IMG/VR virus record: IMGVR_UViG_3300032294_002797
Location: 62,001-126,000 of that record
Length of the DNA stretch: 64,000 nucleotides
Reading direction: 5' to 3' (one strand)
The notes below the pieces were generated by a model that worked only from the letters and a program-made list of their open reading frames with translations, was not told the DNA's origin and made no database searches. The position numbers were made by a program, and so were the translations under genes. Within the stretch, counting starts at the first letter, position 1; each line of letters begins with the position of its first letter. Positions 1 to 64,000 of this stretch are shown here, in pieces.

Positions 1-19
1 ATATTGAAGGATACATGAT

Positions 20-1186
20 ATGCCTACTATCAATGTGATTACTCCAGAAAATAAATTACTCATTATCAATACTACAGAAAGCTCTGAAGATGTTCGTTCA
101 TCCACAGTAAATATAAACGATAATTTTACTAGGACTATTGCTATTGTTGATATAGAAAGAGGTTTACAAGGACCACCAGGATCCGGCCTACCAGGTCCTC
201 AAGGAGATAAGGGAGAGAAGGGAGACAAGGGTGATAGTATAGTTGGGCCTATTGGACCCATGGGACCACCTGGTTCCGGAATATCTGTGTTAAAATTGAC
301 TGATTTTATTAATACAATTTCTTTAAGCGGAATATCTGATACATTACGAATAGCTGGTAATAATGGAACATCTATTGCTCTCGACAGTAATAGTAATACA
401 TTGACTATTTCTTCACCAAATATAGTTGGGATCTATGCTCCTGTGAGTCATCAACACAATGTTGCTCAAATTACAAATTTTAACGAAGGAGTCGATGACA
501 GAGTTTATAATCTTTTAGAAAGCGGAGATTATATATCATTATCTTATCATGATGATGATTTTAATAAACTACTAATAAGTGTTTCCGGATTAGATATTGG
601 CACAGACGTACAAGCCCACTCTTCTGCTCTAGATTCTATATCTAGTTTGTCCATCTATTCCGGCGCTATGTTGTATGGAAATAGTAATACAGGCTTCAGA
701 TTAATTACAGCTACTAGCCAAGCAGTAAAACTATTAAATGATGGTACGGCTCAAGAACAACGCAATACACTCGGCTTAGGCTCGTCCGCGATATATGACC
801 AATCATATTTTGCAAAAATTAATGGCGGCAATAGTTTCACAGGAACTCAGTCTTTGGGCGACGGTGAACTAAATAGATTTTCTGCCAGTATTAATTATCA
901 AACTACTAATAATTATATTGTCGAACAAAACGATAACGGTAAAATTATAGCACTAGACCACAATGATAGTTTTATTAATGTGAGTTTTTCAAATAATATT
1001 ACCAATGGATTTAATTGTCTGGTAGCCCAATTAGGGTCGGGGCAAGTGAGATTTTCCGGCACCATATTAAATAGATATAATCACACCAAACTAGTTGGAC
1101 AATACTCTATAGCTACTATTGTTAAAATTGCTACAGCTAAATTATTATTATCGGGAGATACAACAGCATTAAATAGTGGACCATAA
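20..1186 (+). CDS. Collagen-repeat tail fibre/virion protein
   Basis: G-X-Y run GPPGSGLPGPQGDKGEKGDKGDS..GPIGPMGPPGSG; C-terminal beta-rich fibre-like module. Confidence 0.7.
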   Translation: MPTINVITPENKLLIINTTESSEDVRSSTVNINDNFTRTIAIVDIERGLQGPPGSGLPGPQGDKGEKGDKGDSIVGPIGPMGPPGSGISVLKLTDFINTISLSGISDTLRIAGNNGTSIALDSNSNTLTISSPNIVGIYAPVSHQHNVAQITNFNEGVDDRVYNLLESGDYISLSYHDDDFNKLLISVSGLDIGTDVQAHSSALDSISSLSIYSGAMLYGNSNTGFRLITATSQAVKLLNDGTAQEQRNTLGLGSSAIYDQSYFAKINGGNSFTGTQSLGDGELNRFSASINYQTTNNYIVEQNDNGKIIALDHNDSFINVSFSNNITNGFNCLVAQLGSGQVRFSGTILNRYNHTKLVGQYSIATIVKIATAKLLLSGDTTALNSGP

Positions 1187-1188
1187 TT

Positions 1189-2490
1189 ATGATTCTTCCT
1201 CCATTCTTTGGTTTTATCAATAAAAGAGACACCAGCGAGCTTGAACAGATATTGCTTTCGTATCTTTCTATCGATACTGTATCTTATACTATTCCAACAG
1301 AAAAAATTAATTTATCTTATCTTGCGGCTGATGTTATTTCATATAATAAAAAATCACCTATTATAAATTTAACATATGTCTCTAGCGATGTATTATCTTA
1401 TAATACTCTCAAGGAAGAAAATCGAATATCTTATATAGCAGCAGATGTCTTGGTATATAATTTACCCCCTACTCCTCCTGGTCTTATAGAATATATTTTT
1501 GCAAGAGACAAGGATTCATTAGGTATTTTTAAATGGCCAAAACCTTTTGATGGTAAATCACCCATTACAGACTATTTAGTAGAGTATAGTGACGATTCTG
1601 GAGCTTCTTGGAATACCTATTACGATGGCACTAGTACCAATACAGGATTAAATATTTCCATAACAAATAATGTTCCTTATCAAATTAGAGTAGCCGCAAT
1701 TAATAATATAGGAACCGGATTGTTTACTACTAGTGATATTATTATTCCATCTGGCGGAATAGATAATGATAATGATTTATTGTTCTTTGCAAATATGGAT
1801 CAAGCAGATAGAAATCAAATTGTGGATTATTCTTGTTTAATTAATCAAATTGATACAATAGAAAATGTCGAGCCAAATATATCAGATGGAAGCTGGTATT
1901 TTCCTGGAGATGTTTCATATAGTGACGAATCTTTTATTACTCAAACTTATCCTCATATGAGAGCATACGACCCGGATGGTTTATATAATACACTCTGGTC
2001 TCTTAGTGGAAACTTTACCATCTCAGTATGGTTTAAACCAGATTCTATTGTAGACAGTCAGAATAGAACTCTGCTGTCGTCTTGTTCAGAATATGGTGGC
2101 AATGATAATATATGGCAATTATATCACAATAATCAAAATATTTATTTTAATATCAACGGAGTGAATATTTTATCTAGTTCTCCGGTATTAGCTACAAACT
2201 CATATAATAATATTACTATATGTAGATCTAAAAACTATATATCATTATTTTTTGATGGTATCGAACAACAAGAGATTTATTATCCTAATAATATTATCAT
2301 AAATAATCCATATTTAATTATTGGAGCATTACATAGTCAATATTATAATTTTGATAATCTGTATAGCAGAGGTTATGTAACAGAAGGTTTTAGTGGTTAT
2401 ATTGACGATATTATCGTGTCACGATCAGCATTTTATCGTAAAAATTTCACTGTTGTAAAGAAATCTCCGTTCAGCATAGATTGTACATAA
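1189..2490 (+). CDS. FN3 + LamG-like virion adhesin protein
   Basis: FN3 pattern (WPKPFDGKSPITDYLVEYS..YQIRVAAINNIGTG); LamG pattern (FTISVWFKP..GYIDDIIVS); N-terminal ~20-aa repeats. Confidence 0.8.
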   Translation: MILPPFFGFINKRDTSELEQILLSYLSIDTVSYTIPTEKINLSYLAADVISYNKKSPIINLTYVSSDVLSYNTLKEENRISYIAADVLVYNLPPTPPGLIEYIFARDKDSLGIFKWPKPFDGKSPITDYLVEYSDDSGASWNTYYDGTSTNTGLNISITNNVPYQIRVAAINNIGTGLFTTSDIIIPSGGIDNDNDLLFFANMDQADRNQIVDYSCLINQIDTIENVEPNISDGSWYFPGDVSYSDESFITQTYPHMRAYDPDGLYNTLWSLSGNFTISVWFKPDSIVDSQNRTLLSSCSEYGGNDNIWQLYHNNQNIYFNINGVNILSSSPVLATNSYNNITICRSKNYISLFFDGIEQQEIYYPNNIIINNPYLIIGALHSQYYNFDNLYSRGYVTEGFSGYIDDIIVSRSAFYRKNFTVVKKSPFSIDCT

Positions 2491-2532
2491 CAAAGGGGTA
2501 TATACTTATATTATATCTTTCTGGAGTATTAA

Positions 2533-5232
2533 ATGGCCACATTATTTTTTGATGGTTTTGACAGAGCCACATTTACTAAACAATTAGACCCAAAATATTG
2601 GTCTACCGAATATTCTAAGCCAGGATATCCACGATATGCTTTTGGAGGATATACCTATAGCAACGAAACGATAGCATCAAATGGAATATTATCGGCAACA
2701 TACTCTACATATTCTGTAAATAATGGAATTGTCCCTAGTGGTCAACATTATAGTACTATTTGTTCAGACAATAACTGCGGTACTTATATACTGAGTAATG
2801 ATTATCCTGGTTTTGGTAGTCCTCCCGGATTTTTAGCTCTTACGAATGTTCCTGTTAATGATCCTAATAATCTTGAATTTATAAGTTATATTCAACTAAG
2901 TGGCTTTCCTTCTATAAGCGGAACAAAATCTTATTTTGGTATCAGAACTTTAGGAATAGAAACCAAACATTTAGATTACCACAATGTAGACTTTCCTGCT
3001 GGAAGATTTGGAAATAAACATCCATTTTTAGCATTTTGTAGTGGAAATGTTACTGGTTTGTTATTGAACATAGTACAGATTAGCGGAGATCATCTTTTAC
3101 CACTTAAGATGTACAACCCCCCACAAAATACAGGGGTGAGACAATCTATCGGTTTACAGGTGGAACAAAATAATGGAATTAGTGGAGTTTTTGATTTAAA
3201 TTTATCAGATACTTTACCTAATTATAGAATTACTCCTTTATATAGTGCGCAGGATACTAATGGAATCCCATCTCTTAGCAATCCTTGTAAAATACTGACA
3301 ATAGCTAATGATGATACGATAAGATCCCAAGGTAAAGGTATCACAAGAGGAAGCGATGTTACGTCTAGATGGACACATTTTGAATTTGAATTTGATCATA
3401 TAGGCGGAGGACTAAAGCTAAAAGTAGAGGGAACAGATGCACTAGTAGAAAATACTGATATTTATACCGATAGAGATCTATGGGATATAGAGATACAAAT
3501 TAGTGGTTTTAAATATGATAATATTAGATTGTTTAATAGAACATATGAGCGAAATGCTCACTACTATGATGAAGGTGTGCTACTCTTTCAGTATCTTTCT
3601 ATGGTTCCGAGACCCCGCAATCCTGTTGACTCGGCATATTATGCTAGAGGACAATTAATATTATTTGATGATATAACTTTGGTTGATAACACAGGTAATG
3701 ACCCTAGATATTTTCTAGGTGCAGATTCTAAGATATTACCACTCACTCCAGGATTAACTTTCGTCATCAATAATAATGATACCCAACAGGCTCTTAATAA
3801 TAATCAAATTATTTCTGATGGACTAACAGAATGGAGTAAGAGTACATCGTCTTCAGATAGAAGACTATTAGCATCTATGGATAAAGACTCTTCATATATT
3901 TTTACAGATAAAAAAGGGGTCATCAACAGCATTATATATGCAGCTAATAGCAGAGGTAGAGATAACTATGGCAACTCCTTATCATTTTCCGATCCTCTGT
4001 CACGTTGGAGACACAATCCTGGTGAAGCTGTCGCAGGATTAAAAGTGTATAATAGTGCTCGTAAAAATTTTCTAGATTCATCTTTTATAAACGTTTTTGA
4101 GACAGGCATCTCCGATCCTCACAGAAATAATGTTATGCTCTTAATACATGGTGAAGAGGATCCTATTCGAGATTATTCTAAATACAATCATCCTATTATA
4201 AAGGATGGTTCAACATATTATACCTCTAATCATAGATTTGGCTCTAGTGGAATTGCTTTTTTGAGTGATAATCAAAAACAATCATCATTAATAGCAAATA
4301 TACAGAAGCATCCCGAGGAAGAAAAATTTACGATTGAGTCTTGGGTAAACTTCACAGGACAAAATGATACTATTGTACTTATGGATACTTTTCCTAGGAC
4401 ATTACCTAACATAATTCCAGCATTTAATTATAATAGCTACTCACAATGGTATAGAATATCCTGTAATCCATCTTCTATAAAAATAGAACATCCTATAAAA
4501 ATAAATCCAAATGAAGACGGTCAGAACACCTGGGAACTCTCTTCTATAACGTCTCAATTAGTTTTACCTTTTCCTGTTATTGCTAATACTGGAGAATGGC
4601 ATCACGTAGCTCTTGTAAGATCCCATCCATTGCCTAATACCGGTCAGTATATTGCGTATTTGAATGGTGTTTCTGGTACAACATATCAGAGACTATCTTT
4701 CCCATCCGGACGTAAAGGTCAAGGATGGCAATTTTTCGATGATAATAACAACTCCATACTAGATCATAACGGTAATTTTGCCATCTGGTATCCCTCTAAG
4801 TTAAAATCAAGTGATATTATTGATGGGCCAGTTCTTTATAGCTTAACTAATTCTTATCCGTATGTATCAACAGATACTTCTGGTTTGCCATTTTTACAGA
4901 ATATTTTATTTGGTGGAAATGGACTTTGGTATGGTTCGTACTGGGGCTCAAGAGACCCTTATCCATATATTTTTATAGGCTATAGTGGCATTATTGATGA
5001 ATATAGATATAGTCAAAATATTGCAAGATATACTAGTAATTTTGATCCACCAACCTCAAAGTTTAAGGCTAATTATGATGATTATATGAGGTTCGGACCA
5101 ATCCATACAACAGATAGAGCATCATATAGGCTATTTCAATTTTACCAAATGACAAATCCAGGTACCAATCAACCCTGGACATCCGGAGAAATTTTCACCT
5201 CCGGAATCAGATTGGGAGTAGAAAAATTATGA
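2533..5232 (+). CDS. Large virion protein with C-terminal LamG-like domain
   Basis: FTIESWVNF..WHHVALVR..IIDEYRYSQNIARYTSNFDPP; GGAG RBS upstream. Confidence 0.7.
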   Translation: MATLFFDGFDRATFTKQLDPKYWSTEYSKPGYPRYAFGGYTYSNETIASNGILSATYSTYSVNNGIVPSGQHYSTICSDNNCGTYILSNDYPGFGSPPGFLALTNVPVNDPNNLEFISYIQLSGFPSISGTKSYFGIRTLGIETKHLDYHNVDFPAGRFGNKHPFLAFCSGNVTGLLLNIVQISGDHLLPLKMYNPPQNTGVRQSIGLQVEQNNGISGVFDLNLSDTLPNYRITPLYSAQDTNGIPSLSNPCKILTIANDDTIRSQGKGITRGSDVTSRWTHFEFEFDHIGGGLKLKVEGTDALVENTDIYTDRDLWDIEIQISGFKYDNIRLFNRTYERNAHYYDEGVLLFQYLSMVPRPRNPVDSAYYARGQLILFDDITLVDNTGNDPRYFLGADSKILPLTPGLTFVINNNDTQQALNNNQIISDGLTEWSKSTSSSDRRLLASMDKDSSYIFTDKKGVINSIIYAANSRGRDNYGNSLSFSDPLSRWRHNPGEAVAGLKVYNSARKNFLDSSFINVFETGISDPHRNNVMLLIHGEEDPIRDYSKYNHPIIKDGSTYYTSNHRFGSSGIAFLSDNQKQSSLIANIQKHPEEEKFTIESWVNFTGQNDTIVLMDTFPRTLPNIIPAFNYNSYSQWYRISCNPSSIKIEHPIKINPNEDGQNTWELSSITSQLVLPFPVIANTGEWHHVALVRSHPLPNTGQYIAYLNGVSGTTYQRLSFPSGRKGQGWQFFDDNNNSILDHNGNFAIWYPSKLKSSDIIDGPVLYSLTNSYPYVSTDTSGLPFLQNILFGGNGLWYGSYWGSRDPYPYIFIGYSGIIDEYRYSQNIARYTSNFDPPTSKFKANYDDYMRFGPIHTTDRASYRLFQFYQMTNPGTNQPWTSGEIFTSGIRLGVEKL

Positions 5233-7703
5233 GCTTTAATTTATCTATTCCATTATCTTCTGGTATATTACAGGGTTTTTATATAGAACCAAATAATTCT
5301 CAAATTATAGAGGATATAGACGGAAACTATCAATTAATAGGATATAATCCATCTGGTTATAGAAATAATAAAAATATCATAGAAAGATTTTGTGTCAACA
5401 CAATAGATTTATCTTTACCTATCCATAAAGGAGCACTAGTATCTGCTAATTTAATTTTAAATTTATCTAGTGGGATAGATGACAAGACTCTAACGTCTGC
5501 TCCTCAATTGGGTTCCGACCCCAATATTAATGTAAATATAAGCGTTCCTGCTTTAGAGAGCGATTTCAGAAAAGCACTAGTTTCAGATTTTGGATCATCT
5601 ACAAATATACATATAGCATCGTGCTCTCAATCAGGCGGATATTTGCCAAGCAATAATTTCTCAACTATCCGAGATTATAAAAAAACTAATATATCGATTG
5701 TCACAGTAAGCGCAAACTCACAGGTATCCATACCGGTAACCGAACACTTATTACCTCATAATAACTCTATATCGTGGCAAAAAAATAATAGAATAATTCT
5801 GATACTTAGCGGAGTAAGATCCGGCTTAGGAGCAGGAGGCGTGATTAATATAGGCAACGAGTTTGCTCTTAGTCCATCTCTATTGAATTTGGTATACGAT
5901 CCGGTTCCTCCTTTTGAGCCACAGTCGCTCGTTATATCCGAAACAGCATACAAACAAGTTAGTTTAAACTGGAATTATCCTGCGGATGACGGAGGTGCTA
6001 ATGTAACAGATTACACTATACAATACGGACCCGTGTCTGGTGATGCTATATACTCTACCAACTGGTTAGTTGCTGGTATTACTAGTTCAACATCATTTGC
6101 TGTCGATAATTTAGAGTTAGACAAAACATATATTTTTAGAGTAGGTGGTAGAAATTCTGCTGGTCAAGGACAATATACTACACCCAGCATACCAATTACC
6201 ATATCTCGATCAGGTGCTCCTGTCACTCCGTTATCCTATAACGACAGTAATTATACTAGAATTAGGGTTAGAAGAGACACCCTGTCTCAATGGACAGGTA
6301 TTAATCCTACTTTAGCTATCGGAGAAATAGGATACGAGCTAGACACCCATAGGATGAAAGTAGGAAATGGCACTAATTCCTGGAATAGCTTAGCATACCT
6401 AACAGTAGACGAATCATCTATCGATTTTCCTACCCCACCAGATACTCGTTTGATCATAGCATCTTCACCAAATAATATTTCTAACAATGATAGAATAATT
6501 ATAAACTTAACAGATGGAGACAGACTCAATATAGTAGGAGAAGAAGGAGTTACTATAGACTATAGTAATAGTTATAAAAGACTAAGTATTAAAACAGATA
6601 AATTATATAATCCTGTTAGTTCCGGGACCATATCTAATCCCACTAGCTCTGGCACCCCAGGCTCATTGCTATACGATAGCGACTGGTTTTATTTTTGTGT
6701 ACAAAATAATTATTGGCAAAGATCTCCATTAGACAAAAACTGGTTCGATTTTTCTTTATTAACTATTTCTAATAATAGTGGATCTTATCCGAGTAATACA
6801 TCTATGATTTTTGATGGAAATAAATTTGCAATATCTACAGATGGTGATCCTTATCCGGCTTTAGCAGGGCGCCCTCTTAATAATAATGGTACTTCTGCCA
6901 GAATAGGTTTCAAAAATGGAGCGGTGATTGTTGATCAAAATTATACATTTAGATTGGATTATAGAGGCGGTCAATATACTCATAATCCTATGAGAATCAA
7001 TAATACTGGTATACATGGAATAATGAATAATGGTGTTCCAATTTTATCTATATCAGCTGGCACAGGAACACTACCCGGATTCGTATCGGCACCATCTGGT
7101 TTTACATATAATCTATCTTTTAATAGTCATTTTTTTGGAGCAGATGATTGTGGTGGTTATGTGAATGTGGATGGTTCATATAAGTATACAGACGGTAAAT
7201 TTTTAAAGAGGTGTTGGGAAACAGATAAATTAATAAAATCTAATAGCTATTATAGCGGTAGTCACTATAATCATGACTATTTTAGACACTCTGATGGACA
7301 TTCTAAGATTCTGGGTTTTTGCACAGATGGCTATCCTATATATGGTCCTTATGCTTATTCTGGAAGCATGAATATAGATAGTGCTATTATTAAAATGCGA
7401 CCGAGCTATTCTGGTATTACGGATAGTACCCATAGACCAATAAACTGGAAATATTGGAACACTATGGTTGTTGGAGATACTCCATATTCTTTGCCTATGG
7501 GATTATTTATAGAAGATTATGTATATGTTTCTGGATATGGAGACTTAGATAATTTCAACGGAAGATTCGGAGTCACCCCAGAATATCCATCCGGAACATA
7601 TGCTTATTATTTAACTTTTGAGGATAATAATTTATCAGTACCAGCATTCCCGTATGTATTCGGAACCGGTACTAAAGAACAAAGAATCCCATATAGTGTA
7701 TAA
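5229..7703 (+). CDS. Multidomain fibre/adhesin: FN3, Mtd_N-like, YHYH-like domain
   Basis: FN3 (LNWNYPADDGGANVTDYTIQY); Mtd_N-like (RIRVRRDTLSQW..NPTLAIGEIGYELDT..KVGNG..WNSLAY); YHYH-like (GHSKILGF..DGYPIYGPY..DLDNFNGRFGVTPEYPSGTYAYY); ATGA overlap with previous gene. Confidence 0.8.
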   Translation: MSFNLSIPLSSGILQGFYIEPNNSQIIEDIDGNYQLIGYNPSGYRNNKNIIERFCVNTIDLSLPIHKGALVSANLILNLSSGIDDKTLTSAPQLGSDPNINVNISVPALESDFRKALVSDFGSSTNIHIASCSQSGGYLPSNNFSTIRDYKKTNISIVTVSANSQVSIPVTEHLLPHNNSISWQKNNRIILILSGVRSGLGAGGVINIGNEFALSPSLLNLVYDPVPPFEPQSLVISETAYKQVSLNWNYPADDGGANVTDYTIQYGPVSGDAIYSTNWLVAGITSSTSFAVDNLELDKTYIFRVGGRNSAGQGQYTTPSIPITISRSGAPVTPLSYNDSNYTRIRVRRDTLSQWTGINPTLAIGEIGYELDTHRMKVGNGTNSWNSLAYLTVDESSIDFPTPPDTRLIIASSPNNISNNDRIIINLTDGDRLNIVGEEGVTIDYSNSYKRLSIKTDKLYNPVSSGTISNPTSSGTPGSLLYDSDWFYFCVQNNYWQRSPLDKNWFDFSLLTISNNSGSYPSNTSMIFDGNKFAISTDGDPYPALAGRPLNNNGTSARIGFKNGAVIVDQNYTFRLDYRGGQYTHNPMRINNTGIHGIMNNGVPILSISAGTGTLPGFVSAPSGFTYNLSFNSHFFGADDCGGYVNVDGSYKYTDGKFLKRCWETDKLIKSNSYYSGSHYNHDYFRHSDGHSKILGFCTDGYPIYGPYAYSGSMNIDSAIIKMRPSYSGITDSTHRPINWKYWNTMVVGDTPYSLPMGLFIEDYVYVSGYGDLDNFNGRFGVTPEYPSGTYAYYLTFEDNNLSVPAFPYVFGTGTKEQRIPYSV

Positions 7704-7729
7704 TACTTTATTTACCACATAGGTTTTAT

Positions 7730-8251
7730 ATGATAGACAATATTAATTTCCCAGAATTGAAAAGCATTTATAATAGCGCTATTGATTCGCTGATTGGTAA
7801 GAATGGTTTGTCTGTGCCATGTAAAATTATCTATAGTTCATTGAAACAGGCCATCTGTAGCAATTGTATTTTTGATCCTATTAATCAAAGATCGTCTAAT
7901 ATGTATAATAATACCGGCCCTGCTCCTTTTGCTCCTATGGGCATATGTCCTGTATGTAATAGCTATGGTATTATTGATCTTAGTCCAGAAGAAACTGTTT
8001 ATTTAGCTATGCTGTTCGATAGTAAGTACTGGTTTAATTGGGATTCTAAAAGTGTAAACATTACTAATAATATGGCTCAATCTATATGCAGCATATCGTT
8101 ACTACCTAAATTACAAAATGCAAAAGAAATTATTATAGATAGTACAATATCCGGCTACGGACATCGTAGATATAGTAGAGTTAATGAGCCCGAACCATGT
8201 GGACTAGGACATAATAACTATATTATTACTATGTGGCAAAAAATATTATGA
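7730..8251 (+). CDS. Putative neck/head-closure protein with CxxC pairs
   Basis: 173-aa ORF with CSNC and CPVC; position ahead of tail genes; function from synteny only. Confidence 0.45.
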   Translation: MIDNINFPELKSIYNSAIDSLIGKNGLSVPCKIIYSSLKQAICSNCIFDPINQRSSNMYNNTGPAPFAPMGICPVCNSYGIIDLSPEETVYLAMLFDSKYWFNWDSKSVNITNNMAQSICSISLLPKLQNAKEIIIDSTISGYGHRRYSRVNEPEPCGLGHNNYIITMWQKIL

Positions 8252-8895
8252 ATATTCAATTCAAAATTCTAGATACCGACTCACAAATAAATAGTAAAAT
8301 TTTATCTGCTATTATAGCTTATCTACAACCTATTTTCGATAAAGTAGAGTCATCTACACAAAAAATATTACCTACCTATGTTAAACAAGCACTTTTTGCT
8401 GAGCCAGAATATGTATCTTTATTAAGTGGGCAACTACGATCAGAGTTGGGTGTTCCAGATGCAGATTCTAGAATCAATAGGCTTTTTGATGCATGGTCCT
8501 CTAATGTTAATCTGAGAAAATCTCCCCTATCAGCCAGGGCCGGAAGACTCAGTGGTGGATTTAGTTTGGATATTATTAAGTCAGATTTTTCTGATGTTTT
8601 ATCATTACCTGAATCTATAGTAGTTGATGATACTAGCGGATCAACTATCCCGTGGTTAAGATGGTTATTACTAGATGGTAACAAAATTTTAATTAGAAAT
8701 TATACAGTACAAATGGGTAACAATCCAAGATCCAGAACAGGTTCTGCTATCATGGTATCTTCTCAAAAAATTAATTGGAGAGTTCCCGCTCAATTTGCTG
8801 GTACTGTTAACAATAATTGGGTTACAAGAGCTATAGAAAGATTAGACGACTCCCTATTGCAACAAATAGAAAAAGAATTGGAGAGATATATATGA
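8248..8895 (+). CDS. Putative neck/tail-completion protein
   Basis: Likely ATG at 8248 overlapping the previous stop (ATGA); function from synteny only. Confidence 0.45.
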   Translation: MNIQFKILDTDSQINSKILSAIIAYLQPIFDKVESSTQKILPTYVKQALFAEPEYVSLLSGQLRSELGVPDADSRINRLFDAWSSNVNLRKSPLSARAGRLSGGFSLDIIKSDFSDVLSLPESIVVDDTSGSTIPWLRWLLLDGNKILIRNYTVQMGNNPRSRTGSAIMVSSQKINWRVPAQFAGTVNNNWVTRAIERLDDSLLQQIEKELERYI

Positions 8896-9848
8896 GTTGT
8901 AATCATTCAAACACATTTAATAATATATCAAATATAGGAGAAAATCAGCTACTTAATCAGCTTGAGGCCAATCTGAAACACTTCTTAGACTGGGGCTTTT
9001 TGAATATCGGGGGTTTTGTAAATATTAATATTCCAACTTCTGGTTTATACGGAGGCTCTTTCAGCTCATTAAAGCCAGTATCCCAACCAGGATATAGTAA
9101 TGGACAAGTATGGCAAACCTTTAAAAAAGACTGGATTTGGGAATCCGGTATTACATACAATAATTATCAACCAATATTATTTTCTGGTTTATATATTGGT
9201 AATACATTTTATCCTGGACCTACTGGAAATAATGCCATCTCATATAGCATCAATTATCCTATGGGACAAGTTATTTTTAATTCTTCCATCCCCATAAATA
9301 GTAATGTACGAGCCAATTATGCTTATAGATGGTGTCAAGTATATAAAAATAGTTCTGATCCACAATGGAAAGAATTACAAGAGTTAACATACAAACCGGT
9401 CCCACAAATTAATCAGGCAAACTCTGGAGAATATGCTATAGGAGCTTCTCATAGGGTTCAAATGCCAGCAATTGTTATAGAGCCTATTTCTAGAAGCTAT
9501 TCTCAACCATGGCAATTAGGATCTTATGATTTTGCTGTAGATCAAGATATTTTATTACATGTATTTACTGAGAATGCGATAGACAACAATAAAATTATAG
9601 ATATTATTCGTCTACAGAAAAATAAGACTATTATTTTATACGATATTAATAAAGTGGTCAATAGTGGAACCTATCCTTTGACCTATAATGGATCTCTCAA
9701 TCCCAACGGATTATGCTATACTGACCTGTTAGAAAATTATCGTTGGAATTTGTGCTATTTCAAAGAAATCAGTGTATTAAATATGGAGAGCGCGAATAAA
9801 AATTTATATTGGTGTACATTAAGATTAACCACGCAAGTTATTATCTGA
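8892..9848 (+). CDS. Putative tail terminator/completion protein
   Basis: Likely start 8892 (MSCNHS, ATGA overlap); immediately upstream of the probable tail tube. Confidence 0.45.
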   Translation: MSCNHSNTFNNISNIGENQLLNQLEANLKHFLDWGFLNIGGFVNINIPTSGLYGGSFSSLKPVSQPGYSNGQVWQTFKKDWIWESGITYNNYQPILFSGLYIGNTFYPGPTGNNAISYSINYPMGQVIFNSSIPINSNVRANYAYRWCQVYKNSSDPQWKELQELTYKPVPQINQANSGEYAIGASHRVQMPAIVIEPISRSYSQPWQLGSYDFAVDQDILLHVFTENAIDNNKIIDIIRLQKNKTIILYDINKVVNSGTYPLTYNGSLNPNGLCYTDLLENYRWNLCYFKEISVLNMESANKNLYWCTLRLTTQVII

Positions 9849-9885
9849 TAACCAATAACACACAATATTTTCTGGAGATTAAATT

Positions 9886-10944
9886 ATGGCTAATAATAAT
9901 AGAATTTACTACGCTTGTCAATCTGTAGAAGTTAACGGCCCATCGGGCACAGCAAGTGCTCAAAATACATCATATGATATTGTTAGAGGCTTACAGAGCG
10001 TAGGTATGAACACCAATTTTAATCTTGAACCAGTTTATCAGCTTGGACAGCTAGAATTATATGATAACTACGAAGAAATTCCAGAAGTTGAAATTACACT
10101 TAATAAAGTATTAGATAATAACCCTACTTTGTATGCTATGACCATGGGCACGGGTAGTCTTAGCACATTGGCTAATCATCGTTGCGGCGTTAGATTAAAT
10201 TTATTCAAAGATACAGATTCAGCTAATACCGGCACTCCGGTAGCATCGGTTGAATGTGTCCCAGCATACTTATCTAGTGTAACATATACTTTCCCAACGG
10301 AGGGTAATTTTACAGAAGAAGTTACACTAGTTAGTAACGACAAAGTTTGGCTTGCATCCCCATCCGCAACTGCTAATGAGAACAAGCTTGGCAGTGCAGT
10401 CCCAAGCGGCGTTGGTATTTTGCGTCGTGGTTTATGGAGTTCTTCTAGTGTTTTACCAACAGGAGCCGCTAATGCTGCTTCTACCCTATCTTATCTTAGC
10501 GGAGGCATTCCCTCCGGTATGAAAATTCAAAATGTTAGTGTTAGTATGAATTTAGGTAGAGAAAGTATCTATAGACTAGGTCAGCGTACTCCATACTATC
10601 GCTACGTGAATTTCCCTGTTGAAGTAACATGCGAAATTGAGTGTGTTGCTGGTGACGGCGATTTAGTCGGTGTTGCAGGAAATACCGAAGCTGTATGTAA
10701 CAATCCTAAAGCTCTCACTAACAAAGAAATTGTGATTAGGCTTTGTGACGGTACAACAATTGATCTTGGTAAGAAGAATAAATTAACAAGTGTTAACTAT
10801 ACCGGTGGTGATACTGGTGGTGGTAATGCAACAGTAACTTATAGCTATCAAACTTACAATGATTTCACCTATAGCGCACCAACAGGTACTGTAAACTATA
10901 GTACTGATATTTATGAGAGCGATAGCACGTTCCCAATTAGTTGA
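9886..10944 (+). CDS. Probable major tail tube protein
   Basis: 352-aa Ser/Thr/Gly/Val-rich beta protein with GGAG RBS; canonical position before chaperones and TMP. Confidence 0.65.
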   Translation: MANNNRIYYACQSVEVNGPSGTASAQNTSYDIVRGLQSVGMNTNFNLEPVYQLGQLELYDNYEEIPEVEITLNKVLDNNPTLYAMTMGTGSLSTLANHRCGVRLNLFKDTDSANTGTPVASVECVPAYLSSVTYTFPTEGNFTEEVTLVSNDKVWLASPSATANENKLGSAVPSGVGILRRGLWSSSSVLPTGAANAASTLSYLSGGIPSGMKIQNVSVSMNLGRESIYRLGQRTPYYRYVNFPVEVTCEIECVAGDGDLVGVAGNTEAVCNNPKALTNKEIVIRLCDGTTIDLGKKNKLTSVNYTGGDTGGGNATVTYSYQTYNDFTYSAPTGTVNYSTDIYESDSTFPIS

Positions 10945-10978
10945 TAATTAGTTACAGAGATTCAAAAGGAAGGACACG

Positions 10979-11128
10979 ATGGAAGAAATTTTTACTATAA
11001 TAGGTAAAATGTATGTAGATATTGTTCAGTCTCAAAAAGCTATTACAGAATTACAAAAACAACTAGATGATAAAGATAAAGAGATATCTAGTTTACAAAA
11101 TTCTATTATAGCTAAGCAGACAGAATAA
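10979..11128 (+). CDS. Small 49-aa coiled-coil protein (not in the ORF track)
   Basis: MEEIFTIIGKMYVDIVQSQKAITELQKQLDDKDKEISSLQNSIIAKQTE; AAGGAAGGA RBS; fills the gap; stop 1 nt before the next GTG. Confidence 0.75.
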   Translation: MEEIFTIIGKMYVDIVQSQKAITELQKQLDDKDKEISSLQNSIIAKQTE

Positions 11129-11129
11129 T

Positions 11130-12176
11130 GTGAAAACAATAGAACTAGAAAAATTTGTAAATAGAATTTTATCTGGTAAGCAACTTATAGAACACAAAGA
11201 TGTGTTATACGAGTTGAGGTCTGCTAGTATAGATATAAGACTTCAGGCTAATCTATTATACGACAATACATACGAAGACAATTTATATTCTAGTTCATTT
11301 ATTTTAGAAGATAATATAGAAGACTTATTATTTGAATTAGACATAGTATACCCAGCATATAAAAAAGATATGGAAATGCTGGAGAAAAAAATTGAAAATA
11401 TTAAGGTAGATTTATACTATCATTTTTTTGATAATACTAAGAAAACTAAATATAGAAAAGAATTAGCTTCTACTAGAACCAGATATAATGAGTTATTTAA
11501 TCTATCTCATAGTTTAGATTTTTTAACTTTAGAAAATTATTGCGCTAATATTAAAAACGAATTTATTATTAGTAATACATTATATATTTATCAAACTAAT
11601 AATTTAATATTTTATAACAATAATAATTATCAGCTATTTAATCATTTAATTCATAAGATTAGCTCTAATATTATAGATATATCCACGTTAAAAGCTCTTG
11701 CTCGTAGCGACTATTGGCGTAATTATTATGCTATTAATAAAAATCATTTATTTCCATATAGTATTATAGATTTTAATGAAGAACAAAAGGCTATTCTTAG
11801 TATATCATTAATGTATGATAGAGTATATGAACATCCAGAGTGTCCTGAAAAAGAAATTATAGAGGATGACGATGCTCTTGAGGGATGGATGATTCATAAC
11901 CAAAGAGAAAATAAGAAACAAAAACAGGAAAAGAGTGTAAATAATATATTGGGATCTGATCGCATGAAAAAAGCTAACGAAGTTTTTCTCATGGCTGATT
12001 CAGCAGCTCAAAGAGATGATATTTTAAAATTGAATAGTCCGGAAAATCTCTTGAAAAGACAAAATAAAGTTAGTACGGTATTGAATGCAGGAACTATCAA
12101 AGACGCGGATTTACCGGATGTGAAACAAAACATTAGAGATCAGCTCAAAGAATTAAATTTTAATAGGAAAAAATAA
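11130..12176 (+). CDS. Hypothetical protein, tail assembly chaperone region
   Basis: 348-aa helical ORF (GTG start) between tail tube and TMP. Confidence 0.55.
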   Translation: MKTIELEKFVNRILSGKQLIEHKDVLYELRSASIDIRLQANLLYDNTYEDNLYSSSFILEDNIEDLLFELDIVYPAYKKDMEMLEKKIENIKVDLYYHFFDNTKKTKYRKELASTRTRYNELFNLSHSLDFLTLENYCANIKNEFIISNTLYIYQTNNLIFYNNNNYQLFNHLIHKISSNIIDISTLKALARSDYWRNYYAINKNHLFPYSIIDFNEEQKAILSISLMYDRVYEHPECPEKEIIEDDDALEGWMIHNQRENKKQKQEKSVNNILGSDRMKKANEVFLMADSAAQRDDILKLNSPENLLKRQNKVSTVLNAGTIKDADLPDVKQNIRDQLKELNFNRKK

Positions 12177-12190
12177 TAAGGAATAATACT

Positions 12191-12499
12191 ATGACAGATA
12201 CTGAACGACTGATATTTCATCTTAAAAAAAGAGTAGAAACAACAATGATAGGAGCATTAAGCAAGTTTGAAAATACTTTTGGATTTTTGTGGGGGCAAGA
12301 TATTGAAAATGAAGATAACCTTACCTCGGAACAAATAGAATTTTCTGATATGTGGGAAAGAACTAGAAATCAGATTCTAAACCAAGGAAATGCTCAGATC
12401 AGAAATCTTGAAGATGATTTTTATAAGTATGGTGGATTTTTTAAGCAAAATTTCAATTATTCTTTTAGAGTACCAAAAGATAATACAAAAAATAATTAA
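12191..12499 (+). CDS. Hypothetical 102-aa protein, chaperone region
   Basis: Intact ORF with AAGGA RBS. Confidence 0.65.
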   Translation: MTDTERLIFHLKKRVETTMIGALSKFENTFGFLWGQDIENEDNLTSEQIEFSDMWERTRNQILNQGNAQIRNLEDDFYKYGGFFKQNFNYSFRVPKDNTKNN

Positions 12500-12522
12500 C
12501 ATAGAAGAAAGGACAGTATAAT

Positions 12523-13410
12523 ATGAAAACTGAGGATTTTAAAGTTGTGGTTGGTGAAGAGACGAAAACATTTATGGTGAGGTCGCCCTCTTTAACGGAT
12601 CAAAGAGAAGCTCAGAAAGTATATAATCATGCTTTTACAGACGCTATTAAAAGCAAGAGTGTTGTAAGAGCCAAAATGGATGATCTACTCGAAGAGCAAG
12701 GCTTATGGAACGAAGATAAGCAAAAAGAATACAATGATTTGCAAAAAGAATTATTAGAAGGCGAAAGAAAACTAGCCAAGGGCGGTTTTGCTCTTAGTGA
12801 AGCTAAAAAAATGGCCATTAAGATGAGAGAAGTACGAGGTAAGATTAGAGAATTAATTAGTGTTAGGACTTCCCTAGACAATCATAGTGCCGAAGGTCAA
12901 GCTGATAATGCTAGATTTAATTATTTGGTGAGTGTTTGTGTGGTGTATAAAGATAGTGATAAAAAGTATTTTGAGAGCCTGGAAGACTATATGGGTCGCA
13001 TAGATGATCCCGTAGCTCTTGCGGGAGCACAGAAATTGGCCAATATGATTTACGGTTTGGATAATGATTTTGAGAAGAATTTGCCCGAGAATAAGTTTTT
13101 ACGTAAATATAAATTTGTTAATGACAATTTAAGATTTATAGATAAGCAAGGTAGAACTGTAGATGGCGAAGGAAGATTAGTAGATGAAAATGGTAGGTAC
13201 ATTAATGACAACGGAGAGTTCATTGATAAAGATGGTAATAGAGTAGATGCAGATGGAGAGTACTTAGTTGATAGTCAGCCATTTTTGGATGACAACGGCA
13301 ATCCAGTAATTTTAGATGAGGAAACTAAAAAAAGTTTAGAAACCAAAGAACCTACCAATGAAGCAACTCCTGCAGCATCAGTATCAGAGGGAAATAAATC
13401 AACTACATAA
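12523..13410 (+). CDS. Putative tail assembly chaperone with 7-aa D-x-x-G repeats
   Basis: Directly upstream of the TMP; helical N-terminus; repeats IDKQGRT/VDGEGRL/VDENGRY/INDNGEF/IDKDGNR/VDADGEY. Confidence 0.55.
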   Translation: MKTEDFKVVVGEETKTFMVRSPSLTDQREAQKVYNHAFTDAIKSKSVVRAKMDDLLEEQGLWNEDKQKEYNDLQKELLEGERKLAKGGFALSEAKKMAIKMREVRGKIRELISVRTSLDNHSAEGQADNARFNYLVSVCVVYKDSDKKYFESLEDYMGRIDDPVALAGAQKLANMIYGLDNDFEKNLPENKFLRKYKFVNDNLRFIDKQGRTVDGEGRLVDENGRYINDNGEFIDKDGNRVDADGEYLVDSQPFLDDNGNPVILDEETKKSLETKEPTNEATPAASVSEGNKSTT

Positions 13411-13446
13411 TAGTTTATTGTTTTATTCTAGCTTTGTTTCATTAAC

Positions 13447-13481
13447 CAACGCCATGCTTTTTAGTGTGGCGTTGTTATTTT
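13447..13481 (+). terminator. Intrinsic terminator-like hairpin before the TMP
   Basis: caacgccatgc-ttttta-gtgtggcgttg: 11-bp stem (2 G-U pairs), followed by ttatttt. Confidence 0.6.
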
Positions 13482-13494
13482 ATGGGAGTAATTA

Positions 13495-16400
13495 ATGGCT
13501 AGAGGATTTAATCTTACAGCAGAAATCAATCTCAGAGGTCCGTCTAATATTAGGCAAATAACGTCTAATATTCGTAGACAGCTAGGTAATATCAATGCTA
13601 ATATCAATTTAAATATAGATAGAAATGCATCTAGAACAATTACTCAAGTCAATAATAATCTAAGAGTATTAACACAAACTTTAGGAGCTACGACAACAGC
13701 TGCGACAAATGCTACTACAGCATTTAATAATTTGGCGGCTGCGATGAGAGCGGTTGGAAATGTGAATTTGCCCGCAACCATCAGTACTCCTTTGGTTAGA
13801 ACAGCCGGCGCCGCCAATAACGCCAGCAGAGCCATTGCGCAAGCCAGAACAGAATTTGAGGATTTCGGTCGTCAAGCAGGACTAGCCGTACGACGTTTTG
13901 CTGCGTTCGCTTCTGTAACATCTGTTATTTACGGCGTTACAAACGCTCTGGCCAAAGGTGTTCAACAGTATATAGAATTTGATAGACAAATCGTTAGATT
14001 GTCACAAGTTACTAATGAAAGCAGAGAATCATTATCTGCTATGGTACAAGAGATAACAAAATTAGCTACAAATTTTGGCGTCTCATCATCGGATATTTCT
14101 CAGGTTGCTGTAACATTGGCGCAAGCTGGTTTAACAGCTAAAGATACGAGAATCGCGCTAGAAGCATTAGCTAAAAGTGCTTTGGCCCCATCTTTTGATA
14201 GCTTATCAGATACTGTAGAAGGCAGTATCGCGCTTATGAGACAGTTCGGCATTAGCGCTGGACAGCTAGAAAATGCTTTAGGTAGTGTAAATTCTGTTGC
14301 TGCGGCTTTTGCCGTAGAAGCCGGAGATATTATTACTGCTATACAAAGAACTGGTGGTGTATTTGCTGCTGCTAGTAAAGGTGTCAGTGAAGGCACAGAT
14401 GCGTTAAATGAATTTATTGCAGTATTTACTAGTGTTCGTGCGACTACTCGCGAAAGTGCTGAAACTATCGCCACTGGATTAAGAACTATTTTTACTCGTA
14501 TTCAAAGAGGAGATACAGTAGAAGCCTTAAAAGAATTCGGAGTTACTCTCACAGACTTAGAAGGTAAATTCGTTGGGCCCTACGAAGCTGTGCGCAGACT
14601 CAGCGAAGGATTAAGTAGACTAGATCCCAGAGATTTAAAATTTAGTAGCATAGTAGAAGAACTTGGTGGATTCAGACAAATCGGTAAAGTGCTTCCGTTA
14701 ATCCAACAGTTTTCCACCGCTCAAGAAGCTCTGAAAATTGCACAACAAGGTCAAGGCTCTCTTGCGATAGATGCGGCTAAAGGTCAGATGGCACTGGCGG
14801 TTCAAATACAAAAAGTAAGAGAAGAATTTAGTGCTTTAGTTAGATCTCTAGGAGATAGTAAGGGTTTTCAAACTTTAGTGAGACTTGGTTTGGATTTAGC
14901 CAGCGCACTAATTAAAGTAGCTGATGCAACTAAAGGTGTTTTGCCATTAATAGCTATTATGGGTGCTTTTAGAGGAGCTAGTGCCCTCACTCAATTTGCT
15001 GGTGGTTTTGGTGGAGGTTTTAGGGGTAATCGTCAACGAGCCAGAGACGGAGGTGTTATAGGTTTTGCTAGAGGAGGATTGGTTCCCGGCTCAGGAGATT
15101 CTGATAGCGTCAATGCTAGATTAACTCCTGGTGAGTTTGTAATGAGAAAGAGTGCGGTTAGAAGTATCGGTGCTGACAATTTAAGCAGCATGAATCGTGG
15201 AGGAGGTATAAAAAAATTACGAGAAGGAGGATATACTGTTAGAGAGCTTGCTGATAGTCAGAGAACTATCATAAATAACTATTTATATCCACGTAACAAA
15301 AACTCTAACTTAGAATTAAATGATAAAGTTAATGCTCAAATTATTAGAGTTAAAGAGAAACCGCTCACTGATGCAGAGATACGTGAGATCAAAGGTGCAT
15401 ATCCTACGTTAACTGGAAAATTAAAGACAAAAATAAAAGATCCTAAGAATAGAAAATTATTAGTAGAATCTCAGCGACCAACCTATCAAGGACCTGAATC
15501 AGATTCTATAGATGGTCTAGAGTATTCTCGTGCAGAAAAAGCCTGGGCTACTAAGTATGAGGAAATAATCAGGAAAAGACATAATCTTGAAGCAGCTAAT
15601 AAAGACAATCCCAATTATCCTGTAGACACCGTATCATCTCGTAACGTATGGGGGGAAGTAAAATTTAAAACTACCAAAGAACCAAAACGAGCTTTAATAG
15701 CTAAATTGTTGGCTAAAAAATTATTAGATAGATCAGTTAATAGGTTTTTTAAAGAAAATTCTTCGGACCAAGTTGACGGATCCATAGAAACAGACCCGCT
15801 TGGTCGTAATACTGTCAATCTAGGCAATCTTGAATACTATGGAGGAGATACAGGTCCTGGATTAGAATCTCATAAAAAGCAATTTTATAGGAAATTAAGA
15901 TCTGGAGGTATTGTTCAAAAATTTAAAGAAGGGGGTGAAACCCTTACTCTTGAAAAAGCAAGAGGCATGAGTAGAAAAGATATCCTAGATATTTTATCTG
16001 GCAGAAAAGGTGGCATAAGTACAACAGAAAGAGAAGTTGGAGTTAGTTCAGGTGAGATATACACAATACTAGGACAAAGAAATCCAGATGCAAAAACACA
16101 AGGACTTAAAGAAGCTATTCTTCAAAAAGCTGTTACAGCAAACAATAGGCAATTAGGAGCAGCAAAAGCTCAGATAACTAAATTACAGAATAATAATCTA
16201 GAAGTTGCCGCAGCAGGCTTATTTGGATCGAAATTTGCCGATCAAAATATGGATATCGAATCTCCGTCACTTTCTCAGTCCGCAAAGGTTAGAGTTATTA
16301 GCGGAATAATGGATAGTAAAATAGCTTCTTCTTTTAGCTCTATTGTATCAGAAACAACAGATAAATTAACCACGAGATTAGCAGAGGTAGCCACAACAGG

Positions 16401-19400
16401 CGATATACTAGCAAAACTTGGGCTAGGTAAAGAACTTAATACGGATTTTGACCGAACACTAGTTACTGGAGCCGACAAGATATTATCCGATCCAGGCAAA
16501 CCAGTGTTTTCGGAGTTTAGTGACCCAAATAAAGTATCTGCAGCATTACAGGGAGCAGAATTAACTTATCTTGGATCATCTTTAGTAGAGTTGATAAAAC
16601 AAAGAAAAGATTTATTACAATATATACGAGTGGTGACGGCTAGACCAGAATCGACTTTGGGTCTTATACAAGGATTTTTAGCCAGTAAAGATCTACCCAT
16701 ACCACGATCTCAATTTAAAGGCTTTGGTGGCGAAAATATTAGTGCAGATGAAATTGCCGAATTAAAGGCTGCATTTTTGAATCCAGATTCATTATTTGTT
16801 GATGATGATCCGCGTAATATAGCAGCAGCCAAAAAACGATCTAATGAAGGTATCACTAGTTATTTATACGGAACTGGCAAAAGTTTACCAAATTCGCAAG
16901 CACAGGGAGATATAGAGGGGTTATTACTAGAACAGGTTGTACAAAAACTTGGTGGTCCCGGAGCCCTCAAAGGCATGGGATTTGATTTTCCCAATGGGTT
17001 AGGCGATGCTGCTAAATATTTTGGACTACCTGATGATATACCCACAGATGTTAAGAGAACTATTAGTGGGCCATCCACAATCAAAGATAATATCGTTACA
17101 TATTTAAAGAACGTTATGGGCTATGCTGGTGGTGGGACTGTACCTGCTATGGTTAGTAATGGTGAAGCTTATGTTCCTCCAGCTATGGCTAAAAAAATTG
17201 GTTATGGGAAACTCCATAAAATGAATCAGGCTGATCGAAATGGGATGAATAGTTTTGCGAGTGGAGGGATGAGCATATTTAAAGGATCGGGCACTGGAAC
17301 CAGTGATAGTATTGGTCCTATAGGATTGCCTGTTGGCAGCTTTATCTTAAGAGAAAAAGCCACGAAGGCTTTGGGGTTGAATAGCGGAGGCAGGGTACAG
17401 AAATTCTTATTCGGAGGCAGAAGCAGAGGGCCAGCAGCAAGACCCGATGCTATTTCTGTAGATACAATAGGAGCGAGTAATACTGCTGTCAGATCTCTAG
17501 GAGACCTAGCTACAGTACTTAATGATTTAGGAGTTGCATCCTCTAGATCCTCTCAATTATTGAGTCGTGGATATCAGGCCACGGCAGCAGAAGCACAAAG
17601 AGCATATGAGGCCGATCTAGTTATGGCTCGCGCAGCCGGTGCTAGTGCAGATGTATTATACGATCTAGAACAAGCTTTAATTAGAACCAGACAAGAAGCA
17701 GAAGCAGAAGTAGCAGTAATGCAATCTTTAGCAAACATGAGTGGAGTAGAATTGCAAGATACTCTAAGCGACATGGAAGATGAATTAAGAAGATTGACGG
17801 ACGCCGCTAGGAATGCCGCGGCCGCTGCTGGACTAACCGGAGAGGAACTAGAAACAGAAGTTAGAGCAGGAGCTGGAGATCGTCGAAGACAAGCTTTCGA
17901 AACTGTTGCGGCCTCTGGAACTGGTCCACTTCGTGCCCTTGGTGGAGGAACTGGTTTAGATTTAGCTGCTATTGGCGCTACTGGAGATGATCTGGGTAGG
18001 GTTATTAATAATTTGATGAGAGACGCAGAAACTCTAGAACAGATGAATATGCGATATACTCAAAATCGCAGAGAAGAAGTAGCACAAGCCGCTATGGCTG
18101 CCGGTAATATAGCTAGAGCAGCTAGAATACGAGCTGGTAGTGAAAGAGATGTAGAAGAGACTATACAGAGAGAAATAAGAGCTAGAACAACAGCAGTAGA
18201 ACAAAATGCTAGAAGTACTGGAGCTAGGGGTCCAGATGAAGCTAGAGAATTTAATAGGCAAAATAATATGCTAGCTTCTTTTGCCGTTATGACCGTTGGG
18301 AATATTATTGCTGATACTATCAATGCTAAATCTAGCGCCACGGAAGCTGGTGTTGCTGGAGGTATCAGAGGAGGAACTCAGGCTTTTGCATATGCAAATC
18401 AGATTAGTGGAGAATTAACTAATTTTGCAGATGGTCTTAGTCGTACGGGGAATAGATTTGCTGGCCTAGCCAGTAATATTGCTAGATTTGCTGGAAGAGT
18501 TCAAATTTTTGCTGTGCTAGGAGAAGCAGCTATACAAGCATATAATGGGATTAGACAATTTGGTATAGAATTAGAAAAAAATAGAGTTGAGCAAGCTCTT
18601 AGTGGCCTTACCGAACAATTTGATAAGTTAAATAAAGATCTGAATCAGTTAGATCTTAGAAATGCTATTCAGTCAAATATTATAGATGCTAGCAGATCTT
18701 CGGAAAGACTAAGATCACAAACATTAGATACGGCCTCCGCTGGATGGATCAATGGTATAGATGTTTTCATATCATCTCTACAAAATAGTGAAACCAATAA
18801 TACCAATAGGAGGGCTGCTTTAAGATCACAAGTATTGGAAAAAGAAGGTATTATGGAATATATCAACACTAGTTTTGGAGGTGCTGATACTTATGCTGCC
18901 AAAGCAGCAAAATATAGTGGACAGCAAGCTCTAGAATCTAGTCAATCCTTTAAGCCAGTAGCTGATAATATTAATCAATTAATTTCTGCCCGTATTAGAG
19001 GAGGAGAAAATATTGGAGATATTCTTGGCGGACCGGAATTTAAAGATTTTGCTACATCCTTAGTTTATGCTGATAGTGCTTTAAATAAGCATATTCGTGA
19101 GATAGAATTATCTACTAGATATACAGAAGAAGAGAAAAAAGCTCGTATAGATGAGATTATTAGTATACAAGGAGCTAATAAAATTCGTACGCAGGCCGCA
19201 ATTGCCCAGAGAGAAAAAGATCAAAGAGAATTAGGCACAGTAGCTTCTGTATATACAAGATCATTAAAGAGAATGTTTACTAATATGGAACAGGCTATAA
19301 ATGCTGCTGCATATTCATTAAAACAAATGACGGACAATATAGATTTAAATGTTAGCGCCCTACAAGGACAAGCCAAAGTAGGTTCAGTTGATTTACAAAC

Positions 19401-22400
19401 ATCTAATATTATACAAAATCCACGAGCCTATAATCCCGGAGTAAGATCATCTGCTCAGGCATCTGCCTCTTCGTTATTTGGTACAAGAGCACCAGAAATG
19501 GCGCAGCTTATGAATCTTGGAGAAACAGTAGAAAATACTGTTATGTCTACTATCAATAAAACATTAGAAGACAAAGGTCCAGATGCCTCTAATGAAGCTA
19601 TAGCCAGAGCTGTAGATAAAAGCGTACGAGACGAACTCAGTGGATTAGGATTACCTCCGGAGCTAGCGGATAAATTAGCTAAAGAAGTTGGTGATACATT
19701 AGTAGATTTAAGAAAATCTGGCGACGAAAAAGTTGATTTTGCCAAGCTTTCCGAAAAACTAGGATCGTTGTCTAGCGTTATAGATACAGCAAAAGATGCA
19801 CAGCAAGCAGCTATCAAAGCTTTAGAGAATTATCAGAATGTTTTGAATGCTTATGCTAATAATATTAATCGTATTATTGACCTGGAAACCAGTGCTAGAG
19901 ATAAATTTAATAAATCTGTCAATATCGCTGCTGATGGTAGTACCGCTTTATCTAAAGCTCTTGGCAGAACCATCACTGTCGCAGATGCTTTTGCTAAAAG
20001 AGATGCTTCTATTGCTAGACAAACAGGTGGTCTAACTGATCCAACGGATATCTTTAATAAGATCTTAAGTCTGAATAATAATAGAGATATTTTACAATCA
20101 TCTAGTAGAGAAGCGGCTGATAAAGGTCCTGCTGGTATTCAAGATTTTATCAAATTTAATAGCGAACTTAAGAATACTAATATTGCTTTAAGAGAAAATA
20201 GAGCTGCTTTAGAGGATATGGCTACTAATACAGAAAAAGCAAGCTCAGCTATGGATGCTATACAAGAAGCTCAACAAAAAGCAGCTGGTAGAATTGGCTT
20301 CTTAGAAAAAGTAGTTACCAGTACTCCTGATGAATTAGATTCGTTAAATCAATCTTTGTATAGACTGCAAAGAAATATGAATGGTCAACAAAATACTATT
20401 CAGAATAGCATAGGTGCTCAAAAGGCATATAGGGATGCATTAAATCAGGGAGCTTCTGCTGCTGAAGCTATGAGAGCTGCTCAAACAGCTTTTGCCAACG
20501 AAAGAAAGGAAACCCTAGGTACTCTTCAAGATATTATGCCATTTTTAGGAGACAATCAACAAGCAAATAATATTAAAGCAAATGTTCTAGAGACAATGTT
20601 AGCCGAGTCCGGCATGGGAGTTTCTCCGCTATTCCAACAGATACTCAATACTCTACGAAATCCCGAACAAGATCCCGCCACAGCTGCTGCTATACAATAT
20701 TATAATCAGTCAATAGCGGAACAGTCAACAGCTACTAGATTATTAGGACAATTAGATCAACAACTAGCCAATGATATAGCAGTACAAAATAGTAAACTAA
20801 TAGTAGACGGCTTAACTAAAACAGTATTAACTTTCCAGAATAATGAGCTTAGAGATATAGCAGACAAAGTCAATACAATGGTTTCTATTATGCAGAAAGC
20901 TCCTGGCGCTGGAGGTTTAGCTAGCGGAGGCATGGTTTATGCTGCTGGTGGTCAATTTATCAATTTTCAACCAAAAGGTACAGATACTGTTCCTGCAATG
21001 CTAACACCGGGAGAGTTTGTTGTCAATAGAGCCGCTACTCAAGCGAATCTTCCGTTATTAAAATCTATTAATAATGGATATTCCAGAGGAGGTAAAGTAT
21101 CTTATTATGCTGCTGGTGGTTTTGTTACCAATTGGGGCAGTCAAACTAGTATGGATGAATTTGGCATGATGAGTGATAAAGAGATTATTGATCCTAGTGT
21201 AGAAGCTAATAGAGCCATTTGGAGTGCTGGATACAAGCAGAATATTAGATTATTACCTAGTTATTATACTTTAGATTTTTCTGATGATAATACTACGATC
21301 CCATCACCGGGAGCAGACCCCGATAGTCCTAACTTTAACTTAGATCAAATTAAACCAACAAGTGGTAAAGTTAGAGTTGGCTCAGCAGTTGGTATTTCCA
21401 GGGTTGGAGATGATCAGTATGCATATATAGACAACCAAGGTGCTATCGACGCTAGTAGCGATATGCCTATTATCAAGGCTGCTGAGACAAATTTATATTT
21501 GGGTTTAGACAAGTTCAAATCAACAAATTTTGCTCAGTCCAAGGCTACAGAATACAAAGATCGATTTCGATCATTTGAAGCATTAGACTCTACTCTTCAT
21601 AAATCTATAAGTATGGATCCTATTGCTTTTGCTGATGATCTTCCAAAATTAAGTGATTTTACTTCTAATGCTAATGAATGGAATCCTACACTAGCTGGTA
21701 AATCATACGGTATAGCGTTTGATACTTCTACAGAGATTAGACCAACTGATAAAGATGTGTCTGCTGCGCCTTCTTTTAAAATTTGGTACTATAAAAGATC
21801 CCCATTGAATTATGCGGGCTGGGCTCCAGGACTAGCGATGGGAGTTTCTGTAAAGCAGCCAAATTTCGATATTGGCACTCCATATTCCTCAAATGATGGA
21901 TTCGATAGCAAAAGCTGGGTCGTTTTCGGATCTGGTAAGTATAAATCCGCTATGTATCCTGACTTAGAAAAAATGAATGGTGTTATTACCGGCAAAGGAA
22001 TAAAAGACGCTAATACTATTAGTTCAGAGAACTATGAGCTATATAAAAATACAGTAGATTTTTTAAGTGGAGCTTCCACATATAAGGATACCGGCGGCCT
22101 TGGTGCAGCTTTACAACAAAAATTATCTAGTTTATATAATGGTCTAGCACAATTTATAACTCTTGATCAAAATGAAATAGCCCCCTTAGATGAGCTAGTC
22201 AAATTGAATGCTACTAGCGCAATTATTGCACAACAATCTTTAGAGCAACAATTTAAAGATGGCCTTCAGTTTATAGATACTAATGCTGCTAAATATAATA
22301 AAGTAAAAATAGGATTGACTGGTGCCAAACCCGCCATCAAAAATCCAGATTTCTTAGCCTCTAAGCCTTTTGATATAGAAAATACAGCAACAAAAATATC

Positions 22401-25400
22401 CAAGTCTTTTCCGTTCATGATAAATGGAAATATGCGTGAGATTCTAGGTAAAGATTTTGAGGATGTCGCTGCTCAACAAGCTGCTGCTACTAAAGGCAAA
22501 GTACATAGCAGATTACTACCGGTTGACGAATTAAAGGTCAATTTACCAGTGAATATACAGGGTAAACAACCTCAATTATCTATACCAATAGCTTATGAAG
22601 AATATACCGGAGAACTATTTGATCCATCAACTAAGAATTTTGATGGTAAGCCTTTTACCACTTTGTTGCCTAATAATATTTCAGAAACTCTTTTTCAAAA
22701 TTTGGACGAATCACGAAAAAGATTATTTACAACTAAAAAATATACAGTACCAGATATTTTAAAAGCATCGAAACTAGATGATCCTACTAATCCGATTTTT
22801 ACTGATATAATAGACTTATTCAAGTTTCAAACTAATAATGATCCTAATGTAGATGCACAGGCTAAAAAAGTAGCAGCAAATCTTAATTTAGTATTCGATC
22901 ATCCTCAAAATTCTTTAATTAAAAATGTAGGCTTAGCTGGAGACGGCGGGGTAGATGTGTTCTCTGCTATGAGCGATGAGCCCACCACAGTTAATGTAGG
23001 AGAATTTTTACTCAAAAAATTCCAAGAGTTTAGAGGCCAGCTAGCTTCTGGAGCAAATAAAGTAGATCCAATTATGCCGAAAGGCGCTGTATTTTCTGAT
23101 GCTGAACTTCCTCAAGCAACTGCCGCACTGATTCGTGGATCGATGGCATTATTTGGGGGCCTAAAATTACCGGGTGCTCCTTATGGATGGCTTTCTAAAT
23201 CTGGTGGTCCTCAAGCTCTCAGAGCTGCTATATCAGGTAACCCCGTAGCAGCAGCGCAGCATATGGCAGGAGTATTAAATCAAGCAGGAGCTTATGTCTC
23301 GCAATTACAAAATAGGGCTCCTAATGTATCAGCTTATAATGCTCTAGATAATGCTATGACTATGATTAGTGGAGCAGCTAATGCTTTTGGTTCCTTAGCT
23401 GGTGGGGATACTAGTCTGTTAAAGCAGTTTTATGAGAATAAGGTGCCTATCGCCGCAGTATTTCGTAGTTTAGGAGCTGCGTCTAGATTTGGTAAAATAT
23501 CGGGTATGAAATTGAGTCCGGATTGGCAAAATATATTAGGTAATCAGCTTCAGGGATCCAAATTGAAAACTGTTGGACGAGATGGTTCATTATCAGACGC
23601 CACGTTAGTTAGTGCGATACCAGAAAACGCCACTGTTTCTGATTTAGTCAAAGTAATTTTTAATCCATATAATGAATTTGCTGGTAAAGATATACGAAAA
23701 GGTCTTATTCAAAAATTTGGTGATGATATATTCAATCTGAGAGGACCAAATCGCATGCCGTATTTTGATCCTCAAACCTTATCTTTTATTAGAACGGGAC
23801 TTTATCGTTTGATGGATTGGTATGGAGGAAAAGGAAATTGGGTAGGACAAGACTATTTCTTTGATGAGAAAAACGAACCAGATAATGCTCTTCGTATGGC
23901 TAATTTTGCTCAATCTTTAAAAACAGATGGGTCTCAATTCTATAAAGACGCTATGGAAGCCCATACTCTATTTGGTTTGTCTAATGCTTTTGGAGCTTTA
24001 CCAACAGATCAATGGTTTATGTCTCGTGGCGCTGTATTGCCACAAAAGAAGGCGGCTGGCGGAGTTATCTATGCTCAAACGGGTGGAAACTTAGTCAACT
24101 TTAAACCCCAGGGCACTGATACAGTTCCCGCGATGTTAACCCCAGGAGAATTTGTTGTTAATAGACGAGCAACACAAAAAAATCTACCACTACTACGATC
24201 CTTGAATAGTGGTGGATCTACAGGATATAGTCAAGGAGGGGTGGTTTATTTAAGCGGCGGAAGTGCCGACCCTGTTGTAGACGTTACCGGCAATGGTGTT
24301 GGAAACATATCGCCAAAAGTTATTCAACAAGCATTGATTACAGGGATTAGAAATGACCAATTATTAGCCGGTAATGCATCTAGAGAAGATACTTTGGACA
24401 TGACGGTGAGAGATTATACTAGACGAACGGTTTTCAAGGACCATCTTTTAAATCTTGGTGTTACTCCAGAACAGCTTAAAATAGCAGAAGATGATCTACG
24501 AGAAAGATCGGAAACCGGCGTAGACTTACCGGCAGGTGATATGTATGATAGACAAATTGCGGGTACTTTAATTAGACAAGGAATATCACAAGATATTATT
24601 GATAAAGCTAAAAAAGCTAATTATGAAGCACAAAATAAGACATTTCGTATACAAAAAGATTTGTTTGATAAGAAAAAAATGGCATTAGCAAGATCTAATG
24701 TTTTTGGTGTTGAATATTTTATGGGAAACTTAAGCATTTTTGATGCATCTCGTGGGGCACGTAAAGATAAAAAACTATTAGAAGAGCGTTTTAAATTAAC
24801 AGATATGACCAAAGATAATACTGTTAATGTACTAGATTTATTAACATGGTTATCTAGAAATCCAGATGTTCAATCGGCTGCTAATCCATATATCAGCTCA
24901 TCCGATGCCTGGATGCCCAAAGGCTTTTTATCTGGTAGTGGCGGTGTATTTTCTGATACTACTCGTAAACAAGACGAAAGAGCCGAAATAGAACCGCATA
25001 TTCGTACTCTCTCTCCTCAACTTGATACATGGGCGAATGTTCTCAGGTATAGACTAGATTCTGCCCGACAAGCCCAAGATCTAAGAGATGCAGAAGCTAA
25101 ATTAGCACAAAATCAAACAAAGGAAAAACAAGGGGTTGAAGCTTGGGGTAGCGGTGGAGCCGGAGGGATAGATCCATCTGAAATTAATACGCTAAGAGCC
25201 AAACAAAAAGAATGGGGACAGAAAAGATTACAGTATATGGAAAGACTAAATACTTTAGAAGGTCTTATTTCTTTAAGAGCTATCGGCGGTACAGGAGTGG
25301 GGTCTTTGGAGGAACTTGTCGCCAATGAACAAGGTATGTCTACAAGTATTAGAGATAATGAACAATTAGGTTTGAGAGAAGATATTATAGATGAAGGCAA

Positions 25401-28400
25401 TAGAGAAGGTTTGCGTAAAGGAGCGAGAAATTTAGTCATGACAGCAGCAATAGGCGCTGCTTCACCATTTTTATTGCCCGCTGGAATAGCAGCTGCTGGA
25501 GGAGCAGCGGTATTAACTATCGGAGGTTCGCTTGGAGCAATGTATTTGGCTGATGCTGTTGAAGAAAAGAATTATCAAAATCTAAAAAATACCGATCCTA
25601 AAGAATTTGCTCGTCAACAGTTATTAAGAAGTCAAAATTCGTATCAGGAAGCTGCTGCTTCTATGGAAAATATTGTAGACATTGCTGATATGGCTTTGGG
25701 TATTGGCGCCGGCGCTGTAAACACAAAGGGATTATTTAAATATAGATTTTTTCAAGAAGCTGCAGACGGTCAGCCTGTCAAGATAAAAAATACTGCTGTT
25801 AGTCGTTCAGCAGAAGCTAAGGACATAGCAGATAAAAGTAAAGCAGCTCTCAAAGACATGTCCGATGATGCAAAAGCTAAACCAAAAACAGCTGATGATG
25901 TTAAAACTGATACTGAAGCTAAAGCAAAAACGAAAACCGAGCAACCGGCAACACCAGAAAAACCCATTAAATTTAAGAGTCCAAAAGTAGCAGAAGCCTG
26001 GAATAATGCCGTAGCCGAAGCTAGAGCCAAATATAATAAGTCTATAAATGAATTTTCAGACCAACAGATGAAAGATTATTTTGAGACCGGACCAGGCTCA
26101 GCTGCTAAACAACAAGTTAATGCTCAAATAGAACAATTGAAACTTGATGCTGGTGCGACAAAGATGAACGATGCTGATGCTTGGAATACCATAGCAACAC
26201 AGTATCCCGATAGATTTGGACAATTTGCAGATGATCTGAAGAAAAATGGATATATGATAGATGATGATGGAAATATTATATTTGGTCCTAATGCTAGAGG
26301 TATTGTAGATTCTGATCCCAATATGGCCGGGGCTTTTGAAAATGCTCGTACAAAAGCTAGACAACAGGGTATAGACGAGGCCGCTGATAAATTAAAAATT
26401 AAAAAAGGTAGTAAAGATTATGATGATTTAGTAAAAGCATATGATGATGATATTAGTATTAAAGGAAGAACATGGAGAGGATATGTCAAAGATAAATGGG
26501 CTGCTGTCACTAAGTCCAAATGGGCAAGATTAGCAGCGGGTGGTGCCGCATTACTGGCTGCATGGCAGGCTTGGATGATGCTTAATGCAAATAAACAAAA
26601 TCAAAAACCCCCAGGAGGTGCTCCAACAATTCCACCAGCTCCTGGTACTGGAGGTTCTGGTGGTGGTGGCGGCGGCGGTAGCGGTGGAGGTAACACACCA
26701 ACTGTTCCCCCTCTGGAGCCCACTGTTGTCGATCCTGCTGGTAAAACTGTTAAAAAGATAGAAACTCCTAATTATTATGATGAATTAACATATAAAGAAT
26801 ATGTAAGTAGACAACTAGTGGCCGGTCATGCTCCACCAGAGCCGATCAAAAAGTTATTTACTACGGCCGCTGTTTATGGCTATCAGACAGATGCTACAGG
26901 CAAGAGAATTAGAGGTAGTAATAGAAGAACCACAGCATATGATCAAAGAGATACTAGTGGCTTAAATAAAGGTATTGGTTTAGAAGGAGATGAAACCGGC
27001 GGCGCTATGCGCGCTAAAAGTCCTGTTGGAGGCAGAACTGTTTCGTCTCAAACCCACACTACTACCGCTCCATTTGTCCCTAGTTCTACAACATATGATG
27101 GAAAGGGCGGGTTTAATTATAAGCCAGGCGGTGCTCCTCAAGATACTAGAAATTTATCAGAAGAAGATAAAGCTAGAATAAAAAAACAAGGAGGATTCTT
27201 ACCATCCGGCCAGTTCGGTACTGACCAAAATAATAAAGAAGGTAATGCGGGTATACGTCAATCTGCGGGGGCCGCACCAGCAATACCATTTGGTGTTCGA
27301 CCCGTGCCTCCAGAAAAAAAACAGGGAGCCGCAGATGAATTTGTAGAGTCTGCAAGTAGTACAGACGTTGCTAAACAAATGGAAATAGCAAATCGACCAA
27401 TGAGTGTTCGCGGAAAAACAGTTATGTGGGGTAGAACAAGCCCTCTTACTCAATATAAAACAGCTTATGCATTCTGGAGACGTAAACTAGGAGAATATAA
27501 TTATTTTAATAGTATAGCTTATCAAAAGAAAGATAGATGGAAAAAAGGATTTGGTAAATATGATAGTGTCTTAAAACAAGAAAAAGAAGCACAAGGATTG
27601 TCTAGGGGTGGTGTGGTATATGCTCAAAATGGCATGCTTATTCCTTATCAACCTAGGGGTACTGATACTGTTCCGGCTATGTTAACGCCGGGTGAATTTG
27701 TGGTTAATAGAGCCGCCACACAAAAACACTTGCCTTTATTAAAAACTCTCAACCGTAGCAAAGGCGGAACTGTTTCATATTTATCAGCCGGAGGACAATC
27801 TGCTCCCGCGGCTCCTCCTTTGTTTGTATCAGACAAGAATGCTGCAAAACTCAGTAATGTTGGTAAAGATGTAAAAAATGTAGAGATTCTTGGCAAGGAT
27901 ATCAAATCATTATTAATTAATAATCCTGTTCCTAAAAAATTAGATGAATCAACAGGTAAAATTTTAGATTGTTGTAAAGATAGTCAAAATAAAAACCAAA
28001 AAAATGCAGAAAATATTTTAACGCTACAACTACAAAATAGAACTAATATGGGTATTAGTACAAAACTCATTATGGGCGCCATAGAATATACTGGAATGAA
28101 AGCCGAGGCCGCGATAGCCAAAGCTTCAGTTGAAAAACCAGCTTGGGTAGACGAGGAAGTTAATAGCATACAATCAAAAATAATTGTAATGATTAGTCAG
28201 AGCATAGACTCGGCGAAACAATCAGTAACCGACACCATTGGGGCGGCCAAAGATGCTCTTGCGGGTATGCTCGGAGGCGCCGCTGCACCTGCTGGTGCTG
28301 TTCCTGGTCCCGCTGCGGCCGGTGCCGCCGCTGCTCCTGCGGCGGGAGCCGCTGGTTTGTACAACGGAGGTATGGTATATGCTAGTAATGGAACTCTTAT

Positions 28401-29670
28401 AAATTATCAACCAAGAGGCACAGATACCGTACCAGCAATGTTGACTCCTGGAGAATTTGTAGTTAATGCTAGAGCAACAAAAAAACATTTACCTCTATTG
28501 AGTGCTATTAATGATGGAAATTATAAAGCTGATGGTGGTATTATCACACCGAGTTATTATGCGAACGGGGGTCACAACCCAGATCATAAGCAATGGGCTG
28601 AAGCGAGACAAAGACACGAAGAACGTCAAGAACAAACTCAAATATTAAGCGGATATAAAAAATTTGGAAATAGAGCGCCATTATTTTTTGAAATAGATAA
28701 TCAGATAAAGCAAGCTCGTAATCTGTTTGATGCACTTGATGCAAACGCTATTAACGAAGATCTAACTAAAGATCAAGTTATAACTATGGTTGAAGATAAA
28801 ATAGCAAAAGCATCGTCCGATCAAAAGGCTGCTCTCATAAATGCAGAAAGAGCAACGGCTCAACAACGCTTTCAGTATTTATTAGGTGTCGTTCAAAGAT
28901 CTTCTGTAGCTATACAATCTCTAACAGGTAATGCTAGAAATTATGAGTCGGTACAAAATCCTGGATTTACTTACTATGATATTCTAGATGCTCAAATAAA
29001 GCATGGCCAGGCAGAAGGAAAAGCGCTATACGAAGGATGGTTAGAATTAAATAAAGAAGTGGGCTCAGTATCTTTACCGGGCTCAACAGCGGTAGGTTTA
29101 CCAGCACCAGGAGCAGGAGGAGCGAATCCGCCTGTTGGTAAACAGTACGGAGGATTAATTTATGCTAATAATGGCATGTTAATTCCTTATCAGCCCAAAG
29201 GAACTGATACTGTGCCTGCTATGCTCACTCCTGGTGAATTTGTAGTTAATAGAAATGCTACCAGGAATAATCTTGCTTTATTACAAGATATTAATAGTAA
29301 TAGATTTAATAATGGTGGTCCTGTAGTATATAAGCAAGCGGGCGGTCCTATTATGTATAGGCAATATGGCGGAATGACGGATGAATCTGGCGGAGGCACT
29401 AGTGGTGTATCTAATAGTGGCGGACCTGATTTTGATAAATTAGCCCAATTTACCGCCACCTTTGATAGATTTATTGGCCAATTACAAAAACTTAATATTC
29501 CACCACAAATTAATTTAACTCTAACACAACAGAAGCCATTGGAGATTAATGTTAACGGAGCAGAAGCACTACAAAAACTATTGGAAGGTCCATTAGGAGA
29601 TATTGTAAGAGGAAATGTCAATACAGCACTTAATCAAAATCGCGTAGGTAACGAAGAACCACCACAATAA
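13495..29670 (+). CDS. Giant modular tail tape-measure protein (5391 aa) with repeat-bounded cargo domains
   Basis: N-terminal TMP core (FDRQIVRLSQVT..ATNFGVSSSDISQVAVTLAQAG..); long Ala-rich helices; canonical position; eight copies of a GTDTVPAMLTPGEFVVN-type module; embedded HAD and PD-(D/E)xK-like motifs. Confidence 0.9.
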   Translation: MARGFNLTAEINLRGPSNIRQITSNIRRQLGNINANINLNIDRNASRTITQVNNNLRVLTQTLGATTTAATNATTAFNNLAAAMRAVGNVNLPATISTPLVRTAGAANNASRAIAQARTEFEDFGRQAGLAVRRFAAFASVTSVIYGVTNALAKGVQQYIEFDRQIVRLSQVTNESRESLSAMVQEITKLATNFGVSSSDISQVAVTLAQAGLTAKDTRIALEALAKSALAPSFDSLSDTVEGSIALMRQFGISAGQLENALGSVNSVAAAFAVEAGDIITAIQRTGGVFAAASKGVSEGTDALNEFIAVFTSVRATTRESAETIATGLRTIFTRIQRGDTVEALKEFGVTLTDLEGKFVGPYEAVRRLSEGLSRLDPRDLKFSSIVEELGGFRQIGKVLPLIQQFSTAQEALKIAQQGQGSLAIDAAKGQMALAVQIQKVREEFSALVRSLGDSKGFQTLVRLGLDLASALIKVADATKGVLPLIAIMGAFRGASALTQFAGGFGGGFRGNRQRARDGGVIGFARGGLVPGSGDSDSVNARLTPGEFVMRKSAVRSIGADNLSSMNRGGGIKKLREGGYTVRELADSQRTIINNYLYPRNKNSNLELNDKVNAQIIRVKEKPLTDAEIREIKGAYPTLTGKLKTKIKDPKNRKLLVESQRPTYQGPESDSIDGLEYSRAEKAWATKYEEIIRKRHNLEAANKDNPNYPVDTVSSRNVWGEVKFKTTKEPKRALIAKLLAKKLLDRSVNRFFKENSSDQVDGSIETDPLGRNTVNLGNLEYYGGDTGPGLESHKKQFYRKLRSGGIVQKFKEGGETLTLEKARGMSRKDILDILSGRKGGISTTEREVGVSSGEIYTILGQRNPDAKTQGLKEAILQKAVTANNRQLGAAKAQITKLQNNNLEVAAAGLFGSKFADQNMDIESPSLSQSAKVRVISGIMDSKIASSFSSIVSETTDKLTTRLAEVATTGDILAKLGLGKELNTDFDRTLVTGADKILSDPGKPVFSEFSDPNKVSAALQGAELTYLGSSLVELIKQRKDLLQYIRVVTARPESTLGLIQGFLASKDLPIPRSQFKGFGGENISADEIAELKAAFLNPDSLFVDDDPRNIAAAKKRSNEGITSYLYGTGKSLPNSQAQGDIEGLLLEQVVQKLGGPGALKGMGFDFPNGLGDAAKYFGLPDDIPTDVKRTISGPSTIKDNIVTYLKNVMGYAGGGTVPAMVSNGEAYVPPAMAKKIGYGKLHKMNQADRNGMNSFASGGMSIFKGSGTGTSDSIGPIGLPVGSFILREKATKALGLNSGGRVQKFLFGGRSRGPAARPDAISVDTIGASNTAVRSLGDLATVLNDLGVASSRSSQLLSRGYQATAAEAQRAYEADLVMARAAGASADVLYDLEQALIRTRQEAEAEVAVMQSLANMSGVELQDTLSDMEDELRRLTDAARNAAAAAGLTGEELETEVRAGAGDRRRQAFETVAASGTGPLRALGGGTGLDLAAIGATGDDLGRVINNLMRDAETLEQMNMRYTQNRREEVAQAAMAAGNIARAARIRAGSERDVEETIQREIRARTTAVEQNARSTGARGPDEAREFNRQNNMLASFAVMTVGNIIADTINAKSSATEAGVAGGIRGGTQAFAYANQISGELTNFADGLSRTGNRFAGLASNIARFAGRVQIFAVLGEAAIQAYNGIRQFGIELEKNRVEQALSGLTEQFDKLNKDLNQLDLRNAIQSNIIDASRSSERLRSQTLDTASAGWINGIDVFISSLQNSETNNTNRRAALRSQVLEKEGIMEYINTSFGGADTYAAKAAKYSGQQALESSQSFKPVADNINQLISARIRGGENIGDILGGPEFKDFATSLVYADSALNKHIREIELSTRYTEEEKKARIDEIISIQGANKIRTQAAIAQREKDQRELGTVASVYTRSLKRMFTNMEQAINAAAYSLKQMTDNIDLNVSALQGQAKVGSVDLQTSNIIQNPRAYNPGVRSSAQASASSLFGTRAPEMAQLMNLGETVENTVMSTINKTLEDKGPDASNEAIARAVDKSVRDELSGLGLPPELADKLAKEVGDTLVDLRKSGDEKVDFAKLSEKLGSLSSVIDTAKDAQQAAIKALENYQNVLNAYANNINRIIDLETSARDKFNKSVNIAADGSTALSKALGRTITVADAFAKRDASIARQTGGLTDPTDIFNKILSLNNNRDILQSSSREAADKGPAGIQDFIKFNSELKNTNIALRENRAALEDMATNTEKASSAMDAIQEAQQKAAGRIGFLEKVVTSTPDELDSLNQSLYRLQRNMNGQQNTIQNSIGAQKAYRDALNQGASAAEAMRAAQTAFANERKETLGTLQDIMPFLGDNQQANNIKANVLETMLAESGMGVSPLFQQILNTLRNPEQDPATAAAIQYYNQSIAEQSTATRLLGQLDQQLANDIAVQNSKLIVDGLTKTVLTFQNNELRDIADKVNTMVSIMQKAPGAGGLASGGMVYAAGGQFINFQPKGTDTVPAMLTPGEFVVNRAATQANLPLLKSINNGYSRGGKVSYYAAGGFVTNWGSQTSMDEFGMMSDKEIIDPSVEANRAIWSAGYKQNIRLLPSYYTLDFSDDNTTIPSPGADPDSPNFNLDQIKPTSGKVRVGSAVGISRVGDDQYAYIDNQGAIDASSDMPIIKAAETNLYLGLDKFKSTNFAQSKATEYKDRFRSFEALDSTLHKSISMDPIAFADDLPKLSDFTSNANEWNPTLAGKSYGIAFDTSTEIRPTDKDVSAAPSFKIWYYKRSPLNYAGWAPGLAMGVSVKQPNFDIGTPYSSNDGFDSKSWVVFGSGKYKSAMYPDLEKMNGVITGKGIKDANTISSENYELYKNTVDFLSGASTYKDTGGLGAALQQKLSSLYNGLAQFITLDQNEIAPLDELVKLNATSAIIAQQSLEQQFKDGLQFIDTNAAKYNKVKIGLTGAKPAIKNPDFLASKPFDIENTATKISKSFPFMINGNMREILGKDFEDVAAQQAAATKGKVHSRLLPVDELKVNLPVNIQGKQPQLSIPIAYEEYTGELFDPSTKNFDGKPFTTLLPNNISETLFQNLDESRKRLFTTKKYTVPDILKASKLDDPTNPIFTDIIDLFKFQTNNDPNVDAQAKKVAANLNLVFDHPQNSLIKNVGLAGDGGVDVFSAMSDEPTTVNVGEFLLKKFQEFRGQLASGANKVDPIMPKGAVFSDAELPQATAALIRGSMALFGGLKLPGAPYGWLSKSGGPQALRAAISGNPVAAAQHMAGVLNQAGAYVSQLQNRAPNVSAYNALDNAMTMISGAANAFGSLAGGDTSLLKQFYENKVPIAAVFRSLGAASRFGKISGMKLSPDWQNILGNQLQGSKLKTVGRDGSLSDATLVSAIPENATVSDLVKVIFNPYNEFAGKDIRKGLIQKFGDDIFNLRGPNRMPYFDPQTLSFIRTGLYRLMDWYGGKGNWVGQDYFFDEKNEPDNALRMANFAQSLKTDGSQFYKDAMEAHTLFGLSNAFGALPTDQWFMSRGAVLPQKKAAGGVIYAQTGGNLVNFKPQGTDTVPAMLTPGEFVVNRRATQKNLPLLRSLNSGGSTGYSQGGVVYLSGGSADPVVDVTGNGVGNISPKVIQQALITGIRNDQLLAGNASREDTLDMTVRDYTRRTVFKDHLLNLGVTPEQLKIAEDDLRERSETGVDLPAGDMYDRQIAGTLIRQGISQDIIDKAKKANYEAQNKTFRIQKDLFDKKKMALARSNVFGVEYFMGNLSIFDASRGARKDKKLLEERFKLTDMTKDNTVNVLDLLTWLSRNPDVQSAANPYISSSDAWMPKGFLSGSGGVFSDTTRKQDERAEIEPHIRTLSPQLDTWANVLRYRLDSARQAQDLRDAEAKLAQNQTKEKQGVEAWGSGGAGGIDPSEINTLRAKQKEWGQKRLQYMERLNTLEGLISLRAIGGTGVGSLEELVANEQGMSTSIRDNEQLGLREDIIDEGNREGLRKGARNLVMTAAIGAASPFLLPAGIAAAGGAAVLTIGGSLGAMYLADAVEEKNYQNLKNTDPKEFARQQLLRSQNSYQEAAASMENIVDIADMALGIGAGAVNTKGLFKYRFFQEAADGQPVKIKNTAVSRSAEAKDIADKSKAALKDMSDDAKAKPKTADDVKTDTEAKAKTKTEQPATPEKPIKFKSPKVAEAWNNAVAEARAKYNKSINEFSDQQMKDYFETGPGSAAKQQVNAQIEQLKLDAGATKMNDADAWNTIATQYPDRFGQFADDLKKNGYMIDDDGNIIFGPNARGIVDSDPNMAGAFENARTKARQQGIDEAADKLKIKKGSKDYDDLVKAYDDDISIKGRTWRGYVKDKWAAVTKSKWARLAAGGAALLAAWQAWMMLNANKQNQKPPGGAPTIPPAPGTGGSGGGGGGGSGGGNTPTVPPLEPTVVDPAGKTVKKIETPNYYDELTYKEYVSRQLVAGHAPPEPIKKLFTTAAVYGYQTDATGKRIRGSNRRTTAYDQRDTSGLNKGIGLEGDETGGAMRAKSPVGGRTVSSQTHTTTAPFVPSSTTYDGKGGFNYKPGGAPQDTRNLSEEDKARIKKQGGFLPSGQFGTDQNNKEGNAGIRQSAGAAPAIPFGVRPVPPEKKQGAADEFVESASSTDVAKQMEIANRPMSVRGKTVMWGRTSPLTQYKTAYAFWRRKLGEYNYFNSIAYQKKDRWKKGFGKYDSVLKQEKEAQGLSRGGVVYAQNGMLIPYQPRGTDTVPAMLTPGEFVVNRAATQKHLPLLKTLNRSKGGTVSYLSAGGQSAPAAPPLFVSDKNAAKLSNVGKDVKNVEILGKDIKSLLINNPVPKKLDESTGKILDCCKDSQNKNQKNAENILTLQLQNRTNMGISTKLIMGAIEYTGMKAEAAIAKASVEKPAWVDEEVNSIQSKIIVMISQSIDSAKQSVTDTIGAAKDALAGMLGGAAAPAGAVPGPAAAGAAAAPAAGAAGLYNGGMVYASNGTLINYQPRGTDTVPAMLTPGEFVVNARATKKHLPLLSAINDGNYKADGGIITPSYYANGGHNPDHKQWAEARQRHEERQEQTQILSGYKKFGNRAPLFFEIDNQIKQARNLFDALDANAINEDLTKDQVITMVEDKIAKASSDQKAALINAERATAQQRFQYLLGVVQRSSVAIQSLTGNARNYESVQNPGFTYYDILDAQIKHGQAEGKALYEGWLELNKEVGSVSLPGSTAVGLPAPGAGGANPPVGKQYGGLIYANNGMLIPYQPKGTDTVPAMLTPGEFVVNRNATRNNLALLQDINSNRFNNGGPVVYKQAGGPIMYRQYGGMTDESGGGTSGVSNSGGPDFDKLAQFTATFDRFIGQLQKLNIPPQINLTLTQQKPLEINVNGAEALQKLLEGPLGDIVRGNVNTALNQNRVGNEEPPQ
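15088..29250 (+). repeat. Dispersed in-frame module repeats in the TMP
   Basis: Exact GTDTVPAMLTPGEFVVN at 20977, 24112, 27658, 28417 and 29200; degenerate copies at ~15088, ~17137 and ~17281. Confidence 0.95.
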
Positions 29671-29682
29671 AGAAAGTTAAAA

Positions 29683-32600
29683 ATGTCAGACAATATAATT
29701 TCCGGAATATTATATCTAGGCTCTGGTACAGGATATGATAATATTATATCAGATACTTCCGGTGTTAATACTGTTTTTAACAGAAACGGACAAAATATAG
29801 ATTTCGCCGTATCTGGCACAAACAGCTTTTTATATTATGATGCTTCGACCGGTCGCTTAGGGTTGGGAGATAAAAATCCCGATGCTGCTTTGCACGTTAT
29901 AGCTCCTTGTGCATATGACGGCCTCAAAATAGAAGGAACCACAAACTGTCCTACTGGTGTAAGACTGCTGCTCTTGCACAATCCCGGTATTTCTCCAGAA
30001 TCCGGCAGCTATCCTTCTACTATAGATTTAGCTGGTCATGATACTAATAGTCAAACTATAAATTATGCTCAGATACGATCAAAAGTTTTAAATCCGACTA
30101 CATCAGCTACTAGCGGCGAAATTATCTTTAATGTTGATCATACTGGTACTTTGAGTACAGTTTTTAGAGCTAATACTGCCAATACTGTTCTTGGTGGATT
30201 AAATATTATTAATGGATACTCATATAATGTTCTGGGGTCAAATAATACTCTATCTGGTTTACTATATATAGATCTAGGTTCTAATAACGCTGGTACTGTT
30301 TATTCTGGTTTATTATTAGGAAATAATATTGATATCAACGCATCTAATGCTATTTGCGTATCTAATACTGCCGGGTTATCTGGGATTAATATCTTGTTGC
30401 TAGGCAATAATACATTTGTAAGTGGATATACCAATGTTGTAGTAGCAAATAATTCAACAGTTTCTGGGTCAGAGAATATATTATTAGGCAATAATAATAC
30501 ATTATCTATAAATACAAATAAAATTATTGGTTTATTTAATAATGCAAATATAGGCGGTTCATCAGGCGTAGGTATGGGATCTGATGTTAGAGCTACTGGC
30601 ATAAATAATGTATTTATTGGTAATAATGTTACTATAACAGGAGCCAATAACTCCGCTATAGGCACCAATACTTCTATTAGTGGAAATAATAATTTAGTTT
30701 ATGGTGGTTCATCTAGCATAAGCGGCTTTAATATAGTATCTATAGGAAATAGTATTAATCCTGTCGGAGTTTCTAGTGGTTTATTCATAGGTAATGATAT
30801 TGATGTATCTGATAGTAGCAGATCCGTTGTTATGGGTCTTGGTAATCAGATTGATAATATCTTAAATAATAGTACTATCATAGGTTTAACTAATGATACG
30901 TCGAGCGGAGAAGCCAATGATTTAGTAATTGTAGGACAAAACAATAAATCATCCACTATCACTAATACTCTGGTGATGGGTAATAATAATAATATAAGCG
31001 GTACTGCTAAAAATAATATTGTATTAGGTCCTAATAATTTTAGTGCTTTAACTAGTAATAATAATATTATTATTGGAGCATTAAATAATAATAGTGGTAT
31101 GAGAGTTACATCTGACGGAAATATCTCGGGCTCTCCTTCTCGTAGTAGTAGCACCGTGACTAATAGTTTGATGTTAGGCATTAATAATATAGGCTATAGT
31201 ACCACTAATACTACTATAGTAGGAAATAAAAATTATCTCAATGGTAGTAATTTTAATTCTATTGGTTCTTTCAACAACATAAAAAATACTAGTAACACAC
31301 AGAATATCGGCAACAACAACTTTATTTTGGGCGACTTTACTAATATATTAGGTGGCAGAGTAACATCGATTGGCTCATCTTCTATTATTAATAATCCCTC
31401 TAAAAGACCAGTATATTCTTTTGGAGATGGCAATATTTTATTTGGAAATAATGAGATTGTAGTTAGTGGCTTATGTATAGGAGACAATAATGATCTATTG
31501 GGTTTAAATAATATTGTTTATGGGAAAAATAATTTTATTGGAAGATCTAGAAATCCTTGTATTGTAGATGCTGCAACTGTCATCATCAACGGAGATGTGA
31601 CAGCTAACTACAAAAATGGAGATAGGGTATTAGTATCTATTGTAAATCCTGCTGCTACCGATAATATCTATATAAGACTAGTAGATTCAGTATCATATCA
31701 GAATGTAGATGGCCTTACTCTTATTAATTTAAGCGAAGGTATTGCTCCAGTAGGTGTTGATTATGGAGTTCAGTCTACTTTCGACGGATCGTTACCATCA
31801 CCGTCTGTTACAGTTAGTGGTTGGGTAATGCCATATCAAAATGGAAATGATTTGACAGATCCTGTTGGAGATCCGTTATATGGCGATAGTAATATTGTTA
31901 TAGGAGATAGTAATAGGTATCCCAATACTAGTGGATTAATATTGGGCAGATCTAATAGTGTGACAGGAGTGAATAATATAGTTATTGGTTATGGTATTAC
32001 TAATTATACTAATAATAGTGTGCAAATTGGTAGTAATAATGCTAATAAAATTTATTTTGATGATGATACTATCGTTTTTAATACTGGTCTTTCTCAAAGC
32101 ACAGTAATACTTAATAGTAGATTAGCTGGCACTACTCTATTAGCAAATCTAGCTCAGAATAGAGTTGGTATTAATACTAGCGTACCACGATCTACCTTGG
32201 ATGTTAGTGGAACATTAACAACCAATACTCTACGAGTAGGCCTAAGCGGTATTCCAGGATATACTCTGACCTCTGATGCTAGTGGAAACGCCACATGGCA
32301 GTTCCCTGTTAATTTATCTGGTATTAATAATGGTATTTTATATCGCATTAATAATAAGGTTGCTAGCGGAATTAGTGAACTAGTATTTAATCCGGTTAGT
32401 AAATTTTTAACATATCTCAAACCGTCTGCTACTAATATTGGCGATTTTGAAGACGCATTCATACTTACTCCATCTGGCTTATTTATTAATGATACGGTCG
32501 ATGATAATAGCTCATACAATATTACAGTGAAGGGGTCCGGTGTCGGACTGATAGAAGGAGTAGAAGGCTATGATCTTCGTGTTAATCTACTCAAAACTCT

Positions 32601-34149
32601 ACCTAAATATAATGCTATTCAGTTCTACAATATAACGGGAGTATCTGGTCATTTCTATAGATATTCTATTACAGACCAAGTATTTTTACCTCTTAATTTA
32701 ACTGGCACATTATTGAATGTTTCTAATACTGATGGAGCATTACAGGTAAGAAATATGCCAGGTAATACCGTGTTATTCTCTAATAGAAATTCGTTAGCTT
32801 CTGGTAGTAATGATATAAAGTTTTTTAGCAATGATAAAGTTCTAACTATCGGTTCTACAGGTGTGCTATCTGATGTTCAAACTTTAAATTTTGCTGGTTT
32901 TACAGATACCACTAGTAATATTATACTAGGCTCTACCTCATCTTTTGGTACAGTTATTAATAATGCTGGCTATGGTCAACCTTTTAGTGTTATGAATTCC
33001 GGAGCCAATTTTCCCAATGCGAGATATGGATTACATTATAATACAGCTAATGGGATACTAGGCGTCAATATAGCTCCTGATGCTACAATTAGACAGACTG
33101 CTGGAGGTGGCGCCACACAATGGCAGAACATCACAGCAAATAAGTTAGTAGTCCCGGGTCGTATATATACGGAAGGGCTTCAAATTATATTAAATGGTAA
33201 TCAATTTCCTCCCATAGGTCAAAGATACCTCAGAGTCAATGATGATGGAGTAGTAAGTTTTTCGGCCTTAGACATATCTCCTCAATTCAGTGGCATATTC
33301 CCGATATATGCTCAACCTAGAACACAAGGTAGTGCGAATATAGATATAGGCATTCTAAATCGCAGACCCGGCAATAATACTAATTTATCAACAGATGATA
33401 ATGGTCTTAACTTGGTTTGGGACGGAGTAAAATGGAATACTGATTTGAGAGGAGCAAGATTTTATCAGCCGGACAGCAGTAGCACTAACGATAATCTTAT
33501 TCCGGGACTATTGATTGGTCCTGGAGGCAGAAAAAATTCATGTAATAATACCCATGTATTTGCTGGGACTCCCTTCTTAGATACTAATATAGATCCACAA
33601 TATAGAGGATCTAGTCAGTTGTCTAGGTTTTATCTCAAAGGTAGAACAAGCAATAACTCAAATACTGAATTAGTTTCTGATTTTACCAAAGATGTATCAC
33701 CTCTTCCGTCTCCCACTAATACTATTAGCACTAGATATCTATATACTCCATCTAGCTCGAACCTTATCGAATGGAATGGTAAGTCAGTTTGGTTATATAA
33801 AGCACAATTTTGTGGTTTAGCATATAGTATTGTTGCCGGCGCTGAACAAGAAAATAATCCACGGGCTGTAGCTGGAACTTTAGAAGGAGCATTCCTTACG
33901 TATCGTGACAATCAGAATACCCGACAGGCTGTTATTTTAGGAACACCAAACATCACAGTATATAAAAGTTCTTTATTAAATTGGGGATCAGAGGATCCTA
34001 TCTATGCTACTGGAGTCACAGATGGGAATGCACAGAGACTAGCGTTCGTAACAAGAGGACTGGCAGATTATCGTATTCTATGGAATACTACAGTAGATAT
34101 TCAACAGCTCAATCACCCCAGCGGAATAAATTTATCGGCATCATTTTAA
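29683..34149 (+). CDS. Tail fibre/spike with Asn/Gly-rich beta-helix repeats
   Basis: RLGLGDKNPDAALHV and RVGINTSVPRSTLDV fibre motifs; many (I/V)G-N-N-N turns. Confidence 0.75.
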   Translation: MSDNIISGILYLGSGTGYDNIISDTSGVNTVFNRNGQNIDFAVSGTNSFLYYDASTGRLGLGDKNPDAALHVIAPCAYDGLKIEGTTNCPTGVRLLLLHNPGISPESGSYPSTIDLAGHDTNSQTINYAQIRSKVLNPTTSATSGEIIFNVDHTGTLSTVFRANTANTVLGGLNIINGYSYNVLGSNNTLSGLLYIDLGSNNAGTVYSGLLLGNNIDINASNAICVSNTAGLSGINILLLGNNTFVSGYTNVVVANNSTVSGSENILLGNNNTLSINTNKIIGLFNNANIGGSSGVGMGSDVRATGINNVFIGNNVTITGANNSAIGTNTSISGNNNLVYGGSSSISGFNIVSIGNSINPVGVSSGLFIGNDIDVSDSSRSVVMGLGNQIDNILNNSTIIGLTNDTSSGEANDLVIVGQNNKSSTITNTLVMGNNNNISGTAKNNIVLGPNNFSALTSNNNIIIGALNNNSGMRVTSDGNISGSPSRSSSTVTNSLMLGINNIGYSTTNTTIVGNKNYLNGSNFNSIGSFNNIKNTSNTQNIGNNNFILGDFTNILGGRVTSIGSSSIINNPSKRPVYSFGDGNILFGNNEIVVSGLCIGDNNDLLGLNNIVYGKNNFIGRSRNPCIVDAATVIINGDVTANYKNGDRVLVSIVNPAATDNIYIRLVDSVSYQNVDGLTLINLSEGIAPVGVDYGVQSTFDGSLPSPSVTVSGWVMPYQNGNDLTDPVGDPLYGDSNIVIGDSNRYPNTSGLILGRSNSVTGVNNIVIGYGITNYTNNSVQIGSNNANKIYFDDDTIVFNTGLSQSTVILNSRLAGTTLLANLAQNRVGINTSVPRSTLDVSGTLTTNTLRVGLSGIPGYTLTSDASGNATWQFPVNLSGINNGILYRINNKVASGISELVFNPVSKFLTYLKPSATNIGDFEDAFILTPSGLFINDTVDDNSSYNITVKGSGVGLIEGVEGYDLRVNLLKTLPKYNAIQFYNITGVSGHFYRYSITDQVFLPLNLTGTLLNVSNTDGALQVRNMPGNTVLFSNRNSLASGSNDIKFFSNDKVLTIGSTGVLSDVQTLNFAGFTDTTSNIILGSTSSFGTVINNAGYGQPFSVMNSGANFPNARYGLHYNTANGILGVNIAPDATIRQTAGGGATQWQNITANKLVVPGRIYTEGLQIILNGNQFPPIGQRYLRVNDDGVVSFSALDISPQFSGIFPIYAQPRTQGSANIDIGILNRRPGNNTNLSTDDNGLNLVWDGVKWNTDLRGARFYQPDSSSTNDNLIPGLLIGPGGRKNSCNNTHVFAGTPFLDTNIDPQYRGSSQLSRFYLKGRTSNNSNTELVSDFTKDVSPLPSPTNTISTRYLYTPSSSNLIEWNGKSVWLYKAQFCGLAYSIVAGAEQENNPRAVAGTLEGAFLTYRDNQNTRQAVILGTPNITVYKSSLLNWGSEDPIYATGVTDGNAQRLAFVTRGLADYRILWNTTVDIQQLNHPSGINLSASF

Positions 34150-34158
34150 GGATTAGAT

Positions 34159-35739
34159 ATGAGCATAGCGATTTCATATGGAAGCTTTGCATTTAGTGGT
34201 TTGGGTAATGACCCCTTGGTATCTTTCGATACTCAAATCAACAGATCAGAAGCAGGATATATCATAGGAACTACTGACAAAATTAGATTAAATGGAATTA
34301 TTTTTGGTTCAGGCAGACTCAACGATGCGAAGAATGCTAATGATCCCGCGACTTCTAATGCATGGACAACCCTAGCGAGTGGTATCGGATTTTTATCCAC
34401 AGGACTAAAAGATTATTCTTCCTTAACAATTAAATGTGGTAGTACAGAAATATATAAATCTAATCCTTTATCTACTATTATTGAGAGTGTTAATATTAAT
34501 AATAGTACGGATGATAACTGGAATCAAATAGTAGATTATACTATTAATTTATCTGTAGCCAATAGTGGACACTCTAATTATATTCCAGATACTGGATTTT
34601 ATATATCAGACTTTAGCGATAATTATAGTATCCAAATAGCTCAAGATAATCATTATTATTATCATCCGGTTTCTACTACTACCCCACATTATCCTAACTC
34701 TGTACAGACACAACGACTACCTGTCTATAATATAACACGAGATGTTTCTGCTGTAGGAATATATACCAGTGGAAGCGCCAACTCTGCATTAAACAATGCA
34801 AAAAACTTTGTTTCAGGCATACTAAATACTAATCCTCAAATTAATAACATTATTAATAATCTAACATTATTAGATAGATCTATTGTGATATCCGCTAGCG
34901 AGATAGATGGACAGTATAGCATCAAAGATAGTTTTATAGCCATGAGTGGACTCGGAGCTTCTGGATGGATAGACACATTTACTATCAATAACGAAGTAAA
35001 CGACCAATTATTAAGGACTGTGAGCATCCAAGGCACAGTAAAAGGACTTAACGATCTTACTGTTTCACCAGTTATGTATAATAACGTTTTAAATAATCAA
35101 TATATGTCTAATTTTAGTGGAACTCAGTTCAAGAATGCTAGCGGAGGATACTATGGTCATGTAAAACCCAATATTTTTTCTAGAATTTTAAGTACAATAT
35201 TTCCTACTGGCAGTTTGAGCGGCTTAGCGAATCAATATAGCTTGAATACAGGATTGAATCCAATACCTATATCAGCTAATGTTGATCATAATATTGTAGA
35301 AGGCAGTATTGGTTATTCATACACATATAATTCTAGACCATTATGTTTAGTTACAGGAGCTATCACAGAATCTTTAAACTTTGAAGATAGTTTTTCTACT
35401 CGTACATATAACATGCAAGATGTTTATTATCGCATGCCACTACCTCAAGATATAGGTACCAGGTCAATTCCTTCTCGCACCGTTACTTATGAAGCCACAT
35501 TTATTAAACCTCTCACAGGAGCAGCCATACCTCCTTTGGCTAAATCACAAATTACTGGTATTATAGAACAATTTAATCCTAATAAATTAACTCCGATAAG
35601 TTCCTCTGCTCAGTTTGGACCAGGATATTTTAGTTGGGTAACAGCCAATGAAGAGTCATATGATATTATGAATGGCAAATATAGTATTAAATATGCTTGG
35701 CAGTATCAAAAAGCATATTTTCCTCAAGGATTCTATTAA
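34159..35739 (+). CDS. Tail/baseplate protein, paralog A
   Basis: 526-aa beta-rich ORF; shares blocks with the next gene. Confidence 0.6.
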   Translation: MSIAISYGSFAFSGLGNDPLVSFDTQINRSEAGYIIGTTDKIRLNGIIFGSGRLNDAKNANDPATSNAWTTLASGIGFLSTGLKDYSSLTIKCGSTEIYKSNPLSTIIESVNINNSTDDNWNQIVDYTINLSVANSGHSNYIPDTGFYISDFSDNYSIQIAQDNHYYYHPVSTTTPHYPNSVQTQRLPVYNITRDVSAVGIYTSGSANSALNNAKNFVSGILNTNPQINNIINNLTLLDRSIVISASEIDGQYSIKDSFIAMSGLGASGWIDTFTINNEVNDQLLRTVSIQGTVKGLNDLTVSPVMYNNVLNNQYMSNFSGTQFKNASGGYYGHVKPNIFSRILSTIFPTGSLSGLANQYSLNTGLNPIPISANVDHNIVEGSIGYSYTYNSRPLCLVTGAITESLNFEDSFSTRTYNMQDVYYRMPLPQDIGTRSIPSRTVTYEATFIKPLTGAAIPPLAKSQITGIIEQFNPNKLTPISSSAQFGPGYFSWVTANEESYDIMNGKYSIKYAWQYQKAYFPQGFY

Positions 35740-35740
35740 T

Positions 35741-37252
35741 ATGTTATTAAGCGTAGCTTATGGAAATTTTATTTTTGACTCTATTAGTGGATACCCAACT
35801 CCCAGGGTTACAATAGATAACAAAAATAATAGAACATCCTCCGAACAATATTTATCTTCTACTCAAACCATAAGTTTAGAGGGTATCATTTATTTACATA
35901 AGTTGGGTAGTCATTATGGTTCTTCATTCTCATCTGCTCCATCATCGGGACTATTAAAAAAAGCCATCGATCTAAAAAATACTTTATTATCTCAAAGAGA
36001 GCCATCATTATGTATAATCAAAGCAGGATCTCAACCATTTGTAAGTGGCTCTGGTTATATCAGCAGTATTAATTTTGATACTAATCAGGATAGAGCAGTT
36101 AATAAGATAGATTATACTATAGAAATAGAATTATTTGATGGAATGTCTAGTGGATCTCTGAATTCCAAGCCTCGAAACCTTAGATCCGTACAAGAAAGTG
36201 TCGAGATTGAAACCAATTGGAATGAATTATATATAGAGACCGGTATTATATATCCAACATATAAAATATCTAGAAGATTATCAGCAACGGCTAATAAAGC
36301 AGGACAGAACGGAGCTTTATCGGAAGCAGTAGAGTGGATCAATAGCAGACAATCATATCTGACAGGTCTCATACCGGATACTGGTTCATTATACGACTAT
36401 AATAGATCAATAGACATAGATGAAAGTAGGGGGTCTATAAATTTTAGTGATGATTTTATACACAAAAATGGACAACCATGGATAGACACCTATACAGTAT
36501 CCACTAGTATGAGTGAGGATTTTACTAAAGAGATTAAAATTAATGGCACGATCAAAGGATTGCATAAAATTACTAGTCTAAATTCTATTACTGGTAATTT
36601 ATCTACCATTGCCAGTGGAGGCGGTATTCTTACTCCATTATTAAGTGGAATAGTACACACAGGCAATATGAAATATACTAATGCACTAAGCGGATACCTC
36701 TCCTTGACCGGATTGATGTTTTTTAGAGCTATGGAATATAATGGATCACAGACAAATCCTGTTTCTAATATTCCGGGAATCACACAGAACGCATTCCTAC
36801 ATAATATTCCCATATCTATTACTGAAGGATTTAATCCTACTAATGGAACTATAGAATATACATACGTATTTAATAATCGCTCTTCTGGATCTATTATTAG
36901 TGGCGCATTATCCGAAATGATTAATGTAACCGACAATGGGCCATTACCAAGAATATCTAATATTCCTGTACTTGGTCGTCGTTTGGGTCCGGTGGTGTAT
37001 TTTTATATATCGTCATCCGGCATTGGCGAAAGGACTGCTACTTATGAGGGAGTTTTTAAACCTCCCACTGGACTTAGGAAGTTTAAAGTGGATAATAATA
37101 TATTAAATAGTATTAGTGCCTATATCTCGGGTTTTGCTCCAAAGCCACCATATACAGGCTTGGTAACATCTGATACTAATAATATTAATATGAATGAAAA
37201 TAGAATTAGAAAGTCAGTTACGTGGCAATATACCAAATGTGCTAATGGTTAA
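35741..37252 (+). CDS. Tail/baseplate protein, paralog B
   Basis: Likely start MLLSVAYGNFIF at 35741 (cf. MSIAISYGSFAF); WIDTYTV..INGTIKGL vs WIDTFTI..IQGTVKGL. Confidence 0.6.
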   Translation: MLLSVAYGNFIFDSISGYPTPRVTIDNKNNRTSSEQYLSSTQTISLEGIIYLHKLGSHYGSSFSSAPSSGLLKKAIDLKNTLLSQREPSLCIIKAGSQPFVSGSGYISSINFDTNQDRAVNKIDYTIEIELFDGMSSGSLNSKPRNLRSVQESVEIETNWNELYIETGIIYPTYKISRRLSATANKAGQNGALSEAVEWINSRQSYLTGLIPDTGSLYDYNRSIDIDESRGSINFSDDFIHKNGQPWIDTYTVSTSMSEDFTKEIKINGTIKGLHKITSLNSITGNLSTIASGGGILTPLLSGIVHTGNMKYTNALSGYLSLTGLMFFRAMEYNGSQTNPVSNIPGITQNAFLHNIPISITEGFNPTNGTIEYTYVFNNRSSGSIISGALSEMINVTDNGPLPRISNIPVLGRRLGPVVYFYISSSGIGERTATYEGVFKPPTGLRKFKVDNNILNSISAYISGFAPKPPYTGLVTSDTNNINMNENRIRKSVTWQYTKCANG

Positions 37253-37266
37253 TAGGAATAATATTT

Positions 37267-40200
37267 ATGCCCATATGTAATTTTAGCTATAAAGAATGCG
37301 GGCCTTTTGCTCAAACATTATTTTTAGGTTGTAGCGTTGCTAATATAGGTCAAAATCTAGCATGGGGGTCCGAACCATCAACATGCACTATAAAATTGAT
37401 CAAAGACTTATCTTCTCATCCATCCGACCCGGCGTTTTTACCATCGACTACATATGCAGATACTATAACATCTACTGCGGATACAGTGACCAATACATTA
37501 TTTGATCCTACTATTGATGGCGCAGATCTGTCTCATACTTTGCGAAAAAATATTGCTCAACAAGAAAAAAATATAGAAGTTACCAGACTTGTAGATGATA
37601 TTACCAATATTCCTCAAGCTAGTTTAAAAGATCTAGGTAAAAAATGCTGGAATCCACACAACTTAGCTGCAAATCCTATAGATTGGGTTGGTCCCGATCC
37701 CGGTTTTGTAGGAGACAATTCGTTTATGGGGAGAAGACTTTTCGGTGTGGCTGGAGTTCCTTGTTACTTTAGATTTGATACTGTAATGTTTGGAGGACTA
37801 ATTAACAAATGGGCTTATGAAGGCGGAACATACAGTGTAGAATTAATGGGGCCTGGTAGCATGCTGAAGGGCGTTAAATTAATTGTTAATGAATACTATG
37901 GCTCTATATCCACATTAATTAGTAGTACTGCTGGTGCTTTACCAGGAGGTAATAGTCTCGCTATTCCTTATGGCGACACTAGTATCAACTCGTATACTAA
38001 TACGATTATTCAGGGCAACATTCCCAATGTTATTAATATTTTCGGATTCCTACAAAACATAGGATATGGTTCTACTCTAATATCCCAATATGGAGTTAAT
38101 GCTTCTCAAATATATGATACTCTCAACTTATTATTAAATAATAGTAATGGTATTCAAACAAATCAATTTTCTCCATACGGTGCAATAGTAGCTAAAAGCT
38201 TAATAGAATACACAAACAATAATAATGTAGGAATAGTTAATCCCGAAAATGCATCTCTTATGTATGGTGGTAAGACTATTAATTTAACACACCTAGGGCT
38301 AATGAATCATAAAGTGGCTGTAGACCAGGTTTTTAGACCATTGTTTAGATTGGATCTTAGTCAAGTTCCACGACCAGATCCAAATATCTATATGGATCTG
38401 ACTAATGTTATAGAGCTAGATCAATTCATTACTTTTTGTTGCGACGGAGCGGGAATGGACTGGAATACCGAGATTATTCCTGATTTAAGCGGCAGCGATT
38501 TTACTGGTCGTATAGTTATCAATACATATAATAGAAATATTCAGCCTCCACCTAAGGTTTTAAAAAATCTTGTTTCTACATTTGGAGCTGCGGATAGAGT
38601 TATTTCTTTCAATGCGGGCGAAGAATATAGTGATGAGCAAGTAAGAAAAATTGTAATAGGAGGTAAGCAAGAAAGATTATTTCAGGTAATGAACCATACA
38701 TTATCCAGATATCGTAATATTCGGGTCTTTGATATAGCAACCGGGAATTTTATGCCTATCGGAAACGATATGACTGATACGACATTATCTACAGGAGATT
38801 CTCGTAATACTATTCGTTGGCCCAGACCAAGTTCCACTAGGGCATATGATTCTAGTTTTGGCTTACCATATCGAACGTACGGAGGAGCGGCCACTGCACA
38901 AACAGATAATGATTTTCTATCCTCCGAGACATTAGGATTCAGTAATACTACTGTTACAAAAGGTAATTATACAACAACTGCCCCTTCGTTAAAAGACGAA
39001 GAAATTCCGTCTTTCCCATCTCCTGGACGAGCTTGTGAAGGATACTCTGGATATGCTTATCCCATATCCTATGATCTCATCAGCCCTTATTTTGGACGAA
39101 ATACAGATGGTAGTATTAGAAAGGTTTTTTATGATCGAAAACTTAGACAATTACAGGTTAATGTAAGTTTGTCTGACTTGCAGCCATTTTTTCCAGTTCA
39201 GGGCACCGGAGGATGGGGAGGTTTCATCACATTTTATGAAAATGAAATTAGAGCTGCTATCGCAGGATTCGATTCCTGGCTTTCCTACGTCCTTGAACCT
39301 GTTAAATTTGGATTTTCTTTACCTTCAACTTCGTTAATTCAAAAATTTATAGCTGATAAACATGGTCAGCAGATAGCGAATCAAATCATATTGGGTGGAT
39401 TAGGCATACTGAAAGGACAAACCAAAATGAGCGCGCTACCTGTAGCTGGACATACGGGTAACAGAATATCTCCAGGTAATTCTATTCCATATCTAGAAGG
39501 CATATTTGATACACTAAAAAAATTACATCAATTTATAGCATCAAATCTTGGCGAACACTATGGCAAAAATTTCTTGGTGAGACTACCAAATATACAAAGA
39601 AGGATTGGCCCTGATGGTGTTGCATACTATTCGTATCAGGTATGTGACTCGGGCTGGGAAGAACAGGGTAATTTCTTGGATGATACTATGCAAATAGGAA
39701 CAGCTGCCGCTACCGCTTTAGCAACAGAAAATGGTAAATTCCCACCCATTTTAGGATTCAACGCTTCTGCTGAATGGGATAATGCTACTTATTTTGATTT
39801 AGATTCTATGAGCCCTTGGGGCAGAACACTAATGAGTATGAGATCAAAATATGCTGAATTTAGTGGAGATAAATGGTATTTTCCTTTAGTACACGATCTT
39901 GATCCGGATAAGGTTGTTATAATGCCGTATGAAAGCACTCTTTTGAACGGGACCCTACGACCAGGATTTAATACTAACCCTCCTACACTCAATGATTCGT
40001 ATGGTAGATCTATACCAGATGATAAAAAATATAAAATGTATGTAACTGGTAGTATTTTAGAAACCGCCCCAGAGAATAAAGTCAATAAAAATATAATATT
40101 TAGTGAAAATGCTCAATATTGTGTTGTATCTAATACTTCCAAAATTCATCATGCATCTCATAATAGTCTTGTAAAAACTATGTATGAAGATTTGTATACT

Positions 40201-42594
40201 TCGGTTGTAGAGGGTATCGAGCAGGCCATAGAACCCGGTATGATACAATCTAGAATACGCAGGGGTAATTGTATTAATCCAAACACTTTCTTAGTAATTT
40301 TAGGGTTATTAGACCATGTTTTTAATACTAGCGCTTTTCCTCCCTCTATTTCTTTGGGAGGTAGTGAGCAACATCTGCCCATAGCTGCGAAATGTCCTAC
40401 TCCTTGTTTTGCTGCTATTCCGATTAGAGATAATCTATCTATATATGGACCATGGATCAGTCATCCAGGATTAATTTCGAACATTATTTTCCCTGATCTG
40501 AGCCAGGCTGGTGCTAATGCTATGACAAATAATATAGTTGGAGGTGTCGATGTTGATATATCAGATTCTTATGTTCCGTGGGAATATGGCGGCATGGACT
40601 TAATGGATACAGCAATATTAACTAAATTAGCAGATAATAATAAATATCAACAAGTATTAGAGGCCGGAAGTTTAACAGTGGCAGGCATTATGTTGAGAGA
40701 TACGCACATAGGAAGCACATTGATCAATAATTACGGACCAGTATGTAACAGTATACAGGTGGCCATCGGAACAGATGGCTATCAAACAACATACCACTTT
40801 AGAACTTACAGCAGAAAGCTAGGTTATTTTAATAAAAATCAATCAGATTTAATGCAAAAATTTGGTAAACAAGCTTTGACGAATAGAAAAGAATTAGTAG
40901 ACAGCATCCGAAGCCAACTGACTAGAACTATGCAGCTTAGAGATCCAGCCGCAGATAGAGCTGGCAGACTACCAAAAGGCATGGCATATAGTCCTGTGAA
41001 TGTATTAGTTGGCGGATCATATCCAATGATTCATTCTGATAGTTCTCTTACAGATGCTTATACTCAACTTAAATTTAATCCGGATTGGCACTTAAGACCT
41101 ATTATTCCAACAAATTTACCATCTGATCCTAAAAATATGCTGAGACAGCAAACAGTATCTCAGATATATGATCCTCAAGAACTCGATGGGGTGTTGGGTG
41201 GTTCTCCTAGAGACTACGAGTCTCGCGCAATTATGAGTTTAGATGGATTATTTTCTCCAATTTCTTTTTATCCTACTAAATATGGTACTACTTATTCTAT
41301 CTCATATTATCCTAGAAGCAAATGTCCTCATTGTAAAGGACAAGGAACTTATACCTACAAAGAATTTACTCAGGCATCTACATTATTAGATCCTACTAAT
41401 ACTAATAGTTCTGATGCGACTACTACTACTATTAAAAACAGTTTTACTGAAAAAACTAAATCCTGCGACTTTTGTGTTCCGGATGACAAAATCAATAAAA
41501 AGACCAGTGCCCAACCCAATGAAACAACACCTCCTTTCTTATTGGCTAGCGGAACAGATTTACAGATCATCTCAGATAGAGATACTAGCTTTCAATATAA
41601 TTCTTGTATTATTAATAATTATACATTAAATCCTATGATTATGTCTGCTACTGGTAGCGATTATAGTTGTTATATGAACAAACAAAAAACGGATCGTTGC
41701 GGTCATAGCATAGACATTGTTTCTTTCGGTAATACTTTGCCAAAATTCAATGATGGATTAAGAGCCTCTTTATCTCCAACAATTAATAAAAATTACAATG
41801 ATTATGATATTAATTTAATAGAAGCAGATGCATCGTTTCAGACACCTCTACAAAATGTTAGATTTTTTGGATTAAGAGGACCATTAATGTTACACTCTTG
41901 GGGATATGACTTAGAGGGCTATCCTATACCGAATTCTTCCGGAGAATATCAACTTCAAGCCAACGGAGATATCAAAAGAGATAACGAAGGTAATCCCGTA
42001 TTCAAAAATCAAGTACAACAAGCAGATGGAAAATATTCGGCACCATATAAAGACAATACATTTTTTAAAGGATGGGGACAATTACCATCCACATGGCCCG
42101 TAGGACCCATAGATTTACGTTGGGACAGCGGAGCCAATGTATGGACCATTGGAGCCAATTATAAACCAGTGTGGGTTGCTATAGAAAACGATCTACTAGA
42201 TGATAATCCTGTAAGAGGAGCAATCATAGAATCATCATACAGCAATAGTCCTCTACCTTCTGGTTTACGCAAATTAGTATTTGTGAAAGATACGGCGGGT
42301 ATGTTTTCTGCTCCTCGTGGAGCAGCATTATATTGCAGATATGACTCTCAAAATGGGTTTTATGAACCAATATATAATAGGCCGTTACTTACATCCGGAA
42401 CCATCAATGGACCCAATACAGTATCGATATATAAGGCTTACGTTCCTGCAAGTCTACTAGATCTTAATACAGAAGAAGTTTTATCATATAATACCACATA
42501 TAGTAATCCATTAGATTTAGATGCAGATACTAATAGTGTTGGATTATTTACATTTCTAAATGGCCAATGGATACTAATGTCCACAAAGATGTAA
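37267..42594 (+). CDS. Large tail tip/baseplate hub-like protein (1775 aa)
   Basis: Position after the TMP and tail paralogs; beta-rich; internal CPHC..CDFC pair; function inferred. Confidence 0.55.
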   Translation: MPICNFSYKECGPFAQTLFLGCSVANIGQNLAWGSEPSTCTIKLIKDLSSHPSDPAFLPSTTYADTITSTADTVTNTLFDPTIDGADLSHTLRKNIAQQEKNIEVTRLVDDITNIPQASLKDLGKKCWNPHNLAANPIDWVGPDPGFVGDNSFMGRRLFGVAGVPCYFRFDTVMFGGLINKWAYEGGTYSVELMGPGSMLKGVKLIVNEYYGSISTLISSTAGALPGGNSLAIPYGDTSINSYTNTIIQGNIPNVINIFGFLQNIGYGSTLISQYGVNASQIYDTLNLLLNNSNGIQTNQFSPYGAIVAKSLIEYTNNNNVGIVNPENASLMYGGKTINLTHLGLMNHKVAVDQVFRPLFRLDLSQVPRPDPNIYMDLTNVIELDQFITFCCDGAGMDWNTEIIPDLSGSDFTGRIVINTYNRNIQPPPKVLKNLVSTFGAADRVISFNAGEEYSDEQVRKIVIGGKQERLFQVMNHTLSRYRNIRVFDIATGNFMPIGNDMTDTTLSTGDSRNTIRWPRPSSTRAYDSSFGLPYRTYGGAATAQTDNDFLSSETLGFSNTTVTKGNYTTTAPSLKDEEIPSFPSPGRACEGYSGYAYPISYDLISPYFGRNTDGSIRKVFYDRKLRQLQVNVSLSDLQPFFPVQGTGGWGGFITFYENEIRAAIAGFDSWLSYVLEPVKFGFSLPSTSLIQKFIADKHGQQIANQIILGGLGILKGQTKMSALPVAGHTGNRISPGNSIPYLEGIFDTLKKLHQFIASNLGEHYGKNFLVRLPNIQRRIGPDGVAYYSYQVCDSGWEEQGNFLDDTMQIGTAAATALATENGKFPPILGFNASAEWDNATYFDLDSMSPWGRTLMSMRSKYAEFSGDKWYFPLVHDLDPDKVVIMPYESTLLNGTLRPGFNTNPPTLNDSYGRSIPDDKKYKMYVTGSILETAPENKVNKNIIFSENAQYCVVSNTSKIHHASHNSLVKTMYEDLYTSVVEGIEQAIEPGMIQSRIRRGNCINPNTFLVILGLLDHVFNTSAFPPSISLGGSEQHLPIAAKCPTPCFAAIPIRDNLSIYGPWISHPGLISNIIFPDLSQAGANAMTNNIVGGVDVDISDSYVPWEYGGMDLMDTAILTKLADNNKYQQVLEAGSLTVAGIMLRDTHIGSTLINNYGPVCNSIQVAIGTDGYQTTYHFRTYSRKLGYFNKNQSDLMQKFGKQALTNRKELVDSIRSQLTRTMQLRDPAADRAGRLPKGMAYSPVNVLVGGSYPMIHSDSSLTDAYTQLKFNPDWHLRPIIPTNLPSDPKNMLRQQTVSQIYDPQELDGVLGGSPRDYESRAIMSLDGLFSPISFYPTKYGTTYSISYYPRSKCPHCKGQGTYTYKEFTQASTLLDPTNTNSSDATTTTIKNSFTEKTKSCDFCVPDDKINKKTSAQPNETTPPFLLASGTDLQIISDRDTSFQYNSCIINNYTLNPMIMSATGSDYSCYMNKQKTDRCGHSIDIVSFGNTLPKFNDGLRASLSPTINKNYNDYDINLIEADASFQTPLQNVRFFGLRGPLMLHSWGYDLEGYPIPNSSGEYQLQANGDIKRDNEGNPVFKNQVQQADGKYSAPYKDNTFFKGWGQLPSTWPVGPIDLRWDSGANVWTIGANYKPVWVAIENDLLDDNPVRGAIIESSYSNSPLPSGLRKLVFVKDTAGMFSAPRGAALYCRYDSQNGFYEPIYNRPLLTSGTINGPNTVSIYKAYVPASLLDLNTEEVLSYNTTYSNPLDLDADTNSVGLFTFLNGQWILMSTKM

Positions 42595-42608
42595 TATAGG
42601 AAATAAAT

Positions 42609-45600
42609 ATGTCGTGCTCTATTTTTCGCAAATCGTTAATTGCTGATATCAAAGATATAAATATTAAAGATTTTGATATATCTTGGCTATCTTCTATGAT
42701 ACCAGGATATAAACCCGGATTAAGTGGCGTATGGCAACCTATATGGGTTGCTGGTACTAATTCTAGTATAGAATATGTAGAGCCATTAATTAAGCCTCGC
42801 ACCGGCCCATCACCCACATTTAATCCTTGTAATTGTACCGATGGCAGCATAAATCCACAGGACATAGAAGATCAAGTGACGGATTACAACCGCTGCAATT
42901 ATTGTGGAACTTATTCGACATCTTCAAGTCTTATAGATAATAGAAAACAAAGGTCTCCGCGATCATATACTTTTGATTGTTGTAATGGTGCTTGTGATAC
43001 AAGATTTAAAAACGATGATTTTATACAGAAAATACCCGTGCTTAATCAATCTTATATAACAGGATTATTAGACTCTAAATATCATGGTCAATTCCCAGCG
43101 TGTAATAATCAGGGGCTGGGTAAAGAAAGATTTATCAAAATTCCGGCTAGTCGGCGCAATAAAATTTTAGGTCCGGACTTGTGCATAGACTGGAGACTAA
43201 AGGAAACTATTTCAGAAATTCCATATGACTCCCTTTATAGTCAACATGATTCAGAATATTTGCATAATAAGTCATATAAAAAAAGCCAAATGCTAAGTGA
43301 TACTTGTGGTAATTTTATTATGTTGTCTCTCCCAGAAACAGAAGAACCTAGTAAAAACTGGTATCAAGAACAGTATCCGATATTGAGGGGCCTAATAGGA
43401 ACAAAAGTTCTCAATGACACCCCTATTAATATACTTCCGAATCCTGATCAATTTAAAAATATACCCTATGGGATAGATCAAGAATCATATAAAAACATTT
43501 TTATTAAAAATCAAAAAATAGGATCATATTGGAAATGGAATTATAGCTCTGGTATTTTATGTTGGTATAGATACTATAATATAGGAGTAAGTCCAAGCGA
43601 TGATCCGAGACCTGTACCCGGCGTCGATTTATACATCCCTCCCGGTGATGTTTTTTTTGCTACCAACGATGGCCCTGAACCAGCAACCGATCCAGTAAAT
43701 CCATTATCTGTAAATCCTAGGTCTCAAATACAAAGTTGTCCTTCTGGTTTAAAGTTGATAAATAATGGTGAAGTTACTGGCATAGTGCCTAGTGGATCTC
43801 AATTTTGTTATATATCTAATAATCTATATGAAAAATTTTATACTGCATATAATGTTATAAATCAAACTCAAGACGTTACATATATAGATGCCTTCAAAGT
43901 TGCCGCTGTACTAGCCACTTCTCCGCAGTATGATAAAATTACTGTAGATCTTTTAAAAACAAATATCATATTTGATTATCCTCGTAATATTTATAAGCAA
44001 ATAGATATTCTTAATAGAGATATGCAGAGTGGCACATCATATGATTCTGTGTCTCATTTAAACTATATTTCTGATAAAAAAGAATTATTGACCACTTTGA
44101 GCCAAAAATATGGAGCATATCTGTGGGTGCCTCCAAATACAGAATCTACAATTACTTTTGATAAATCAATATCTTCGTCATTTGCTTTAGATATAGATTT
44201 TGATATGGTTATTAAACGAACAGATTCTCTATGGAGATCTAGTACATGTAATCCTATGAAATCGTGTGCGGAAAGATCGGTAACAAAAAATTTCAGTTAT
44301 AGTCAAGAGATAGGCTTTTCCGATGCTATGCTTAAAACAGAAACTAGGGATGATGTGAGGTACGCCCCCACTTGCAACACCGGAGATGGTTCGGTTATTG
44401 GGAAAAATTTTAGCTTATTTTCTAGTGTTTATATTAATAGTTCAAAAATCAAATCAGTTTTTACTTCTAGTGGCTGTATATTTTTTGAAGATATTTATCC
44501 AAGAATCGCTGGCACTGATACTAGTATATTTTGCGATAATTGTGATAAAAACAGCTCCTATTATCTAATAGAAAATGTAGAGAGTGCAGAATGTGGATCT
44601 AAAGCTGGCAACGATAGTTTTTGTTACAAAACACTAGCTAGAAGATTCAATAATTCTCCGCCGCAATTTCCAGGAGATCCTAGTCCTAGCGGCACTCGCA
44701 CAGAAAGAACCGTAGCCGATGGTACTATACGATGGAAAAGAGGATACAAATCTTTATTTTTTAATCCTCATATCGATTTAGTTGCTTTCCATCAAGAAGG
44801 AGGTATATTTTTTAATAGCGTTCCTCTTGGCATAGATAATCAGACATTTTTTGAGAAAACTTCTTCCTTGTCTGAAATTAATATTGATCAAATTCAAATT
44901 AAATTTGCTACTAAAGATGTTGGTATTAAATTATATAAATTAGAAGCCGAATATCTTCAAACATCATCCGATTCCTCTGCCAAATGCAAAAGATTCCCCG
45001 TTAAAACCACTTGCAAATGTATGCCCGTATCAGTTTCTCCCACCCATCCTATATCTTGCGACGATCCAAATCCATCCACATTTTCTAGTTCCAATCTATA
45101 TACGCCGAATGTATCTACCAAATATGCTCCTAAATTAAAAAAATATGGTGGATATAATCAAATATATTTAGACAAAATTTTTAATGCTGGAACTTTAATC
45201 GCAGAAAACACCACTCTGCCCACACTATCAAAAAAAATAGATCCGTTGAATCCCTATGGCTGTGGCTCAAATGCATCGATTACTTTGCGCAACTATACCA
45301 ACACTTTCTGGAATATCGATTTAAATAATTTTTCTACAAATCATGCGGATATTCGCGCGAGGGTTACCGAGAATGTTGATCTTTTTGCTCCGCAATGGAG
45401 CATTCTGATTCGATTTGGAGGACGAGAAGAGGGCTTAGAATATATTCCTAATAAAAATTATCGTAGATTTACTACTAAAGTATCTTTGGAATATGGTGGA
45501 GGATCTACAGATTTATATGCCAATCAGTCGTCTGTTATCCTAAACAAAGATGATAGTGTTCCAAAAACTATCACTGCTCATTTACAGAATCCTTTTTTGG

Positions 45601-48600
45601 AAGCATTGATGACGACCAGGGGTGCAAAAAAAGACACCGTCTTATATCCACCATCTGGTAAGTTGTTACATGATTTTATTTTTAATCCTAATAGTCGCTG
45701 GAGTCCTCCTCTTAGGGGCAACGAAACTTCTATAGTTACATTGTCTATTAATCAAACTCCTAGAAAACAAATTTTAAATTTTGTAGTACCACCCGCTCAG
45801 TCTATGGGGATATTACAAAAGGGTTTTTTCCATCCTAATAGTGGCCTTACCAGTTCTATAACGGATAAAACACCGATCAAAAACAACAAGCTATTTTATG
45901 ATAAGCCCATATCTGATAATGTAGAGTACGATGAAGGTTTCTGTTTATATGGTTCTTTAACACAACAAGTTCTCAATGTAATACGAGACGTTAATAATTT
46001 TGATAAGCACAGAAAACTTAGACTATATTTATCAGTTAATGATCGCTGGTATGAGTTTCAGCATCCCAATAGAGGAGGATATTTATTAAATAATCAACAA
46101 TATATTGGAAGTCCTAATATTTTTGAGTATATTTCTAAGTTAGAATCAAGTAAAGGACTTCCTATTTTGTTACCGGCAGCTCCTAAAAAACATATAAAAT
46201 ATAATTACTTATATAATCACTATAAATATAGTAAACAAGCACTACCAGAATTTCCATTATTGTCTAATGCTTTTTCATATAATAATAGCACCAAAGAGAT
46301 TACCATACTGGGTACTCGTCATTATTTTATGGTTCCAGAAATAGATCCATCTATAGACACCGAATTAGGCTCTATGGATGACATAGCCAACTTTAACCCC
46401 AGTAGTCCCCTAGATTATGCTCAGATGATTAGATTTGCCGATGGTTCTCATTGGCTATGTCTTAAACCAGAAGCTCCATCAGTACGAACATCTTATATTT
46501 GGACAGATTATGATTATCTATATCATGTTTTTAGTGATATGCATATTGATTTTAATAAAATTTCTAAGCAAGGTTATGTATATAATACTAAAAAGCCATG
46601 CGACTTTTCTTTTTCTACATACAATCCATATGATAAAAAATGGGATACCGCTAATAAAATTATAAGTAAAAAAGTTTTGGTTAAATTCGTAAAGAAAGAT
46701 GGAAGCCCTATTAGAAATTTGAGAACAGAAGATGTCTATATGATACCATATACAGTTTTTACTATTACATTACCTATCAGAAATAGTAAATATACTTTTA
46801 TAGATTTATTAGGATCGGCTAATAATCCGGGAGATAATAAAAATTTTCATTCGTTCACCACCACGTCAATTACCGCTCCACTAGCCGAAAATGACTCTAA
46901 ATTATTAAATAAGTATATTCCTAGTAAGTGGGGAGATGTTATTAATTATGATGGCACTATTTTAGATCCTTATACAGACGCTTTTGTAAACCCTGAAGAC
47001 TTTTACCCATCTTCTACATACAATAATGATTTCTATAAAATAATTGTTAATAATCATGATAAATTAAAACATAATTATCAAATAGAAATTAATGGAGAAC
47101 TTATAAATATAAGCCATGAAGACTTAGTCTATTATAATATATTACAACCCTATAATATAGGAGACAATGGAGCATATTCGATACAAACACAAAAATATCA
47201 TAATTATTTACCATTTATAGATATTAATTTATTAAGCTCAGAAGAAGCCTCTAGTATAGATCAAAAGATAAAAGAAGCCGCCGCCGATAGCATAAAGAAT
47301 AACACAGCAATGACCGGAACGATTAGCATGAACGGTCTACTAAAAAACTTATCAAATTTTGATAATAGTTTTATCAATCCCGATACTGCTCCGGATCCAT
47401 ATTTCTGGATCAATTTCACACAAGGAGAGAATTTGGTGAAGTCAGCTTTTGTGCCGACACAAACTATTTATAGTCCTACTCTTAGGTTTGATGATCCACC
47501 ATACTGGTTATCAAGTACTACGGTAAAAAATCGAAATATATCTACTGATTCTAGATATACTTGTAGAGAGAGGTTTGAACCTCAAAGAATCAATTCTTAT
47601 ATAGCTACTACTACTAAATTTGATAATTCTTCATCTTTCAAAAGTACCACGCTAACTAGACAGACACCATATTTTAGATATCCGATACATTGCGATACAG
47701 ATGACGACACATGTGCTAATTCAGGATGTAATACAGATCTTAATGCTGGTATGATGCAGGTGGGCTGGAAAGAACTGATTTCTAATTATAGAGTAGGCGT
47801 TGAAGAAATCAAGAATATAACAACATCATCAATACCATTTATTTTAAGCTATGACGCAGGAATCTATAATACTGTTGGGAATACCAGTCCTATAACTATT
47901 AAAAGATTTGAGTTAGAACCAAATAATGAGATAGAATTTGATTCTTTTTCATGTGATAATGATAAAATTTTTCCTGCTAATTATAAATCTTCTGTTATTA
48001 ATCCTATTTATCAAAAAACTTTGGATAATACGCCCGATATTACACATGATCTTATAGTAACAAATACAGACTTGGTGGCCAACGAAATGCTATTCCGTAT
48101 ATTATATGGAGAAGCACAAATTATTAATAAAAAAATGTTAAGTATAAATAATAAGATACTTTCTAAATATGATTTAATACAATATTCAGACCCAAAAGTA
48201 GAAGCTAAAGATATTTATAACCAAATTTTATATAATTTTGATAAAAATGCTCCAATGGATAATCTTAATATTAATGGCAGCCTTATTGTTAATGGCGTAA
48301 TGAGTGTTAGATCAAATACAACTATAGTTATCAATGATATCACCGCTAACTTACAGATTGTTAAAGAAAATAATAAAATTTATATTAGAGGTACTATCGG
48401 GGACAAAAATATCGATATACTAATTTATGCAGAAGTATTAACGCGTAAAAGATATTTAATTCAGCAATATGGTCCTGGTTTATGGATTGATGGGACAAAT
48501 AGGGGGAATACATGGAGCAAACCAGCTCCGCCAACTTCAGCCGATGAAAATACAACGATTGTTTTCCAAGGACAATGTAATGTTCATGCTAGAAGAGTAT

Positions 48601-50927
48601 TTACGCTATTTACCGCTACAAACGCTTCTTTTTGTAGCGGCCAAGCTAGGTCAGGTGTTATATCTGATACCAGTAGCTATCCATGCAAACGAACACTAGA
48701 TACATCTAACCTTGCTAGTGGAGGAAGTGTGCAAGCAGGATTTACTAATGCGGAAGCTAGATGGAGCAGAGGTTTTCCTGGAGCAATATCCTGCTGGTCT
48801 AATATTACTAATATTCCTATGAATGGAGAATTCCTTCCGTTTAGACAGTGGGTTTGTGGAAAGCCTGTTTGGGGGCCAATAAGTTTTGGAACTATGAGAA
48901 AAGAGGCAATTCCCTATCGTTGTGCATATGGCTATAATACTACAGGAACAGATAATTGTGCTGATTTTGAAGTAGGATATTGTAGAAAGAAACAATGCGA
49001 TTTATGTGATGAGGTTGTTGAGAATGTAGATGAAATTAATGTTAAGTATGAATTTCAATTTTGTCGAACTCGATTTAATTTATATGGGCATGCCTATAGG
49101 GAAAACCTCAGGCCTCTACCTACTCTAAGAAGAGTACCAGAGACATATCCAACATATTCTGTACAAGAATATCAAGACTGGGTTGTTGGGAGCATATGCA
49201 ATTCCTTCTTTAGTCCGGGTCCTGATGCACAGTATTGTAGTTGCGCAAGTTACGGAGTGAGCAGATGCTCAGAACCACCTGAAATGTGTGGCAGGTGTTG
49301 TGCTCCTACTACCTGTTGTATTTGTCCGCCGGACTGCGATCCTGGCTGTGCTTCATGTTTCAGAGGAGATTATATTCAAGCTAGTCCGGAAGATGATGGT
49401 ATAAGTATAGGAGGAGGATATTGGCCACAGCAACCCGGAGAACAATATGATCCTTGTGCAGATAGAGAGGATGTATGCGGAGTGAACTCATACGGGGATA
49501 GAAGTGTTGCATATTATAGAGATATTTATCTCATGACCGAAAAAAAGATAGAGGATCAATATAATCCGTTGTGCGCCACGCCATTAGTTCAAATCAATTA
49601 TACTAGCAAATCTTTAACATTTCGTATTAGAGAAAAAGAATACTGTTTTCCAGTATCTTTGAGTACGTGTCCAACTATTAATATCTCATCATCTATGGAT
49701 CAATTGTATGTAGATGATACTGTAGACAGCAGATGCGAAAACTGTACTCAAGAAATAGGTCAGTTGTCCGTATCTGATCAAAAACAAAATTTTCTTGTCA
49801 GAAAAGAAAAAAGAAAGTGTGTGTTAGGAGTTAAATACTTTGCTAATGTTAATAGTAGAGGCATTGTTGGTGGAGGTCAGATATATTACGAATATAGAGG
49901 AGACTATCCATTGGGTAGTAATAGTTGGAGAACTCAATGTGGCGGTGGTCCTATAGAATATGGTTGTTGGGAATTTGGAAGTACTATGGGAGGGTGGTCG
50001 GATCTATTTATGCCTATGGGAATAGAATGCGATAGGCCAATTACTACGGATTACTGGGGTTCGGGTTCGGCATCCTTGGCTAGTTTAGAAGTAGATGAGT
50101 GGAAATGGGAATTATCTCAATTTTTAAGAAAAAGATACCAATACTTATCCCAAGGAGCAAACCATATTCCTGAAGAGGATATTATTGACGGAATAGTGCC
50201 CGGTAGTGTTAGTGAATTACAGATAGAATCTTATAATGTGGGCGGACAAAAAATAACTCGTGGTGGCGGAATAGTGGATAATGTTGTGACAGCTTATATA
50301 GCATATTATGAATATGACTATATCAGACCGGCTACTCTACAAGATATTTTACGAGATGATAGCTCACTTATATGTGTGGCTGGTAGAGAATATAAAGAAA
50401 ATATTCAACGGTCTTTAGCTACTATAGGCAAAGGCGGGCAAGATGCTTCTATAGCAGCCCAACAATTATATGGTGGTTGTCCTTATGTGGGCTTCCCACC
50501 TAGTTATAGAGATAATCTAGGAGATGCCTCGGGCTTAGGCACAGCCCGTAGATATTTTTACTACAGTGGAGATTCATCTACACCAGGAGCCATAGAAGGA
50601 TCAACTTATACGGTCACATCTCCGTTATATAATCAAAATACTAATTGTAATAATAGTTTATATTGTTCTCATAAATATAATGTTTATATCTGTCCGCAAG
50701 CACAAAACATTTGTTGTCTTGCTGATTTAGAAGTTATAGATAATACTGGAGATCCAAATTGCAGTAGTACTGGAGCACCTCTTTGTGATAAAGGCAGCTC
50801 TGCAACATGCTCTACCTTGAACATATATCCACCATGGATACAATATATAGACGACTGGTATAAAGCACTTGGCTGGGATGGTGCCCCCGTTAGAGGCCCA
50901 CAATTTTGGACGAGTCCTCGATTTTAA
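42609..50927 (+). CDS. Giant Cys-rich virion-associated protein (2772 aa)
   Basis: Uninterrupted ORF at the end of the tail module; Cys clusters at the N-terminus, middle and especially the C-terminal third. Confidence 0.7.
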   Translation: MSCSIFRKSLIADIKDINIKDFDISWLSSMIPGYKPGLSGVWQPIWVAGTNSSIEYVEPLIKPRTGPSPTFNPCNCTDGSINPQDIEDQVTDYNRCNYCGTYSTSSSLIDNRKQRSPRSYTFDCCNGACDTRFKNDDFIQKIPVLNQSYITGLLDSKYHGQFPACNNQGLGKERFIKIPASRRNKILGPDLCIDWRLKETISEIPYDSLYSQHDSEYLHNKSYKKSQMLSDTCGNFIMLSLPETEEPSKNWYQEQYPILRGLIGTKVLNDTPINILPNPDQFKNIPYGIDQESYKNIFIKNQKIGSYWKWNYSSGILCWYRYYNIGVSPSDDPRPVPGVDLYIPPGDVFFATNDGPEPATDPVNPLSVNPRSQIQSCPSGLKLINNGEVTGIVPSGSQFCYISNNLYEKFYTAYNVINQTQDVTYIDAFKVAAVLATSPQYDKITVDLLKTNIIFDYPRNIYKQIDILNRDMQSGTSYDSVSHLNYISDKKELLTTLSQKYGAYLWVPPNTESTITFDKSISSSFALDIDFDMVIKRTDSLWRSSTCNPMKSCAERSVTKNFSYSQEIGFSDAMLKTETRDDVRYAPTCNTGDGSVIGKNFSLFSSVYINSSKIKSVFTSSGCIFFEDIYPRIAGTDTSIFCDNCDKNSSYYLIENVESAECGSKAGNDSFCYKTLARRFNNSPPQFPGDPSPSGTRTERTVADGTIRWKRGYKSLFFNPHIDLVAFHQEGGIFFNSVPLGIDNQTFFEKTSSLSEINIDQIQIKFATKDVGIKLYKLEAEYLQTSSDSSAKCKRFPVKTTCKCMPVSVSPTHPISCDDPNPSTFSSSNLYTPNVSTKYAPKLKKYGGYNQIYLDKIFNAGTLIAENTTLPTLSKKIDPLNPYGCGSNASITLRNYTNTFWNIDLNNFSTNHADIRARVTENVDLFAPQWSILIRFGGREEGLEYIPNKNYRRFTTKVSLEYGGGSTDLYANQSSVILNKDDSVPKTITAHLQNPFLEALMTTRGAKKDTVLYPPSGKLLHDFIFNPNSRWSPPLRGNETSIVTLSINQTPRKQILNFVVPPAQSMGILQKGFFHPNSGLTSSITDKTPIKNNKLFYDKPISDNVEYDEGFCLYGSLTQQVLNVIRDVNNFDKHRKLRLYLSVNDRWYEFQHPNRGGYLLNNQQYIGSPNIFEYISKLESSKGLPILLPAAPKKHIKYNYLYNHYKYSKQALPEFPLLSNAFSYNNSTKEITILGTRHYFMVPEIDPSIDTELGSMDDIANFNPSSPLDYAQMIRFADGSHWLCLKPEAPSVRTSYIWTDYDYLYHVFSDMHIDFNKISKQGYVYNTKKPCDFSFSTYNPYDKKWDTANKIISKKVLVKFVKKDGSPIRNLRTEDVYMIPYTVFTITLPIRNSKYTFIDLLGSANNPGDNKNFHSFTTTSITAPLAENDSKLLNKYIPSKWGDVINYDGTILDPYTDAFVNPEDFYPSSTYNNDFYKIIVNNHDKLKHNYQIEINGELINISHEDLVYYNILQPYNIGDNGAYSIQTQKYHNYLPFIDINLLSSEEASSIDQKIKEAAADSIKNNTAMTGTISMNGLLKNLSNFDNSFINPDTAPDPYFWINFTQGENLVKSAFVPTQTIYSPTLRFDDPPYWLSSTTVKNRNISTDSRYTCRERFEPQRINSYIATTTKFDNSSSFKSTTLTRQTPYFRYPIHCDTDDDTCANSGCNTDLNAGMMQVGWKELISNYRVGVEEIKNITTSSIPFILSYDAGIYNTVGNTSPITIKRFELEPNNEIEFDSFSCDNDKIFPANYKSSVINPIYQKTLDNTPDITHDLIVTNTDLVANEMLFRILYGEAQIINKKMLSINNKILSKYDLIQYSDPKVEAKDIYNQILYNFDKNAPMDNLNINGSLIVNGVMSVRSNTTIVINDITANLQIVKENNKIYIRGTIGDKNIDILIYAEVLTRKRYLIQQYGPGLWIDGTNRGNTWSKPAPPTSADENTTIVFQGQCNVHARRVFTLFTATNASFCSGQARSGVISDTSSYPCKRTLDTSNLASGGSVQAGFTNAEARWSRGFPGAISCWSNITNIPMNGEFLPFRQWVCGKPVWGPISFGTMRKEAIPYRCAYGYNTTGTDNCADFEVGYCRKKQCDLCDEVVENVDEINVKYEFQFCRTRFNLYGHAYRENLRPLPTLRRVPETYPTYSVQEYQDWVVGSICNSFFSPGPDAQYCSCASYGVSRCSEPPEMCGRCCAPTTCCICPPDCDPGCASCFRGDYIQASPEDDGISIGGGYWPQQPGEQYDPCADREDVCGVNSYGDRSVAYYRDIYLMTEKKIEDQYNPLCATPLVQINYTSKSLTFRIREKEYCFPVSLSTCPTINISSSMDQLYVDDTVDSRCENCTQEIGQLSVSDQKQNFLVRKEKRKCVLGVKYFANVNSRGIVGGGQIYYEYRGDYPLGSNSWRTQCGGGPIEYGCWEFGSTMGGWSDLFMPMGIECDRPITTDYWGSGSASLASLEVDEWKWELSQFLRKRYQYLSQGANHIPEEDIIDGIVPGSVSELQIESYNVGGQKITRGGGIVDNVVTAYIAYYEYDYIRPATLQDILRDDSSLICVAGREYKENIQRSLATIGKGGQDASIAAQQLYGGCPYVGFPPSYRDNLGDASGLGTARRYFYYSGDSSTPGAIEGSTYTVTSPLYNQNTNCNNSLYCSHKYNVYICPQAQNICCLADLEVIDNTGDPNCSSTGAPLCDKGSSATCSTLNIYPPWIQYIDDWYKALGWDGAPVRGPQFWTSPRF

Positions 50928-50944
50928 AGAAAGGATGATTAGTT

Positions 50945-51439
50945 ATGTTTTTTTGTGAGTTCGAATATATAGATCAGGTATTTAATAATAAAAAAGTATA
51001 TAAGTGTAAATATTGTGGTATGACTTTAGCCTTAGAAGATCCAGAGGCTAATATCATATGTTTTAAACGACATAATGAAATCTTCGATAAAATAGATAAT
51101 CAAAATAGACCAGCAGACCAACAAATTAATAGTCAATTTTTGGATAGCGGAGATGAATTAGCATTACAAGAATTTTTAGCCAAGGATATAAATAAAAAAA
51201 TATCTGAGACCACATCCGAGGATCCTGTTCTAATGCCAGTTGAAGATCATCCTAGTAATTTATGTTCTAAGGAAGATATAGATCAAAGACTAGCTATCTG
51301 TCAAGCTTGCGAGCATTATCAAAATGACGCTTGTATGCTATGCGGCTGTACTATTGTGAGAGAAATGAATTTCAATAATAAATTAGCGCATAAAAATGGC
51401 AGTTGCCCTGTTGGCAAGTGGGGTCCTATTCAGAATTAA
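50945..51439 (+). CDS. Small CxxC (probable Zn-binding) protein
   Basis: CKYC..C; RLAICQACEHY..CMLCGC..KLAHKNGSCPVGKW; AAGGA RBS. Confidence 0.7.
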   Translation: MFFCEFEYIDQVFNNKKVYKCKYCGMTLALEDPEANIICFKRHNEIFDKIDNQNRPADQQINSQFLDSGDELALQEFLAKDINKKISETTSEDPVLMPVEDHPSNLCSKEDIDQRLAICQACEHYQNDACMLCGCTIVREMNFNNKLAHKNGSCPVGKWGPIQN

Positions 51440-52379
51440 AGCGATGTACCAGTTGAGGAGAACTGTATAACACAGCTACTATGTTATATGTCATTGTTTG
51501 ATCTCTATTTTTTATACGCACAATAACGGGCACTTTATTATTGCCTGTCCATGTTCTATAGAAGTGAACATAAACTGAAAATGATCCTCTGGGAGATGAT
51601 CCATGTGGCCAGAAAATATTCTCAACAGGATGAGGTTGTAGGAATCCCGAATTGGCGTTCATGTCTATATCTAGCATACCAGTAGATATCTGTCCTATTC
51701 TATTCATCCAATTTATAGTATCGACAAGACCATTACCCGCAGTAAAGCATACATGTAGATCTATATCGTCTGCGGTATTCCATGCCATAGATATTTGAAC
51801 ATCTCCTTCTTTTGCCCCAGCAGCTTTAAGTCTACCAGATATTCCTAGATTTTCACCTAATGCCTGGGACGAGGTCTGGTTAGCAACAATTCCTCCGGAT
51901 ATAGATGATATGATTTCGTTGATGGTATTATCAGTACTATGATTATTTACTATGTCTATATTATTAGGCGCAATTATCTGTGACACATCTTCTATATCAA
52001 TTTCTTGTAACAGAGTAGCCTGTTTGGATAGTTCTGATGTTTCTTCCAAAGAAACTTCTAACGAAACGTCTGTCTCGTCTAAATCAGGAATAGTCTCTGA
52101 CTGTTGCTGCCTATCAGAGACAACTTCTGCAGAACTAATCTCTAGTGCTTCTAGGCCCTGAGATTCATCTTCGTTGATTTCGACCGTAGAAATCTCGTCA
52201 AAACGAAGAGTTAAAGTTATATGCTTAGATGGAGCAGGAATAGAAAATGAGGCGATACATAAAAGTACAATAATATGTATGACCAAACTTACTAAAAAAG
52301 ATTTACAGTCGTTATCGAACTCTAAATCTATGATTGCTTCTTTTTGTCTGTTGCGTCGGAAGGATTCCATTTGTGCCAA
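51426..52379 (-). CDS. Membrane-anchored YfaP/DUF2135-like protein
   Basis: TM segment SFLVSLVIHIIVLLCIASFSI; acidic linker; GDVQISMAWNTADDIDLHV..LDIDMN..PVENIFWP..GSFSVYVHFY. Confidence 0.65.
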   Translation of the reverse strand: MAQMESFRRNRQKEAIIDLEFDNDCKSFLVSLVIHIIVLLCIASFSIPAPSKHITLTLRFDEISTVEINEDESQGLEALEISSAEVVSDRQQQSETIPDLDETDVSLEVSLEETSELSKQATLLQEIDIEDVSQIIAPNNIDIVNNHSTDNTINEIISSISGGIVANQTSSQALGENLGISGRLKAAGAKEGDVQISMAWNTADDIDLHVCFTAGNGLVDTINWMNRIGQISTGMLDIDMNANSGFLQPHPVENIFWPHGSSPRGSFSVYVHFYRTWTGNNKVPVIVRIKNRDQTMTYNIVAVLYSSPQLVHRFNSE

Positions 52380-52672
52380 CCCCCATTAGGTAACCAATTA
52401 TTATTATCATCTTTCCTTTTTGGAAACAAAGTACCACCTTTTTTGTGTTGACCAAATGCTAAAATAGCTCCACAATCAGAGCATCGTAATTCGTAGTAGT
52501 CATTACCATCTACATTACGTACCACAAATCGTAGATTAGCACTACCACATAGGCCACATTTTTCTTCGGCAAAAATTTCTTGAATTGTGGCTAATTCTTT
52601 AAATATCTCTTTTTGACCAGCTCCTTCTAGCTCAAATTCTAACTTATCCCCCACTTTGTATTTTACTTTCAT
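52328..52672 (-). CDS. Zn-ribbon protein
   Basis: CGLC..CSDC; likely start MKVKYK at 52672. Confidence 0.7.
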   Translation of the reverse strand: MKVKYKVGDKLEFELEGAGQKEIFKELATIQEIFAEEKCGLCGSANLRFVVRNVDGNDYYELRCSDCGAILAFGQHKKGGTLFPKRKDDNNNWLPNGGWHKWNPSDATDKKKQS

Positions 52673-52673
52673 A

Positions 52674-53387
52674 TTATTTCCAGTTACTGTTATAACCAGC
52701 AATCTTACTCGGTATAGAAGCTAAATTTTGTTGATACTGGTTTAAAGCTCTAATAGATGATACGGCATCATCATGACTCATATTATATATTGTGTCATAC
52801 GATATGTCAAGAGAAGAAAATAAGCCTACTACATCAATATTGAGCCTCTTAGCTAATACATCAATAAAATTGATTTGATTGATACTAATCTTTGAAGCGG
52901 TTAATCCATCTACATTATCTTCTATATTCTCGGCTATTTCTTCTGCCGCAACCACTTTTCGTAGCTTTAAGGCCCTTCTTAGGGCTCGTCCCTCTGCTCT
53001 GGTTTCGGCTACGGCCACCGGATGATTTCTAAAGATCTTGTCACAATTACCCCAGTAAACGTCCGCAGAGCCGCTGACAGACCTGTATTTAAAGTCTTCC
53101 TGTGTCTTTGGAAGATTTTTTATAACGTACGCTATGGTGTGTACGACAGTGGCTCTTTTTTCATTAGATGGGTCAGGAGTTTGAACCACATCACTTTCAG
53201 CACTAATTACCACACAATCCAAAGCTATTTCAAAAATTCGACGCAAACCATCTGTTGTCGGATTACCGTTAATTTTTTCATCATCGGACAATAATCCGAG
53301 AACATAGTCTGTCCATCCGGGATCATTGGATGATACAGTTGTCTGCTTTTCTGTTTCGGTGTCCTGAGAGCTGGTAACTTTGGCCAT
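52674..53387 (-). CDS. Putative single-strand annealing protein (Rad52/ERF/Sak-like)
   Basis: RATVVHTI..SGSADV..HPVAVAETRAEGRALRRAL; replication-module context. Confidence 0.6.
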   Translation of the reverse strand: MAKVTSSQDTETEKQTTVSSNDPGWTDYVLGLLSDDEKINGNPTTDGLRRIFEIALDCVVISAESDVVQTPDPSNEKRATVVHTIAYVIKNLPKTQEDFKYRSVSGSADVYWGNCDKIFRNHPVAVAETRAEGRALRRALKLRKVVAAEEIAENIEDNVDGLTASKISINQINFIDVLAKRLNIDVVGLFSSLDISYDTIYNMSHDDAVSSIRALNQYQQNLASIPSKIAGYNSNWK

Positions 53388-53389
53388 AT

Positions 53390-54175
53390 TTAATCCTCTA
53401 TAGTTATAATTTTTGTATTATCAAAACTAGTTTTATCTTTAATAATTTGTTGTAGCTTTTCGTATAATAGATTTGCTCTGGTTTTTGAGAAATCATGGGT
53501 TTGTCTGAGCCTGATCAACTTCAGCCCTTTTCCTATAATAAGGCCCGATTTTTTCTTATCAGATTTTTTATTTTTTTGCAAAGAATCATCGCCCCAAACT
53601 GGCTCAAAATGAGAAGGACCATCAACCTCGATTGCTATACTCATAGTAGGTAGATACAGGTCAATCTGCAACTTTGTATTTGATAAGTTTTGTTCTTTAT
53701 GAAATTCTACTTTGTATCCGTCTTGAGTAAGATTTTCTAATAGGAAGTGTTCTAATTTTGATCCTACTTTGCTTGTTTTTCGAACTGCTATATTTGCAGC
53801 TTTGAGCCTGGCTTCTTTTTCATCATCGCTTAGATTTTCCCATAATTGCTTAGATACAATTTTTCTTTTTTGTTTTTCTTTTTCCGATAGATTCTCCCAA
53901 TTTTCCATTACTCCTTTGCCGATTTTTGTTTTTGTGTCATTTGGTCTTTGTTTACCTTTTGTAGGATGACTATGCTTGCCTGTTGTCAAAGCATTTTTTT
54001 GGGCTGAACTCTTATCTCTAATAGGTATATTAAATTTTTTAGCATCTCTTCTTATTCTATTGGCATATGTGCCTAATTCATTGGCTATATCATAAAAGCT
54101 CATACGCTTAACAACATACATCTCGTGTATAATACTTGCCTTCTCTTTGTCGTTATTATAGTTGTCGTATAACAT
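53390..54175 (-). CDS. HTH + Vsr/DUF559-like endonuclease (homing-endonuclease-like)
   Basis: N-terminal HTH (SFYDIANELGTYANRIRR); basic segment KGKQRPNDTKTKIG; IDLYLP..IAIEVDGPSH. Confidence 0.7.
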   Translation of the reverse strand: MLYDNYNNDKEKASIIHEMYVVKRMSFYDIANELGTYANRIRRDAKKFNIPIRDKSSAQKNALTTGKHSHPTKGKQRPNDTKTKIGKGVMENWENLSEKEKQKRKIVSKQLWENLSDDEKEARLKAANIAVRKTSKVGSKLEHFLLENLTQDGYKVEFHKEQNLSNTKLQIDLYLPTMSIAIEVDGPSHFEPVWGDDSLQKNKKSDKKKSGLIIGKGLKLIRLRQTHDFSKTRANLLYEKLQQIIKDKTSFDNTKIITIED

Positions 54176-54623
54176 TGTCTATATTTTCTGCAGTAAGGTT
54201 AAATGATTTATTAAATGGTTTTTTCCAGCATGTATCAACCAAGTCATATAAATATTCAGAATCAACCAGTAATTCGAATTTGTGATCCATATACACAGAA
54301 TACCATACGCTAAACGGAATATTAGTATTCTCTGCCCATGTTGGTTTGTCCATGCAAATAAACTGTTTATCCGGCCCTGGAAAAGTTTTGGTTAACAACG
54401 CATGTTCTGTATCAAATAAAAATAAAAGTCCTCTAAAATATTTTGCATGATTAATTGGTAATAGGTAATATTTTTGATTACTATCTATAGTATTAAAATT
54501 GTTATTAAATAACACGATATTATCATATGGTCTTAGTGAGCACAAATTATTGATAGTTTTTAATATTTCTTGATGCCGAATATTATTTTGCTCAATATCG
54601 AGTAAATAAAATGCAATATTCAT
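54156..54623 (-). CDS. Hypothetical protein (glycosylation cluster)
   Basis: Intact 155-aa ORF in a translationally coupled run. Confidence 0.6.
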   Translation of the reverse strand: MNIAFYLLDIEQNNIRHQEILKTINNLCSLRPYDNIVLFNNNFNTIDSNQKYYLLPINHAKYFRGLLFLFDTEHALLTKTFPGPDKQFICMDKPTWAENTNIPFSVWYSVYMDHKFELLVDSEYLYDLVDTCWKKPFNKSFNLTAENIDNVIRQL

Positions 54624-55399
54624 AGGGATGAGCCTTCTAAAAATGGAACCATTTGATTTTTGACAAACGTCTCACAGTCTGTCATATTATCTATAACAGG
54701 AATAAATTTCATTTGATCTATGCTGTCTTGAATAGAGAACGAGATATCAACTGTAGGCATACTACAAATTTGTGCCTCGATTAAGAATTCTTTATCTAGA
54801 TCAACCAAATAACTGTACTTATTGAGTATGAAATTCAGATCTATTTCATTACACACCCCAATATTTTGATCGTGTTTAAAATTAGGATTGTTTAATAATA
54901 CTATAGGATATTTATTTTTATTGGGTAATAACTGACCAGCCAAATACCTATGATTTTTATCATCGTCACTAGACAGCAATACCACTACTTTATTATTTCT
55001 GGATTCTATTGGATCTAACTTAGAATAAATATGATTATCATAAATATGCTGATGTATTATAGATTTATCTGGTGTAAAATTGTAGCTAAAATTATTAGAT
55101 GAAATATATTTTGTCGTCGTATTCTTTGTTAAAAAATCTAATAGCTCTTTTTGTTCTACCTCTCTGTCTATATAGAGTACAAAGGACACGTTTTTATGAT
55201 CCCGATCTGTAATATAATTATGTGCTTCTTGGGTATATTCACTTATAGGATATATAACAATATTTGCTTTTGTCGTATATATAGTATCATATAAATGATC
55301 ATGCATCTGAGCTACTAGGCAATCTGTTTGTTTTTTGAGATGGCGAATAATAGATCTATACAATCTAGATCCCCCCATATGTGCTATAATTTTAGTCAT
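54620..55399 (-). CDS. Hypothetical, possibly degenerate GT-B protein
   Basis: 259 aa; C-terminal YSYLVDLDKEFLIEAQICSMPTV resembles a GT-B nucleotide-sugar-binding segment. Confidence 0.45.
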   Translation of the reverse strand: MTKIIAHMGGSRLYRSIIRHLKKQTDCLVAQMHDHLYDTIYTTKANIVIYPISEYTQEAHNYITDRDHKNVSFVLYIDREVEQKELLDFLTKNTTTKYISSNNFSYNFTPDKSIIHQHIYDNHIYSKLDPIESRNNKVVVLLSSDDDKNHRYLAGQLLPNKNKYPIVLLNNPNFKHDQNIGVCNEIDLNFILNKYSYLVDLDKEFLIEAQICSMPTVDISFSIQDSIDQMKFIPVIDNMTDCETFVKNQMVPFLEGSSL

Positions 55400-55400
55400 A

Positions 55401-56087
55401 TTATTTTAATTTAGCCTTATCCTTTATACCGTTAATGGTGATGATATCTTTATGATCGCAATGAATAATGTCAAATGATATATTTTGTTTTTCTATAGCG
55501 GTGTTTATAATTTCAAAATCAAACATATTATCGTAATATAAATCTTTATTATTATAAATTGTTCTTAGATCCTGTGAAGTCAAAAAAAATATTCCTGTCC
55601 ATTCATTATCTCCAATATCATAAAATAGATATTCCAAACAATTGTTGCCTCTGCAACCAGTATATGATTTGTTTTTTTTGTGTCGTACCTTTTGTGTCAT
55701 AATCCAAGATGTATTAGTAGGATATTTTGGTAAATTTTTTATTAACAAATTATTATTTACAAACAATACCCCGTCAATATTGTCTATATCTTTTATTATA
55801 CTATCTAATGTTATTTTAAATGCATATCCATTAGCAAAAATATCATACTTATTGTTAGATAAATAATCGCACCGGATACTATTCTCTATAAATCTTTTTT
55901 TAATTTTATCTTCATCAAATCCCAAAACAACATATAAATTTCTATGCTTAGTTTTATGCTGTAAAGCACCTATCAGCTGTAATATGAGTTCTTTGCCGTT
56001 ATTGTGTTTTAGTAGGCTCAAAGAACCGTAAGATTTCATTCCTTTAGTAATTTGATATGAAAAAATACAATAAGATATTTGTTTCAT
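55401..56087 (-). CDS. Nucleotidyltransferase/GT-A-like protein
   Basis: KGMKSYGSLSLLKHNNGKELILQLI..LYVVLGFD..GVLFVNNNL pattern. Confidence 0.55.
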   Translation of the reverse strand: MKQISYCIFSYQITKGMKSYGSLSLLKHNNGKELILQLIGALQHKTKHRNLYVVLGFDEDKIKKRFIENSIRCDYLSNNKYDIFANGYAFKITLDSIIKDIDNIDGVLFVNNNLLIKNLPKYPTNTSWIMTQKVRHKKNKSYTGCRGNNCLEYLFYDIGDNEWTGIFFLTSQDLRTIYNNKDLYYDNMFDFEIINTAIEKQNISFDIIHCDHKDIITINGIKDKAKLK

Positions 56088-56497
56088 ATTTTTTTAGTAA
56101 TTGTAATAACAGAATAAATATTATCTATATAGGTCTTTTTTACTATAATATTTGGAATACTATTAAAAATTTCTAGAATATAGTATTCTGTCCATATCGA
56201 AACTATATTAGATATGATTGATGAGACCTTGATACAATCTAATTCGTTTTTTATAATCCGTTCCGCTAATACAGTGGCATTTAAAAACTTAAATATGGCT
56301 TCTCCGTCAAAAGCCAGTTTATTTGTTATTTGTTGCAATGCCATATTTCTAGCTTGTATTGGTATTCTATCGAGACATTCACATAGAATATTTTTTGTGG
56401 AACCATTAACTACAGAAGATAGTCCTGTATTAATATCTATATTCGTATATCCTGAAATAGTTTCGCTGTCGCCCATAGTAAAATTAATAGCATTCAT
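56084..56497 (-). CDS. Degenerate methyltransferase-like protein
   Basis: INFTMGDSETISGYTNIDI..CLDRIP..ITNKLAFDG resembles a minimal Rossmann methyltransferase. Confidence 0.4.
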   Translation of the reverse strand: MNAINFTMGDSETISGYTNIDINTGLSSVVNGSTKNILCECLDRIPIQARNMALQQITNKLAFDGEAIFKFLNATVLAERIIKNELDCIKVSSIISNIVSIWTEYYILEIFNSIPNIIVKKTYIDNIYSVITITKKI

Positions 56498-57387
56498 TAT
56501 TTGATATATACCTCTCTTTTAACATTACATACAATTTCATTGATTGATTTAGCAAATTTACTATAATTATGATTTATAGCTAAGTATTCATTAATATTCG
56601 TAGTATTCAGAGTTGTATCGGATGCAGTGTTGATAATAGTAATTATTTCTTCCGGAGTATTCACATGATATATATAAGATGTAAAAGCTGGATTTTGTTT
56701 CAGTGTTATCGGTATACATCCAGCAGATAATGCATACAATAAATTGTATCTATAGTTACTAGAAATATCTATACAAAATTTGTAGTTTTTAACAATATCA
56801 ATGTCGTTTATCTCTATCAGATCACAAGCTAATCCAGCGGTGGATGACACAATATGATGAATTTGTTGCGCTATGATACTACTATTTATAATAGCTATAT
56901 TTTTTGTTTTTATGTATGGTTGGTCTGTCTGCACTAGGGGCATTCCTATATCTATCACAAAAGATTTATCTGGCCTACCTAATGCATCATAGGAGTGCTC
57001 TGATAGGAAAATTTTTGTAATATCTTTAGTTTTTTCGTTTATTAGATACCTGTCTTCTTTCTTGTATTCATATACCTTATCTATAAATACCACAGATGGA
57101 ATATGATATATAAACGGGACATAACTTGTATTAATATATTTCTCTAATGAAAAATTCATGAATAAGCTATAATTATACATAGTGGCGCATCTAGCAGGAA
57201 TCTGAAAAAGACGATCATATAATTTTAATTTTGCGGCATCTTCTACAACATAGAATTGATCTTCAACAGAAGACATTAGGATATTATCTAAAATACTATT
57301 ATGTGGCTCATATAGGATACGACAAGACTTTGATTGTGCATCAAGGGTGTTGACAATAAGATTTTCTGCTATATAGCTTAGATGCAT
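56497..57387 (-). CDS. Glycosyltransferase-like protein (degenerate)
   Basis: YKFCIDISSNYRYNLLYALSAGCIPITL resembles a GT-B C-terminal motif. Confidence 0.5.
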   Translation of the reverse strand: MHLSYIAENLIVNTLDAQSKSCRILYEPHNSILDNILMSSVEDQFYVVEDAAKLKLYDRLFQIPARCATMYNYSLFMNFSLEKYINTSYVPFIYHIPSVVFIDKVYEYKKEDRYLINEKTKDITKIFLSEHSYDALGRPDKSFVIDIGMPLVQTDQPYIKTKNIAIINSSIIAQQIHHIVSSTAGLACDLIEINDIDIVKNYKFCIDISSNYRYNLLYALSAGCIPITLKQNPAFTSYIYHVNTPEEIITIINTASDTTLNTTNINEYLAINHNYSKFAKSINEIVCNVKREVYIK

Positions 57388-58511
57388 AATTTTTTACCTA
57401 TCTTAGCGTACGAATAATTATGAAGTACTTGTTCTGCGTTTAAACTTTTATTTGTATAATTCTTATGATTATTTTTATACATATCGAAAGCTTTTTTCAT
57501 TGTTTCTACTAAACTATAAATTTTTGGAGTATACCAAAATCTGTCAGCAGAAAAAATTTCATATTCTGATGGCAATGGTTTTTTAGTCATGATGACTGGT
57601 ACTTTCTCGGATTTGATCACAAATCCTGATGTATTATCTACGAAATCACAGAGACCGGTATTATCCATCACTATAGGAGTTTTACCAAGCGATCTTGCAA
57701 TTAATGTTTGTTTACAAAAATTATTACCAGATGCTATACTGATAAAACAATCCGCAGCGTTATGCAATCCTATCATATTTTTTTCATCAAAATATTCTGT
57801 AATAATTAGCTCATTTTTATAGGTTTTATTGATTTCTAATTGCTCTTTAATTTTGGATATATCATTTTGTATGCGATTTCTAAGATCTGATGGGCCTTTA
57901 TCTGTATTAGATGTTTTAATAATTAGGCTGACCCTATCTGTTTCTGTAAAAGCTATATTAAAAGCCCTAATGATAATATCTAGGTGAGGCCTATCAGAAT
58001 AATCCGCATAACAATAAAATTTAAATGTATGATCTATACAAGACGGTAATTGTATTTTATTTGTACTATTTGCTATTATAAAATCCACATCTACAGGTCT
58101 AGGTACTACATATACTGAAGTAGTAACTCCGGATTGTTCCAGCCATTTTTTTTCATATGTTGTGGTGACAAAAATACCATCTAGTTTATTTAAGATAATA
58201 ACAGCTCTTGTATTTATCCATCCTCCTGTCTCTACATTAATAATACCATAATTTCTAGGAGACGATCCTTTATTTGATGTATATAAAGAATGAGGCAATA
58301 ATTTCTGTATAATTATATCATATTCATTATATGCTGTATTTTCGCACTCTAATATATTTGGAGATATACTAGTATTGACATTATTAATATAATAATAAGG
58401 TCTAGTTGTTAATTTAATATCAGGATTACTAAGTAGTGCTCGTATATAATCTATCGATGCAAAGCCCCAGTCATCATTTTGCCGATATGGGCCTATAAAT
58501 AGTGCATTCAT
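57378..58511 (-). CDS. GT4-like glycosyltransferase
   Basis: VYVVPRPVD, VSLIIKT, GLHNAADCFISIASG..LGKTPIVMDNTGLCDFV; EX7E glutamates missing. Confidence 0.7.
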   Translation of the reverse strand: MNALFIGPYRQNDDWGFASIDYIRALLSNPDIKLTTRPYYYINNVNTSISPNILECENTAYNEYDIIIQKLLPHSLYTSNKGSSPRNYGIINVETGGWINTRAVIILNKLDGIFVTTTYEKKWLEQSGVTTSVYVVPRPVDVDFIIANSTNKIQLPSCIDHTFKFYCYADYSDRPHLDIIIRAFNIAFTETDRVSLIIKTSNTDKGPSDLRNRIQNDISKIKEQLEINKTYKNELIITEYFDEKNMIGLHNAADCFISIASGNNFCKQTLIARSLGKTPIVMDNTGLCDFVDNTSGFVIKSEKVPVIMTKKPLPSEYEIFSADRFWYTPKIYSLVETMKKAFDMYKNNHKNYTNKSLNAEQVLHNYSYAKIGKKLCI

Positions 58512-60187
58512 TTCACAGAGTCCTTCATTATGGCATAGTCTATAAAATCTTCTCGTCCCAACCTATCTTTGTTAGCTAGTGCTTCCATAGCCATATTATG
58601 ATTAGATATAAGATTATTTATTGTAGATACTGATTGATCAATATTATAGGGTTGGGTTTGAAGTCCATTTATAATAAAGCCGTATGTTAAGTCACTGATC
58701 ATATTTAATAAGATCATAGAAGAGGTGATTTGGTGGTTCGATAGTTTTTGAGATACTATTTTCATAATGGCATTGTGTGGGGTGTCATTGGACACAATAT
58801 CTTTCGATTCTATATTAGGAATTTTAGGTAATACTATATCCCATTTTCCTTGTAGTCCTGTTAGGTTCAAATTATCTAAGTATTTTTCCCATTTTTTAGC
58901 AATAATATCCCAACAATAATATTTTTCTGTAAGTTTTCTGGTTTCGAAACGCTTTTGTTCTCTGATAAGACTGGGCATATTAATGTGTTCATATAATATA
59001 TTGATCAAAGATTGATTATCAGGATATACTCTTACGGCCTTGGTTTCTAGTTCTTTAAAATATTGATTCACTTTTACAGGATATGCCTTTAACTTTTGTA
59101 TAACGTCGTTCATTGCGCTATAGTCTACTGATGCTATCGGAACTCCCGCTGCTCCTGCTTCAACCTGGGGCATTCCGAATCCTTCACAAATAGCATATTG
59201 TACATAAATATCAAATATATTATATATAGTATTTAGATCTTGCTGAGATATGCCATTACTAACATTAGGCATGGAAAAAGCTTTTTGTCCACACCTAGGA
59301 CAATGTGCAGATGGGTGCTGATATAGAGATGGCTTGTAAAAGCCACAATTTTTACAGGAATAGGTGAATAGCACCCTATTTCCTATTGCATATTCTTTTA
59401 ATAAGCGAGGAAGGTCCCATCCAGCATCAGGGTAACTGGTATGCAGATATAAATATACTTTTTCAGCTGCCGGGTTGTTATCTGTTTTGAGTTTGTCTAT
59501 AAAGTTTCTAACAGCTGAAAATAATTCTGGTATCAATTTTCTCTTTTGATTTCTCATCACCGAACCGATAATGAAAGCATCCGGATCGAGACCAAACGCT
59601 TGTTTTAATTGGCTTCTTTGATTGTCCGAATAATATTGAAATACGTCTAGATTGACACCCGGAGATGTGGTGTCTACATATTTTATGGCTCCATTACTCT
59701 GTTCCTTTAGAGTATCTCTGCCGAAATCTGAGTACGTAAATACCGCATCTGCATGACAGAACGTATCTATCCAATCATCTTGTTGTGGAGCGGAGTCTAC
59801 GGTTGGCATTAAGATCCAGTGAAAATAAGGTCTATATGGAGTAAATTGCTGATAAGAATTCATCCAATAGTCTCTTACATCTACGACCACATCCGGCTGA
59901 AAATCTAACAAAACGCGTTCAAATCTCCATCTTCCGAATTGATTCTCCATAGAGCTATTATATTCTTGGCTTCTTGGATCTCCACCGTCTACAGCATTGG
60001 CATAATACTTCCATTTGATTTCCGAATCTTTGGGATCATTGACTTTTCCATAGCAGGCAAATTCTGCAATTTCATATTTTTGAGAGGCATGTAGACGAGA
60101 TAATATTTCTTTGGCATATGTACCAAAACCAGAACTAAGAAAGCTAGCCTCTGATACCATCAGAACTTTGAGTTTTTTATTTGACAT
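58508..60187 (-). CDS. GT4 glycosyltransferase with Zn-ribbon insert
   Basis: SGFGTYAKE, FIIGSVMRNQKRK, EGFGMPQVE (EX7E), GVPIASVDYSAM; CKNC-x14-CPRC. Confidence 0.85.
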   Translation of the reverse strand: MSNKKLKVLMVSEASFLSSGFGTYAKEILSRLHASQKYEIAEFACYGKVNDPKDSEIKWKYYANAVDGGDPRSQEYNSSMENQFGRWRFERVLLDFQPDVVVDVRDYWMNSYQQFTPYRPYFHWILMPTVDSAPQQDDWIDTFCHADAVFTYSDFGRDTLKEQSNGAIKYVDTTSPGVNLDVFQYYSDNQRSQLKQAFGLDPDAFIIGSVMRNQKRKLIPELFSAVRNFIDKLKTDNNPAAEKVYLYLHTSYPDAGWDLPRLLKEYAIGNRVLFTYSCKNCGFYKPSLYQHPSAHCPRCGQKAFSMPNVSNGISQQDLNTIYNIFDIYVQYAICEGFGMPQVEAGAAGVPIASVDYSAMNDVIQKLKAYPVKVNQYFKELETKAVRVYPDNQSLINILYEHINMPSLIREQKRFETRKLTEKYYCWDIIAKKWEKYLDNLNLTGLQGKWDIVLPKIPNIESKDIVSNDTPHNAIMKIVSQKLSNHQITSSMILLNMISDLTYGFIINGLQTQPYNIDQSVSTINNLISNHNMAMEALANKDRLGREDFIDYAIMKDSVK

Positions 60188-60221
60188 TTATATCTTATCT
60201 AGTAAAATAGAGTAATAAGGT

Positions 60222-60257
60222 AATGCATAAGATTCTCCGAAGAGAATCTTATACATT
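60222..60257 (-). other. 16-bp hairpin with cUUCGg tetraloop downstream of ssb
   Basis: Minus strand aatgtataagattctc-ttcg-gagaatcttatgcatt; one G-U pair; no U-tract. Confidence 0.8.
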
Positions 60258-60283
60258 CCTAAGGTTAGCCACCGAAATCTTAC

Positions 60284-60652
60284 TTAGAAGGCTACAGGTT
60301 GAGCTTCTTCTGTCTTGGCGCTAGATAGTCTAGCAATCTTCGAAAAATTATTTACTCTTACCTTGAGTGAATTATGCTTCACTCCATCCTTCTCCCAAGA
60401 ATCATTTCTAAGTGATCCTTCAATCATTACGAGATCCCCCTTCTTGAAGGACTTCCCTATAATTTCTGCCCCAGAATCCCACGCCTCACAAGGAACAAAT
60501 GTGGTAATCTTATCCTTGTCTCCGTTAGACTTTGTGTATTCACGAGACACAGCAATAGTAAAATTTACAACCGATGTTGTTTTACCATTGGTTGATACAC
60601 TCCTTAACTCTGGATCTCTTGCTAAATTACCTCGTAACATATTGATATTCAT
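60284..60652 (-). CDS. ssb: Single-stranded DNA-binding protein
   Basis: LRGNLARDPELR..VVNFTIAVSR..FVPCEAW..KGDLVMIEGSLRNDSWE; acidic tail ending PVAF; AAGGAG RBS. Confidence 0.95.
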   Translation of the reverse strand: MNINMLRGNLARDPELRSVSTNGKTTSVVNFTIAVSREYTKSNGDKDKITTFVPCEAWDSGAEIIGKSFKKGDLVMIEGSLRNDSWEKDGVKHNSLKVRVNNFSKIARLSSAKTEEAQPVAF

Positions 60653-60694
60653 AAATATCTCCTTGAAAATTAAATAAAACCAAAACCAACGTTT

Positions 60695-60722
60695 ATTATA
60701 GAAATGGCCGACTCACGGTCAA
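60695..60722 (-). promoter_or_regulatory. Sigma70-like promoter for ssb
   Basis: TTGACC-N16-TATAAT on the minus strand; the -35 box overlaps the dnaE-C stop. Confidence 0.65.
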
Positions 60723-62344
60723 GTTTTTGGAATATAAGCCTTCTCCACTATGAAACTATCTCCAGTATTATTTTTTTTACCCTTAATAATAATTACATTA
60801 TTTTCGAATAATATATTTCTATACTGTTTATAAGTATCAGGGAAAAAAATGACACTATCTATTGATCCATAACTATCGGATAGGGTTACGAAAGCCATTT
60901 CTGAGCCTGGGGTCTTTCCTGTTTTTGTTTTTGTAATTCCTATGTTATCTATTTCTCCACATAGAATGATATTTTCTTTCATTAGCAATGTTTTGAATTC
61001 TTTACAATTGCAATTAGTCATACTGATATCATACATGTCTACTTTTGAACAGGTGACACTACAACCTAGCACCTCCTCCTCTATATCCGATATCCATTCA
61101 GCGTTATCATCCATAGAATATGGAGGACGATTTAAATTGTCTATTAAACTATAAATAATTTGTTTTCTTTTTTCTGTAAGCTTATATTGGGAGGTCATGC
61201 TTTTCATAGAACTCAAGAAAGACTCTCCTATATCAACTTTGCTGATTATAAATTCTATTTCTTTTTTTGTTAGTTCACAAGCTATACTATATTCGAATAG
61301 CATACTAGTTCGAGTTTTTTTGTCATAATTTAAAGCTCCACTTTTTATTAATGCTTTAGCAGACGTAGAATTAATATTTATTAATATTTGAAGTAGTATT
61401 TGATCCCATTTCATGGATTTGATATCTAAATGTTTATTAGTGATAAGACCACCTAGTTTATTAAATACTGATTCTCCAAAGCCTTTAATGTCCGTTAAAC
61501 CAAAATAGATACAACTATCTTTCAGTATGAATAATTTATTCAGATTTCTTAGATCAGGTATACAGACCTGAATATCCATTTCGGTGGCATTCTGCACAAG
61601 CTCTTTAATTTCTGCTTTTGGATCTATTTTATCTTTGGCGAACCTTAAATAAGAAGCAAAAAAAATCTTAGGGAAATGAGCTTTTGTATATGCAGATAAA
61701 TAAGCATTGATAGCATAAGATATAGCATGACTTTTATTAAAAGAATATCTTTGGCTCTTTTCTATCCATCCGAATATTTCTTCTGCTTGCGAGGCGCTAA
61801 CTAAACCCAGTTTTTCGGACCCTTGTAAAAATTTACTTTTAAGTTTGGACATTTCTTCTGGCTTTTTTTTACCAATAGCCTTTCTCAAATTATCTGCTTC
61901 CTGTAAATCAAATCCTGCTATATATTTAGCAATTTCCATTGCTTGTTCTTGATAAATCATCTCTCCGTATGTGGTCTTAAGAATATTTTCTAGACACGGA
62001 TGATAATAGTCGATAGACTCTTGCCCATTTTTTTTATCTATATAGTGGTTAGATACTGTTTTTCCATCTCTAATTGCCTCCAAGCACCCAGGCCTTAATA
62101 TGCTGATCAAAGCAGATAGATGTTCTATATTTCGAGGCTTTAGTTTTTTAGCCATAGACCGTCCAAGCCTAGACTCCAATTGAAAGCATCCTTTAGTATT
62201 GCCGTCAGATATTAGGTCCCAGGTTTTAGAACAGTCTAGATTTAAACTATGTCTAATTGGATCAAACTCCACCAATAACTGGTTGTTTTCTGATGGAATA
62301 ATATCGAATGAGCATCCACAATCGTAATTAAAAGTTTTAGGCAT
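60719..62344 (-). CDS. dnaE: DNA polymerase III alpha, C-terminal half (fingers, HhH, OB)
   Basis: GCFQLES, ILRPG, TYGEMIYQEQ, YSFNKSHA, IYFGLTDIKGFG, MAFVTLSD; likely start MPKTF at 62344. Confidence 0.9.
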   Translation of the reverse strand: MPKTFNYDCGCSFDIIPSENNQLLVEFDPIRHSLNLDCSKTWDLISDGNTKGCFQLESRLGRSMAKKLKPRNIEHLSALISILRPGCLEAIRDGKTVSNHYIDKKNGQESIDYYHPCLENILKTTYGEMIYQEQAMEIAKYIAGFDLQEADNLRKAIGKKKPEEMSKLKSKFLQGSEKLGLVSASQAEEIFGWIEKSQRYSFNKSHAISYAINAYLSAYTKAHFPKIFFASYLRFAKDKIDPKAEIKELVQNATEMDIQVCIPDLRNLNKLFILKDSCIYFGLTDIKGFGESVFNKLGGLITNKHLDIKSMKWDQILLQILININSTSAKALIKSGALNYDKKTRTSMLFEYSIACELTKKEIEFIISKVDIGESFLSSMKSMTSQYKLTEKRKQIIYSLIDNLNRPPYSMDDNAEWISDIEEEVLGCSVTCSKVDMYDISMTNCNCKEFKTLLMKENIILCGEIDNIGITKTKTGKTPGSEMAFVTLSDSYGSIDSVIFFPDTYKQYRNILFENNVIIIKGKKNNTGDSFIVEKAYIPKT

Positions 62345-63044
62345 GTTTATTTGACGACGATACAAATGAATCTTTGAACTTAACCTTTTGAGATACATTA
62401 CGATGAAGTTTTAGAAATCTCATCAGTATCTCTGCACAGTCCTTAACATCTTTAAGAGCATCATGAGCACCTTTTTTATCTATGCCTAGATAATCTCTAA
62501 GATTATCCATAGAATAGCTTTTAAGATCGTTATTTTGTTCAAACCAATAAAATACTAAGTTCATAATATCTATAACATCTCTTTGAAAGAAAATATTGCT
62601 ATTACCTTCTTTATTGGTATCCCCATATTTCTGACTTAATCTATCAATAATTTTTAGATCAAAGCGATTAATATTGTATCCAGCTGGTAGCGGCGCAGAA
62701 AATTGATTTTTCTTAGAACTTCTACTATGGTATTTTGTTAAATATTCTGTAAACATTTTCCAGGATTGTTCTTGAGGAGGATACTTGAGCCATTCGTCCA
62801 GTACTTCTTTTTTGGAAGAACCCTTAACTTTGGCATGAAAATCCAAGATATCAGTTTCATATACATACTCAGGATTTTTTTCCAAAACTTCGGGCTTGAA
62901 GTAAATATTAAATTCTGAATCTGGAATAATCTCTAGAGATATTGGATCAATTATCACCGAGGCTATCTGAACAGGACTACATTGAGTAGGATCGGAGCCG
63001 TCCGTCTCAAAATCAAAGACACATATTTTATTGTAGTTTATCAT
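62337..63044 (-). CDS. DEDDh 3'-5' exonuclease (DnaQ-like)
   Basis: ExoI VFDFETDG, ExoII AGYNINRFD, ExoIII HDALKDV. Confidence 0.9.
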   Translation of the reverse strand: MINYNKICVFDFETDGSDPTQCSPVQIASVIIDPISLEIIPDSEFNIYFKPEVLEKNPEYVYETDILDFHAKVKGSSKKEVLDEWLKYPPQEQSWKMFTEYLTKYHSRSSKKNQFSAPLPAGYNINRFDLKIIDRLSQKYGDTNKEGNSNIFFQRDVIDIMNLVFYWFEQNNDLKSYSMDNLRDYLGIDKKGAHDALKDVKDCAEILMRFLKLHRNVSQKVKFKDSFVSSSNKHA

Positions 63045-63226
63045 GAGTTATTAGATTGAATTACTTCCACCTCTGTAATGGGCACAACTTGTATCTTTTC
63101 TCCCGTAGCAACAGACTGAGCATTAAATACTTTGCAGCAACTCAATCTTTCGTCTGGTATTCTCAGGTATTCTTGTTGATTGTATAAAAATTTATCACCA
63201 TTTTTTAAATCTGCCATTCTTGTCAT
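63041..63226 (-). CDS. 61-aa small beta-barrel-like protein
   Basis: MADLKNGDKFLY..; abuts dnaE-N and overlaps the exonuclease start. Confidence 0.65.
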   Translation of the reverse strand: MTRMADLKNGDKFLYNQQEYLRIPDERLSCCKVFNAQSVATGEKIQVVPITEVEVIQSNNS

Positions 63227-63227
63227 T

Positions 63228-63998
63228 TTATTCTCCCTTTTTTAAAATATCTTGTATAGTCATAATTTTATCTAACATAGCAACTCCCAATATGTCAAAC
63301 TTTATTATACCCAAAGATTCTAAATCTTGCATCTCCATACCGGCTATCGTTTGCTCATTTTTTACATCGTACACCATAGGACATATATCTTTTAAAGCAT
63401 GGGAGCTGATGGCTATGCCGGCGGCATGCTTGGATTGATTAGATTTCGTGCCCTCTAATCTTATAGCCTGTTCGAACCTTTTGGCAAGTGGTCCTTGTAA
63501 TTGTTGATTCTCATCTAAATAGCACCAATCTTTTAATTTATCTCCATTATTTTCTAATGCCCAGCGTATAATAGACGCTTCTCCCGTTTCTTCTTTCATT
63601 TCTTGTAGATCGTCAGCTATTTTAGCTTCATCTGGTATGTGCTTGGTGATATTGTTCATTTCATCGAAAGAAATATTACCATAAACACGCAATACATCTT
63701 TCAAGGCTCCTCTTCCTTTGATTGTATTAAACGTAATCATCTGAGAAACTTTATCATGTCCATATTTCTTTTTAATATATTCGATAATATTTTCTCTTTG
63801 ATTGATAGGAACATCAACATCTATATCTGGCATAGAGATATGTTCTGCAGTATTTCTACCAGCATTATAAAATCTATCAAACATTAGATTATACTTAATT
63901 GGATCTATATTGGTAATACCTATTAAATAGGAGACCAAACAACCAGCAGCACTTCCTCTGCCCGGCCCGGGAAGCCAGTTATTGCTTCTTACATAGTT
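63228..63998 (-). CDS. dnaE: DNA polymerase III alpha, N-terminal catalytic half (5' end beyond the window)
   Basis: Frame is open from the window edge: GPGRGSAAGCLVSY, FDRFYN, SMPDIDVD, SKHAAG, KFDILG, then stop. Confidence 0.92.
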   Translation of the reverse strand, partial: NYVRSNNWLPGPGRGSAAGCLVSYLIGITNIDPIKYNLMFDRFYNAGRNTAEHISMPDIDVDVPINQRENIIEYIKKKYGHDKVSQMITFNTIKGRGALKDVLRVYGNISFDEMNNITKHIPDEAKIADDLQEMKEETGEASIIRWALENNGDKLKDWCYLDENQQLQGPLAKRFEQAIRLEGTKSNQSKHAAGIAISSHALKDICPMVYDVKNEQTIAGMEMQDLESLGIIKFDILGVAMLDKIMTIQDILKKGE

Positions 63999-64000
63999 CA

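Follow-up and report, generated by a model that had tools for sequence, protein, structure and literature searches.

The length of a phage tail is set by that of its tape measure protein (TMP), and the TMP of the Thermus phages P74-26 and P23-45 reaches about 5,000 aa. Piuri and Hatfull reportedly described in 2006 a cell-wall hydrolase motif embedded in the TMP of mycobacteriophage TM4. In the TMP of Gordonia phage Yeezy (gp18), an SLT transglycosylase domain (aa 1511-1601) abuts the second (aa 1598-1643) of three copies of the sequence module examined here, a precedent for an enzyme beside a module. The only solved-structure entry with this module is the TMP of mycobacteriophage Douge (gp16; PDB 8ZDO/8ZDQ; 1,699 aa; copies at aa 958-1034 and 1412-1460), which forms a trimer in the tail lumen with its C-terminal 42 residues plugged in the hub and its module regions disordered or unmodelled (PMC13033339). 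TMPs leave the tail before the DNA and cross the envelope (PMC13033339). Polyvalent proteins, which are likewise very large, combine many domains and are delivered together with the DNA, are head-packaged and typically carry a processing metallopeptidase; the paper describing them never mentions tape measure proteins (0 occurrences; Iyer et al. 2017, PMC5512222).

The window analysed here is a stretch of 64,000 nucleotides from a contig of at least 223 kb (IMG/VR record IMGVR_UViG_3300032294_002797, positions 62,001 to 126,000). Profile matches identify the product of its ORF at 13495-29670 as a TP901-family tail TMP of an uncultured jumbo phage (PF10145, 6.8e-24, 85.3 bits, cut-off 33.2; TIGR01760, 3.6e-29, 101.9 bits, cut-off 28.8), as a preliminary description made from the sequence had recognised, and the cassette boundaries given there agree with ours to a few codons (Table 1). 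Both TMP hallmarks, a long helical region (segment D) and a hydrophobic segment (aa 3980-4016), are present, and the segments between module copies have no mutual relation. We regard this protein as a modular TMP, apparently grown by accretion, that carries predicted non-lytic enzyme domains within its chain. It resembles the actinobacteriophage TMPs in having an enzymatic domain inside the chain and, in the case of Yeezy, in sharing the module. However, their enzymes hydrolyse peptidoglycan, with a clear part to play in penetration, whereas a HAD phosphatase-like domain with a PD-(D/E)xK-like partner is found here, in a protein 2.5-4 times longer and with eight modules. Douge gp16 likewise shares the module but has 1,699 aa against 5,391. 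The best match of the N-terminal core among cultured phages is YomI of the Bacillus SPbeta group (24% identity), a large TMP with an embedded lytic transglycosylase, which is nevertheless very distant and gives no evidence for a multi-module layout. Phages P74-26/P23-45 have a TMP of comparable size and a tail of nearly 1 µm (PMC10034513), but that TMP is understood as a ruler only and no Thermus phage is among the 171 module-bearing records of cultured phages.

Table 1. Features of the tape measure protein gene (coordinates in the window).
Feature	Coordinates	Strand	Evidence or distribution
Whole tape measure ORF	13495..29670	+	5,391 aa, without internal stop; full-length relatives P0001-P0003 at 83-88% identity
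A, TP901-type TMP core (aa 1-514)	13495..15036	+	PF10145 6.8e-24, phrog_28 5.5e-30, TIGR01760 3.6e-29; in 118/120 relatives
Module copy 1, divergent (aa 515-579)	15037..15231	+	17.5-36 bits; matches many PHROG TMP families
B, hypervariable slot, PD-(D/E)xK-like motif (YEE ... YPVD ... GEVK)	15232..15894	+	wholly replaced in P0001 and P0002
Short GG-IVQKF-KEGG joint closing slot B	15895..15936	+	P0001 and P0002 match again from here on
C, N-terminal helical part and HAD phosphatase-like domain	15937..16869	+	AF2, Foldseek, catalytic motifs
C, C-terminal subdomain, E ... hDFP ... PT(D/E)VKRT motif (PD-(D/E)xK-like)	16870..17124	+	D 41/46, D/E 40/42, K 34/40 conserved
Module copy 2, degenerate (aa 1212-1259)	17128..17271	+	6.7-10.6 bits, i-Evalue 3e-4 to 5e-3
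Module copy 3, degenerate (aa ~1266-1300)	17290..17394	+	by eye only in this sequence
D, long helix-rich conserved segment	17395..20889	+	in 120/120 relatives; weak TMP and coiled-coil matches
Module copy 4, strong	20890..21135	+	137 bits
E, conserved aromatic-rich segment	21136..24021	+	59/120 relatives (jackhmmer); modules mostly ~1,040 aa apart in these
Module copy 5, strong	24022..24276	+	123 bits
F, variable segment, Gly/Pro linkers and hydrophobic stretch	24277..27570	+	in 15/120 relatives
Membrane-span-like hydrophobic stretch in F (aa 3980-4016)	25432..25542	+	Kyte-Doolittle 19-residue mean up to 1.81
Module copy 6, strong	27571..27807	+	134 bits
G, variable segment	27808..28329	+	P0001-P0003 only
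Module copy 7, strong	28330..28581	+	133 bits
H, semi-conserved penultimate segment	28582..29115	+	24/120 relatives, order usually M-H-M-tail
Module copy 8, strong	29116..29361	+	138 bits
I, conserved C-terminal tail (~100 aa)	29362..29670	+	92/120 relatives, terminal in every case

The module spans ~80 aa and is present as five near-identical and three degenerate copies. An HMM trained on the five strong copies recovers them at aa 2466-2547, 3510-3594, 4693-4771, 4946-5029 and 5208-5289 (i-Evalue 1e-40 to 1e-45), with weaker matches at aa 515-579 (1e-7) and aa 1212-1259 (3e-4), and a 145-copy profile returned the identical seven matches and none elsewhere in the six-frame translation of the window. 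Seven of the eight copies counted previously are thus found by profile; the eighth (aa ~1266-1300) is seen here by eye only, and the orthologous position scores 26-28 bits in the relatives P0014, P0015 and L003, as part of a weak-module tandem pair before D. In each module, two Gly-rich flanks enclose an invariant D..A.L..GE(F)V core followed by a single amphipathic helix that closes with L..hN. AF2 applied to 145 copies yields coil and one helix (pLDDT 65), and as modelled the module does not form an independent fold.

A 17-residue core, GTDTVPAMLTPGEFVVN, is identical in all five strong copies, an identity far above chance. The codons behind it have diverged: on average 9.1 of its 16 degenerate third positions differ, and nucleotide stretches shared between copies are at most 8-15 nt long. 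Since the amino acids are unchanged while about nine of 16 degenerate third positions differ, the module is under purifying selection. Recent duplication, or service as a recombination substrate, was considered for the copies and rejected, given synonymous sites close to saturation and shared runs of no more than 15 nt.

Beyond this locus, the module matches 19,898 representative protein clusters, a single protein containing as many as 10 copies, and in all 171 cultured-phage records that contain it the match lies under a TMP gene. Copy numbers in cultured phages include three in Yeezy, two in Douge and one each in KiSi, Kikimora and PmaS-R3, and the hosts of module-bearing phages comprise both Gram-negative bacteria and mycolata. 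A typical TMP has a single module close to its C-terminus, as seen in many PHROG TMP families and in cultured phages, which bears out the earlier statement that many TMPs have a single motif of this kind. Pfam contains no model for the module, and no description was found in the literature of the motif itself, of giant TMPs in jumbo siphophages or of TMPs containing a phosphatase or ADP-ribosyltransferase domain. The module is an ancient, strongly constrained and general TMP element. It had been proposed to tag cargo for delivery; because it is general to TMPs, a part in structure or assembly is no less likely.

The clearest enzyme candidate is cassette C. AF2 predicts a globular alpha/beta domain, not tape, with pLDDT mostly above 90, and the top 22 PDB matches found by Foldseek all belong to the HAD superfamily, mostly phosphatases (E 4e-4 to 5e-2, probability 0.8-1.0, target TM 0.33-0.48), the best being 1nnl, AphA, SP_2064, HisB-N and Pnkp1 (probability 0.97-1.0). 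BFVD matches are phage phosphatases and PNKP, and a profile match to the HAD hydrolase 2hoq was obtained; Pfam and NCBIfam HAD HMMs stayed below threshold. The HAD motifs occur in order (I, DFDRT, aa 984-988; II, TAR, 1048-1050; III, K1091; IV, DDDPRN, 1103-1108, with DD at 1103-1104), and their catalytic residues are kept in 33-40 of 35-43 aligned relatives (~90%). Based on these models we confidently assign cassette C a HAD-phosphatase fold, in agreement with the HAD call made previously for 15940-17120, and its motifs predict that it is probably an active HAD-type phosphatase. Stand-alone homologues of C were limited to a fragment.

Slot B lies directly upstream. P0001 and P0002 are ~100% identical to this TMP on both flanks of B, with B itself replaced at sharp breakpoints. 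The separator placed at 15900-15940 in the preliminary description turned out to be not a module but a short GG-x-x-QKF-x-x-GG motif, and a GG..F..GG pattern recurs in region-1 pieces. Across 13 divergent members of the B family the E, P, D and K residues are invariant, and the AF2 model of B reaches a pLDDT of only 45-75. No family match, PDB match or stand-alone homologue was found for B. An hhalign comparison of the B family with the C-terminal subdomain of C aligned the same triad, at a probability of only 12%. Neither B nor this subdomain matched a PD-(D/E)xK family or PDB sequence, the Foldseek output being dominated by the HAD domain, and PDB sequence and profile searches with B and C together returned noise. 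For the 'nuclease-like' labels previously given to these regions, the support is confined to the PD-(D/E)xK-type motif in B and C.

Segment D is rich in helix formers and is the probable 'tape' proper. Segment E is aromatic-rich and not helix-like, and neither family nor PDB sequence and profile searches produced a match to it anywhere; for F, Gly linkers were the only PDB matches. Pfam, PHROG and NCBIfam-type profile searches detected no recognisable enzyme in D, E, F, G or H. By analogy with Douge, where the C-terminal 42 residues of the TMP form a trimer in the baseplate hub (PMC13033339), the C-terminal tail I is a probable hub plug.

More than 300 giant TMPs (3.5-7.9 kaa) with the same layout were found on uncultured phage contigs of up to 241 kb. 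Among these relatives A, C, D, E and the C-terminal tail are conserved, D and E with tightly conserved lengths, and B, F, G and H are swapped; TMP length ranges from 3.5 to 7.9 kaa even among close relatives, through unrelated inserted pieces. The expectation that cassettes vary while modules stay fixed holds in part: several segments change in number or identity, but A, C, D, E and the tail do not behave in this way. Free shuffling of cassettes was rejected, since shared cassettes keep their order in relatives. Three relatives, P0001-P0003, are 83-88% identical to the 5,391-aa TMP over its full length; in P0003, C is 55% identical while A and D are 93-96% identical, and in P0002 the tail is 72% identical. 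TMPs of 2.0-2.6 kaa also carry D and have a basal layout (A-m-x-m-D-M-tail) of TP901-type core, weak module, short variable region, weak module, ~1,150-aa D, strong module and ~90-aa tail, to which the giants add segments that each close with another module copy. At 77 loci the modules always lie in a single ORF per locus, which indicates that genes are not split at modules.

The structural-size ORFs that flank the TMP gene run in its direction, and tail-fibre or baseplate-like pieces are present in ORFs farther upstream. Candidates for the tube, chaperone and hub proteins are the ORFs at 11130-12176, 12191-12499, 12523-13410 and 29683-34149. The immediate neighbours of the TMP gene have no family match, PHROG and Pfam searches of 17 neighbouring ORFs returned almost nothing, and a candidate major tail ORF matched nothing in the PDB or in phages. 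No match was obtained when 12 kb and 8.8 kb of the window were compared by megablast with 50,697 phage records, no prophage was found in isolate genomes (only short MAG contigs with inconsistent taxonomy) and no tRNA genes were found.

Taking these observations together, we consider it slightly more likely than not that this is an accreted giant jumbo-phage TMP, in which the module is an interaction or registration element and the embedded enzyme domains enter the host with the intact TMP. Judging by present-day layouts, the giant TMPs would have grown by accretion on the basal layout. The module may keep the three TMP chains aligned with one another, or anchor them to the hub, to the assembly chaperone or inside the tube; punctuation by modules would follow if a new copy is needed whenever a segment is added. 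The predicted HAD-type phosphatase and PD-(D/E)xK-like subdomain of C lie near the N-terminal, DNA-proximal end, beside a slot B that is exchanged among near-identical phages, and the hydrophobic stretch in F fits the membrane-insertion role of TMPs. Because the TMP is expelled ahead of the DNA, embedded domains would reach the host envelope or cytoplasm at injection as parts of the intact protein. A HAD domain folded on each of three chains would be too big for a ~4-nm lumen, so that the TMP must either be partly unfolded in the tail or lie partly elsewhere.

A rather unlikely alternative is that the chain only sets the length of a very long tail (~0.8 µm at 0.15 nm per residue), its segments being filler, its HAD-like part an inactive exapted scaffold and its modules periodic structural knots. 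The determination of tail length by TMP length, the tight length conservation of D and E and the absence of an enzyme signature from most segments fit such a ruler. Tails of nearly 1 µm are also known (PMC10034513). However, filler would not be expected to keep HAD catalytic residues in ~90% of relatives or to fold, as AF2 predicts for C, into a globular alpha/beta domain, and neither the more than twofold spread in length produced by unrelated insertions nor the aromatic-rich character of E suits a simple ruler. We consider it very unlikely that the module acts after ejection, binding peptidoglycan or membrane and pinning the extruded TMP at intervals across the envelope as the DNA conduit forms. 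TMPs do cross the envelope (PMC13033339), the module adjoins cell-wall hydrolase domains in the Yeezy TMP, and by eye its core recalls the LysM-like pattern G(D/E)xh...A...L..hN. Yet the LysM likeness was rejected, since the Pfam LysM model is silent even at E up to 1 and AF2 gives just coil and one helix instead of the LysM beta-alpha-alpha-beta fold, and the motif occurs in phages of Gram-negative and mycolata hosts, whose envelopes are very different.

The preliminary description had gone further, likening the protein to polyvalent proteins and polymorphic toxins. A model in which the modules are processing or export tags, cleaved at maturation or after ejection to free several effectors in the manner of polyvalent proteins, appears improbable to us. 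It draws on the variable number and identity of cassettes between fixed modules, on a turnover of slot B like that of an arms-race locus, on Gly-rich flanks that would leave the modules accessible, and on the existence of enzyme domains, here HAD and in relatives ADP-ribosyltransferase, SNase and HAD IIIB, which together occur as Pfam domains in ~3% of 150 non-redundant variable pieces from relatives. However, no peptidase domain was detected in the 5,391-aa TMP or in these 150 pieces, whereas polyvalent proteins typically have a zincin-like processing peptidase (PMC5512222), and the modules bear no sign of cleavage. The picture of eight copies framing enzymes was overstated: B and C sit between degenerate copies, and none of the segments set off by the strong modules (D, E, F, G and H) is recognisably enzymatic. 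D, E, C and the C-terminal tail are conserved core rather than cargo, shared cassettes keep a fixed order (for example M-H-M-tail) instead of being shuffled, and ordinary TMPs have the module once, with the C-terminal tail alone and no cargo behind it. ADP-ribosyltransferase, nuclease and phosphoesterase domains are common to polyvalent proteins and the relatives described here, but the chassis here is a TMP whose chain consists mostly of other than effector domains (of its 5,391 aa, one region has a confident enzyme fold and two more are candidates at motif level). The likeness to polymorphic toxins fails on the conserved C-terminal ~100 aa (92/120 relatives), on variation that is internal and on a next gene that is a 1,488-aa structural-size ORF. 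In its broadest form, which we also doubt, the proposal would make the TMP a programmable delivery chassis in a large uncultured jumbo-phage clade, with the module as a loading, translocation or processing signal for spliced-in payloads fired ahead of the DNA. The payloads envisaged are the HAD phosphatase, PD-(D/E)xK nucleases, ADP-ribosyltransferases, SNase and anti-defence domains. If true, such a chassis would be the tail-lumen counterpart of head-packaged polyvalent proteins.

The module described here is an uncurated protein element, found in ~20,000 TMP clusters, lacking a Pfam model and unmodelled in the one relevant cryo-EM structure. Its pattern of selection, read from codon comparisons, suggests an essential place in TMP biology, and its role is directly testable since cultured proxies exist (Yeezy with three modules, Douge with two). 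Hundreds of environmental jumbo phages encode TMPs of 4-8 kaa on a common layout, which raises the physical question of how globular domains pass in or through a ~4-nm tail tube. The conserved predicted phosphatase, with its motifs intact, and the hypervariable slot next to it belong to a protein that precedes the DNA into the cell, and both make good candidates for counter-defence at first contact or for remodelling of the envelope. The subject is topical, as TMP-sensing host defences have now been described (SNIPE; bioRxiv 10.1101/2025.11.03.685801).

The 5,391-aa protein is the product of a single unbroken ORF and has a TP901-type tape measure protein (TMP) core in its first ~500 residues (PF10145, 6.8e-24; phrog_28, 5.5e-30; TIGR01760, 3.6e-29). 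An HMM made from its five obvious repeats recovered five strong copies of a ~80-aa module (i-Evalues 1e-40 to 1e-45), together with one divergent and one marginal copy. A 145-copy profile gave the identical seven hits and none in other frames or genes of the window. An eighth copy was seen by eye in this sequence, and the orthologous position in relatives scores 26-28 bits. The preliminary description had mapped the intervening cassettes with accurate coordinates, except that what it took as a boundary at 15900-15940 is no module but a short joint, GG..QKF..GG. This joint (GG-h-h-QKF-x-x-GG), which is perhaps related in minimal form to the Gly-rich flanks of the module, recurs at the close of cassettes in the variable region after the first weak module (region 1) of relatives.

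Features of the TMP and neighbouring genes (window positions unless marked aa; occurrence among 120 relatives)
Feature	Position	Strand	Description	Relatives
TMP ORF	13495-29670	+	5,391 aa	
A			N-terminal core	118
B			region 1 slot	5 by BLAST, 23 by iterated search
C			HAD cassette	82-90
D			helix-rich, TMP-like	120
E	21136-24024	+	aromatic-rich; last third especially conserved (NPYNEF ... MPYFD ... WYGG.G.W.GQDYFFD ... PDNA.R)	~60 by sequence, a larger number by spacing
F			Gly/Pro linkers, hydrophobic stretch of 37 residues	15
G				3
H				7-24
I			C-terminal tail	52-92
Modules, strong	aa 2466-2547, 3510-3594, 4693-4771, 4946-5029, 5208-5289			
Module, divergent	aa 515-579			
Module, marginal	aa 1212-1259			
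Module, by eye	aa ~1266-1300			
QKF joint	15895-15936		downstream breakpoint of slot-B swap	
ORF	5229-7703	+	824 aa	
ORF	29683-34149	+	1,488 aa	
ORFs	34159-35739, 35672-37252	+	526 aa each	
ORF	37267-42594	+	1,775 aa	
ORF	42609-50927	+	2,772 aa	
ORF block	51426-63938	-	about 14 ORFs	

The 17-residue module core GTDTVPAMLTPGEFVVN shows no difference among the five strong copies. Of its 16 degenerate third-codon positions, however, 9.1 on average differ between any two copies, and the longest nucleotide runs that they share are 8-15 nt, which indicates purifying selection on a peptide. Repeats that had been duplicated recently, homogenised by gene conversion or used as recombination substrates would not be expected to show this pattern. 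In 145 copies from many phages, the residues D, A, L, G, E, V, L and N never vary. AF2 modelling of this alignment returned coil and one helix at pLDDT 65, so the module is not a domain that folds by itself, and it probably needs an oligomer or a partner to become ordered.

The module is widespread in TMPs. By tblastn it occurs in 171 cultured-phage records, every one under a gene annotated as tape measure (some such genes carry the NCBI label 'endolysin'), and it matches many PHROG TMP families, mostly 50-150 residues before the C-terminus. It is covered by no Pfam or NCBIfam model. Its profile matched 19,898 representative clusters from 1.84 billion proteins (6,220 at 1e-10; 1,032 at 1e-30) with a maximum of 10 copies per protein, the cluster containing the 5,391-aa TMP showing 7. 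The only solved-structure entry with the module is the mycobacteriophage Douge TMP (two copies), of which the published model covers only the last 42 residues, seated as a trimer within the baseplate hub (PMC13033339). Phages KiSi, Kikimora and PmaS-R3 have one copy each, and the PmaS-R3 TMP (783 aa) continues for 54 residues beyond it. Three are present in Gordonia phage Yeezy, and its SLT transglycosylase (aa 1511-1601) directly adjoins a module (aa 1598-1643), so that a functional insert followed by a module is also found in a cultured phage.

Database searches identified >300 relatives, 3.5-7.9 kaa long, whose contigs reach 241 kb. Window positions 5937-27124 (21 kb) are 100% identical to IMG/VR contigs 3300032294_002797 (223,302 bp) and, from a different metagenome, 3300033571_026375 (119,799 bp), which indicates a jumbo phage with a genome of at least 223 kb present in two samples. 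No cultured relative was found (best match SPbeta YomI, 24%), nor any prophage form in isolate genomes. TMP-core relatives on short contigs in MAGs of Alphaproteobacteria, Thermoplasmatales and Woesebacteria (L161-L164) are almost certainly mis-binned phage contigs.

Mapping the modules and nine pieces on 120 relatives revealed a common layout: core A, a weak module, region 1 (170-2,600 aa, with B in some), C, 0-1,500 aa of spacer, one or more weak modules, D (~1,150 aa), a strong module, E or in its place a different piece of ~800-1,500 aa, a second strong module, 0-6 more pairs of a variable cassette and a strong module, and a ~90-aa tail. Searches with E, which in most giant relatives has a strong module on either side, gave no match anywhere, and no protein of known function is detectably homologous to it. 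The modules of each locus lie in a single ORF in every case, and shared cassettes keep their order (e.g. strong module-H-strong module-tail). TMPs of 2.0-2.6 kaa from the same superfamily consist only of A, weak module, intervening segment, weak module, D, strong module and tail, so that the giants look as if they had grown by adding 'segment + module' units.

The HAD assignment made for C in the preliminary description is borne out. Alignment with 46 relatives shows four HAD motifs in order, with conserved nucleophile Asp (35/39), second Asp (34/40), Thr (34/40), motif II Thr/Ser (33/35), Lys (33/33) and motif IV Asp-Asp (40/43 and 35/43). A profile search aligned motifs I, III and IV with HAD hydrolase 2hoq. 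The AF2 model of the HAD part has pLDDT mostly >90; its top Foldseek PDB hits all belong to the HAD superfamily, mostly phosphatases (probability 0.97-1.0; including phosphoserine phosphatase, AphA, HisB-N and Pnkp1), and its BFVD matches are phage phosphatases and polynucleotide kinase-phosphatases. C is thus in part a conserved and probably active HAD phosphatase-like enzyme. The 'nuclease-like' labels stand at motif level only: B and the last 85 residues of C each hold an invariant or nearly invariant E ... (P)D ... (D/E)xK triad without a profile or structure match to a nuclease fold. AF2 modelled B with low confidence, and an hhalign comparison of the two gave a probability of 12%. A Pfam census of relatives, covering 150 variable pieces cut from IMG/VR loci (non-redundant, 96 kaa), found two ADP-ribosyltransferases, one SNase and one SHD1 among 76 region-1 pieces, two EF-hands and one HAD IIIB acid phosphatase among 74 later cassettes, and no peptidase. 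Relative P0058 has an ADP-ribosyltransferase in region 1 (aa 1538-1653). At this sensitivity, enzymes like those of injected phage proteins make up about 3% of pieces, and most of them are found in region 1 rather than between strong modules.

Slot B is swapped outright among the three closest relatives (overall identity 83-88%): identity is ~100% until '...PGEFVMRKSAVRSIG' within module 1, ~230 residues are unalignable, and identity returns at 'GG(I/V)(V/I)QKFK.GGETLTLEKAR'. Cassette C of P0003 is just 55% identical, against 93-96% for A and D, and the tail of P0002 is 72% identical. The pattern is one of cassette-level mosaicism.

Directly downstream of the TMP gene lie very large ORFs whose 1,488-, 1,775- and 2,772-aa products have no PHROG match (the first, the one run against Pfam, gave a sub-threshold beta-roll match alone). 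They presumably form the hub or fibres of a tail tip that is unusually large. Two adjacent, slightly overlapping 526-aa ORFs are diverged paralogues (25% identity, E 1e-19) without a family match, probably duplicated baseplate or tail-tip components. Upstream, the 824-aa ORF carries a ~50-aa tail-fibre N-terminal motif (aa 344-396) and a strong phrog_2576 match (1e-73), and also matches parts of the giant families 'virion structural protein / baseplate wedge'. The minus-strand block after the plus-strand structural module has a lower GC content (0.28-0.34) and an AT skew of opposite sign, and is probably a separate transcriptional unit of non-structural genes.

We propose, with modest confidence, that this is an accretive, modular TMP in which the module is an interaction or registration element. 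Such an ancient TMP element would be required at the end of every added segment, and the chain would carry the predicted phosphatase and the fast-turning slot B near its DNA-proximal end. As TMPs leave the tail ahead of the DNA (PMC13033339), both would reach the host at injection and cleavage would be unnecessary. The preliminary description instead took the modules for processing, export or assembly tags by which several enzymes are delivered into the host, a model of cargo release. Unrelated cassettes and a HAD domain are present as it described, but eight copies framing enzymes are not, since no recognisable enzyme lies between the strong modules of this protein. Lacking a protease, and having to account for ordinary TMPs with the same module and no cargo, such release seems quite improbable. 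That the 5,391-aa chain merely sets tail length is also unlikely, being weakened by the conserved catalytic residues and predicted globular fold of C.

The fast replacement of slot B is consistent with an arms race; it could equally reflect escape from TMP-sensing host defences such as SNIPE (bioRxiv 10.1101/2025.11.03.685801). Tape measure proteins go unmentioned in a survey of polyvalent proteins (PMC5512222). In the literature, which was covered incompletely, we found no account of the giant TMP family, its module, or HAD or ADP-ribosyltransferase domains in TMPs; this is no more than absence of evidence. TMPs that contain cell-wall hydrolases are already known.

Follow-up and report, generated by a model that had tools for sequence, protein, structure and literature searches.

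When a siphophage begins to infect a cell, it expels its tail tape measure protein (TMP), and such proteins can contain modules with enzymatic activity. Pb2, the TMP of phage T5, contains a muralytic domain, and Piuri and Hatfull reportedly described in 2006 a peptidoglycan-hydrolase motif in the TMP of mycobacteriophage TM4. The giant TMP analyzed here resembles these two proteins in that a putatively catalytic module lies inside the TMP itself. However, the TM4 and T5 modules attack the cell wall, whereas the module described below, hereafter the cassette, is nuclease-like, lies close to the N-terminus, and differs between closely related TMPs through exchange. In the literature searched, no TMP is described as containing a nuclease domain.

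Three other systems resemble the locus by arrangement. Polyvalent proteins of phages and conjugative elements (Iyer et al. 2017, PMC5512222) are very large, virion-associated proteins whose enzymatic domains, by prediction, are injected together with the DNA. The head is their presumed site of packaging, and the term tape measure is absent from the paper that describes them (PMC5512222). In polyvalent proteins, as in this TMP, unrelated domains occupy an equivalent position, which here means a restriction-endonuclease-like domain in some proteins and a staphylococcal-nuclease (SNase) domain in others. Unlike in polyvalent proteins, the scaffold here is the TMP itself, with repeated Gly-rich linkers; this protein has one predicted nuclease domain and a domain with the pattern E..DFP..D-x-K, and its relatives have SNase and P-loop-motif cassettes. 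Sle1-type effectors of actinobacterial contractile injection systems are TMP-related, carry exchangeable domains of diverse structure and function, and are ejected from a tail-like machine (Nagakubo et al. 2026, PMC13277306). They share with this TMP a modular TMP-related scaffold with exchangeable functional domains, but they belong to intracellular phage-tail-like particles and hold the functional domain at the C-terminus, whereas the protein here is a phage TMP; the likeness is one of arrangement. In BtI1, a prophage-like element of Bacillus thuringiensis, the baseplate hub carries a fused staphylococcal-nuclease domain (Hardies et al. 2007, PMC2147016). The likeness here is a nuclease domain on a tail protein in a phage lineage of ~200 kb, alternating with cell-wall hydrolase domains in relatives (PMC2147016), and the BtI1 domain parallels the SNase cassette of one relative of our TMP (L036, below). 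The carrier in BtI1, however, is a T4 gp27-like hub and not a TMP, and the nuclease fold also differs from that predicted for the cassette.

The window, that is, the whole stretch of 64,000 nucleotides analyzed here, has a GC content of 35% and covers bases 62001–126000 of a virus record of 223,302 bp, whose completeness is rated at 100%. The cassette is encoded in a single open frame (Table 1) whose product we identify, on sequence matches, as a tail TMP. Pfam recognizes PF10145 at residues 186–379 (nt 14050–14631, E 3e-23) and no other domain in this TMP, and the first 570 residues of the 5,391-residue protein match many PHROG TMP families. Also in keeping with the TMP class, ORFs further upstream (20–7703) match tail-fibre and virion-structural PHROGs. 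The ORFs adjoining the TMP gene (8817–13410 and 29683–42594) have no PHROG match, nor do the very large downstream ORFs (1,488, 1,775, and 2,772 aa) among those tested. The Gly-rich unit upstream of the cassette, module 1, resembles the C-terminal parts of PHROG TMP families, and its GG...TPGEF... unit recurs in the TMP at residues 2504, 3549, 4731, 4984, and 5245. The domain with the pattern E..DFP..D-x-K is a second conserved domain of the protein and is found in 33 of the 57 distinct relatives described below.

A sequence-only reading had flagged a PD-(D/E)xK-like nuclease signature at 15480–15720, bounded by module 1 and a downstream Gly-rich linker. Both flagged peptides are present, KYEEII from residue 687 (nt 15553) and WGEVKFK from residue 719 (nt 15649), and the positions named for D711 (15625), E721 (15655), and K723 (15661) are exact and in frame. 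The two borders are also right, with module 1 ending where the cassette begins and the GG..QKF..GG linker at its end. The flagged span lies within a conserved domain, but this domain is wider and fills all of the space between the borders.

The bare pattern says little by itself. P.D-x(5,30)-[DE]xK occurs twice in the TMP, against 2.3 ± 1.6 occurrences expected from 200 shuffles; taken alone, the motif is at chance level in a protein of this size. In an alignment of 22 cassette sequences (A7; mean column identity 21%), however, the invariant columns are limited to D610, E689, P709, D711, K723, and K737; at position 721, every sequence has either E or D. The helix-1 acidic residue, the (P)D, and the (D/E)-x-K of the PD-(D/E)xK signature are thus all present in the cassette family, and residues of catalytic type stay invariant at 21% identity, indicating that the motif is a real signature beyond chance. 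The domain is real and conserved, and the residues of catalytic type are the only invariant ones. That the motif instead arose by chance in a non-globular, helical spacer of the TMP would agree with the shuffle count and with an AlphaFold2 model built from seven sequences, which is mostly low-confidence helix (pLDDT 50.5; its Foldseek matches are meaningless and were discarded). It does not agree with the invariance of exactly these residues across 22 sequences, with the confident, mixed α/β model obtained from the deeper alignment, or with the sharp recombination borders around the cassette. We therefore reject the chance reading, on conservation and not on motif count, as scarcely credible.

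Table 1 Features of the tape measure gene and its cassette, in window coordinates
Feature	Residues (aa)	Position (nt)	Strand	Basis or remark
Giant TMP gene (5,391 aa)		13495..29670	+	Single open frame of 5,391 codons; carries the cassette
Module 1, Gly-rich GG...TPGEF... unit	519–581	15049..15237	+	Upstream border of the cassette
Conserved cassette domain, ~220 residues	582–803	15238..15903	+	Homologues only in giant TMPs, at the same position
Invariant D610, just before the N-terminal strand (aa 611–618)	610	15322..15324	+	A7; strand is residues 30–37 of the model
Helix α1 with invariant E689 (nt 15559–15561)	668–695	15496..15579	+	Helix 87–114 of the model
'PD' element, P709-x-D711, followed by a short strand (aa 712–713)	709–713	15619..15633	+	A7; strand 131–132 of the model
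'(D/E)xK' element, strand W-G-E-V followed by K	719–723	15649..15663	+	A7; strand 138–141 of the model; hhalign
Helix α2 with invariant K737 (nt 15703–15705)	731–744	15685..15726	+	A7; model
Long strand with N-L-G-x-L motif	773–782	15811..15840	+	Strand 192–201 of the model; motif in most members
Linker S-G-G-I-V-Q-K-F-K-E-G-G (GG-x-V-Q-K-F-x-x-GG)	803–814	15901..15936	+	Downstream border of the cassette

The cassette family is confined, as far as searched, to giant TMPs of an uncultured phage clade. A word search with the whole TMP as query, restricted to residues 575–830, found two TMPs: one of 7,372 residues, 44% identical across the cassette, and one of 5,416 residues (P0003), whose match is confined to the linker. 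With the isolated cassette as query, the word search found no free-standing homologue among proteins of 119–378 residues. An exhaustive profile search of 1.84 billion representatives added two giant TMPs, of 5,479 and 5,503 residues, in which the cassette occupies the corresponding place, together with a 100-residue fragment, and a metagenome scan added one further family member. Further relatives come from IMG/VR, which was queried with the conserved TMP region that precedes the cassette; this gave 285 related loci, 80 of which were kept, 57 of them distinct, on contigs of up to ~240 kb. By iterative HMM searches at conservative thresholds, 16 first cassettes, the P0003 type included, are joined into one family, and one locus (L043) matches both starting profiles. 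A third subgroup (L013, L068, and L084) joins the family by hhalign, which brings the motif residues into register (E 1.6e-6, probability 90%). In total, 19 of the 57 distinct relatives have the cassette, each TMP in one copy.

Neither tblastn nor blastn against 50,697 phage records gives a match to the cassette. The N-terminus of the TMP matches only generic TMP regions in these records, at 22–26% identity (SPbeta-like, Rhodococcus, and other phages); therefore, the phage has no cultured relative there. Scanning of MAG and genome contigs gave four TMP-related contigs whose taxonomic labels are mutually inconsistent, and no host can be assigned from them; a Gordonia genome gave a single weak match of 46 residues (E 5e-7).

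Similarity to a curated PD-(D/E)xK family is absent in every profile library scanned. Pfam, PHROGs, and NCBIfam, applied at lenient thresholds to the cassette and to all 22 members, give no nuclease family and no relevant match, and the HMMs of Hjc, Mrr_cat, DUF6998, and Tox-REase-7 (PF15649) find nothing at E 10 in the phage genome and four related records. Sequence searches of the PDB with the single sequence and two profiles give kinase noise plus a marginal match to ribosomal protein L9. Families that escape sequence-based detection are a known trait of the PD-(D/E)xK superfamily, and hence the profile failure weakens the claim of membership but does not exclude it.

Comparison with P0003 shows how the cassette behaves in evolution. 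The two TMPs are 87.6% identical over their full length, and the identity is 90.4% for residues 1–581, 17% for residues 582–803, and 99.7% for residues 804–1400; in a sliding window, identity falls below 70% nowhere but in the cassette and at its borders. The cassette of P0003 is a distant member of the same family and keeps F-E-E, Y-P-I-D, and D-A-K, as does that of P0011, which is 49% identical to it; hhalign between the two cassette types pairs E-V-K of the window type with D-A-K of the P0003 type. By these comparisons, the cassette is exchangeable between close relatives, with sharp recombination borders. Such swapping between close relatives suggests an arms race and fits a role in conflict.

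Other relatives have different modules in the same slot, including SNase-like cassettes and cassettes with a P-loop motif. In L036, the slot holds Pfam SNase (PF00565; E 7.4e-6; score 26.8 bits, cut-off 21). Nine further relatives show the SNase-type motifs D-G-D-[ST] and D-A-[FY]-E, three of them also Y-G-R-P; the motifs are in the first slot in eight of the nine and further downstream in L040. These cassettes are below Pfam significance and are named SNase-like by their motifs only. The presence of two unrelated nuclease types in one slot is the strongest contextual argument for a nuclease function there.

An AlphaFold2 model of the cassette computed with alignment A7 has a pLDDT of 86.6, a pTM of 0.83, and 137 residues at 90 or above. 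The predicted chain begins with the N-terminal strand and three helices, continues with the long helix that holds E689, a strand of two residues (model 118–119), the strand right after D711 (model residue 130), and the W-G-E-V strand with E721 (140), followed by K723 (142), and ends with the K737 helix (model 150–163), a poorly modelled loop, the long strand, and a final helix. The order of its core, α-β-β-β-α-β, matches that of PD-(D/E)xK nucleases, with D711 before strand 2 and E721 on strand 3; every residue of catalytic type is on the element where these nucleases have it. The sequence-only reading had named a predicted fold that is not restriction-endonuclease-like as the result that would speak against it; the predicted order of elements is restriction-endonuclease-like, with a first core strand only two residues long between helix α1 and the PD strand.

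Structural neighbours point the same way, at low scores. The neighbours that span the domain in four structure libraries are mostly PD-(D/E)xK proteins, all of them weak (Z ≤ 4.0, TM ≤ 0.49), and the structural scores as a whole (Z ≤ 4.5, Foldseek E ≥ 0.25, TM < 0.5) are in a range that is common for unrelated folds. Foldseek against the PDB gives no significant match (best E 0.65). Upon re-examination, about 30 of 46 rows of Foldseek candidates are nucleases of the restriction-endonuclease fold, among them EcoO109I, FAN1, EcoRII, AvaII, MGME1, a VRR-NUC domain, and a Cas4-family protein, as well as influenza, arenavirus, and Thogoto endonucleases. In the ESM Atlas, the neighbours are clusters of DUF6998/PDDEXK_16, RE_SinI, PDDEXK_16, YqaJ, and Mrr_cat (TM by target up to 0.49), and in BFVD they are RecB-family, Cas4, Mrr, Hjc, and restriction endonucleases (E 0.25–2). 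Language-model features of the window cassette gave no usable match in the ESM Atlas. Those of the L068 cassette place it near Tox-REase-7 and PDDEXK_14 (0.85–0.88), which we take as a lead only; the nearest named clusters, those of the restriction-endonuclease-fold toxin Tox-REase-7, score 0.86–0.88, below 0.9. In bacteria, Tox-REase-7 serves as a toxin domain of polymorphic toxin systems, which makes it a delivered nuclease module as well.

On the predicted model, the cassette probably has the restriction-endonuclease fold. A different fold and function, in which E, PxD, and ExK merely mimic a nuclease site, is rather improbable; its best candidate would be a strand-strand-helix RNA-binding unit like that of L9. 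It draws on the only PDB match of the family profile, ribosomal protein L9 (residues 8–71, E 0.017), on the statistical weakness of all matches to nuclease structures, and on the lack of any match to a nuclease family profile. However, four structure libraries and the language-model search independently put restriction-endonuclease-fold families first among the domain-spanning matches, and no competing fold recurs in the structure searches. We also rejected the N-terminal domain of L9 as an assignment: the match is marginal, Lys-rich, and covers 65 of 222 residues, and it leaves E689, P709, and D610 unexplained.

By predicted structure, the nearest relatives of the cassette are FAN1/VRR-NUC, the type II enzymes PspGI, Ecl18kI, EcoRII, EcoO109I, MspI, and SinI, and Mrr; the cap-snatching endonucleases of influenza, arena- and bunyaviruses are also near. 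In both PD-(D/E)xK nucleases and the cassette, a helix with E is followed by a strand preceded by P-x-D, by the next strand with (E/D)-x-K, and then by a helix and a strand. The invariant K737 on the following helix recalls the helix-borne Lys134 of influenza PA-N. The cassette is set apart by the lack of any curated family that it detectably resembles in sequence or profile, by three additional helices at the N-terminus, by an invariant Asp ahead of the N-terminal strand, and by the shortness of the first core strand. It also differs in being embedded in a TMP rather than standing alone or being fused to DNA-binding domains.

On balance, we favor the reading that the flagged residues form the active-site signature of a very divergent, previously unclassified PD-(D/E)xK family, carried in an exchangeable TMP cassette and probably delivered with it at infection. 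The proposal that the region encodes an injected nuclease or nucleic-acid-binding effector is thereby supported in part: conservation and the predicted order of the core speak for it, and the lack of a profile match and the weak structural scores speak against it. That the cassette is catalytic is somewhat favored by its residues, and that it acts in the host after ejection is quite possible, at a lower level of confidence.

The location of the cassette suggests how delivery might proceed. It lies 11–15% along the TMP from the N-terminus, in the head-proximal part. In the tail of phage 80-alpha, the N-termini of three TMP copies lie below the tail completion protein that caps the DNA end, and the C-termini lie at the baseplate (bioRxiv 10.1101/2024.12.10.627806). 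Inside the tail tube, the cassette would probably be unfolded or not fully folded, because three folded 25-kDa copies would not fit an ordinary lumen. At infection, the TMP would be expelled ahead of the DNA, and a cassette near its N-terminal end would leave the tail late, just before the DNA. Once released, the cassette would fold; E689, D711, and E721 would bind a divalent metal, and K723, perhaps with K737, would serve as the catalytic (general) lysine. The folded cassette would then cut nucleic acid in the host; the DNA or RNA of the host or of a competitor is the likely target. Against this reading, the DNA of the phage itself might be at risk from an active nuclease that is produced late in infection.

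Two alternatives keep the fold and change the role. In the first, which we consider unlikely though not negligible, the restriction-endonuclease-like domain is no injected nuclease; its role is to bind nucleic acid, or is limited to the virion or to assembly. For example, the leading end of the phage DNA might be held or processed by it in the upper tail, or it might set the TMP in register with the tube. The cassette region is the one nearest the DNA, judging by the TMP N-termini of 80-alpha (bioRxiv 10.1101/2024.12.10.627806), and the E..DFP..D-x-K domain, in 33 of 57 relatives, would suit a structural role of such modules. Binding-only derivatives of this fold, however, usually lose some of the catalytic residues, which are here the sole invariant positions. 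In addition, the cassette is missing from two thirds of the related TMPs and is replaced there by unrelated modules, including SNase, which argues against an essential structural role.

In the second, which is very improbable, the cassette is an active nuclease whose substrate is outside the cytoplasm or is not host DNA, such as nucleic acid in the periplasm or envelope, or the small nucleotide signals that defence systems use. Relatives have SNase as the alternative cassette, and SNase is typically Ca-dependent and secreted; for most siphophages, moreover, it is not settled how deep into the cell the TMP gets. Both points are consistent with such a substrate. However, most PD-(D/E)xK enzymes are endonucleases that act on DNA or RNA inside the cell.

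Judged by its sequence and model, the cassette would add to a known superfamily a new family that profiles do not see, and both its carrier and its arrangement would be new. TMPs are usually seen as rulers or channel formers, with at most a cell-wall hydrolase, and a nuclease family found only in TMPs would mean more than that. We tentatively suggest that the giant TMPs of this uncultured clade (~110–240 kb) may be modular injection scaffolds, with swappable enzyme cassettes between conserved Gly-rich linkers; these cassettes would be threaded through the tail and would reach the host before the genome. If this is true, the cassettes would comprise the new restriction-endonuclease-fold family, SNase-like nucleases, P-loop enzymes, and others; the scaffold would do in the tail lumen what polyvalent proteins do from the head, and would likewise be a counterpart of polymorphic toxins; and conflict with host defences would drive cassette replacement. 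The cassette, through four point mutants, gives a testable handle on the function of TMPs of 5,000–7,400 residues in a large group of uncultured phages. If the favored reading is true, the PD-(D/E)xK superfamily would gain a family that present profile libraries miss, and the tail lumen would be a delivery route for anti-host or anti-defence enzymes.

Judged by its sequence, the giant tape measure protein (TMP) is divided into cassettes by the repeated 'T-P-G-E-F-V' module and short glycine-rich linkers (see table). Five of the six module copies are nearly identical across about 20 residues.

Features of the TMP, its relatives and the neighbouring genes (window nucleotide positions unless a locus is named)
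Feature	Position	TMP residues	Strand	Remarks
Second conserved domain, G-x-L-L-E ... F-D-F-P-x-G-L-G ... P-T-D-x-K-R	16822-17127	1110-1211		
'T-P-G-E-F-V' module, 6 copies	15124, 21004, 24139, 27685, 28444, 29227	544, 2504, 3549, 4731, 4984, 5245		
GG-x-[VI]-x-[YQK]-x-x-x-GG linkers		569, 804, 1298, 2532, 4757, 5274		short
Strongly hydrophobic stretch	25432-25551	3980-4019		Kyte-Doolittle mean above 1.6
Second hydrophobic-looking stretch	26521-26589	4343-4365		by eye; below Kyte-Doolittle threshold of 1.6
Gly run	26644-26691			after the second hydrophobic-looking stretch
Very large ORFs downstream of TMP	29683-50927			1,488, 526, 526, 1,775 and 2,772 aa
Two glycosyltransferase-like genes	57378-60187		-	within 57378-62398 (-) block
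DNA polymerase	60719-62398		-	PHROG 405, E 1.5e-98
Staphylococcal-nuclease-type cassette	L036 (related locus):3787-5400			passes Pfam SNase cut-off

Downstream of the predicted restriction-endonuclease-like cassette in the first slot of the TMP lies a second conserved domain, which is present in 33 of the 57 related TMPs, with one copy per full-length protein. In a profile comparison (hhalign), the E..D part of this domain matches the cassette family with a probability of 70%. The domain may thus represent another restriction-endonuclease-like module, and a near-universal one. The family profile itself resembles ribosomal protein L9 marginally (E 0.017): its positions 95-159, corresponding to TMP residues ~676-740, align with the N-terminal domain of that protein, a similarity that is probably compositional.

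The TMP is 5,391 residues long (13495-29670), and its relatives, P0002, P0004, and P0005 among them, range from 4,533 to 7,372 residues. Tape measure proteins usually scale at 1.5 Å per residue. Multiplied by this value, the residue counts would give a tail of roughly 0.8-1.1 µm, provided that the whole TMP measures length. The strongly hydrophobic stretch or the hydrophobic-looking one may be a membrane-inserting part of the protein. The very large ORFs that follow the TMP presumably encode tail-tip or fibre proteins of an unfamiliar type; the ORFs compared with PHROGs all lacked a hit.

Related loci number 285 in IMG/VR, and tblastn and blastn searches of 50,697 phage records found no close cultured phage for the TMP. 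Four TMP-related contigs (L085-L088) are binned in MAGs that carry the labels Alphaproteobacteria, Proteobacteria, 'bacterium', and Thermoplasmatales. Because these taxonomic labels contradict one another, the contigs are probably mis-binned phage DNA, and no host is assignable from the labels. The isolate name of one of these MAGs suggests a lake sample.

Other kinds of cassette are found in the related TMPs. In addition to the staphylococcal-nuclease-type cassette of L036, motifs of this type that do not reach Pfam significance are found at loci L027, L029, L030, L032, L034, L040, L066, L067, and L078. The staphylococcal-nuclease-type cassettes occupy the first TMP slot of these relatives, except in L040, where the position is later. 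Walker-A-like motifs (G-x-x-G-x-G-K-[ST]) occur in downstream cassettes of L062, L078, and L083, and the Pfam matches to STAND NTPases, in L078 and L027, are no more than faint. The Walker-A-like motifs suggest that the cassettes bearing them are NTPase or kinase cargo, and the 'T-P-G-E-F-V' modules and GG linkers may serve as recombination joints or processing sites.

Follow-up and report, generated by a model that had tools for sequence, protein, structure and literature searches.

The stretch of DNA analysed here (the window) comprises 64,000 nucleotides, positions 62,001 to 126,000 of IMG/VR virus record IMGVR_UViG_3300032294_002797, and belongs to an uncultured phage with a genome of 223 kb. 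It contains a giant gene for a tail tape-measure protein (TMP), a single reading frame that is open throughout without interruption (Table 1). The N-terminus of the protein matches PF10145 (PhageMin_Tail) with 82.5 bits (5e-23; cut-off 33.2) and phrog_28 at 1.3e-28, with eleven PHROG TMP families matched in all. By tblastn, the core region finds distant matches in annotated TMPs of SPbeta-like and Rhodococcus phages; megablast of the whole gene against 50,697 GenBank phage records returned no match. We collected 59 + 98 homologs, most of them 2,000-7,900 aa long, and 55 of the 59 found by word search carry a precomputed PF10145 match. The gene order is plausible for a tail block, with ORFs of 348, 102 and 295 aa upstream, tail-fibre-like proteins farther upstream, and ORFs of 1,488, 1,775 and 2,772 aa downstream; the adjoining ORFs have no family match of any kind.

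Between the core and the remainder of the protein lie several smaller modules, one of which, a HAD-type phosphatase cassette, is the subject of this analysis. Module M1 carries a PD-(D/E)xK-like signature and, judged by sequence motif, is a candidate for a putative nuclease-fold module; searches of Pfam and the ESM Atlas gave it no support, and two near-identical relatives (P0001 and P0002) have unrelated sequence in its place. Module M2, which opens with a helix-turn-helix-like stretch, forms the upstream flank of the HAD cassette. Module M4 follows the cassette and is 65-80% identical in TMPs that do not have the cassette. The AlphaFold2 model of M4 was too poor (pLDDT 57.7) for a comparison of folds, and M4 found no match in Pfam or the Atlas. 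Our first guess that M4 is a PD-(D/E)xK nuclease is unsupported.

Table 1. Positions of the tape-measure gene and its modules in the window
Feature	Position	Strand	Residues	Basis and remarks
Giant tail TMP, single ORF	13495..29670	+	5,391 aa	ORF list and translation; PF10145, phrog_28, homologs
TMP core region	13567..15054	+	~25-520	PHROG TMP families, aa 25-520; PF10145, aa 186-379
Module M1	15517..15864	+	~675-790	E...N-Y-P-V-D...G-E-V-K-F, PD-(D/E)xK-like signature; motif in about 18 homologous TMP segments
Module M2	15892..16389	+	800-965	Upstream flank of HAD cassette; conserved, aligns in 58 homologs
HAD phosphatase cassette	16390..16872	+	966-1126 (161 aa)	AlphaFold2 model, structure searches, conservation, P0040 gap
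HAD motif I	16444..16461	+	984-989	DFDRTL; D984 predicted nucleophile, D986 predicted general acid/base; after strand 1
HAD motif II	16630..16647	+		VVTARP; T1048 codon at 16636, then invariant A1049-R1050; ends strand 2
HAD motif III	16765..16767	+	1091	K1091; K in 110/112 modules
HAD motif IV	16795..16809	+		FVDDD (D1103 at 16801, D1104), then conserved N1108; ends strand 4
Module M4	16891..17148	+	~1133-1218	EG..hE..LG..hDFP.GLG.AA.YFG..hPT[DE]hKRT; highly conserved

Motifs, conservation and predicted fold of the HAD cassette

A first-pass annotation of this DNA had placed the four HAD motifs within the TMP gene, and when the coordinates were rechecked all four lay where it had put them, in order, in one ORF and in the right frame. 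In a protein of this length such motifs might arise by chance. The element DxDx[TV] occurs twice in the TMP against 2.3 times expected for the same size and composition, and a loose version of the four-motif pattern appeared in the correct order in 6.8% of 500 shuffles, so the pattern in a single sequence is not significant alone. However, the motifs are strongly conserved across 112 homologous modules, which align down to about 30% identity with the four motifs in order. In motif I, D984 and D986 are present in 100% of the modules and T988 and L989 in 98%; in motif II, T/S1048 (112/112), A1049 and R1050 are each conserved at 100% and the following P at 95%; K1091 of motif III is conserved at 98% (110 of 112); and in motif IV the values are 99% for D1103, 100% for D1104 and 85% for N1108.

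An AlphaFold2 model of aa 966-1142 was obtained with a mean pLDDT of 88.5 and a pTM of 0.82. Its strand and helix order is that of a HAD protein, with motifs I, II and IV at the ends of strands 1, 2 and 4. In the numbering of the model, strand 16-18 stops just before D19, which is D984, strand 79-83 ends on T1048 and strand 135-138 ends on D1103, while K1091 is located on helix 119-129, before strand 4. The predicted fold is Rossmann-like, with three layers and five parallel strands, and resembles solved HAD enzymes; the cap insert is small.

Structure searches returned the same class of enzymes. In a search of 48,161 chains by a method other than Foldseek, 49 of the 50 top matches were HAD enzymes. 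The top three were phosphatase domains of polynucleotide kinase/phosphatases (PNKP), in agreement with a second ranking, and their lead over acid phosphatases was about 1 Z unit. Foldseek against the PDB, Swiss-Prot and viral models found HAD phosphatases at a probability of 1.00, with the Swiss-Prot matches headed by HisB-N and class B acid phosphatases. The neighbours in the ESM Atlas (score 0.92-0.93, 170-180 shared features) were viral proteins with HAD_SAK_1, T5 dNMPase, DUF2608 or Acid_phosphat_B, and included Phage_T5_dNMPase, Acid_phosphat_B and NT5C clusters. TM values between the cassette and viral models from the Atlas and BFVD were 0.6-0.68.

Since the domain is conserved in 112 modules and has a confident HAD-fold model, and since its structural neighbours are HAD proteins only, we consider it real and regard chance occurrence of short motifs as excluded for practical purposes. 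The claim of a complete HAD-type phosphatase domain inside a TMP was thereby borne out, and we are highly confident that the HAD fold of the cassette is genuine and its catalytic set intact.

Family status and behaviour among relatives

The first-pass annotation had called for a profile search of this segment, and the outcome was negative in that no curated HAD model reached its cut-off; the cassette sequence itself has no HAD match in Pfam or PHROGs. Below the thresholds, the HMM matches of 63 family members concentrate on HAD families, namely TIGR01509 (18/63, best E 6.8e-4), TIGR01681 (8/63), LNS2 (7/63), DUF2608 (5/63) and PF00702 (4/63, best E 0.0034). Among family members, no match at cut-off was found to PF03767, PF26880 or PF06941. 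When alignments of 27 and 63 sequences were used as profiles to search the sequences of the PDB, only noise was returned (E about 1), AphA appearing at E 1.8. Comparison by hhalign with the single sequence of T4 PseT produced no meaningful alignment, such a single-sequence template being too thin, and comparison with the equally thin single sequence of AphA produced a weak one (probability 13%, E 0.0022 for one pair). This weak alignment pairs T1048, R1050, K1091 and D1104 with the T-G-R, Lys and Asp positions of AphA, and sets K1091 opposite the Lys in the 'NTK' of AphA, presumably the catalytic K152. Since no curated HAD model reaches its cut-off, the family is at present unmodelled. Neither tblastn of the module against the 50,697 GenBank phage records nor a pattern scan of 185,579 GTDB genomes found a relative; the 63-sequence HAD alignment was too diverse to yield a search pattern.

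Members of the family were found only in giant TMPs of about 1,900-7,900 aa, or in fragments of them, from uncultured viruses. Within these proteins the HAD domain behaves as a discrete 161-aa cassette that some relatives lack cleanly and one has in duplicate. In P0040, 6 residues replace the whole cassette between the same flanks, and the M2 module of that protein is 45% identical to ours; P0070 has two HAD copies; and in P0059 the module order is swapped. In P0055 an ADP-ribosyltransferase domain (26.8 bits, cut-off 23.4) directly follows the HAD and M4 modules, which supports the existence of a zone of enzyme cargo. No clearly stand-alone HAD gene was found among the family members. Two short members were considered as free-standing copies and rejected. 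P0130 (162 aa) belongs to a TMP whose reading frame continues across in-frame stops, so its phage probably uses a recoded stop codon; P0128 (810 aa) nearly fills its 4.5-kb contig and is probably a fragment.

These observations bear on whether the domain might be a HAD-fold module without catalysis that, within the tail lumen, serves as plug, spacer or assembly checkpoint. TMPs are primarily structural, and the adjoining M2 and M4 are conserved although no enzyme signature can be recognised in them, as such a role would allow. However, relatives drop the cassette yet keep its flanks, and the modules, at about 30% overall identity, keep each catalytic residue in 98-100% of cases, so a purely structural role is not expected and we judge it very unlikely.

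Predicted catalysis and candidate substrates

We predict that the cassette is an active, Mg-dependent phosphomonoesterase, and consider this probable. By analogy with characterised HAD phosphatases, D984 would attack the substrate phosphate to form an aspartyl-phosphate intermediate, D986 would serve as the general acid/base, T1048 and K1091 would hold the phosphate, and D1103 and D1104 would bind Mg2+. The invariant R1050 appears to occupy the position of an essential Arg in T4 Pnkp (VVSGR) and AphA (VTGR). Since the cap insert is small, the active site should be fairly open, which fits a bulky or polymer-ending substrate. The most likely substrate, and the weakest step of our proposal, would be a phosphomonoester on a nucleic-acid end or a nucleotide; an example of such a role would be the clearing of 3'-phosphates that block extension or ligation.

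The PNKP phosphatase domain is the closest structural neighbour of the cassette. Motif I of the form DxDxT is common to the cassette, the 3'-phosphatase domain of the T4 polynucleotide kinase/phosphatase PseT (PDB 5uj0, 1ltq) and Pnkp1 of bacterial Pnkp1/Rnl/Hen1 RNA repair (4xrp). T4 Pnkp and the cassette also agree in an [ST]-x-R motif II (VVSGR in T4, VVTAR here) and a DD-type motif IV (IDDR in T4, VDDD here), and PNKP phosphatases share with the cassette a cap that is small or absent. In addition, the phage has a gene for an enzyme of the RNA ligase family (PF09414, 70 bits), which we counted in favour of the proposed reading. However, the cassette differs from PNKP in having no HMM match to HAD_PNKP (PF25109 gave no match at E <= 1 in the cassette sequence or the 63 members, and none in the 223-kb genome) and no fused or nearby 5'-kinase. 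No polynucleotide kinase was found in the TMP or the genome, where the lone P-loop match was PF13671 at 13.8 bits; the ORF concerned was considered as a partner kinase and rejected, as Pfam identifies it as RuvB. The first-pass annotation had matched the motif layout to the phage polynucleotide 3'-phosphatase type; these searches gave no support for membership of the PNKP phosphatase family.

The spacing of the motifs also differs, the gap between motifs I and II being about 18 residues longer than in T4 Pnkp, and the distance from Lys to DD being 12 residues here and 19 in T4. By motif, R1050 corresponds to the position of T4 R213, while a conserved Asp/Glu (D994), ten residues after the nucleophile, lies near the position of T4 R176, eleven residues after it. 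R176 and R213 are essential in T4 Pnkp; an acidic residue close to where T4 has R176 argues against an identical substrate grip. Furthermore, T4 Pnkp is a soluble early enzyme, whereas the cassette sits in a virion structural protein.

Several of the same data could instead point to a phosphatase for mononucleotides, either a 5'- or a 3'-nucleotidase, of the kind of T5 Dmp, AphA or the class C acid phosphatases. At entry, such an enzyme would work in the periplasm or cytoplasm with free nucleotides, not polymer ends, as its substrate. This reading accords with the HisB-N and class B acid phosphatases that head the Swiss-Prot matches, with the dNMPase, acid phosphatase and NT5C clusters of the Atlas, and with AphA having given the only meaningful pairwise hhalign alignment. 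The spacing of 64 residues between motifs I and II is similar to that of AphA (68) and farther from that of T4 Pnkp (46), and D994 has a parallel in deoxynucleotidases, which likewise carry an acidic residue just after motif I. The class B/C acid phosphatases (AphA; e(P4)) also have T-x-R after strand 2 in common with the cassette. However, motif IV is of the DD type (DDxxxN) and not the GDxxxD type of AphA, the nucleotidase-related models PF03767, PF26880 and PF06941 remained below their cut-offs, and the signal peptide or lipoprotein context of AphA and e(P4) is lacking. Moreover, bulk nucleotide pools are too large to be shifted by the few enzyme molecules that an infected cell receives. 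We consider a nucleotidase role unlikely. The free-standing phage HADs (T5 dNMPase, PF26880; HAD_SAK_1, PF10307; DUF2608, PF11019) are the nearest neighbours by protein-language-model features; they are stand-alone proteins of 150-220 aa, unlike the TMP-embedded cassette, and no member of the cassette family reaches the HMM cut-off of any of these three models. Healing of 3'-phosphate ends stays our leading guess, weakly favoured over the nucleotidase role; as the specific substrate, nucleic-acid 3'-phosphate ends are a tentative choice with the odds against it.

Proposed delivery with the tape measure and possible meaning for giant TMPs

Since the HAD domain is part of the TMP, a few copies would be present per virion in the tail lumen and would be expelled at infection; since it lies in the head-proximal fifth of the protein, it should exit the tube late, just ahead of the DNA. 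We therefore think delivery of the cassette with the TMP reasonably likely, and the domain could then act at or inside the inner membrane. Three globular domains of 150 aa would be tight in a tail lumen of about 4 nm, and storage may thus require an unfolded state. Only few copies of the enzyme would enter each cell, a point that we counted against the proposed reading. With all 5,391 residues extended at 1.5 Å per residue, the TMP would correspond to a tail of about 0.8 µm.

This position bears on an envelope-directed alternative, in which the phosphatase, during passage of the TMP through the periplasm, would dephosphorylate LPS core or lipid A, phosphatidate or undecaprenyl phosphate, thereby loosening or remodelling the envelope and aiding channel formation. 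Lipin-type LNS2 is the commonest sub-threshold Pfam match of the family, and the structural matches include HisB-N-like small-cap HADs, the group of the heptose-bisphosphate phosphatase GmhB. However, the LNS2 matches lie under the cut-off at E about 0.01, and the domain is distant from the first-exiting C-terminal end. The adjoining cargo in P0055 is an ADP-ribosyltransferase, and the virion-borne ADP-ribosyltransferase Alt of T4 acts in the cytoplasm. Although the TMP enzyme domains described previously all act on the envelope (PMC6116005; PMC10038345), we regard an envelope target as improbable.

The first-pass annotation had described known TMP cargos as mostly peptidoglycan hydrolases, and the literature agrees: the TMP-embedded enzymes include the metallopeptidase of T5 pb2, the Rpf-like motif of mycobacteriophage TM4 and the muramidase of a staphylococcal phage (PMC6116005, PMC10038345). 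In those phages the enzyme forms part of the TMP, waits in the tail lumen and leaves with it when infection begins (PMC6116005, PMC10038345), and the cassette would likewise travel with its carrier; the known enzymes hydrolyse peptidoglycan, whereas a phosphatase is predicted here. The TMP of T5 is trimeric, points its C-terminus towards the tail tip, is ejected during infection, and has an enzyme domain that perhaps needs refolding (PMC10038345). In T5 the enzyme domain is at the C-terminal, first-exiting end, whereas the cassette lies within the first fifth, counted from the N-terminus, of a protein that is four to five times as long. The lambda TMP acts at the inner membrane during injection (bioRxiv 10.1101/2025.11.03.685801). 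T4 Alt offers the same concept, an enzyme that the particle carries and injects together with its DNA or before it, but is a separate head protein (T4 annotation) and has no HAD domain. Proteins of the Sle1 type are related to TMPs and act as carriers whose functional domains can be exchanged (PMC13277306); Sle1 itself is part of a bacterial contractile injection system, not a phage, and likewise has no HAD domain.

Taken as a whole, the chain of proposals, in which aa 966-1126 form a self-contained, catalytically competent HAD phosphomonoesterase that is ejected with the TMP and acts on a nucleic-acid end or nucleotide, seems to us evenly poised between right and wrong. The low copy number could also suit a phosphatase for anti-defence or host takeover, since a few injected molecules would suffice where the target itself is scarce, for example a host protein in its phosphorylated form or an immune signal that bears a phosphomonoester. 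Like most counter-defence genes, the cassette is accessory and mobile, it shares its zone with an ADP-ribosyltransferase in P0055, and injection-stage defences contact TMPs (bioRxiv 10.1101/2025.11.03.685801). However, the sequence names no specific target and the nearest structures are nucleic-acid and nucleotide enzymes, and we give this role a low probability.

A broader and more speculative proposal, which we put forward as a possibility with the balance against it, is that the giant TMPs of this lineage, which consists of uncultured jumbo phages, are modular effector carriers. The exchangeable cassettes of their N-proximal 'cargo zone', namely the HAD cassette, the PD-(D/E)xK-like module and, in a relative, the ADP-ribosyltransferase, would pass in threaded form into the cytoplasm of the host just before the DNA, where the HAD enzyme might act on a low-copy target, for instance 3'-phosphates that block the ends of the entering genome, or a phosphomonoester with a part in defence. 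If this is true, the TMP would be to phages what shafts loaded with effectors are to secretion and injection systems.

In the literature on HAD or phosphatase domains in TMPs we found incidental co-mentions only and no report of such a domain. Since the family lies outside the Pfam and NCBIfam models, domains of this kind go unannotated at present. The presence of a well-conserved phosphatase domain in a 5,391-residue TMP suggests that the phage delivers a phosphate-removing enzyme into the cell with its DNA. As far as we found, the enzymes known so far to be built into TMPs all cut peptidoglycan; the HAD cassette, together with the ADP-ribosyltransferase of a relative, suggests that the TMPs of some phages also bring in enzymes whose targets, as the genome enters, are nucleic acids, nucleotides or proteins of the host. 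In that case more effectors would be delivered by virions than are listed so far, injection-stage repair or counter-defence would be indicated, and the cargo would help to explain why these TMPs reach 4,000-7,800 residues.

The HAD module and its relatives

The TMP is encoded by an uninterrupted ORF of 5,391 codons within a 223,302-bp virus record from IMG/VR, which is complete according to CheckV. Since its N-terminal ~520 residues matched TMP models in both Pfam (PF10145, 82.5 bits, cut-off 33.2) and PHROGs (phrog_28, 1.3e-28), the first-pass annotation was correct in placing a HAD phosphatase domain inside the TMP, and the four motifs that it listed lay exactly where it had put them, all within one TMP frame. 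By themselves, HAD motifs in the window sequence prove little, because a protein this long should contain DxDx[TV] 2.3 times by chance and two copies were observed, and a loose four-motif pattern in the right order appeared in 6.8% of shuffles. Neither Pfam nor PHROGs gave a HAD match on this TMP segment, and the case for a real HAD domain rests on relatives and structure.

Positions of the features discussed (window coordinates unless a record is named)
Feature	Position	Strand	Basis or remark
TMP ORF	13495..29670	+	ORF call and translation
HAD motif I, DFDRTL (aa 984-989)	starts 16444	+
HAD motif II, VVTARP (T1048)	16636	+
HAD motif III, K1091	16765	+
HAD motif IV, FVDDD (D1103)	16801	+
M1, upstream of the HAD module (aa ~675-790)	15517-15864
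M2, upstream flank of the HAD module (aa 800-965)	15892-16389
M4, downstream of the HAD module (aa ~1133-1218)	16891-17148		~85 aa
Near-identical ~45-aa repeats (five)	~20990-21130, ~24125-24265, ~27670-27810, ~28430-28570, ~29210-29350
Degenerate repeat copies (two)	near 15090-15170, 17140-17230
Very large ORFs (1,488, 1,775, 2,772 aa) and two 526-aa ORFs, downstream of TMP	29683-50927
Seven ORFs immediately upstream of TMP	7730-13410
RNA-ligase-family gene, outside window	G000:C1:222621-223133 (own genome); locus L054:1471-2181	-	PF09414
RuvB homolog	G000:C1:189656-190561 (own genome)

Homologs numbered 59 by word-indexed search, 55 of which carried a precomputed PF10145 match, and 98 by exhaustive HMMER search; most were 2,000-7,900 aa long. 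Alignment of 112 modules to a profile showed that the catalytic set is almost invariant: D984 and D986 were conserved in 100% and T988 in 98% (motif I), T/S1048, A1049 and R1050 in 100% (motif II), and K1091, D1103 and D1104 in 98%, 99% and 100%, respectively (motifs III and IV), while overall identity among the modules fell to ~30%. A purely structural role of the domain was ranked fourth among the rival explanations. Within the searches made, the module was found only in giant TMPs of uncultured viruses; it occurred in 46 IMG/VR contigs (the longest 238 kb), and neither homologs by tblastn in 50,697 GenBank phage records nor relatives by pattern scan in 185,579 species-representative prokaryote genomes were detected. 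A few short HAD "proteins" resembling stand-alone genes were rejected as fragments, one of them belonging to a contig on which the TMP frame continues past in-frame stops. The frame of a related TMP fragment, L005:1-2223 (ENA contig k141_746934), runs on through two stops (…SRAA*RIQM…, …KKAA*VMEG…), and in the phage that it comes from one stop codon is probably decoded as an amino acid.

Predicted fold and family assignment

An AlphaFold2 model of the domain, built from a 27-sequence alignment (pLDDT 88.5, pTM 0.82), showed the strand and motif order of a HAD fold: strand 1, a short helical insert, strand 2, helix, strand 3, helix, strand 4, helix and strand 5, with strands 1, 2 and 4 ending at motifs I, II and IV and K1091 on the helix preceding strand 4. 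From secondary structure and alignment, the catalytic residues would converge on one site. Foldseek against the PDB, Swiss-Prot models and viral models returned HAD phosphatases (probability 1.00, E 1e-4 to 1e-6). In a structure search of 48,161 representative chains that made no use of Foldseek, HAD enzymes filled 49 of the 50 listed rows, headed by three PNKP entries (11.0, 10.3 and 10.1) and then class C acid phosphatases, and shape and feature searches of the ESM Atlas led to viral HAD clusters (HAD_PNKP, NT5C, DUF2608, HAD_SAK_1, T5 dNMPase and Acid_phosphat_B).

A polynucleotide 3'-phosphatase layout was suggested at first pass, but PF25109 (HAD_PNKP) matched neither the domain nor anything genome-wide, and was absent even from the sub-threshold matches of family members. 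No curated HAD model reached its cut-off for the window sequence or its relatives. Sub-threshold matches of 63 members do cluster on HAD families: TIGR01509 in 18, TIGR01681 in 8, LNS2_PITM1-3 in 7, DUF2608 in 5, and PF00702 and PF12710 in 4 each. The domain was compared with T4 Pnkp (the PseT sequence of the T4 record) and AphA in motif I (FDVDGTL in T4 Pnkp, DFDRTL here, no entry for AphA), motif II (VVSGR, VVTAR and VTGR, respectively) and motif IV (IDDR, VDDD and GDSDND), as well as in the spacing of motifs I and II (46, 64 and 68) and of Lys and Asp (19, 12 and 15). A weak hhalign alignment with AphA (probability 13%) paired T1048/R1050 with T-G-R, K1091 with the Lys of "NTK", and D1104 with the first Asp of GDSDND. 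Ten residues past the nucleophile lies a conserved Asp/Glu (D994), whereas T4 Pnkp has R176 eleven past its own; R176 and R213 of T4 Pnkp are essential, and acidic residues follow motif I in deoxynucleotidases. A nucleotidase role was the rival explanation ranked first. Our reading is that the domain belongs to a separate HAD family that has no existing model and whose closest structural neighbours are small-cap enzymes of the PNKP and acid-phosphatase types.

Proposed chemistry, delivery and substrate

The motifs, the degree to which they are conserved, the predicted fold and the cassette behaviour are what the analysis shows, and delivery and substrate are inferred. By established HAD chemistry, D984 is the predicted nucleophile and D986 the general acid/base, while T1048 and K1091 would bind phosphate and D1103/D1104 Mg2+. 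In the tail lumen of T5 the TMP forms a trimer whose C-terminus sits in the tip; it is expelled upon receptor binding and carries an enzyme domain that may need refolding (PMC10038345). During injection the lambda TMP works at the inner membrane (bioRxiv 10.1101/2025.11.03.685801). Located near residue ~1,000 of 5,391, the HAD domain would exit the tube late, beside the leading DNA end. An envelope-directed role was placed second among the rivals, and an anti-defence or protein-phosphatase role third. The substrate, the weakest step of the proposal, may be the 3'-phosphate end of a nucleic acid or else a nucleotide, both favoured because of the PNKP-like structure and the small cap. The genome encodes an RNA-ligase-family enzyme (~70 bits, with a KLDG nucleotidyl-transferase motif) but no detectable polynucleotide kinase, so a complete T4-style repair set is not evident; the one P-loop match considered as a kinase proved to be RuvB. 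Since the RNA-ligase-family gene lies last in the linear record and its ORF runs off the end, the record probably either is circularly permuted or lacks a little sequence.

Enzyme domains described in TMPs by reviews and structural work are peptidoglycan hydrolases (PMC6116005, PMC10038345), in agreement with the first-pass annotation, and full-text searches for TMPs with a HAD or phosphatase domain gave incidental co-mentions only. An actinobacterial injection system has TMP-related carriers with exchangeable functional domains (PMC13277306). The enzyme fold and the carrier principle are thus known, whereas we found no description of their combination or of the HAD family in this literature.

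The TMP as an apparent carrier of exchangeable modules

A ~45-aa unit, "GG.VYA..G.LI.YQP.GTDTVPAMLTPGEFVVNR.AT..LPLL..IN", which matches phrog_35029 and phrog_25241, recurs across the TMP in five near-identical and two degenerate copies; it is reminiscent of the GE[FY]V motif that ordinary TMPs carry at their C-terminal end, as though several TMP units had been strung together. Downstream, the sole family match among the very large and the 526-aa ORFs was a sub-threshold beta-roll (PF21300, 24.1 bits, cut-off 30) in the 1,488-aa ORF. The seven upstream ORFs matched no Pfam or PHROG family, and the tail module is therefore essentially unannotatable with current libraries.

Comparison of homologous TMPs showed that the HAD module behaves as a cassette. 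One relative (P0040) aligns on both flanks (aa 796-965 at 45% identity, aa 1127-1216 at 71%) and has six residues in place of the 161-residue module; another (P0070) carries the module twice, and in a third (P0059) M4 precedes HAD. Relatives 100% identical across the HAD region have unrelated sequence at aa ~575-798, which includes M1. In ~18 homologous TMP segments, M1 conserves E...N-Y-P-V-D...G-E-V-K-F, a pattern typical of PD-(D/E)xK nucleases that makes it a candidate, with no support from Pfam or the ESM Atlas. M2, which aligns in 58 homologs, possibly binds DNA; its first stretch resembles a helix-turn-helix (SRKDILDIL...ISTTEREVGVSSGEIYTILG), and a conserved AAG.FG...VR..SG motif comes next. 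M4 ("EG..hE..LG..hDFP.GLG.AA.YFG..hPT[DE]hKRT") exceeds HAD in both conservation (65-80% identity) and spread, occurring without it in several other TMPs (P0040-P0054); it matched no family, and its AlphaFold2 model was poor (pLDDT 57.7). Precomputed EF-hand (PF13202) or cytidylyltransferase-associated (PF16581) matches were seen in other relatives. Immediately past its HAD and M4, a related 4,114-aa TMP (P0055; locus L006, gene 8001-20345) has an ADP-ribosyltransferase exoenzyme domain that is significant in Pfam (PF03496, aa 1303-1513, 26.8 bits, cut-off 23.4). Given this domain and the absence, duplication, swapping and replacement of modules, the N-proximal stretch past the TMP core appears to form a zone in which modules, some of them enzymes, are exchanged.

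What the first reader, a model, noticed from the sequence alone, without database searches (positions are those of the whole stretch)
20977..29250. 17-aa TMP motif is invariant in five copies while synonymous codons differ
The first four codons (G-T-D-T) read ggt-aca-gat-act, ggc-act-gat-aca, ggt-act-gat-act, ggc-aca-gat-acc and gga-act-gat-act. The amino acids are identical while third positions are scrambled. This indicates strong selection on the peptide rather than recent duplication or gene conversion, as expected for a protease site, autoprocessing fold or partner-binding interface.
Basis: partly seen in the sequence, partly recalled or inferred. Interest (0 to 1): 0.75.

Follow-up and report, generated by a model that had tools for sequence, protein, structure and literature searches.

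The report
Conserved repeated module in giant tape-measure protein
A freshwater jumbo phage encodes a 5,391-residue tail tape-measure protein that carries eight old copies of a roughly 70-residue module, five of them with an identical 17-residue core kept by strong selection; the same module occurs once in phage lambda gpH, next to its still-unmapped cleavage site.

Summary
GTDTVPAMLTPGEFVVN occurs exactly five times at the stated coordinates, with the stated codons, inside one 5,391-aa ORF (13495-29670). That ORF is a tail tape-measure protein (PF10145 and TIGR01760, both above cut-off).

Synonymous sites among the five cores are fully saturated: 9.7 differences per 51 nt against 9.4±0.8 for random codon choice, with no amino-acid change. 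Against an ortholog, cores 4 and 5 show 13 synonymous and 0 non-synonymous changes. Copies group by position across relatives only 36-53% identical, so the duplications are ancient and not homogenised.

The 17-mer is the centre of a roughly 70-aa module with Gly-rich flanks and a following helix. The module has no Pfam model but matches 16,568 protein clusters, including giants up to 7,872 aa with up to 13 matched stretches. It also matches lambda gpH 727-792, mycobacteriophage Douge TMP and Nodularia cyanophage TMP.

AlphaFold monomer models leave the core unstructured. I read it as a hairpin-plus-helix docking or oligomerisation element. A maturation-cleavage signal, as in lambda gpH to gpH*, is the main rival. 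Function is inferred, not shown.

The parts
13495..29670 (+). Tail tape-measure protein gene, 5,391 aa (579 kDa)
   Evidence: Single ORF. PF10145 E 2.9e-23 and TIGR01760 98.6 bits against a cut-off of 28.8. Many TMP PHROGs match aa 25-520.
14050..14631 (+). PhageMin_Tail (PF10145) core, aa 186-379
   Evidence: It is the most conserved stretch across orthologs, 0.96-0.97 in 30-aa windows.
15046..15240 (+). Degenerate module D1, aa 518-582 (…GDSDSVNARLTPGEFVMRKSAV…), preceded by a hydrophobic/Gly-rich segment at aa 471-515
   Evidence: HMM 66 bits; BLAST to canonical copies; hydropathy. In 150 relatives the first module starts at a median of aa 520.
17125..17433 (+). Tandem pair of degenerate modules D2 (aa 1211-1247) and D3 (aa 1253-1313), offset 42 aa
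   Evidence: The same pair with a 40-51 aa offset recurs in many relatives. Each forms its own positional clade.
20917..21135 (+). Module 1 (aa 2475-2547); invariant core at 20977-21027
24049..24276 (+). Module 2 (aa 3519-3594); invariant core at 24112-24162
25432..25560 (+). Double hydrophobic segment, aa 3980-4022, possibly membrane-inserting, inside the least conserved spacer
   Evidence: Kyte-Doolittle peaks of 1.73 and 1.46. Conservation is about 0.12 across aa 3601-4700.
27598..27804 (+). Module 3 (aa 4702-4770); invariant core at 27658-27708
   Evidence: In the AF2 model only the helix at aa 4739-4754 forms.
28357..28593 (+). Module 4 (aa 4955-5033); invariant core at 28417-28467; preceded by an Ala/Gly/Pro linker (82% G+A+P+S)
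28585..29061 (+). Helical spacer between modules 4 and 5 (aa 5031-5189)
   Evidence: AF2 gives long helices at pLDDT 80-94. dN/dS is 0.31.
29140..29364 (+). Module 5 (aa 5216-5290); invariant core at 29200-29250
   Evidence: It falls in the clade of last modules, support 0.986.
29365..29667 (+). C-terminal tail (aa 5291-5391), conserved strand-plus-helix end; by position the part that docks in the tail-tip hub
   Evidence: Conserved block in A3. In relatives the last module ends a median of 145 aa before the C-terminus. The docking role is by analogy with lambda gpH 818-849, JBD30 and Douge (PMC12617516, PMC11445458, PMC13033339).

Best explanation
The 17-mer is the core of a roughly 70-residue module found widely in tail tape-measure proteins. 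The module reads: Gly-rich linker, GG-h-h-Y strand, the core (which by its sequence looks like a beta-hairpin around a Pro-Gly turn), an amphipathic helix (RxATQxxLPLLxxIN), and a second GG-h-V-x-Y strand.

This 5,391-aa tape measure of a 223-kb freshwater phage carries eight copies: five canonical and three degenerate. They are separated by unrelated spacers; the one spacer modelled is helical. The copies arose by ancient duplications and are held by strong purifying selection. All of this is shown.

The proposed mechanism is inferred. The module does not fold alone. In the assembled tail the three or six parallel tape-measure chains would bring same-position modules together. There they would form a compact hairpin-plus-helix knot that keeps the very long chains in register and docks them in the lumen of tube-fold rings (tube, distal tail protein, hub). 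The last copy, about 100 aa from the C-terminus, would position the C-terminal plug in the tail tip, as proposed for the JBD30 'hook'. Ordinary-length tape measures need one such module; a roughly 0.8-µm one keeps about one per 700-1,200 residues.
For: TMP identity.

Module anatomy and copy number.

Selection and age of the copies.

Conservation rank: the modules are the main conservation peaks outside PF10145 across nine orthologs, at 0.79-0.88 against a mean of 0.35.

Family-wide architecture in 150 relatives: the first module starts at about aa 520, the last ends about 145 aa before the C-terminus, and gaps of about 1,045 and 1,220 aa recur. Module number rises with length, r=0.72 (the set is biased toward many-module proteins).

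Breadth: 16,568 clusters at E<=1e-3. The exact 17-mer occurs 280 times in 131 of 149 giants.

Homologous copies in characterised TMPs: Douge gp16, two copies, E 2e-11; lambda gpH 727-792, E 0.002 by hmmsearch and 82% probability by hhalign; JBD30 gp46 1015-1067, weak, E 0.027. Nodularia phage 2AV2 TMP has SDTVPAMLTPGEFVVN.

No autonomous fold: AF2 monomer models give the core pLDDT below 55, the following helix about 81, and the spacer helices 80-94.

Partner argument (inference): the core is nearly identical between phages whose neighbouring tail genes have no detectable similarity. This favours self-association or a fold-level partner over a fast-evolving specific partner.
Against: No structure of the module exists. 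The Douge, lambda and JBD30 entries resolve only the last 30-40 residues of the TMP (PMC13033339, PMC12617516, PMC11445458). I could not run multimer predictions, so the oligomeric knot and the lumen docking are untested. Self-association alone does not require identical cores at different positions. The JBD30 match is weak (E 0.027 with A1, 0.41 with A2). The T5 anchor segment cited as precedent (pb2 1085-1127) is not sequence-related to the module. The rise of module number with length comes from a list ranked by summed score.
Confidence: 0.42

Rival explanations
1. The module marks maturation-cleavage sites. After tail assembly the tape measure would be cut in the flexible Gly/Ala-rich linker just upstream of each module, by a phage or host protease or with the module's help. 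The giant protein would then end up as about eight pieces in the tube, easier to expel.
For: [quoted passage not shown] From the sequence, those masses put the cut at about residue 710-730. That lies 0-25 residues upstream of the module match, which starts at 727 with GEFVF at 754. T5 pb2 is cut after R1127, three residues before a GGMMY element (PMC10038345). Several of our modules are preceded by G/A/P/S-rich linkers, 82% and 53% before copies 4 and 5.
Against: No nucleophile or other catalytic residue is conserved in distant copies. The residues just before the first GG are not conserved among our copies. The T5 similarity is not significant: hhalign probability 0.4%, and no HMM hit even without filters. 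Cleavage has been shown only for lambda and T5. The linkers before copies 1-3 are not G/A/P/S-rich (0.20-0.35).
Confidence: 0.25
2. The modules are repeated binding sites for the tail assembly chaperone, which coats the tape measure during assembly.
For: Chaperones act along the whole tape measure, so repeated sites on a very long one would make sense (general knowledge of lambda gpG/gpGT; not tested here). The core is unstructured alone, as expected for a motif that folds on a partner.
Against: Chaperones diverge fast. The two ORFs upstream of this TMP match no family, yet the core is almost unchanged from Nodularia phage to this phage. Normal-length TMPs have a single copy near the C-terminus, not sites along the length. 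I found no paper that maps a chaperone site to this region.
Confidence: 0.12
3. The module acts after ejection, in the host envelope: cell-wall binding or lysis, or building the trans-envelope channel.
For: T5 pb2C, which starts at a module-like stretch, carries the short 'metallopeptidase motif' linked to muralytic activity (PMC10038345). Lambda gpH* forms the periplasmic channel (PMC12617516). A hydrophobic segment precedes the first module here and in lambda.
Against: The T5 His/Glu positions read Arg/Asp in our copies, and the similarity is not significant. Hosts range from E. coli to mycobacteria and cyanobacteria, so a common envelope target is unlikely. No peptidase or lysin family matches the protein.
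Confidence: 0.08
4. The identity is not due to selection on this peptide. It would instead reflect recent duplication, gene conversion, an assembly artefact, or a constraint on DNA, RNA or an antisense gene.
For: The wobble-aligned antisense frame also reads a conserved peptide (LLTTNSPGV[NS]IAGTVSVP) in all five copies. One ortholog's core 5 shares a 17-nt run with core 4.
Against: Synonymous sites are at random-draw level. Positional clades are well supported. An identical independent contig and an 89% ortholog exist. The minus-strand ORFs over the cores are in different frames and are absent at copies 1 and 2. A 17-nt shared run is within chance.
Confidence: 0.01

Closest known systems
Phage lambda tape measure gpH, residues about 727-792 (N-terminal part of the cleaved fragment gpHC)
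   Same: The module order is the same: hydrophobic/Gly-rich stretch, GG element..PA....GEFV.., helix (KEATSRIGVGNLYRLM), GYATGGYV, then the C-terminal helix that docks on gpI. Profile matches give E 0.002 and hhalign 82% probability.
   Different: Lambda has a single copy and keeps only about a third of the core residues. Its family models (PF06791, PF09718, TIGR01541) do not match our protein. The region is unresolved in all lambda structures (PMC10721106, PMC12617516).
Pseudomonas phage JBD30 gp46, predicted 'hook' at residues 1022-1066
   Same: The module profile aligns to 1015-1067 (…SDSIPILASNDEFMTRAAVV…). Like our last copy, it sits about 90 aa from the C-terminus. The authors predicted two helices plus a beta-hairpin (PMC11445458).
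   Different: The match is weak (E 0.027 and 0.41). There is a single copy. The hook role and the cleavage at residue 1066 are the authors' speculation.
Mycobacteriophage Douge gp16 (1,699 aa)
   Same: It has two internal copies, at 964-1037 and 1412-1465, E 2e-11. So multi-copy and internal placement also occur in a cultured phage.
   Different: The cores are divergent (SDSMLARVSNGEFITRA). Only residues 1658-1699 are resolved (PMC13033339).
Nodularia cyanophage vB_NpeS-2AV2 tape measure (3,404 aa)
   Same: It has a nearly identical core, SDTVPAMLTPGEFVVN, plus a second copy 73 aa further on. It is the closest cultured carrier I found.
   Different: There are only two strong copies, a third of the way along the protein, and none near the C-terminus. 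There is no overall similarity to our TMP.
Phage T5 pb2 (cleaved after R1127; pb2C with a 'metallopeptidase motif')
   Same: The layout is comparable: hydrophobic stretch, cleavage, GGMMY…GTEVV…ATPND, then the C-terminal coiled coil in the hub (PMC10038345).
   Different: The sequence similarity is not significant. I treat it as an analogy only.
Thermus phage P23-45 gp96, the 5,002-residue 'giant' tape measure
   Same: Both are giant tape measures of siphophages with extremely long tails (PMC10770324).
   Different: It gave no module match in the phage collection search. Its N-terminus is an RNA polymerase, whereas ours has a PF10145 domain.

Membership tests
Phage tail tape-measure protein, TP901/PhageMin_Tail type | PF10145 / TIGR01760 core domain above the curated cut-off | tested here: met
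   PF10145 scores 83.2 bits against a cut-off of 33.2. TIGR01760 scores 98.6 against 28.8. Eleven TMP PHROGs match aa 23-520.
Phage tail tape-measure protein, TP901/PhageMin_Tail type | Largely helical, extended body | tested here: inconclusive
   Only aa 4940-5391 were modelled. The spacer 5031-5189 is confidently helical. The rest was not predicted.
Phage tail tape-measure protein, TP901/PhageMin_Tail type | Gene sits between tail chaperone/tube genes and tail-tip genes | tested here: inconclusive
   The neighbours on the same strand have no Pfam or PHROG match. Fibre-like and virion proteins lie upstream. Very large ORFs lie downstream.
Phage tail tape-measure protein, TP901/PhageMin_Tail type | Protein length sets tail length | not testable with these tools
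   There is no isolate and no micrograph. 5,391 aa at 0.15 nm per residue would give about 0.8 µm.
Lambda-family tape measure (TIGR01541 / PF09718 / PF06791) | Match to the lambda-family models | tested here: not met
   These models hit lambda gpH but not our protein. Only the short module is shared.
Self-cleaving tail-protein domains (e.g. Peptidase_S74 intramolecular chaperone) | Recognisable autoprocessing domain with a conserved nucleophile | tested here: not met
   No such Pfam match. No Ser/Thr/Cys is conserved across distant copies. The core has no confident fold.
T5 pb2-type metallopeptidase motif | The His and Glu of the short T5 motif …EHGTEVVT… (zinc-ligand role as I recall it; the ligands are not named in the paper I read) | tested here: not met
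   Placing the T5 stretch by eye against our copies, the equivalent residues read R/K/Q-G-T-D-T-V-P. Profile comparison is not significant.
Cleaved tape measures (lambda gpH, T5 pb2) | Proteolytic cut next to the module in mature virions | not testable with these tools
   This needs virion proteomics. In lambda the reported masses place the cut at about 710-730, just upstream of the module (PMC12617516).

The most novel reading that the evidence does not exclude
The module is a self-contained processing unit. Once the tube has closed around the tape measure, each assembled module promotes cleavage of the linker upstream of it. Giant tape measures would then be polyproteins cut inside the tail into TMP-sized pieces. 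The same element would explain the unmapped, protease-less gpH to gpH* cleavage of lambda.
Probability: 0.12. Interest if true: 0.85.

Novelty: new variant of a known kind. Interest (0 to 1): 0.55.

Why it matters
Outside the PF10145 N-terminal domain, tape-measure proteins have little sequence that is conserved between distant phages. This roughly 70-residue module is conserved from lambda to mycobacteriophages, cyanophages and uncultured jumbo phages. It has no Pfam model and is absent as a peptide string from the searchable literature. In every solved tail it sits in the unresolved stretch between the tape measure's body and its hub-bound tip.

In lambda it lies directly beside the cleavage that makes gpH*, whose site and protease are still unknown after 50 years. 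The module therefore gives a concrete target for mutagenesis in a tractable phage.

The multi-copy giants bear on a separate question. They reach 7,872 aa, which implies tails longer than 1 µm if the usual 0.15 nm per residue holds, and they suggest how very long tails may be kept in register.

Tried and rejected
**Recent duplication or gene conversion.** Rejected by the random-codon simulation and the shared-run test and by the positional clades.

**Selection to avoid DNA identity between repeats.** There is no signal: divergence equals random expectation rather than exceeding it.

**Antisense gene.** The wobble-aligned antisense peptide is conserved as a by-product. The minus-strand ORFs are in different frames or absent.

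**Assembly artefact.** Rejected by the identical second contig and the 89% ortholog.

**Spacers as repeats too.** Only the modules repeat.

**Autonomous fold.** Two AlphaFold monomer runs gave no confident structure for the core. I therefore ran no fold search, because matches to a low-confidence model would be meaningless.

**Homology to T5 pb2.** Not significant.

**Existing family names.** Pfam, NCBIfam and PHROGs have nothing for the module beyond 'tape measure' PHROGs.

**ESM Atlas look-alikes.** Only unnamed viral clusters, plus one with PF09718 in 18% of members.

**Natural gene splits at modules.** The split TMP ORFs in L012 and L013 are in different frames, probably from frameshift errors, so they are not informative.

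**Population variants from public runs.** Relatives at 90-95% identity exist in several freshwater studies, but the variant table was truncated (40 of 928 shown), so no dN/dS could be taken from it.

**Papers.** Xu et al. 2014 on chaperone binding is not held. The literature search for chaperone-site mapping found nothing relevant.

Full report
**1. The observation.**
The window is bases 62,001-126,000 of a 223,302-bp IMG/VR virus record rated complete by CheckV. One ORF, 13495..29670 on the + strand, encodes 5,391 aa. The peptide GTDTVPAMLTPGEFVVN occurs exactly five times in it, at aa 2495, 3540, 4722, 4975 and 5236. In window coordinates these are 20977-21027, 24112-24162, 27658-27708, 28417-28467 and 29200-29250.

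Twelve of the 17 codons vary among copies, and always synonymously. A fully degenerate DNA pattern for the peptide finds these five sites and no others in the genome.

The gene is real. A second IMG/VR contig of 119.8 kb carries the identical 16,176 nt. A 5,357-aa ortholog at 89% identity has modules at the same positions. Relatives at 90-95% DNA identity occur in freshwater metagenomes from several studies.

**2. What the protein is.**
Residues 186-379 match PF10145 (PhageMin_Tail, E 2.9e-23, above the gathering score). Residues 145-491 match TIGR01760 (98.6 bits, cut-off 28.8). Eleven tape-measure PHROGs cover aa 23-520. It is therefore a tail tape-measure protein (TMP).

At 5,391 aa it is longer than the 5,002-residue TMP of Thermus phage P23-45, which the literature calls giant (PMC10770324). 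At 0.15 nm per residue it would span about 0.8 µm; this is an inference, not a measurement.

The flanking ORFs on the same strand match no family. Fibre-like virion proteins lie upstream, and ORFs of 1,488, 526, 526, 1,775 and 2,772 aa lie downstream.

**3. The motif is the core of a larger module, and there are eight copies.**
Self-comparison shows that only stretches of 65-85 aa around the cores repeat; the spacers are unrelated. The module reads: GG-h-h-Y-A, x2-3, G, x, h-h-(N/P)-(F/Y)-(Q/K)-P-(K/R/Q), the 17-mer, (R)xAT(Q/K)xxLPLLxxhN, x4-8, GG-x-V-x-Y..GG.

Several copies are preceded by flexible Gly/Ala/Pro-rich linkers. The first copy follows a hydrophobic, Gly-rich segment, as in lambda gpH.

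**4. Selection and age.**
- *Among the five paralogous cores.* Mean pS is 0.71 and no residue differs, while the eight codons before and the 16 after have pN of about 0.30. The mean pairwise difference is 9.7 nt per 51, which matches independent draws from the gene's codon usage (9.42±0.82). The longest shared run is 15 nt, within expectation (17.1±3.7). No DNA-level trace of common ancestry or conversion remains, and there is no extra avoidance of identity either.
- *Tree of module copies.* In a tree of 76 copies from nine giant relatives (36-53% identical overall), copies group by position rather than by protein. SH-like supports are 0.98 (D2), 0.998 (D3), 0.985 (the aa-2475 position), 0.94 (the aa-3519 position) and 0.986 (the last module). 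The duplications are therefore older than this family.
- *Ortholog fragment (L010).* Cores 4 and 5 carry 13 synonymous and 0 non-synonymous differences. dN/dS is 0.063 over the two modules and 0.35 outside them.
- *Full-length ortholog.* There are 0 differences in 85 core residues against 10.8% elsewhere (Fisher p = 1e-4).
- *Across the nine orthologs.* The modules are the main conservation peaks after the PF10145 core (0.79-0.88 against a mean of 0.35).

**5. Distribution.**
A profile of the eight copies finds 16,568 protein clusters at E<=1e-3 among 1.84 billion representatives, and 772 at E<=1e-30. The top 150 are 1,310-7,872 aa long with 3-13 matched stretches each.

In that set the first module starts at a median of aa 520 (ours 518). 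The last ends a median of 145 aa before the C-terminus (ours 101). A tandem pair about 42 aa apart, followed by gaps of about 1,220 and about 1,045 aa, recurs in many of the proteins. Module number rises with length (r = 0.72), but this list is ranked by summed score and so favours many-copy proteins.

The exact 17-mer occurs 280 times in 131 of the 149 giants. Over 791 instances G12 is 99% conserved, and P6, L9, E13, D3, A7 and V15 are 91-95% conserved.

Among cultured phages the module lies under annotated TMPs of Nodularia, Pseudanabaena, Rhizobium and EBPR siphophages. The 3,404-aa TMP of Nodularia phage 2AV2 reads SDTVPAMLTPGEFVVN.

Among proteins with solved structures it matches these:
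- Mycobacteriophage Douge gp16, twice, E 2e-11.
- Lambda gpH 727-792, E 0.002 by hmmsearch and 82% probability by hhalign.
- JBD30 gp46 1015-1067, weakly.

In all three entries only the last 30-40 residues of the TMP are modelled, so the module itself has never been seen (PMC13033339, PMC10721106, PMC12617516, PMC11445458). Pfam has no model for it; PF09718 ends at gpH 701. None of six peptide strings from the core occurs in the held literature.

**6. Structure.**
An AlphaFold2 monomer model of one module, built with 124 diverse copies as the alignment, has mean pLDDT 64. Only the helix after the core forms (aa 4739-4754, pLDDT about 81).

A model of aa 4940-5391, with 44 orthologous C-terminal regions as the alignment, gives confident long helices for the spacer 5031-5189 (pLDDT 80-94). 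It again leaves both cores below pLDDT 55.

So the core is not an autonomous fold. Its sequence (TVPAML, then a TPGE turn, then FVVN) suggests a beta-hairpin. This agrees with the hairpin-plus-helices 'hook' that the JBD30 authors obtained with a multimer prediction (PMC11445458). This step is inference.

**7. How it most likely works.**
*Shown.* The module is ancient, repeated and strongly constrained; it is unstructured alone; it separates helical spacers; and one copy always lies 100-150 aa from the hub-binding C-terminus.

*Inferred.* Tape-measure chains run in parallel in the tube, as three or six copies (PMC12617516, PMC10038345). Same-position modules therefore meet at one axial level. 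I propose that they assemble there into a compact hairpin/helix knot. The knot would keep the chains in register and dock them in the lumen of tube-fold rings. The last copy would place the C-terminal plug in the tip.

The near-identity of the core between phages whose other tail proteins are unrelated favours self-association, or a partner conserved at the fold level, over a specific fast-evolving partner. I give this model about 0.4.

*Main rival (about 0.25): a maturation-cleavage signal.* Lambda gpH is cut in its Gly-rich region into gpH* (about 78 kDa) and gpHC (about 14 kDa), with site and protease unknown (PMC12617516). Those masses put the cut at about residue 710-730, directly upstream of the module. 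T5 pb2 is cut three residues before a GGMMY element (PMC10038345), but the T5 similarity is not significant. No catalytic residue is conserved, which argues against autoproteolysis by a classical mechanism. The two models are not mutually exclusive.

*Less likely.* Chaperone binding and a post-ejection envelope function are weaker candidates, for the reasons given under the rival explanations.

**8. Comparison with what is known, and novelty.**
The protein is a member of the PF10145 tape-measure family (membership feature met). It is not a member of the lambda TMP families (tested, not met), although it shares this one module with gpH.

The module itself is present in well-studied proteins but is unnamed and uncharacterised. 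Dispersed multi-copy use in giant tape measures is not described in the papers I could search. I rate the finding a new variant of a known kind, with interest 0.55. It would not overturn anything. It does give a defined, testable element beside an old open question (how and where gpH is processed, and what the unresolved part of gpHC does), and it points to a large uncultured family of phages whose tape measures imply tails of about 1 µm.

**9. Caveats.**
- The word-seeded search favours exact cores.
- The top-150 list favours many-copy proteins.
- Tree supports are FastTree SH-like values on short sequences.
- dN/dS rests on one ortholog fragment with mosaic divergence.
- Monomer AlphaFold cannot test oligomeric states.
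- No experiment bears directly on this protein.

Noticed in passing
window 13495-29670; relatives P0121, P0122: At 5,391 aa this tape measure exceeds the 5,002-aa P23-45 protein described as giant. Metagenomic relatives reach 7,794 and 7,872 aa with 13 matched stretches each, which implies tails of about 0.8-1.2 µm if 0.15 nm per residue holds.
   Followed up: partly
window 29176-29715 versus L010: Divergence from a close strain is mosaic. The C-terminal tail and the start of the next gene (29356-29715) are 99-100% identical. The spacer is about 88-93% identical. The invariant core 5 is locally the most diverged stretch apart from an indel patch (84%, 10 of 17 codons, all synonymous). This suggests short-patch exchange at modules or a recombination boundary near the last module.
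   Followed up: partly
window 34159-35739 and 35672-37252: Two adjacent, slightly overlapping ORFs of exactly 526 aa each are diverged paralogs (25% identity, E 1e-19). They lie downstream of the TMP and have no family match.
   Followed up: partly
window 29683-34149; L012 14780-17536: The 1,488-aa protein right after the TMP has a weak beta-roll match (PF21300 LbR_Ice_bind, below cut-off). A 918-aa protein downstream of a module-bearing TMP in an unrelated 154-kb contig carries the same faint match, which hints at conserved synteny.
   Followed up: no
window 37267-50927: Two very large ORFs (1,775 and 2,772 aa) downstream of the tail genes have no Pfam or PHROG match.
   Followed up: no
window about 26640-26700: A Gly/Ser run (…GGSGGGGGGGSGGG…) inside the least conserved spacer attracts many unrelated metagenomic contigs, seen as a depth spike at 26660-26849. 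The four module bins show the same effect at 80% likeness.
   Followed up: no
window 20977-29250, minus strand: The antisense frame whose wobble positions coincide with the sense wobble positions also reads a conserved peptide (LLTTNSPGV[NS]IAGTVSVP). Synonymous scrambling alone therefore cannot tell which strand is under selection. Here the short, frame-inconsistent minus ORFs settle it in favour of the sense strand.
   Followed up: yes
L012 2531-11284; L013 3922-11755: In two long metagenomic contigs the tape-measure region is called as 4-6 ORFs in different frames. This is probably frameshift error in the assemblies, and such genes will be missed as giants.
   Followed up: partly
L007 14122-14541 (T5 pb2 C-terminus): The T5 stretch right after the R1127 cut (AEGGMMYPGVSYQMGEHGTEVVTPMVPMKATPND) resembles the first half of the module by eye, and it contains T5's 'metallopeptidase motif'. 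Statistically the match is not significant.
   Followed up: yes
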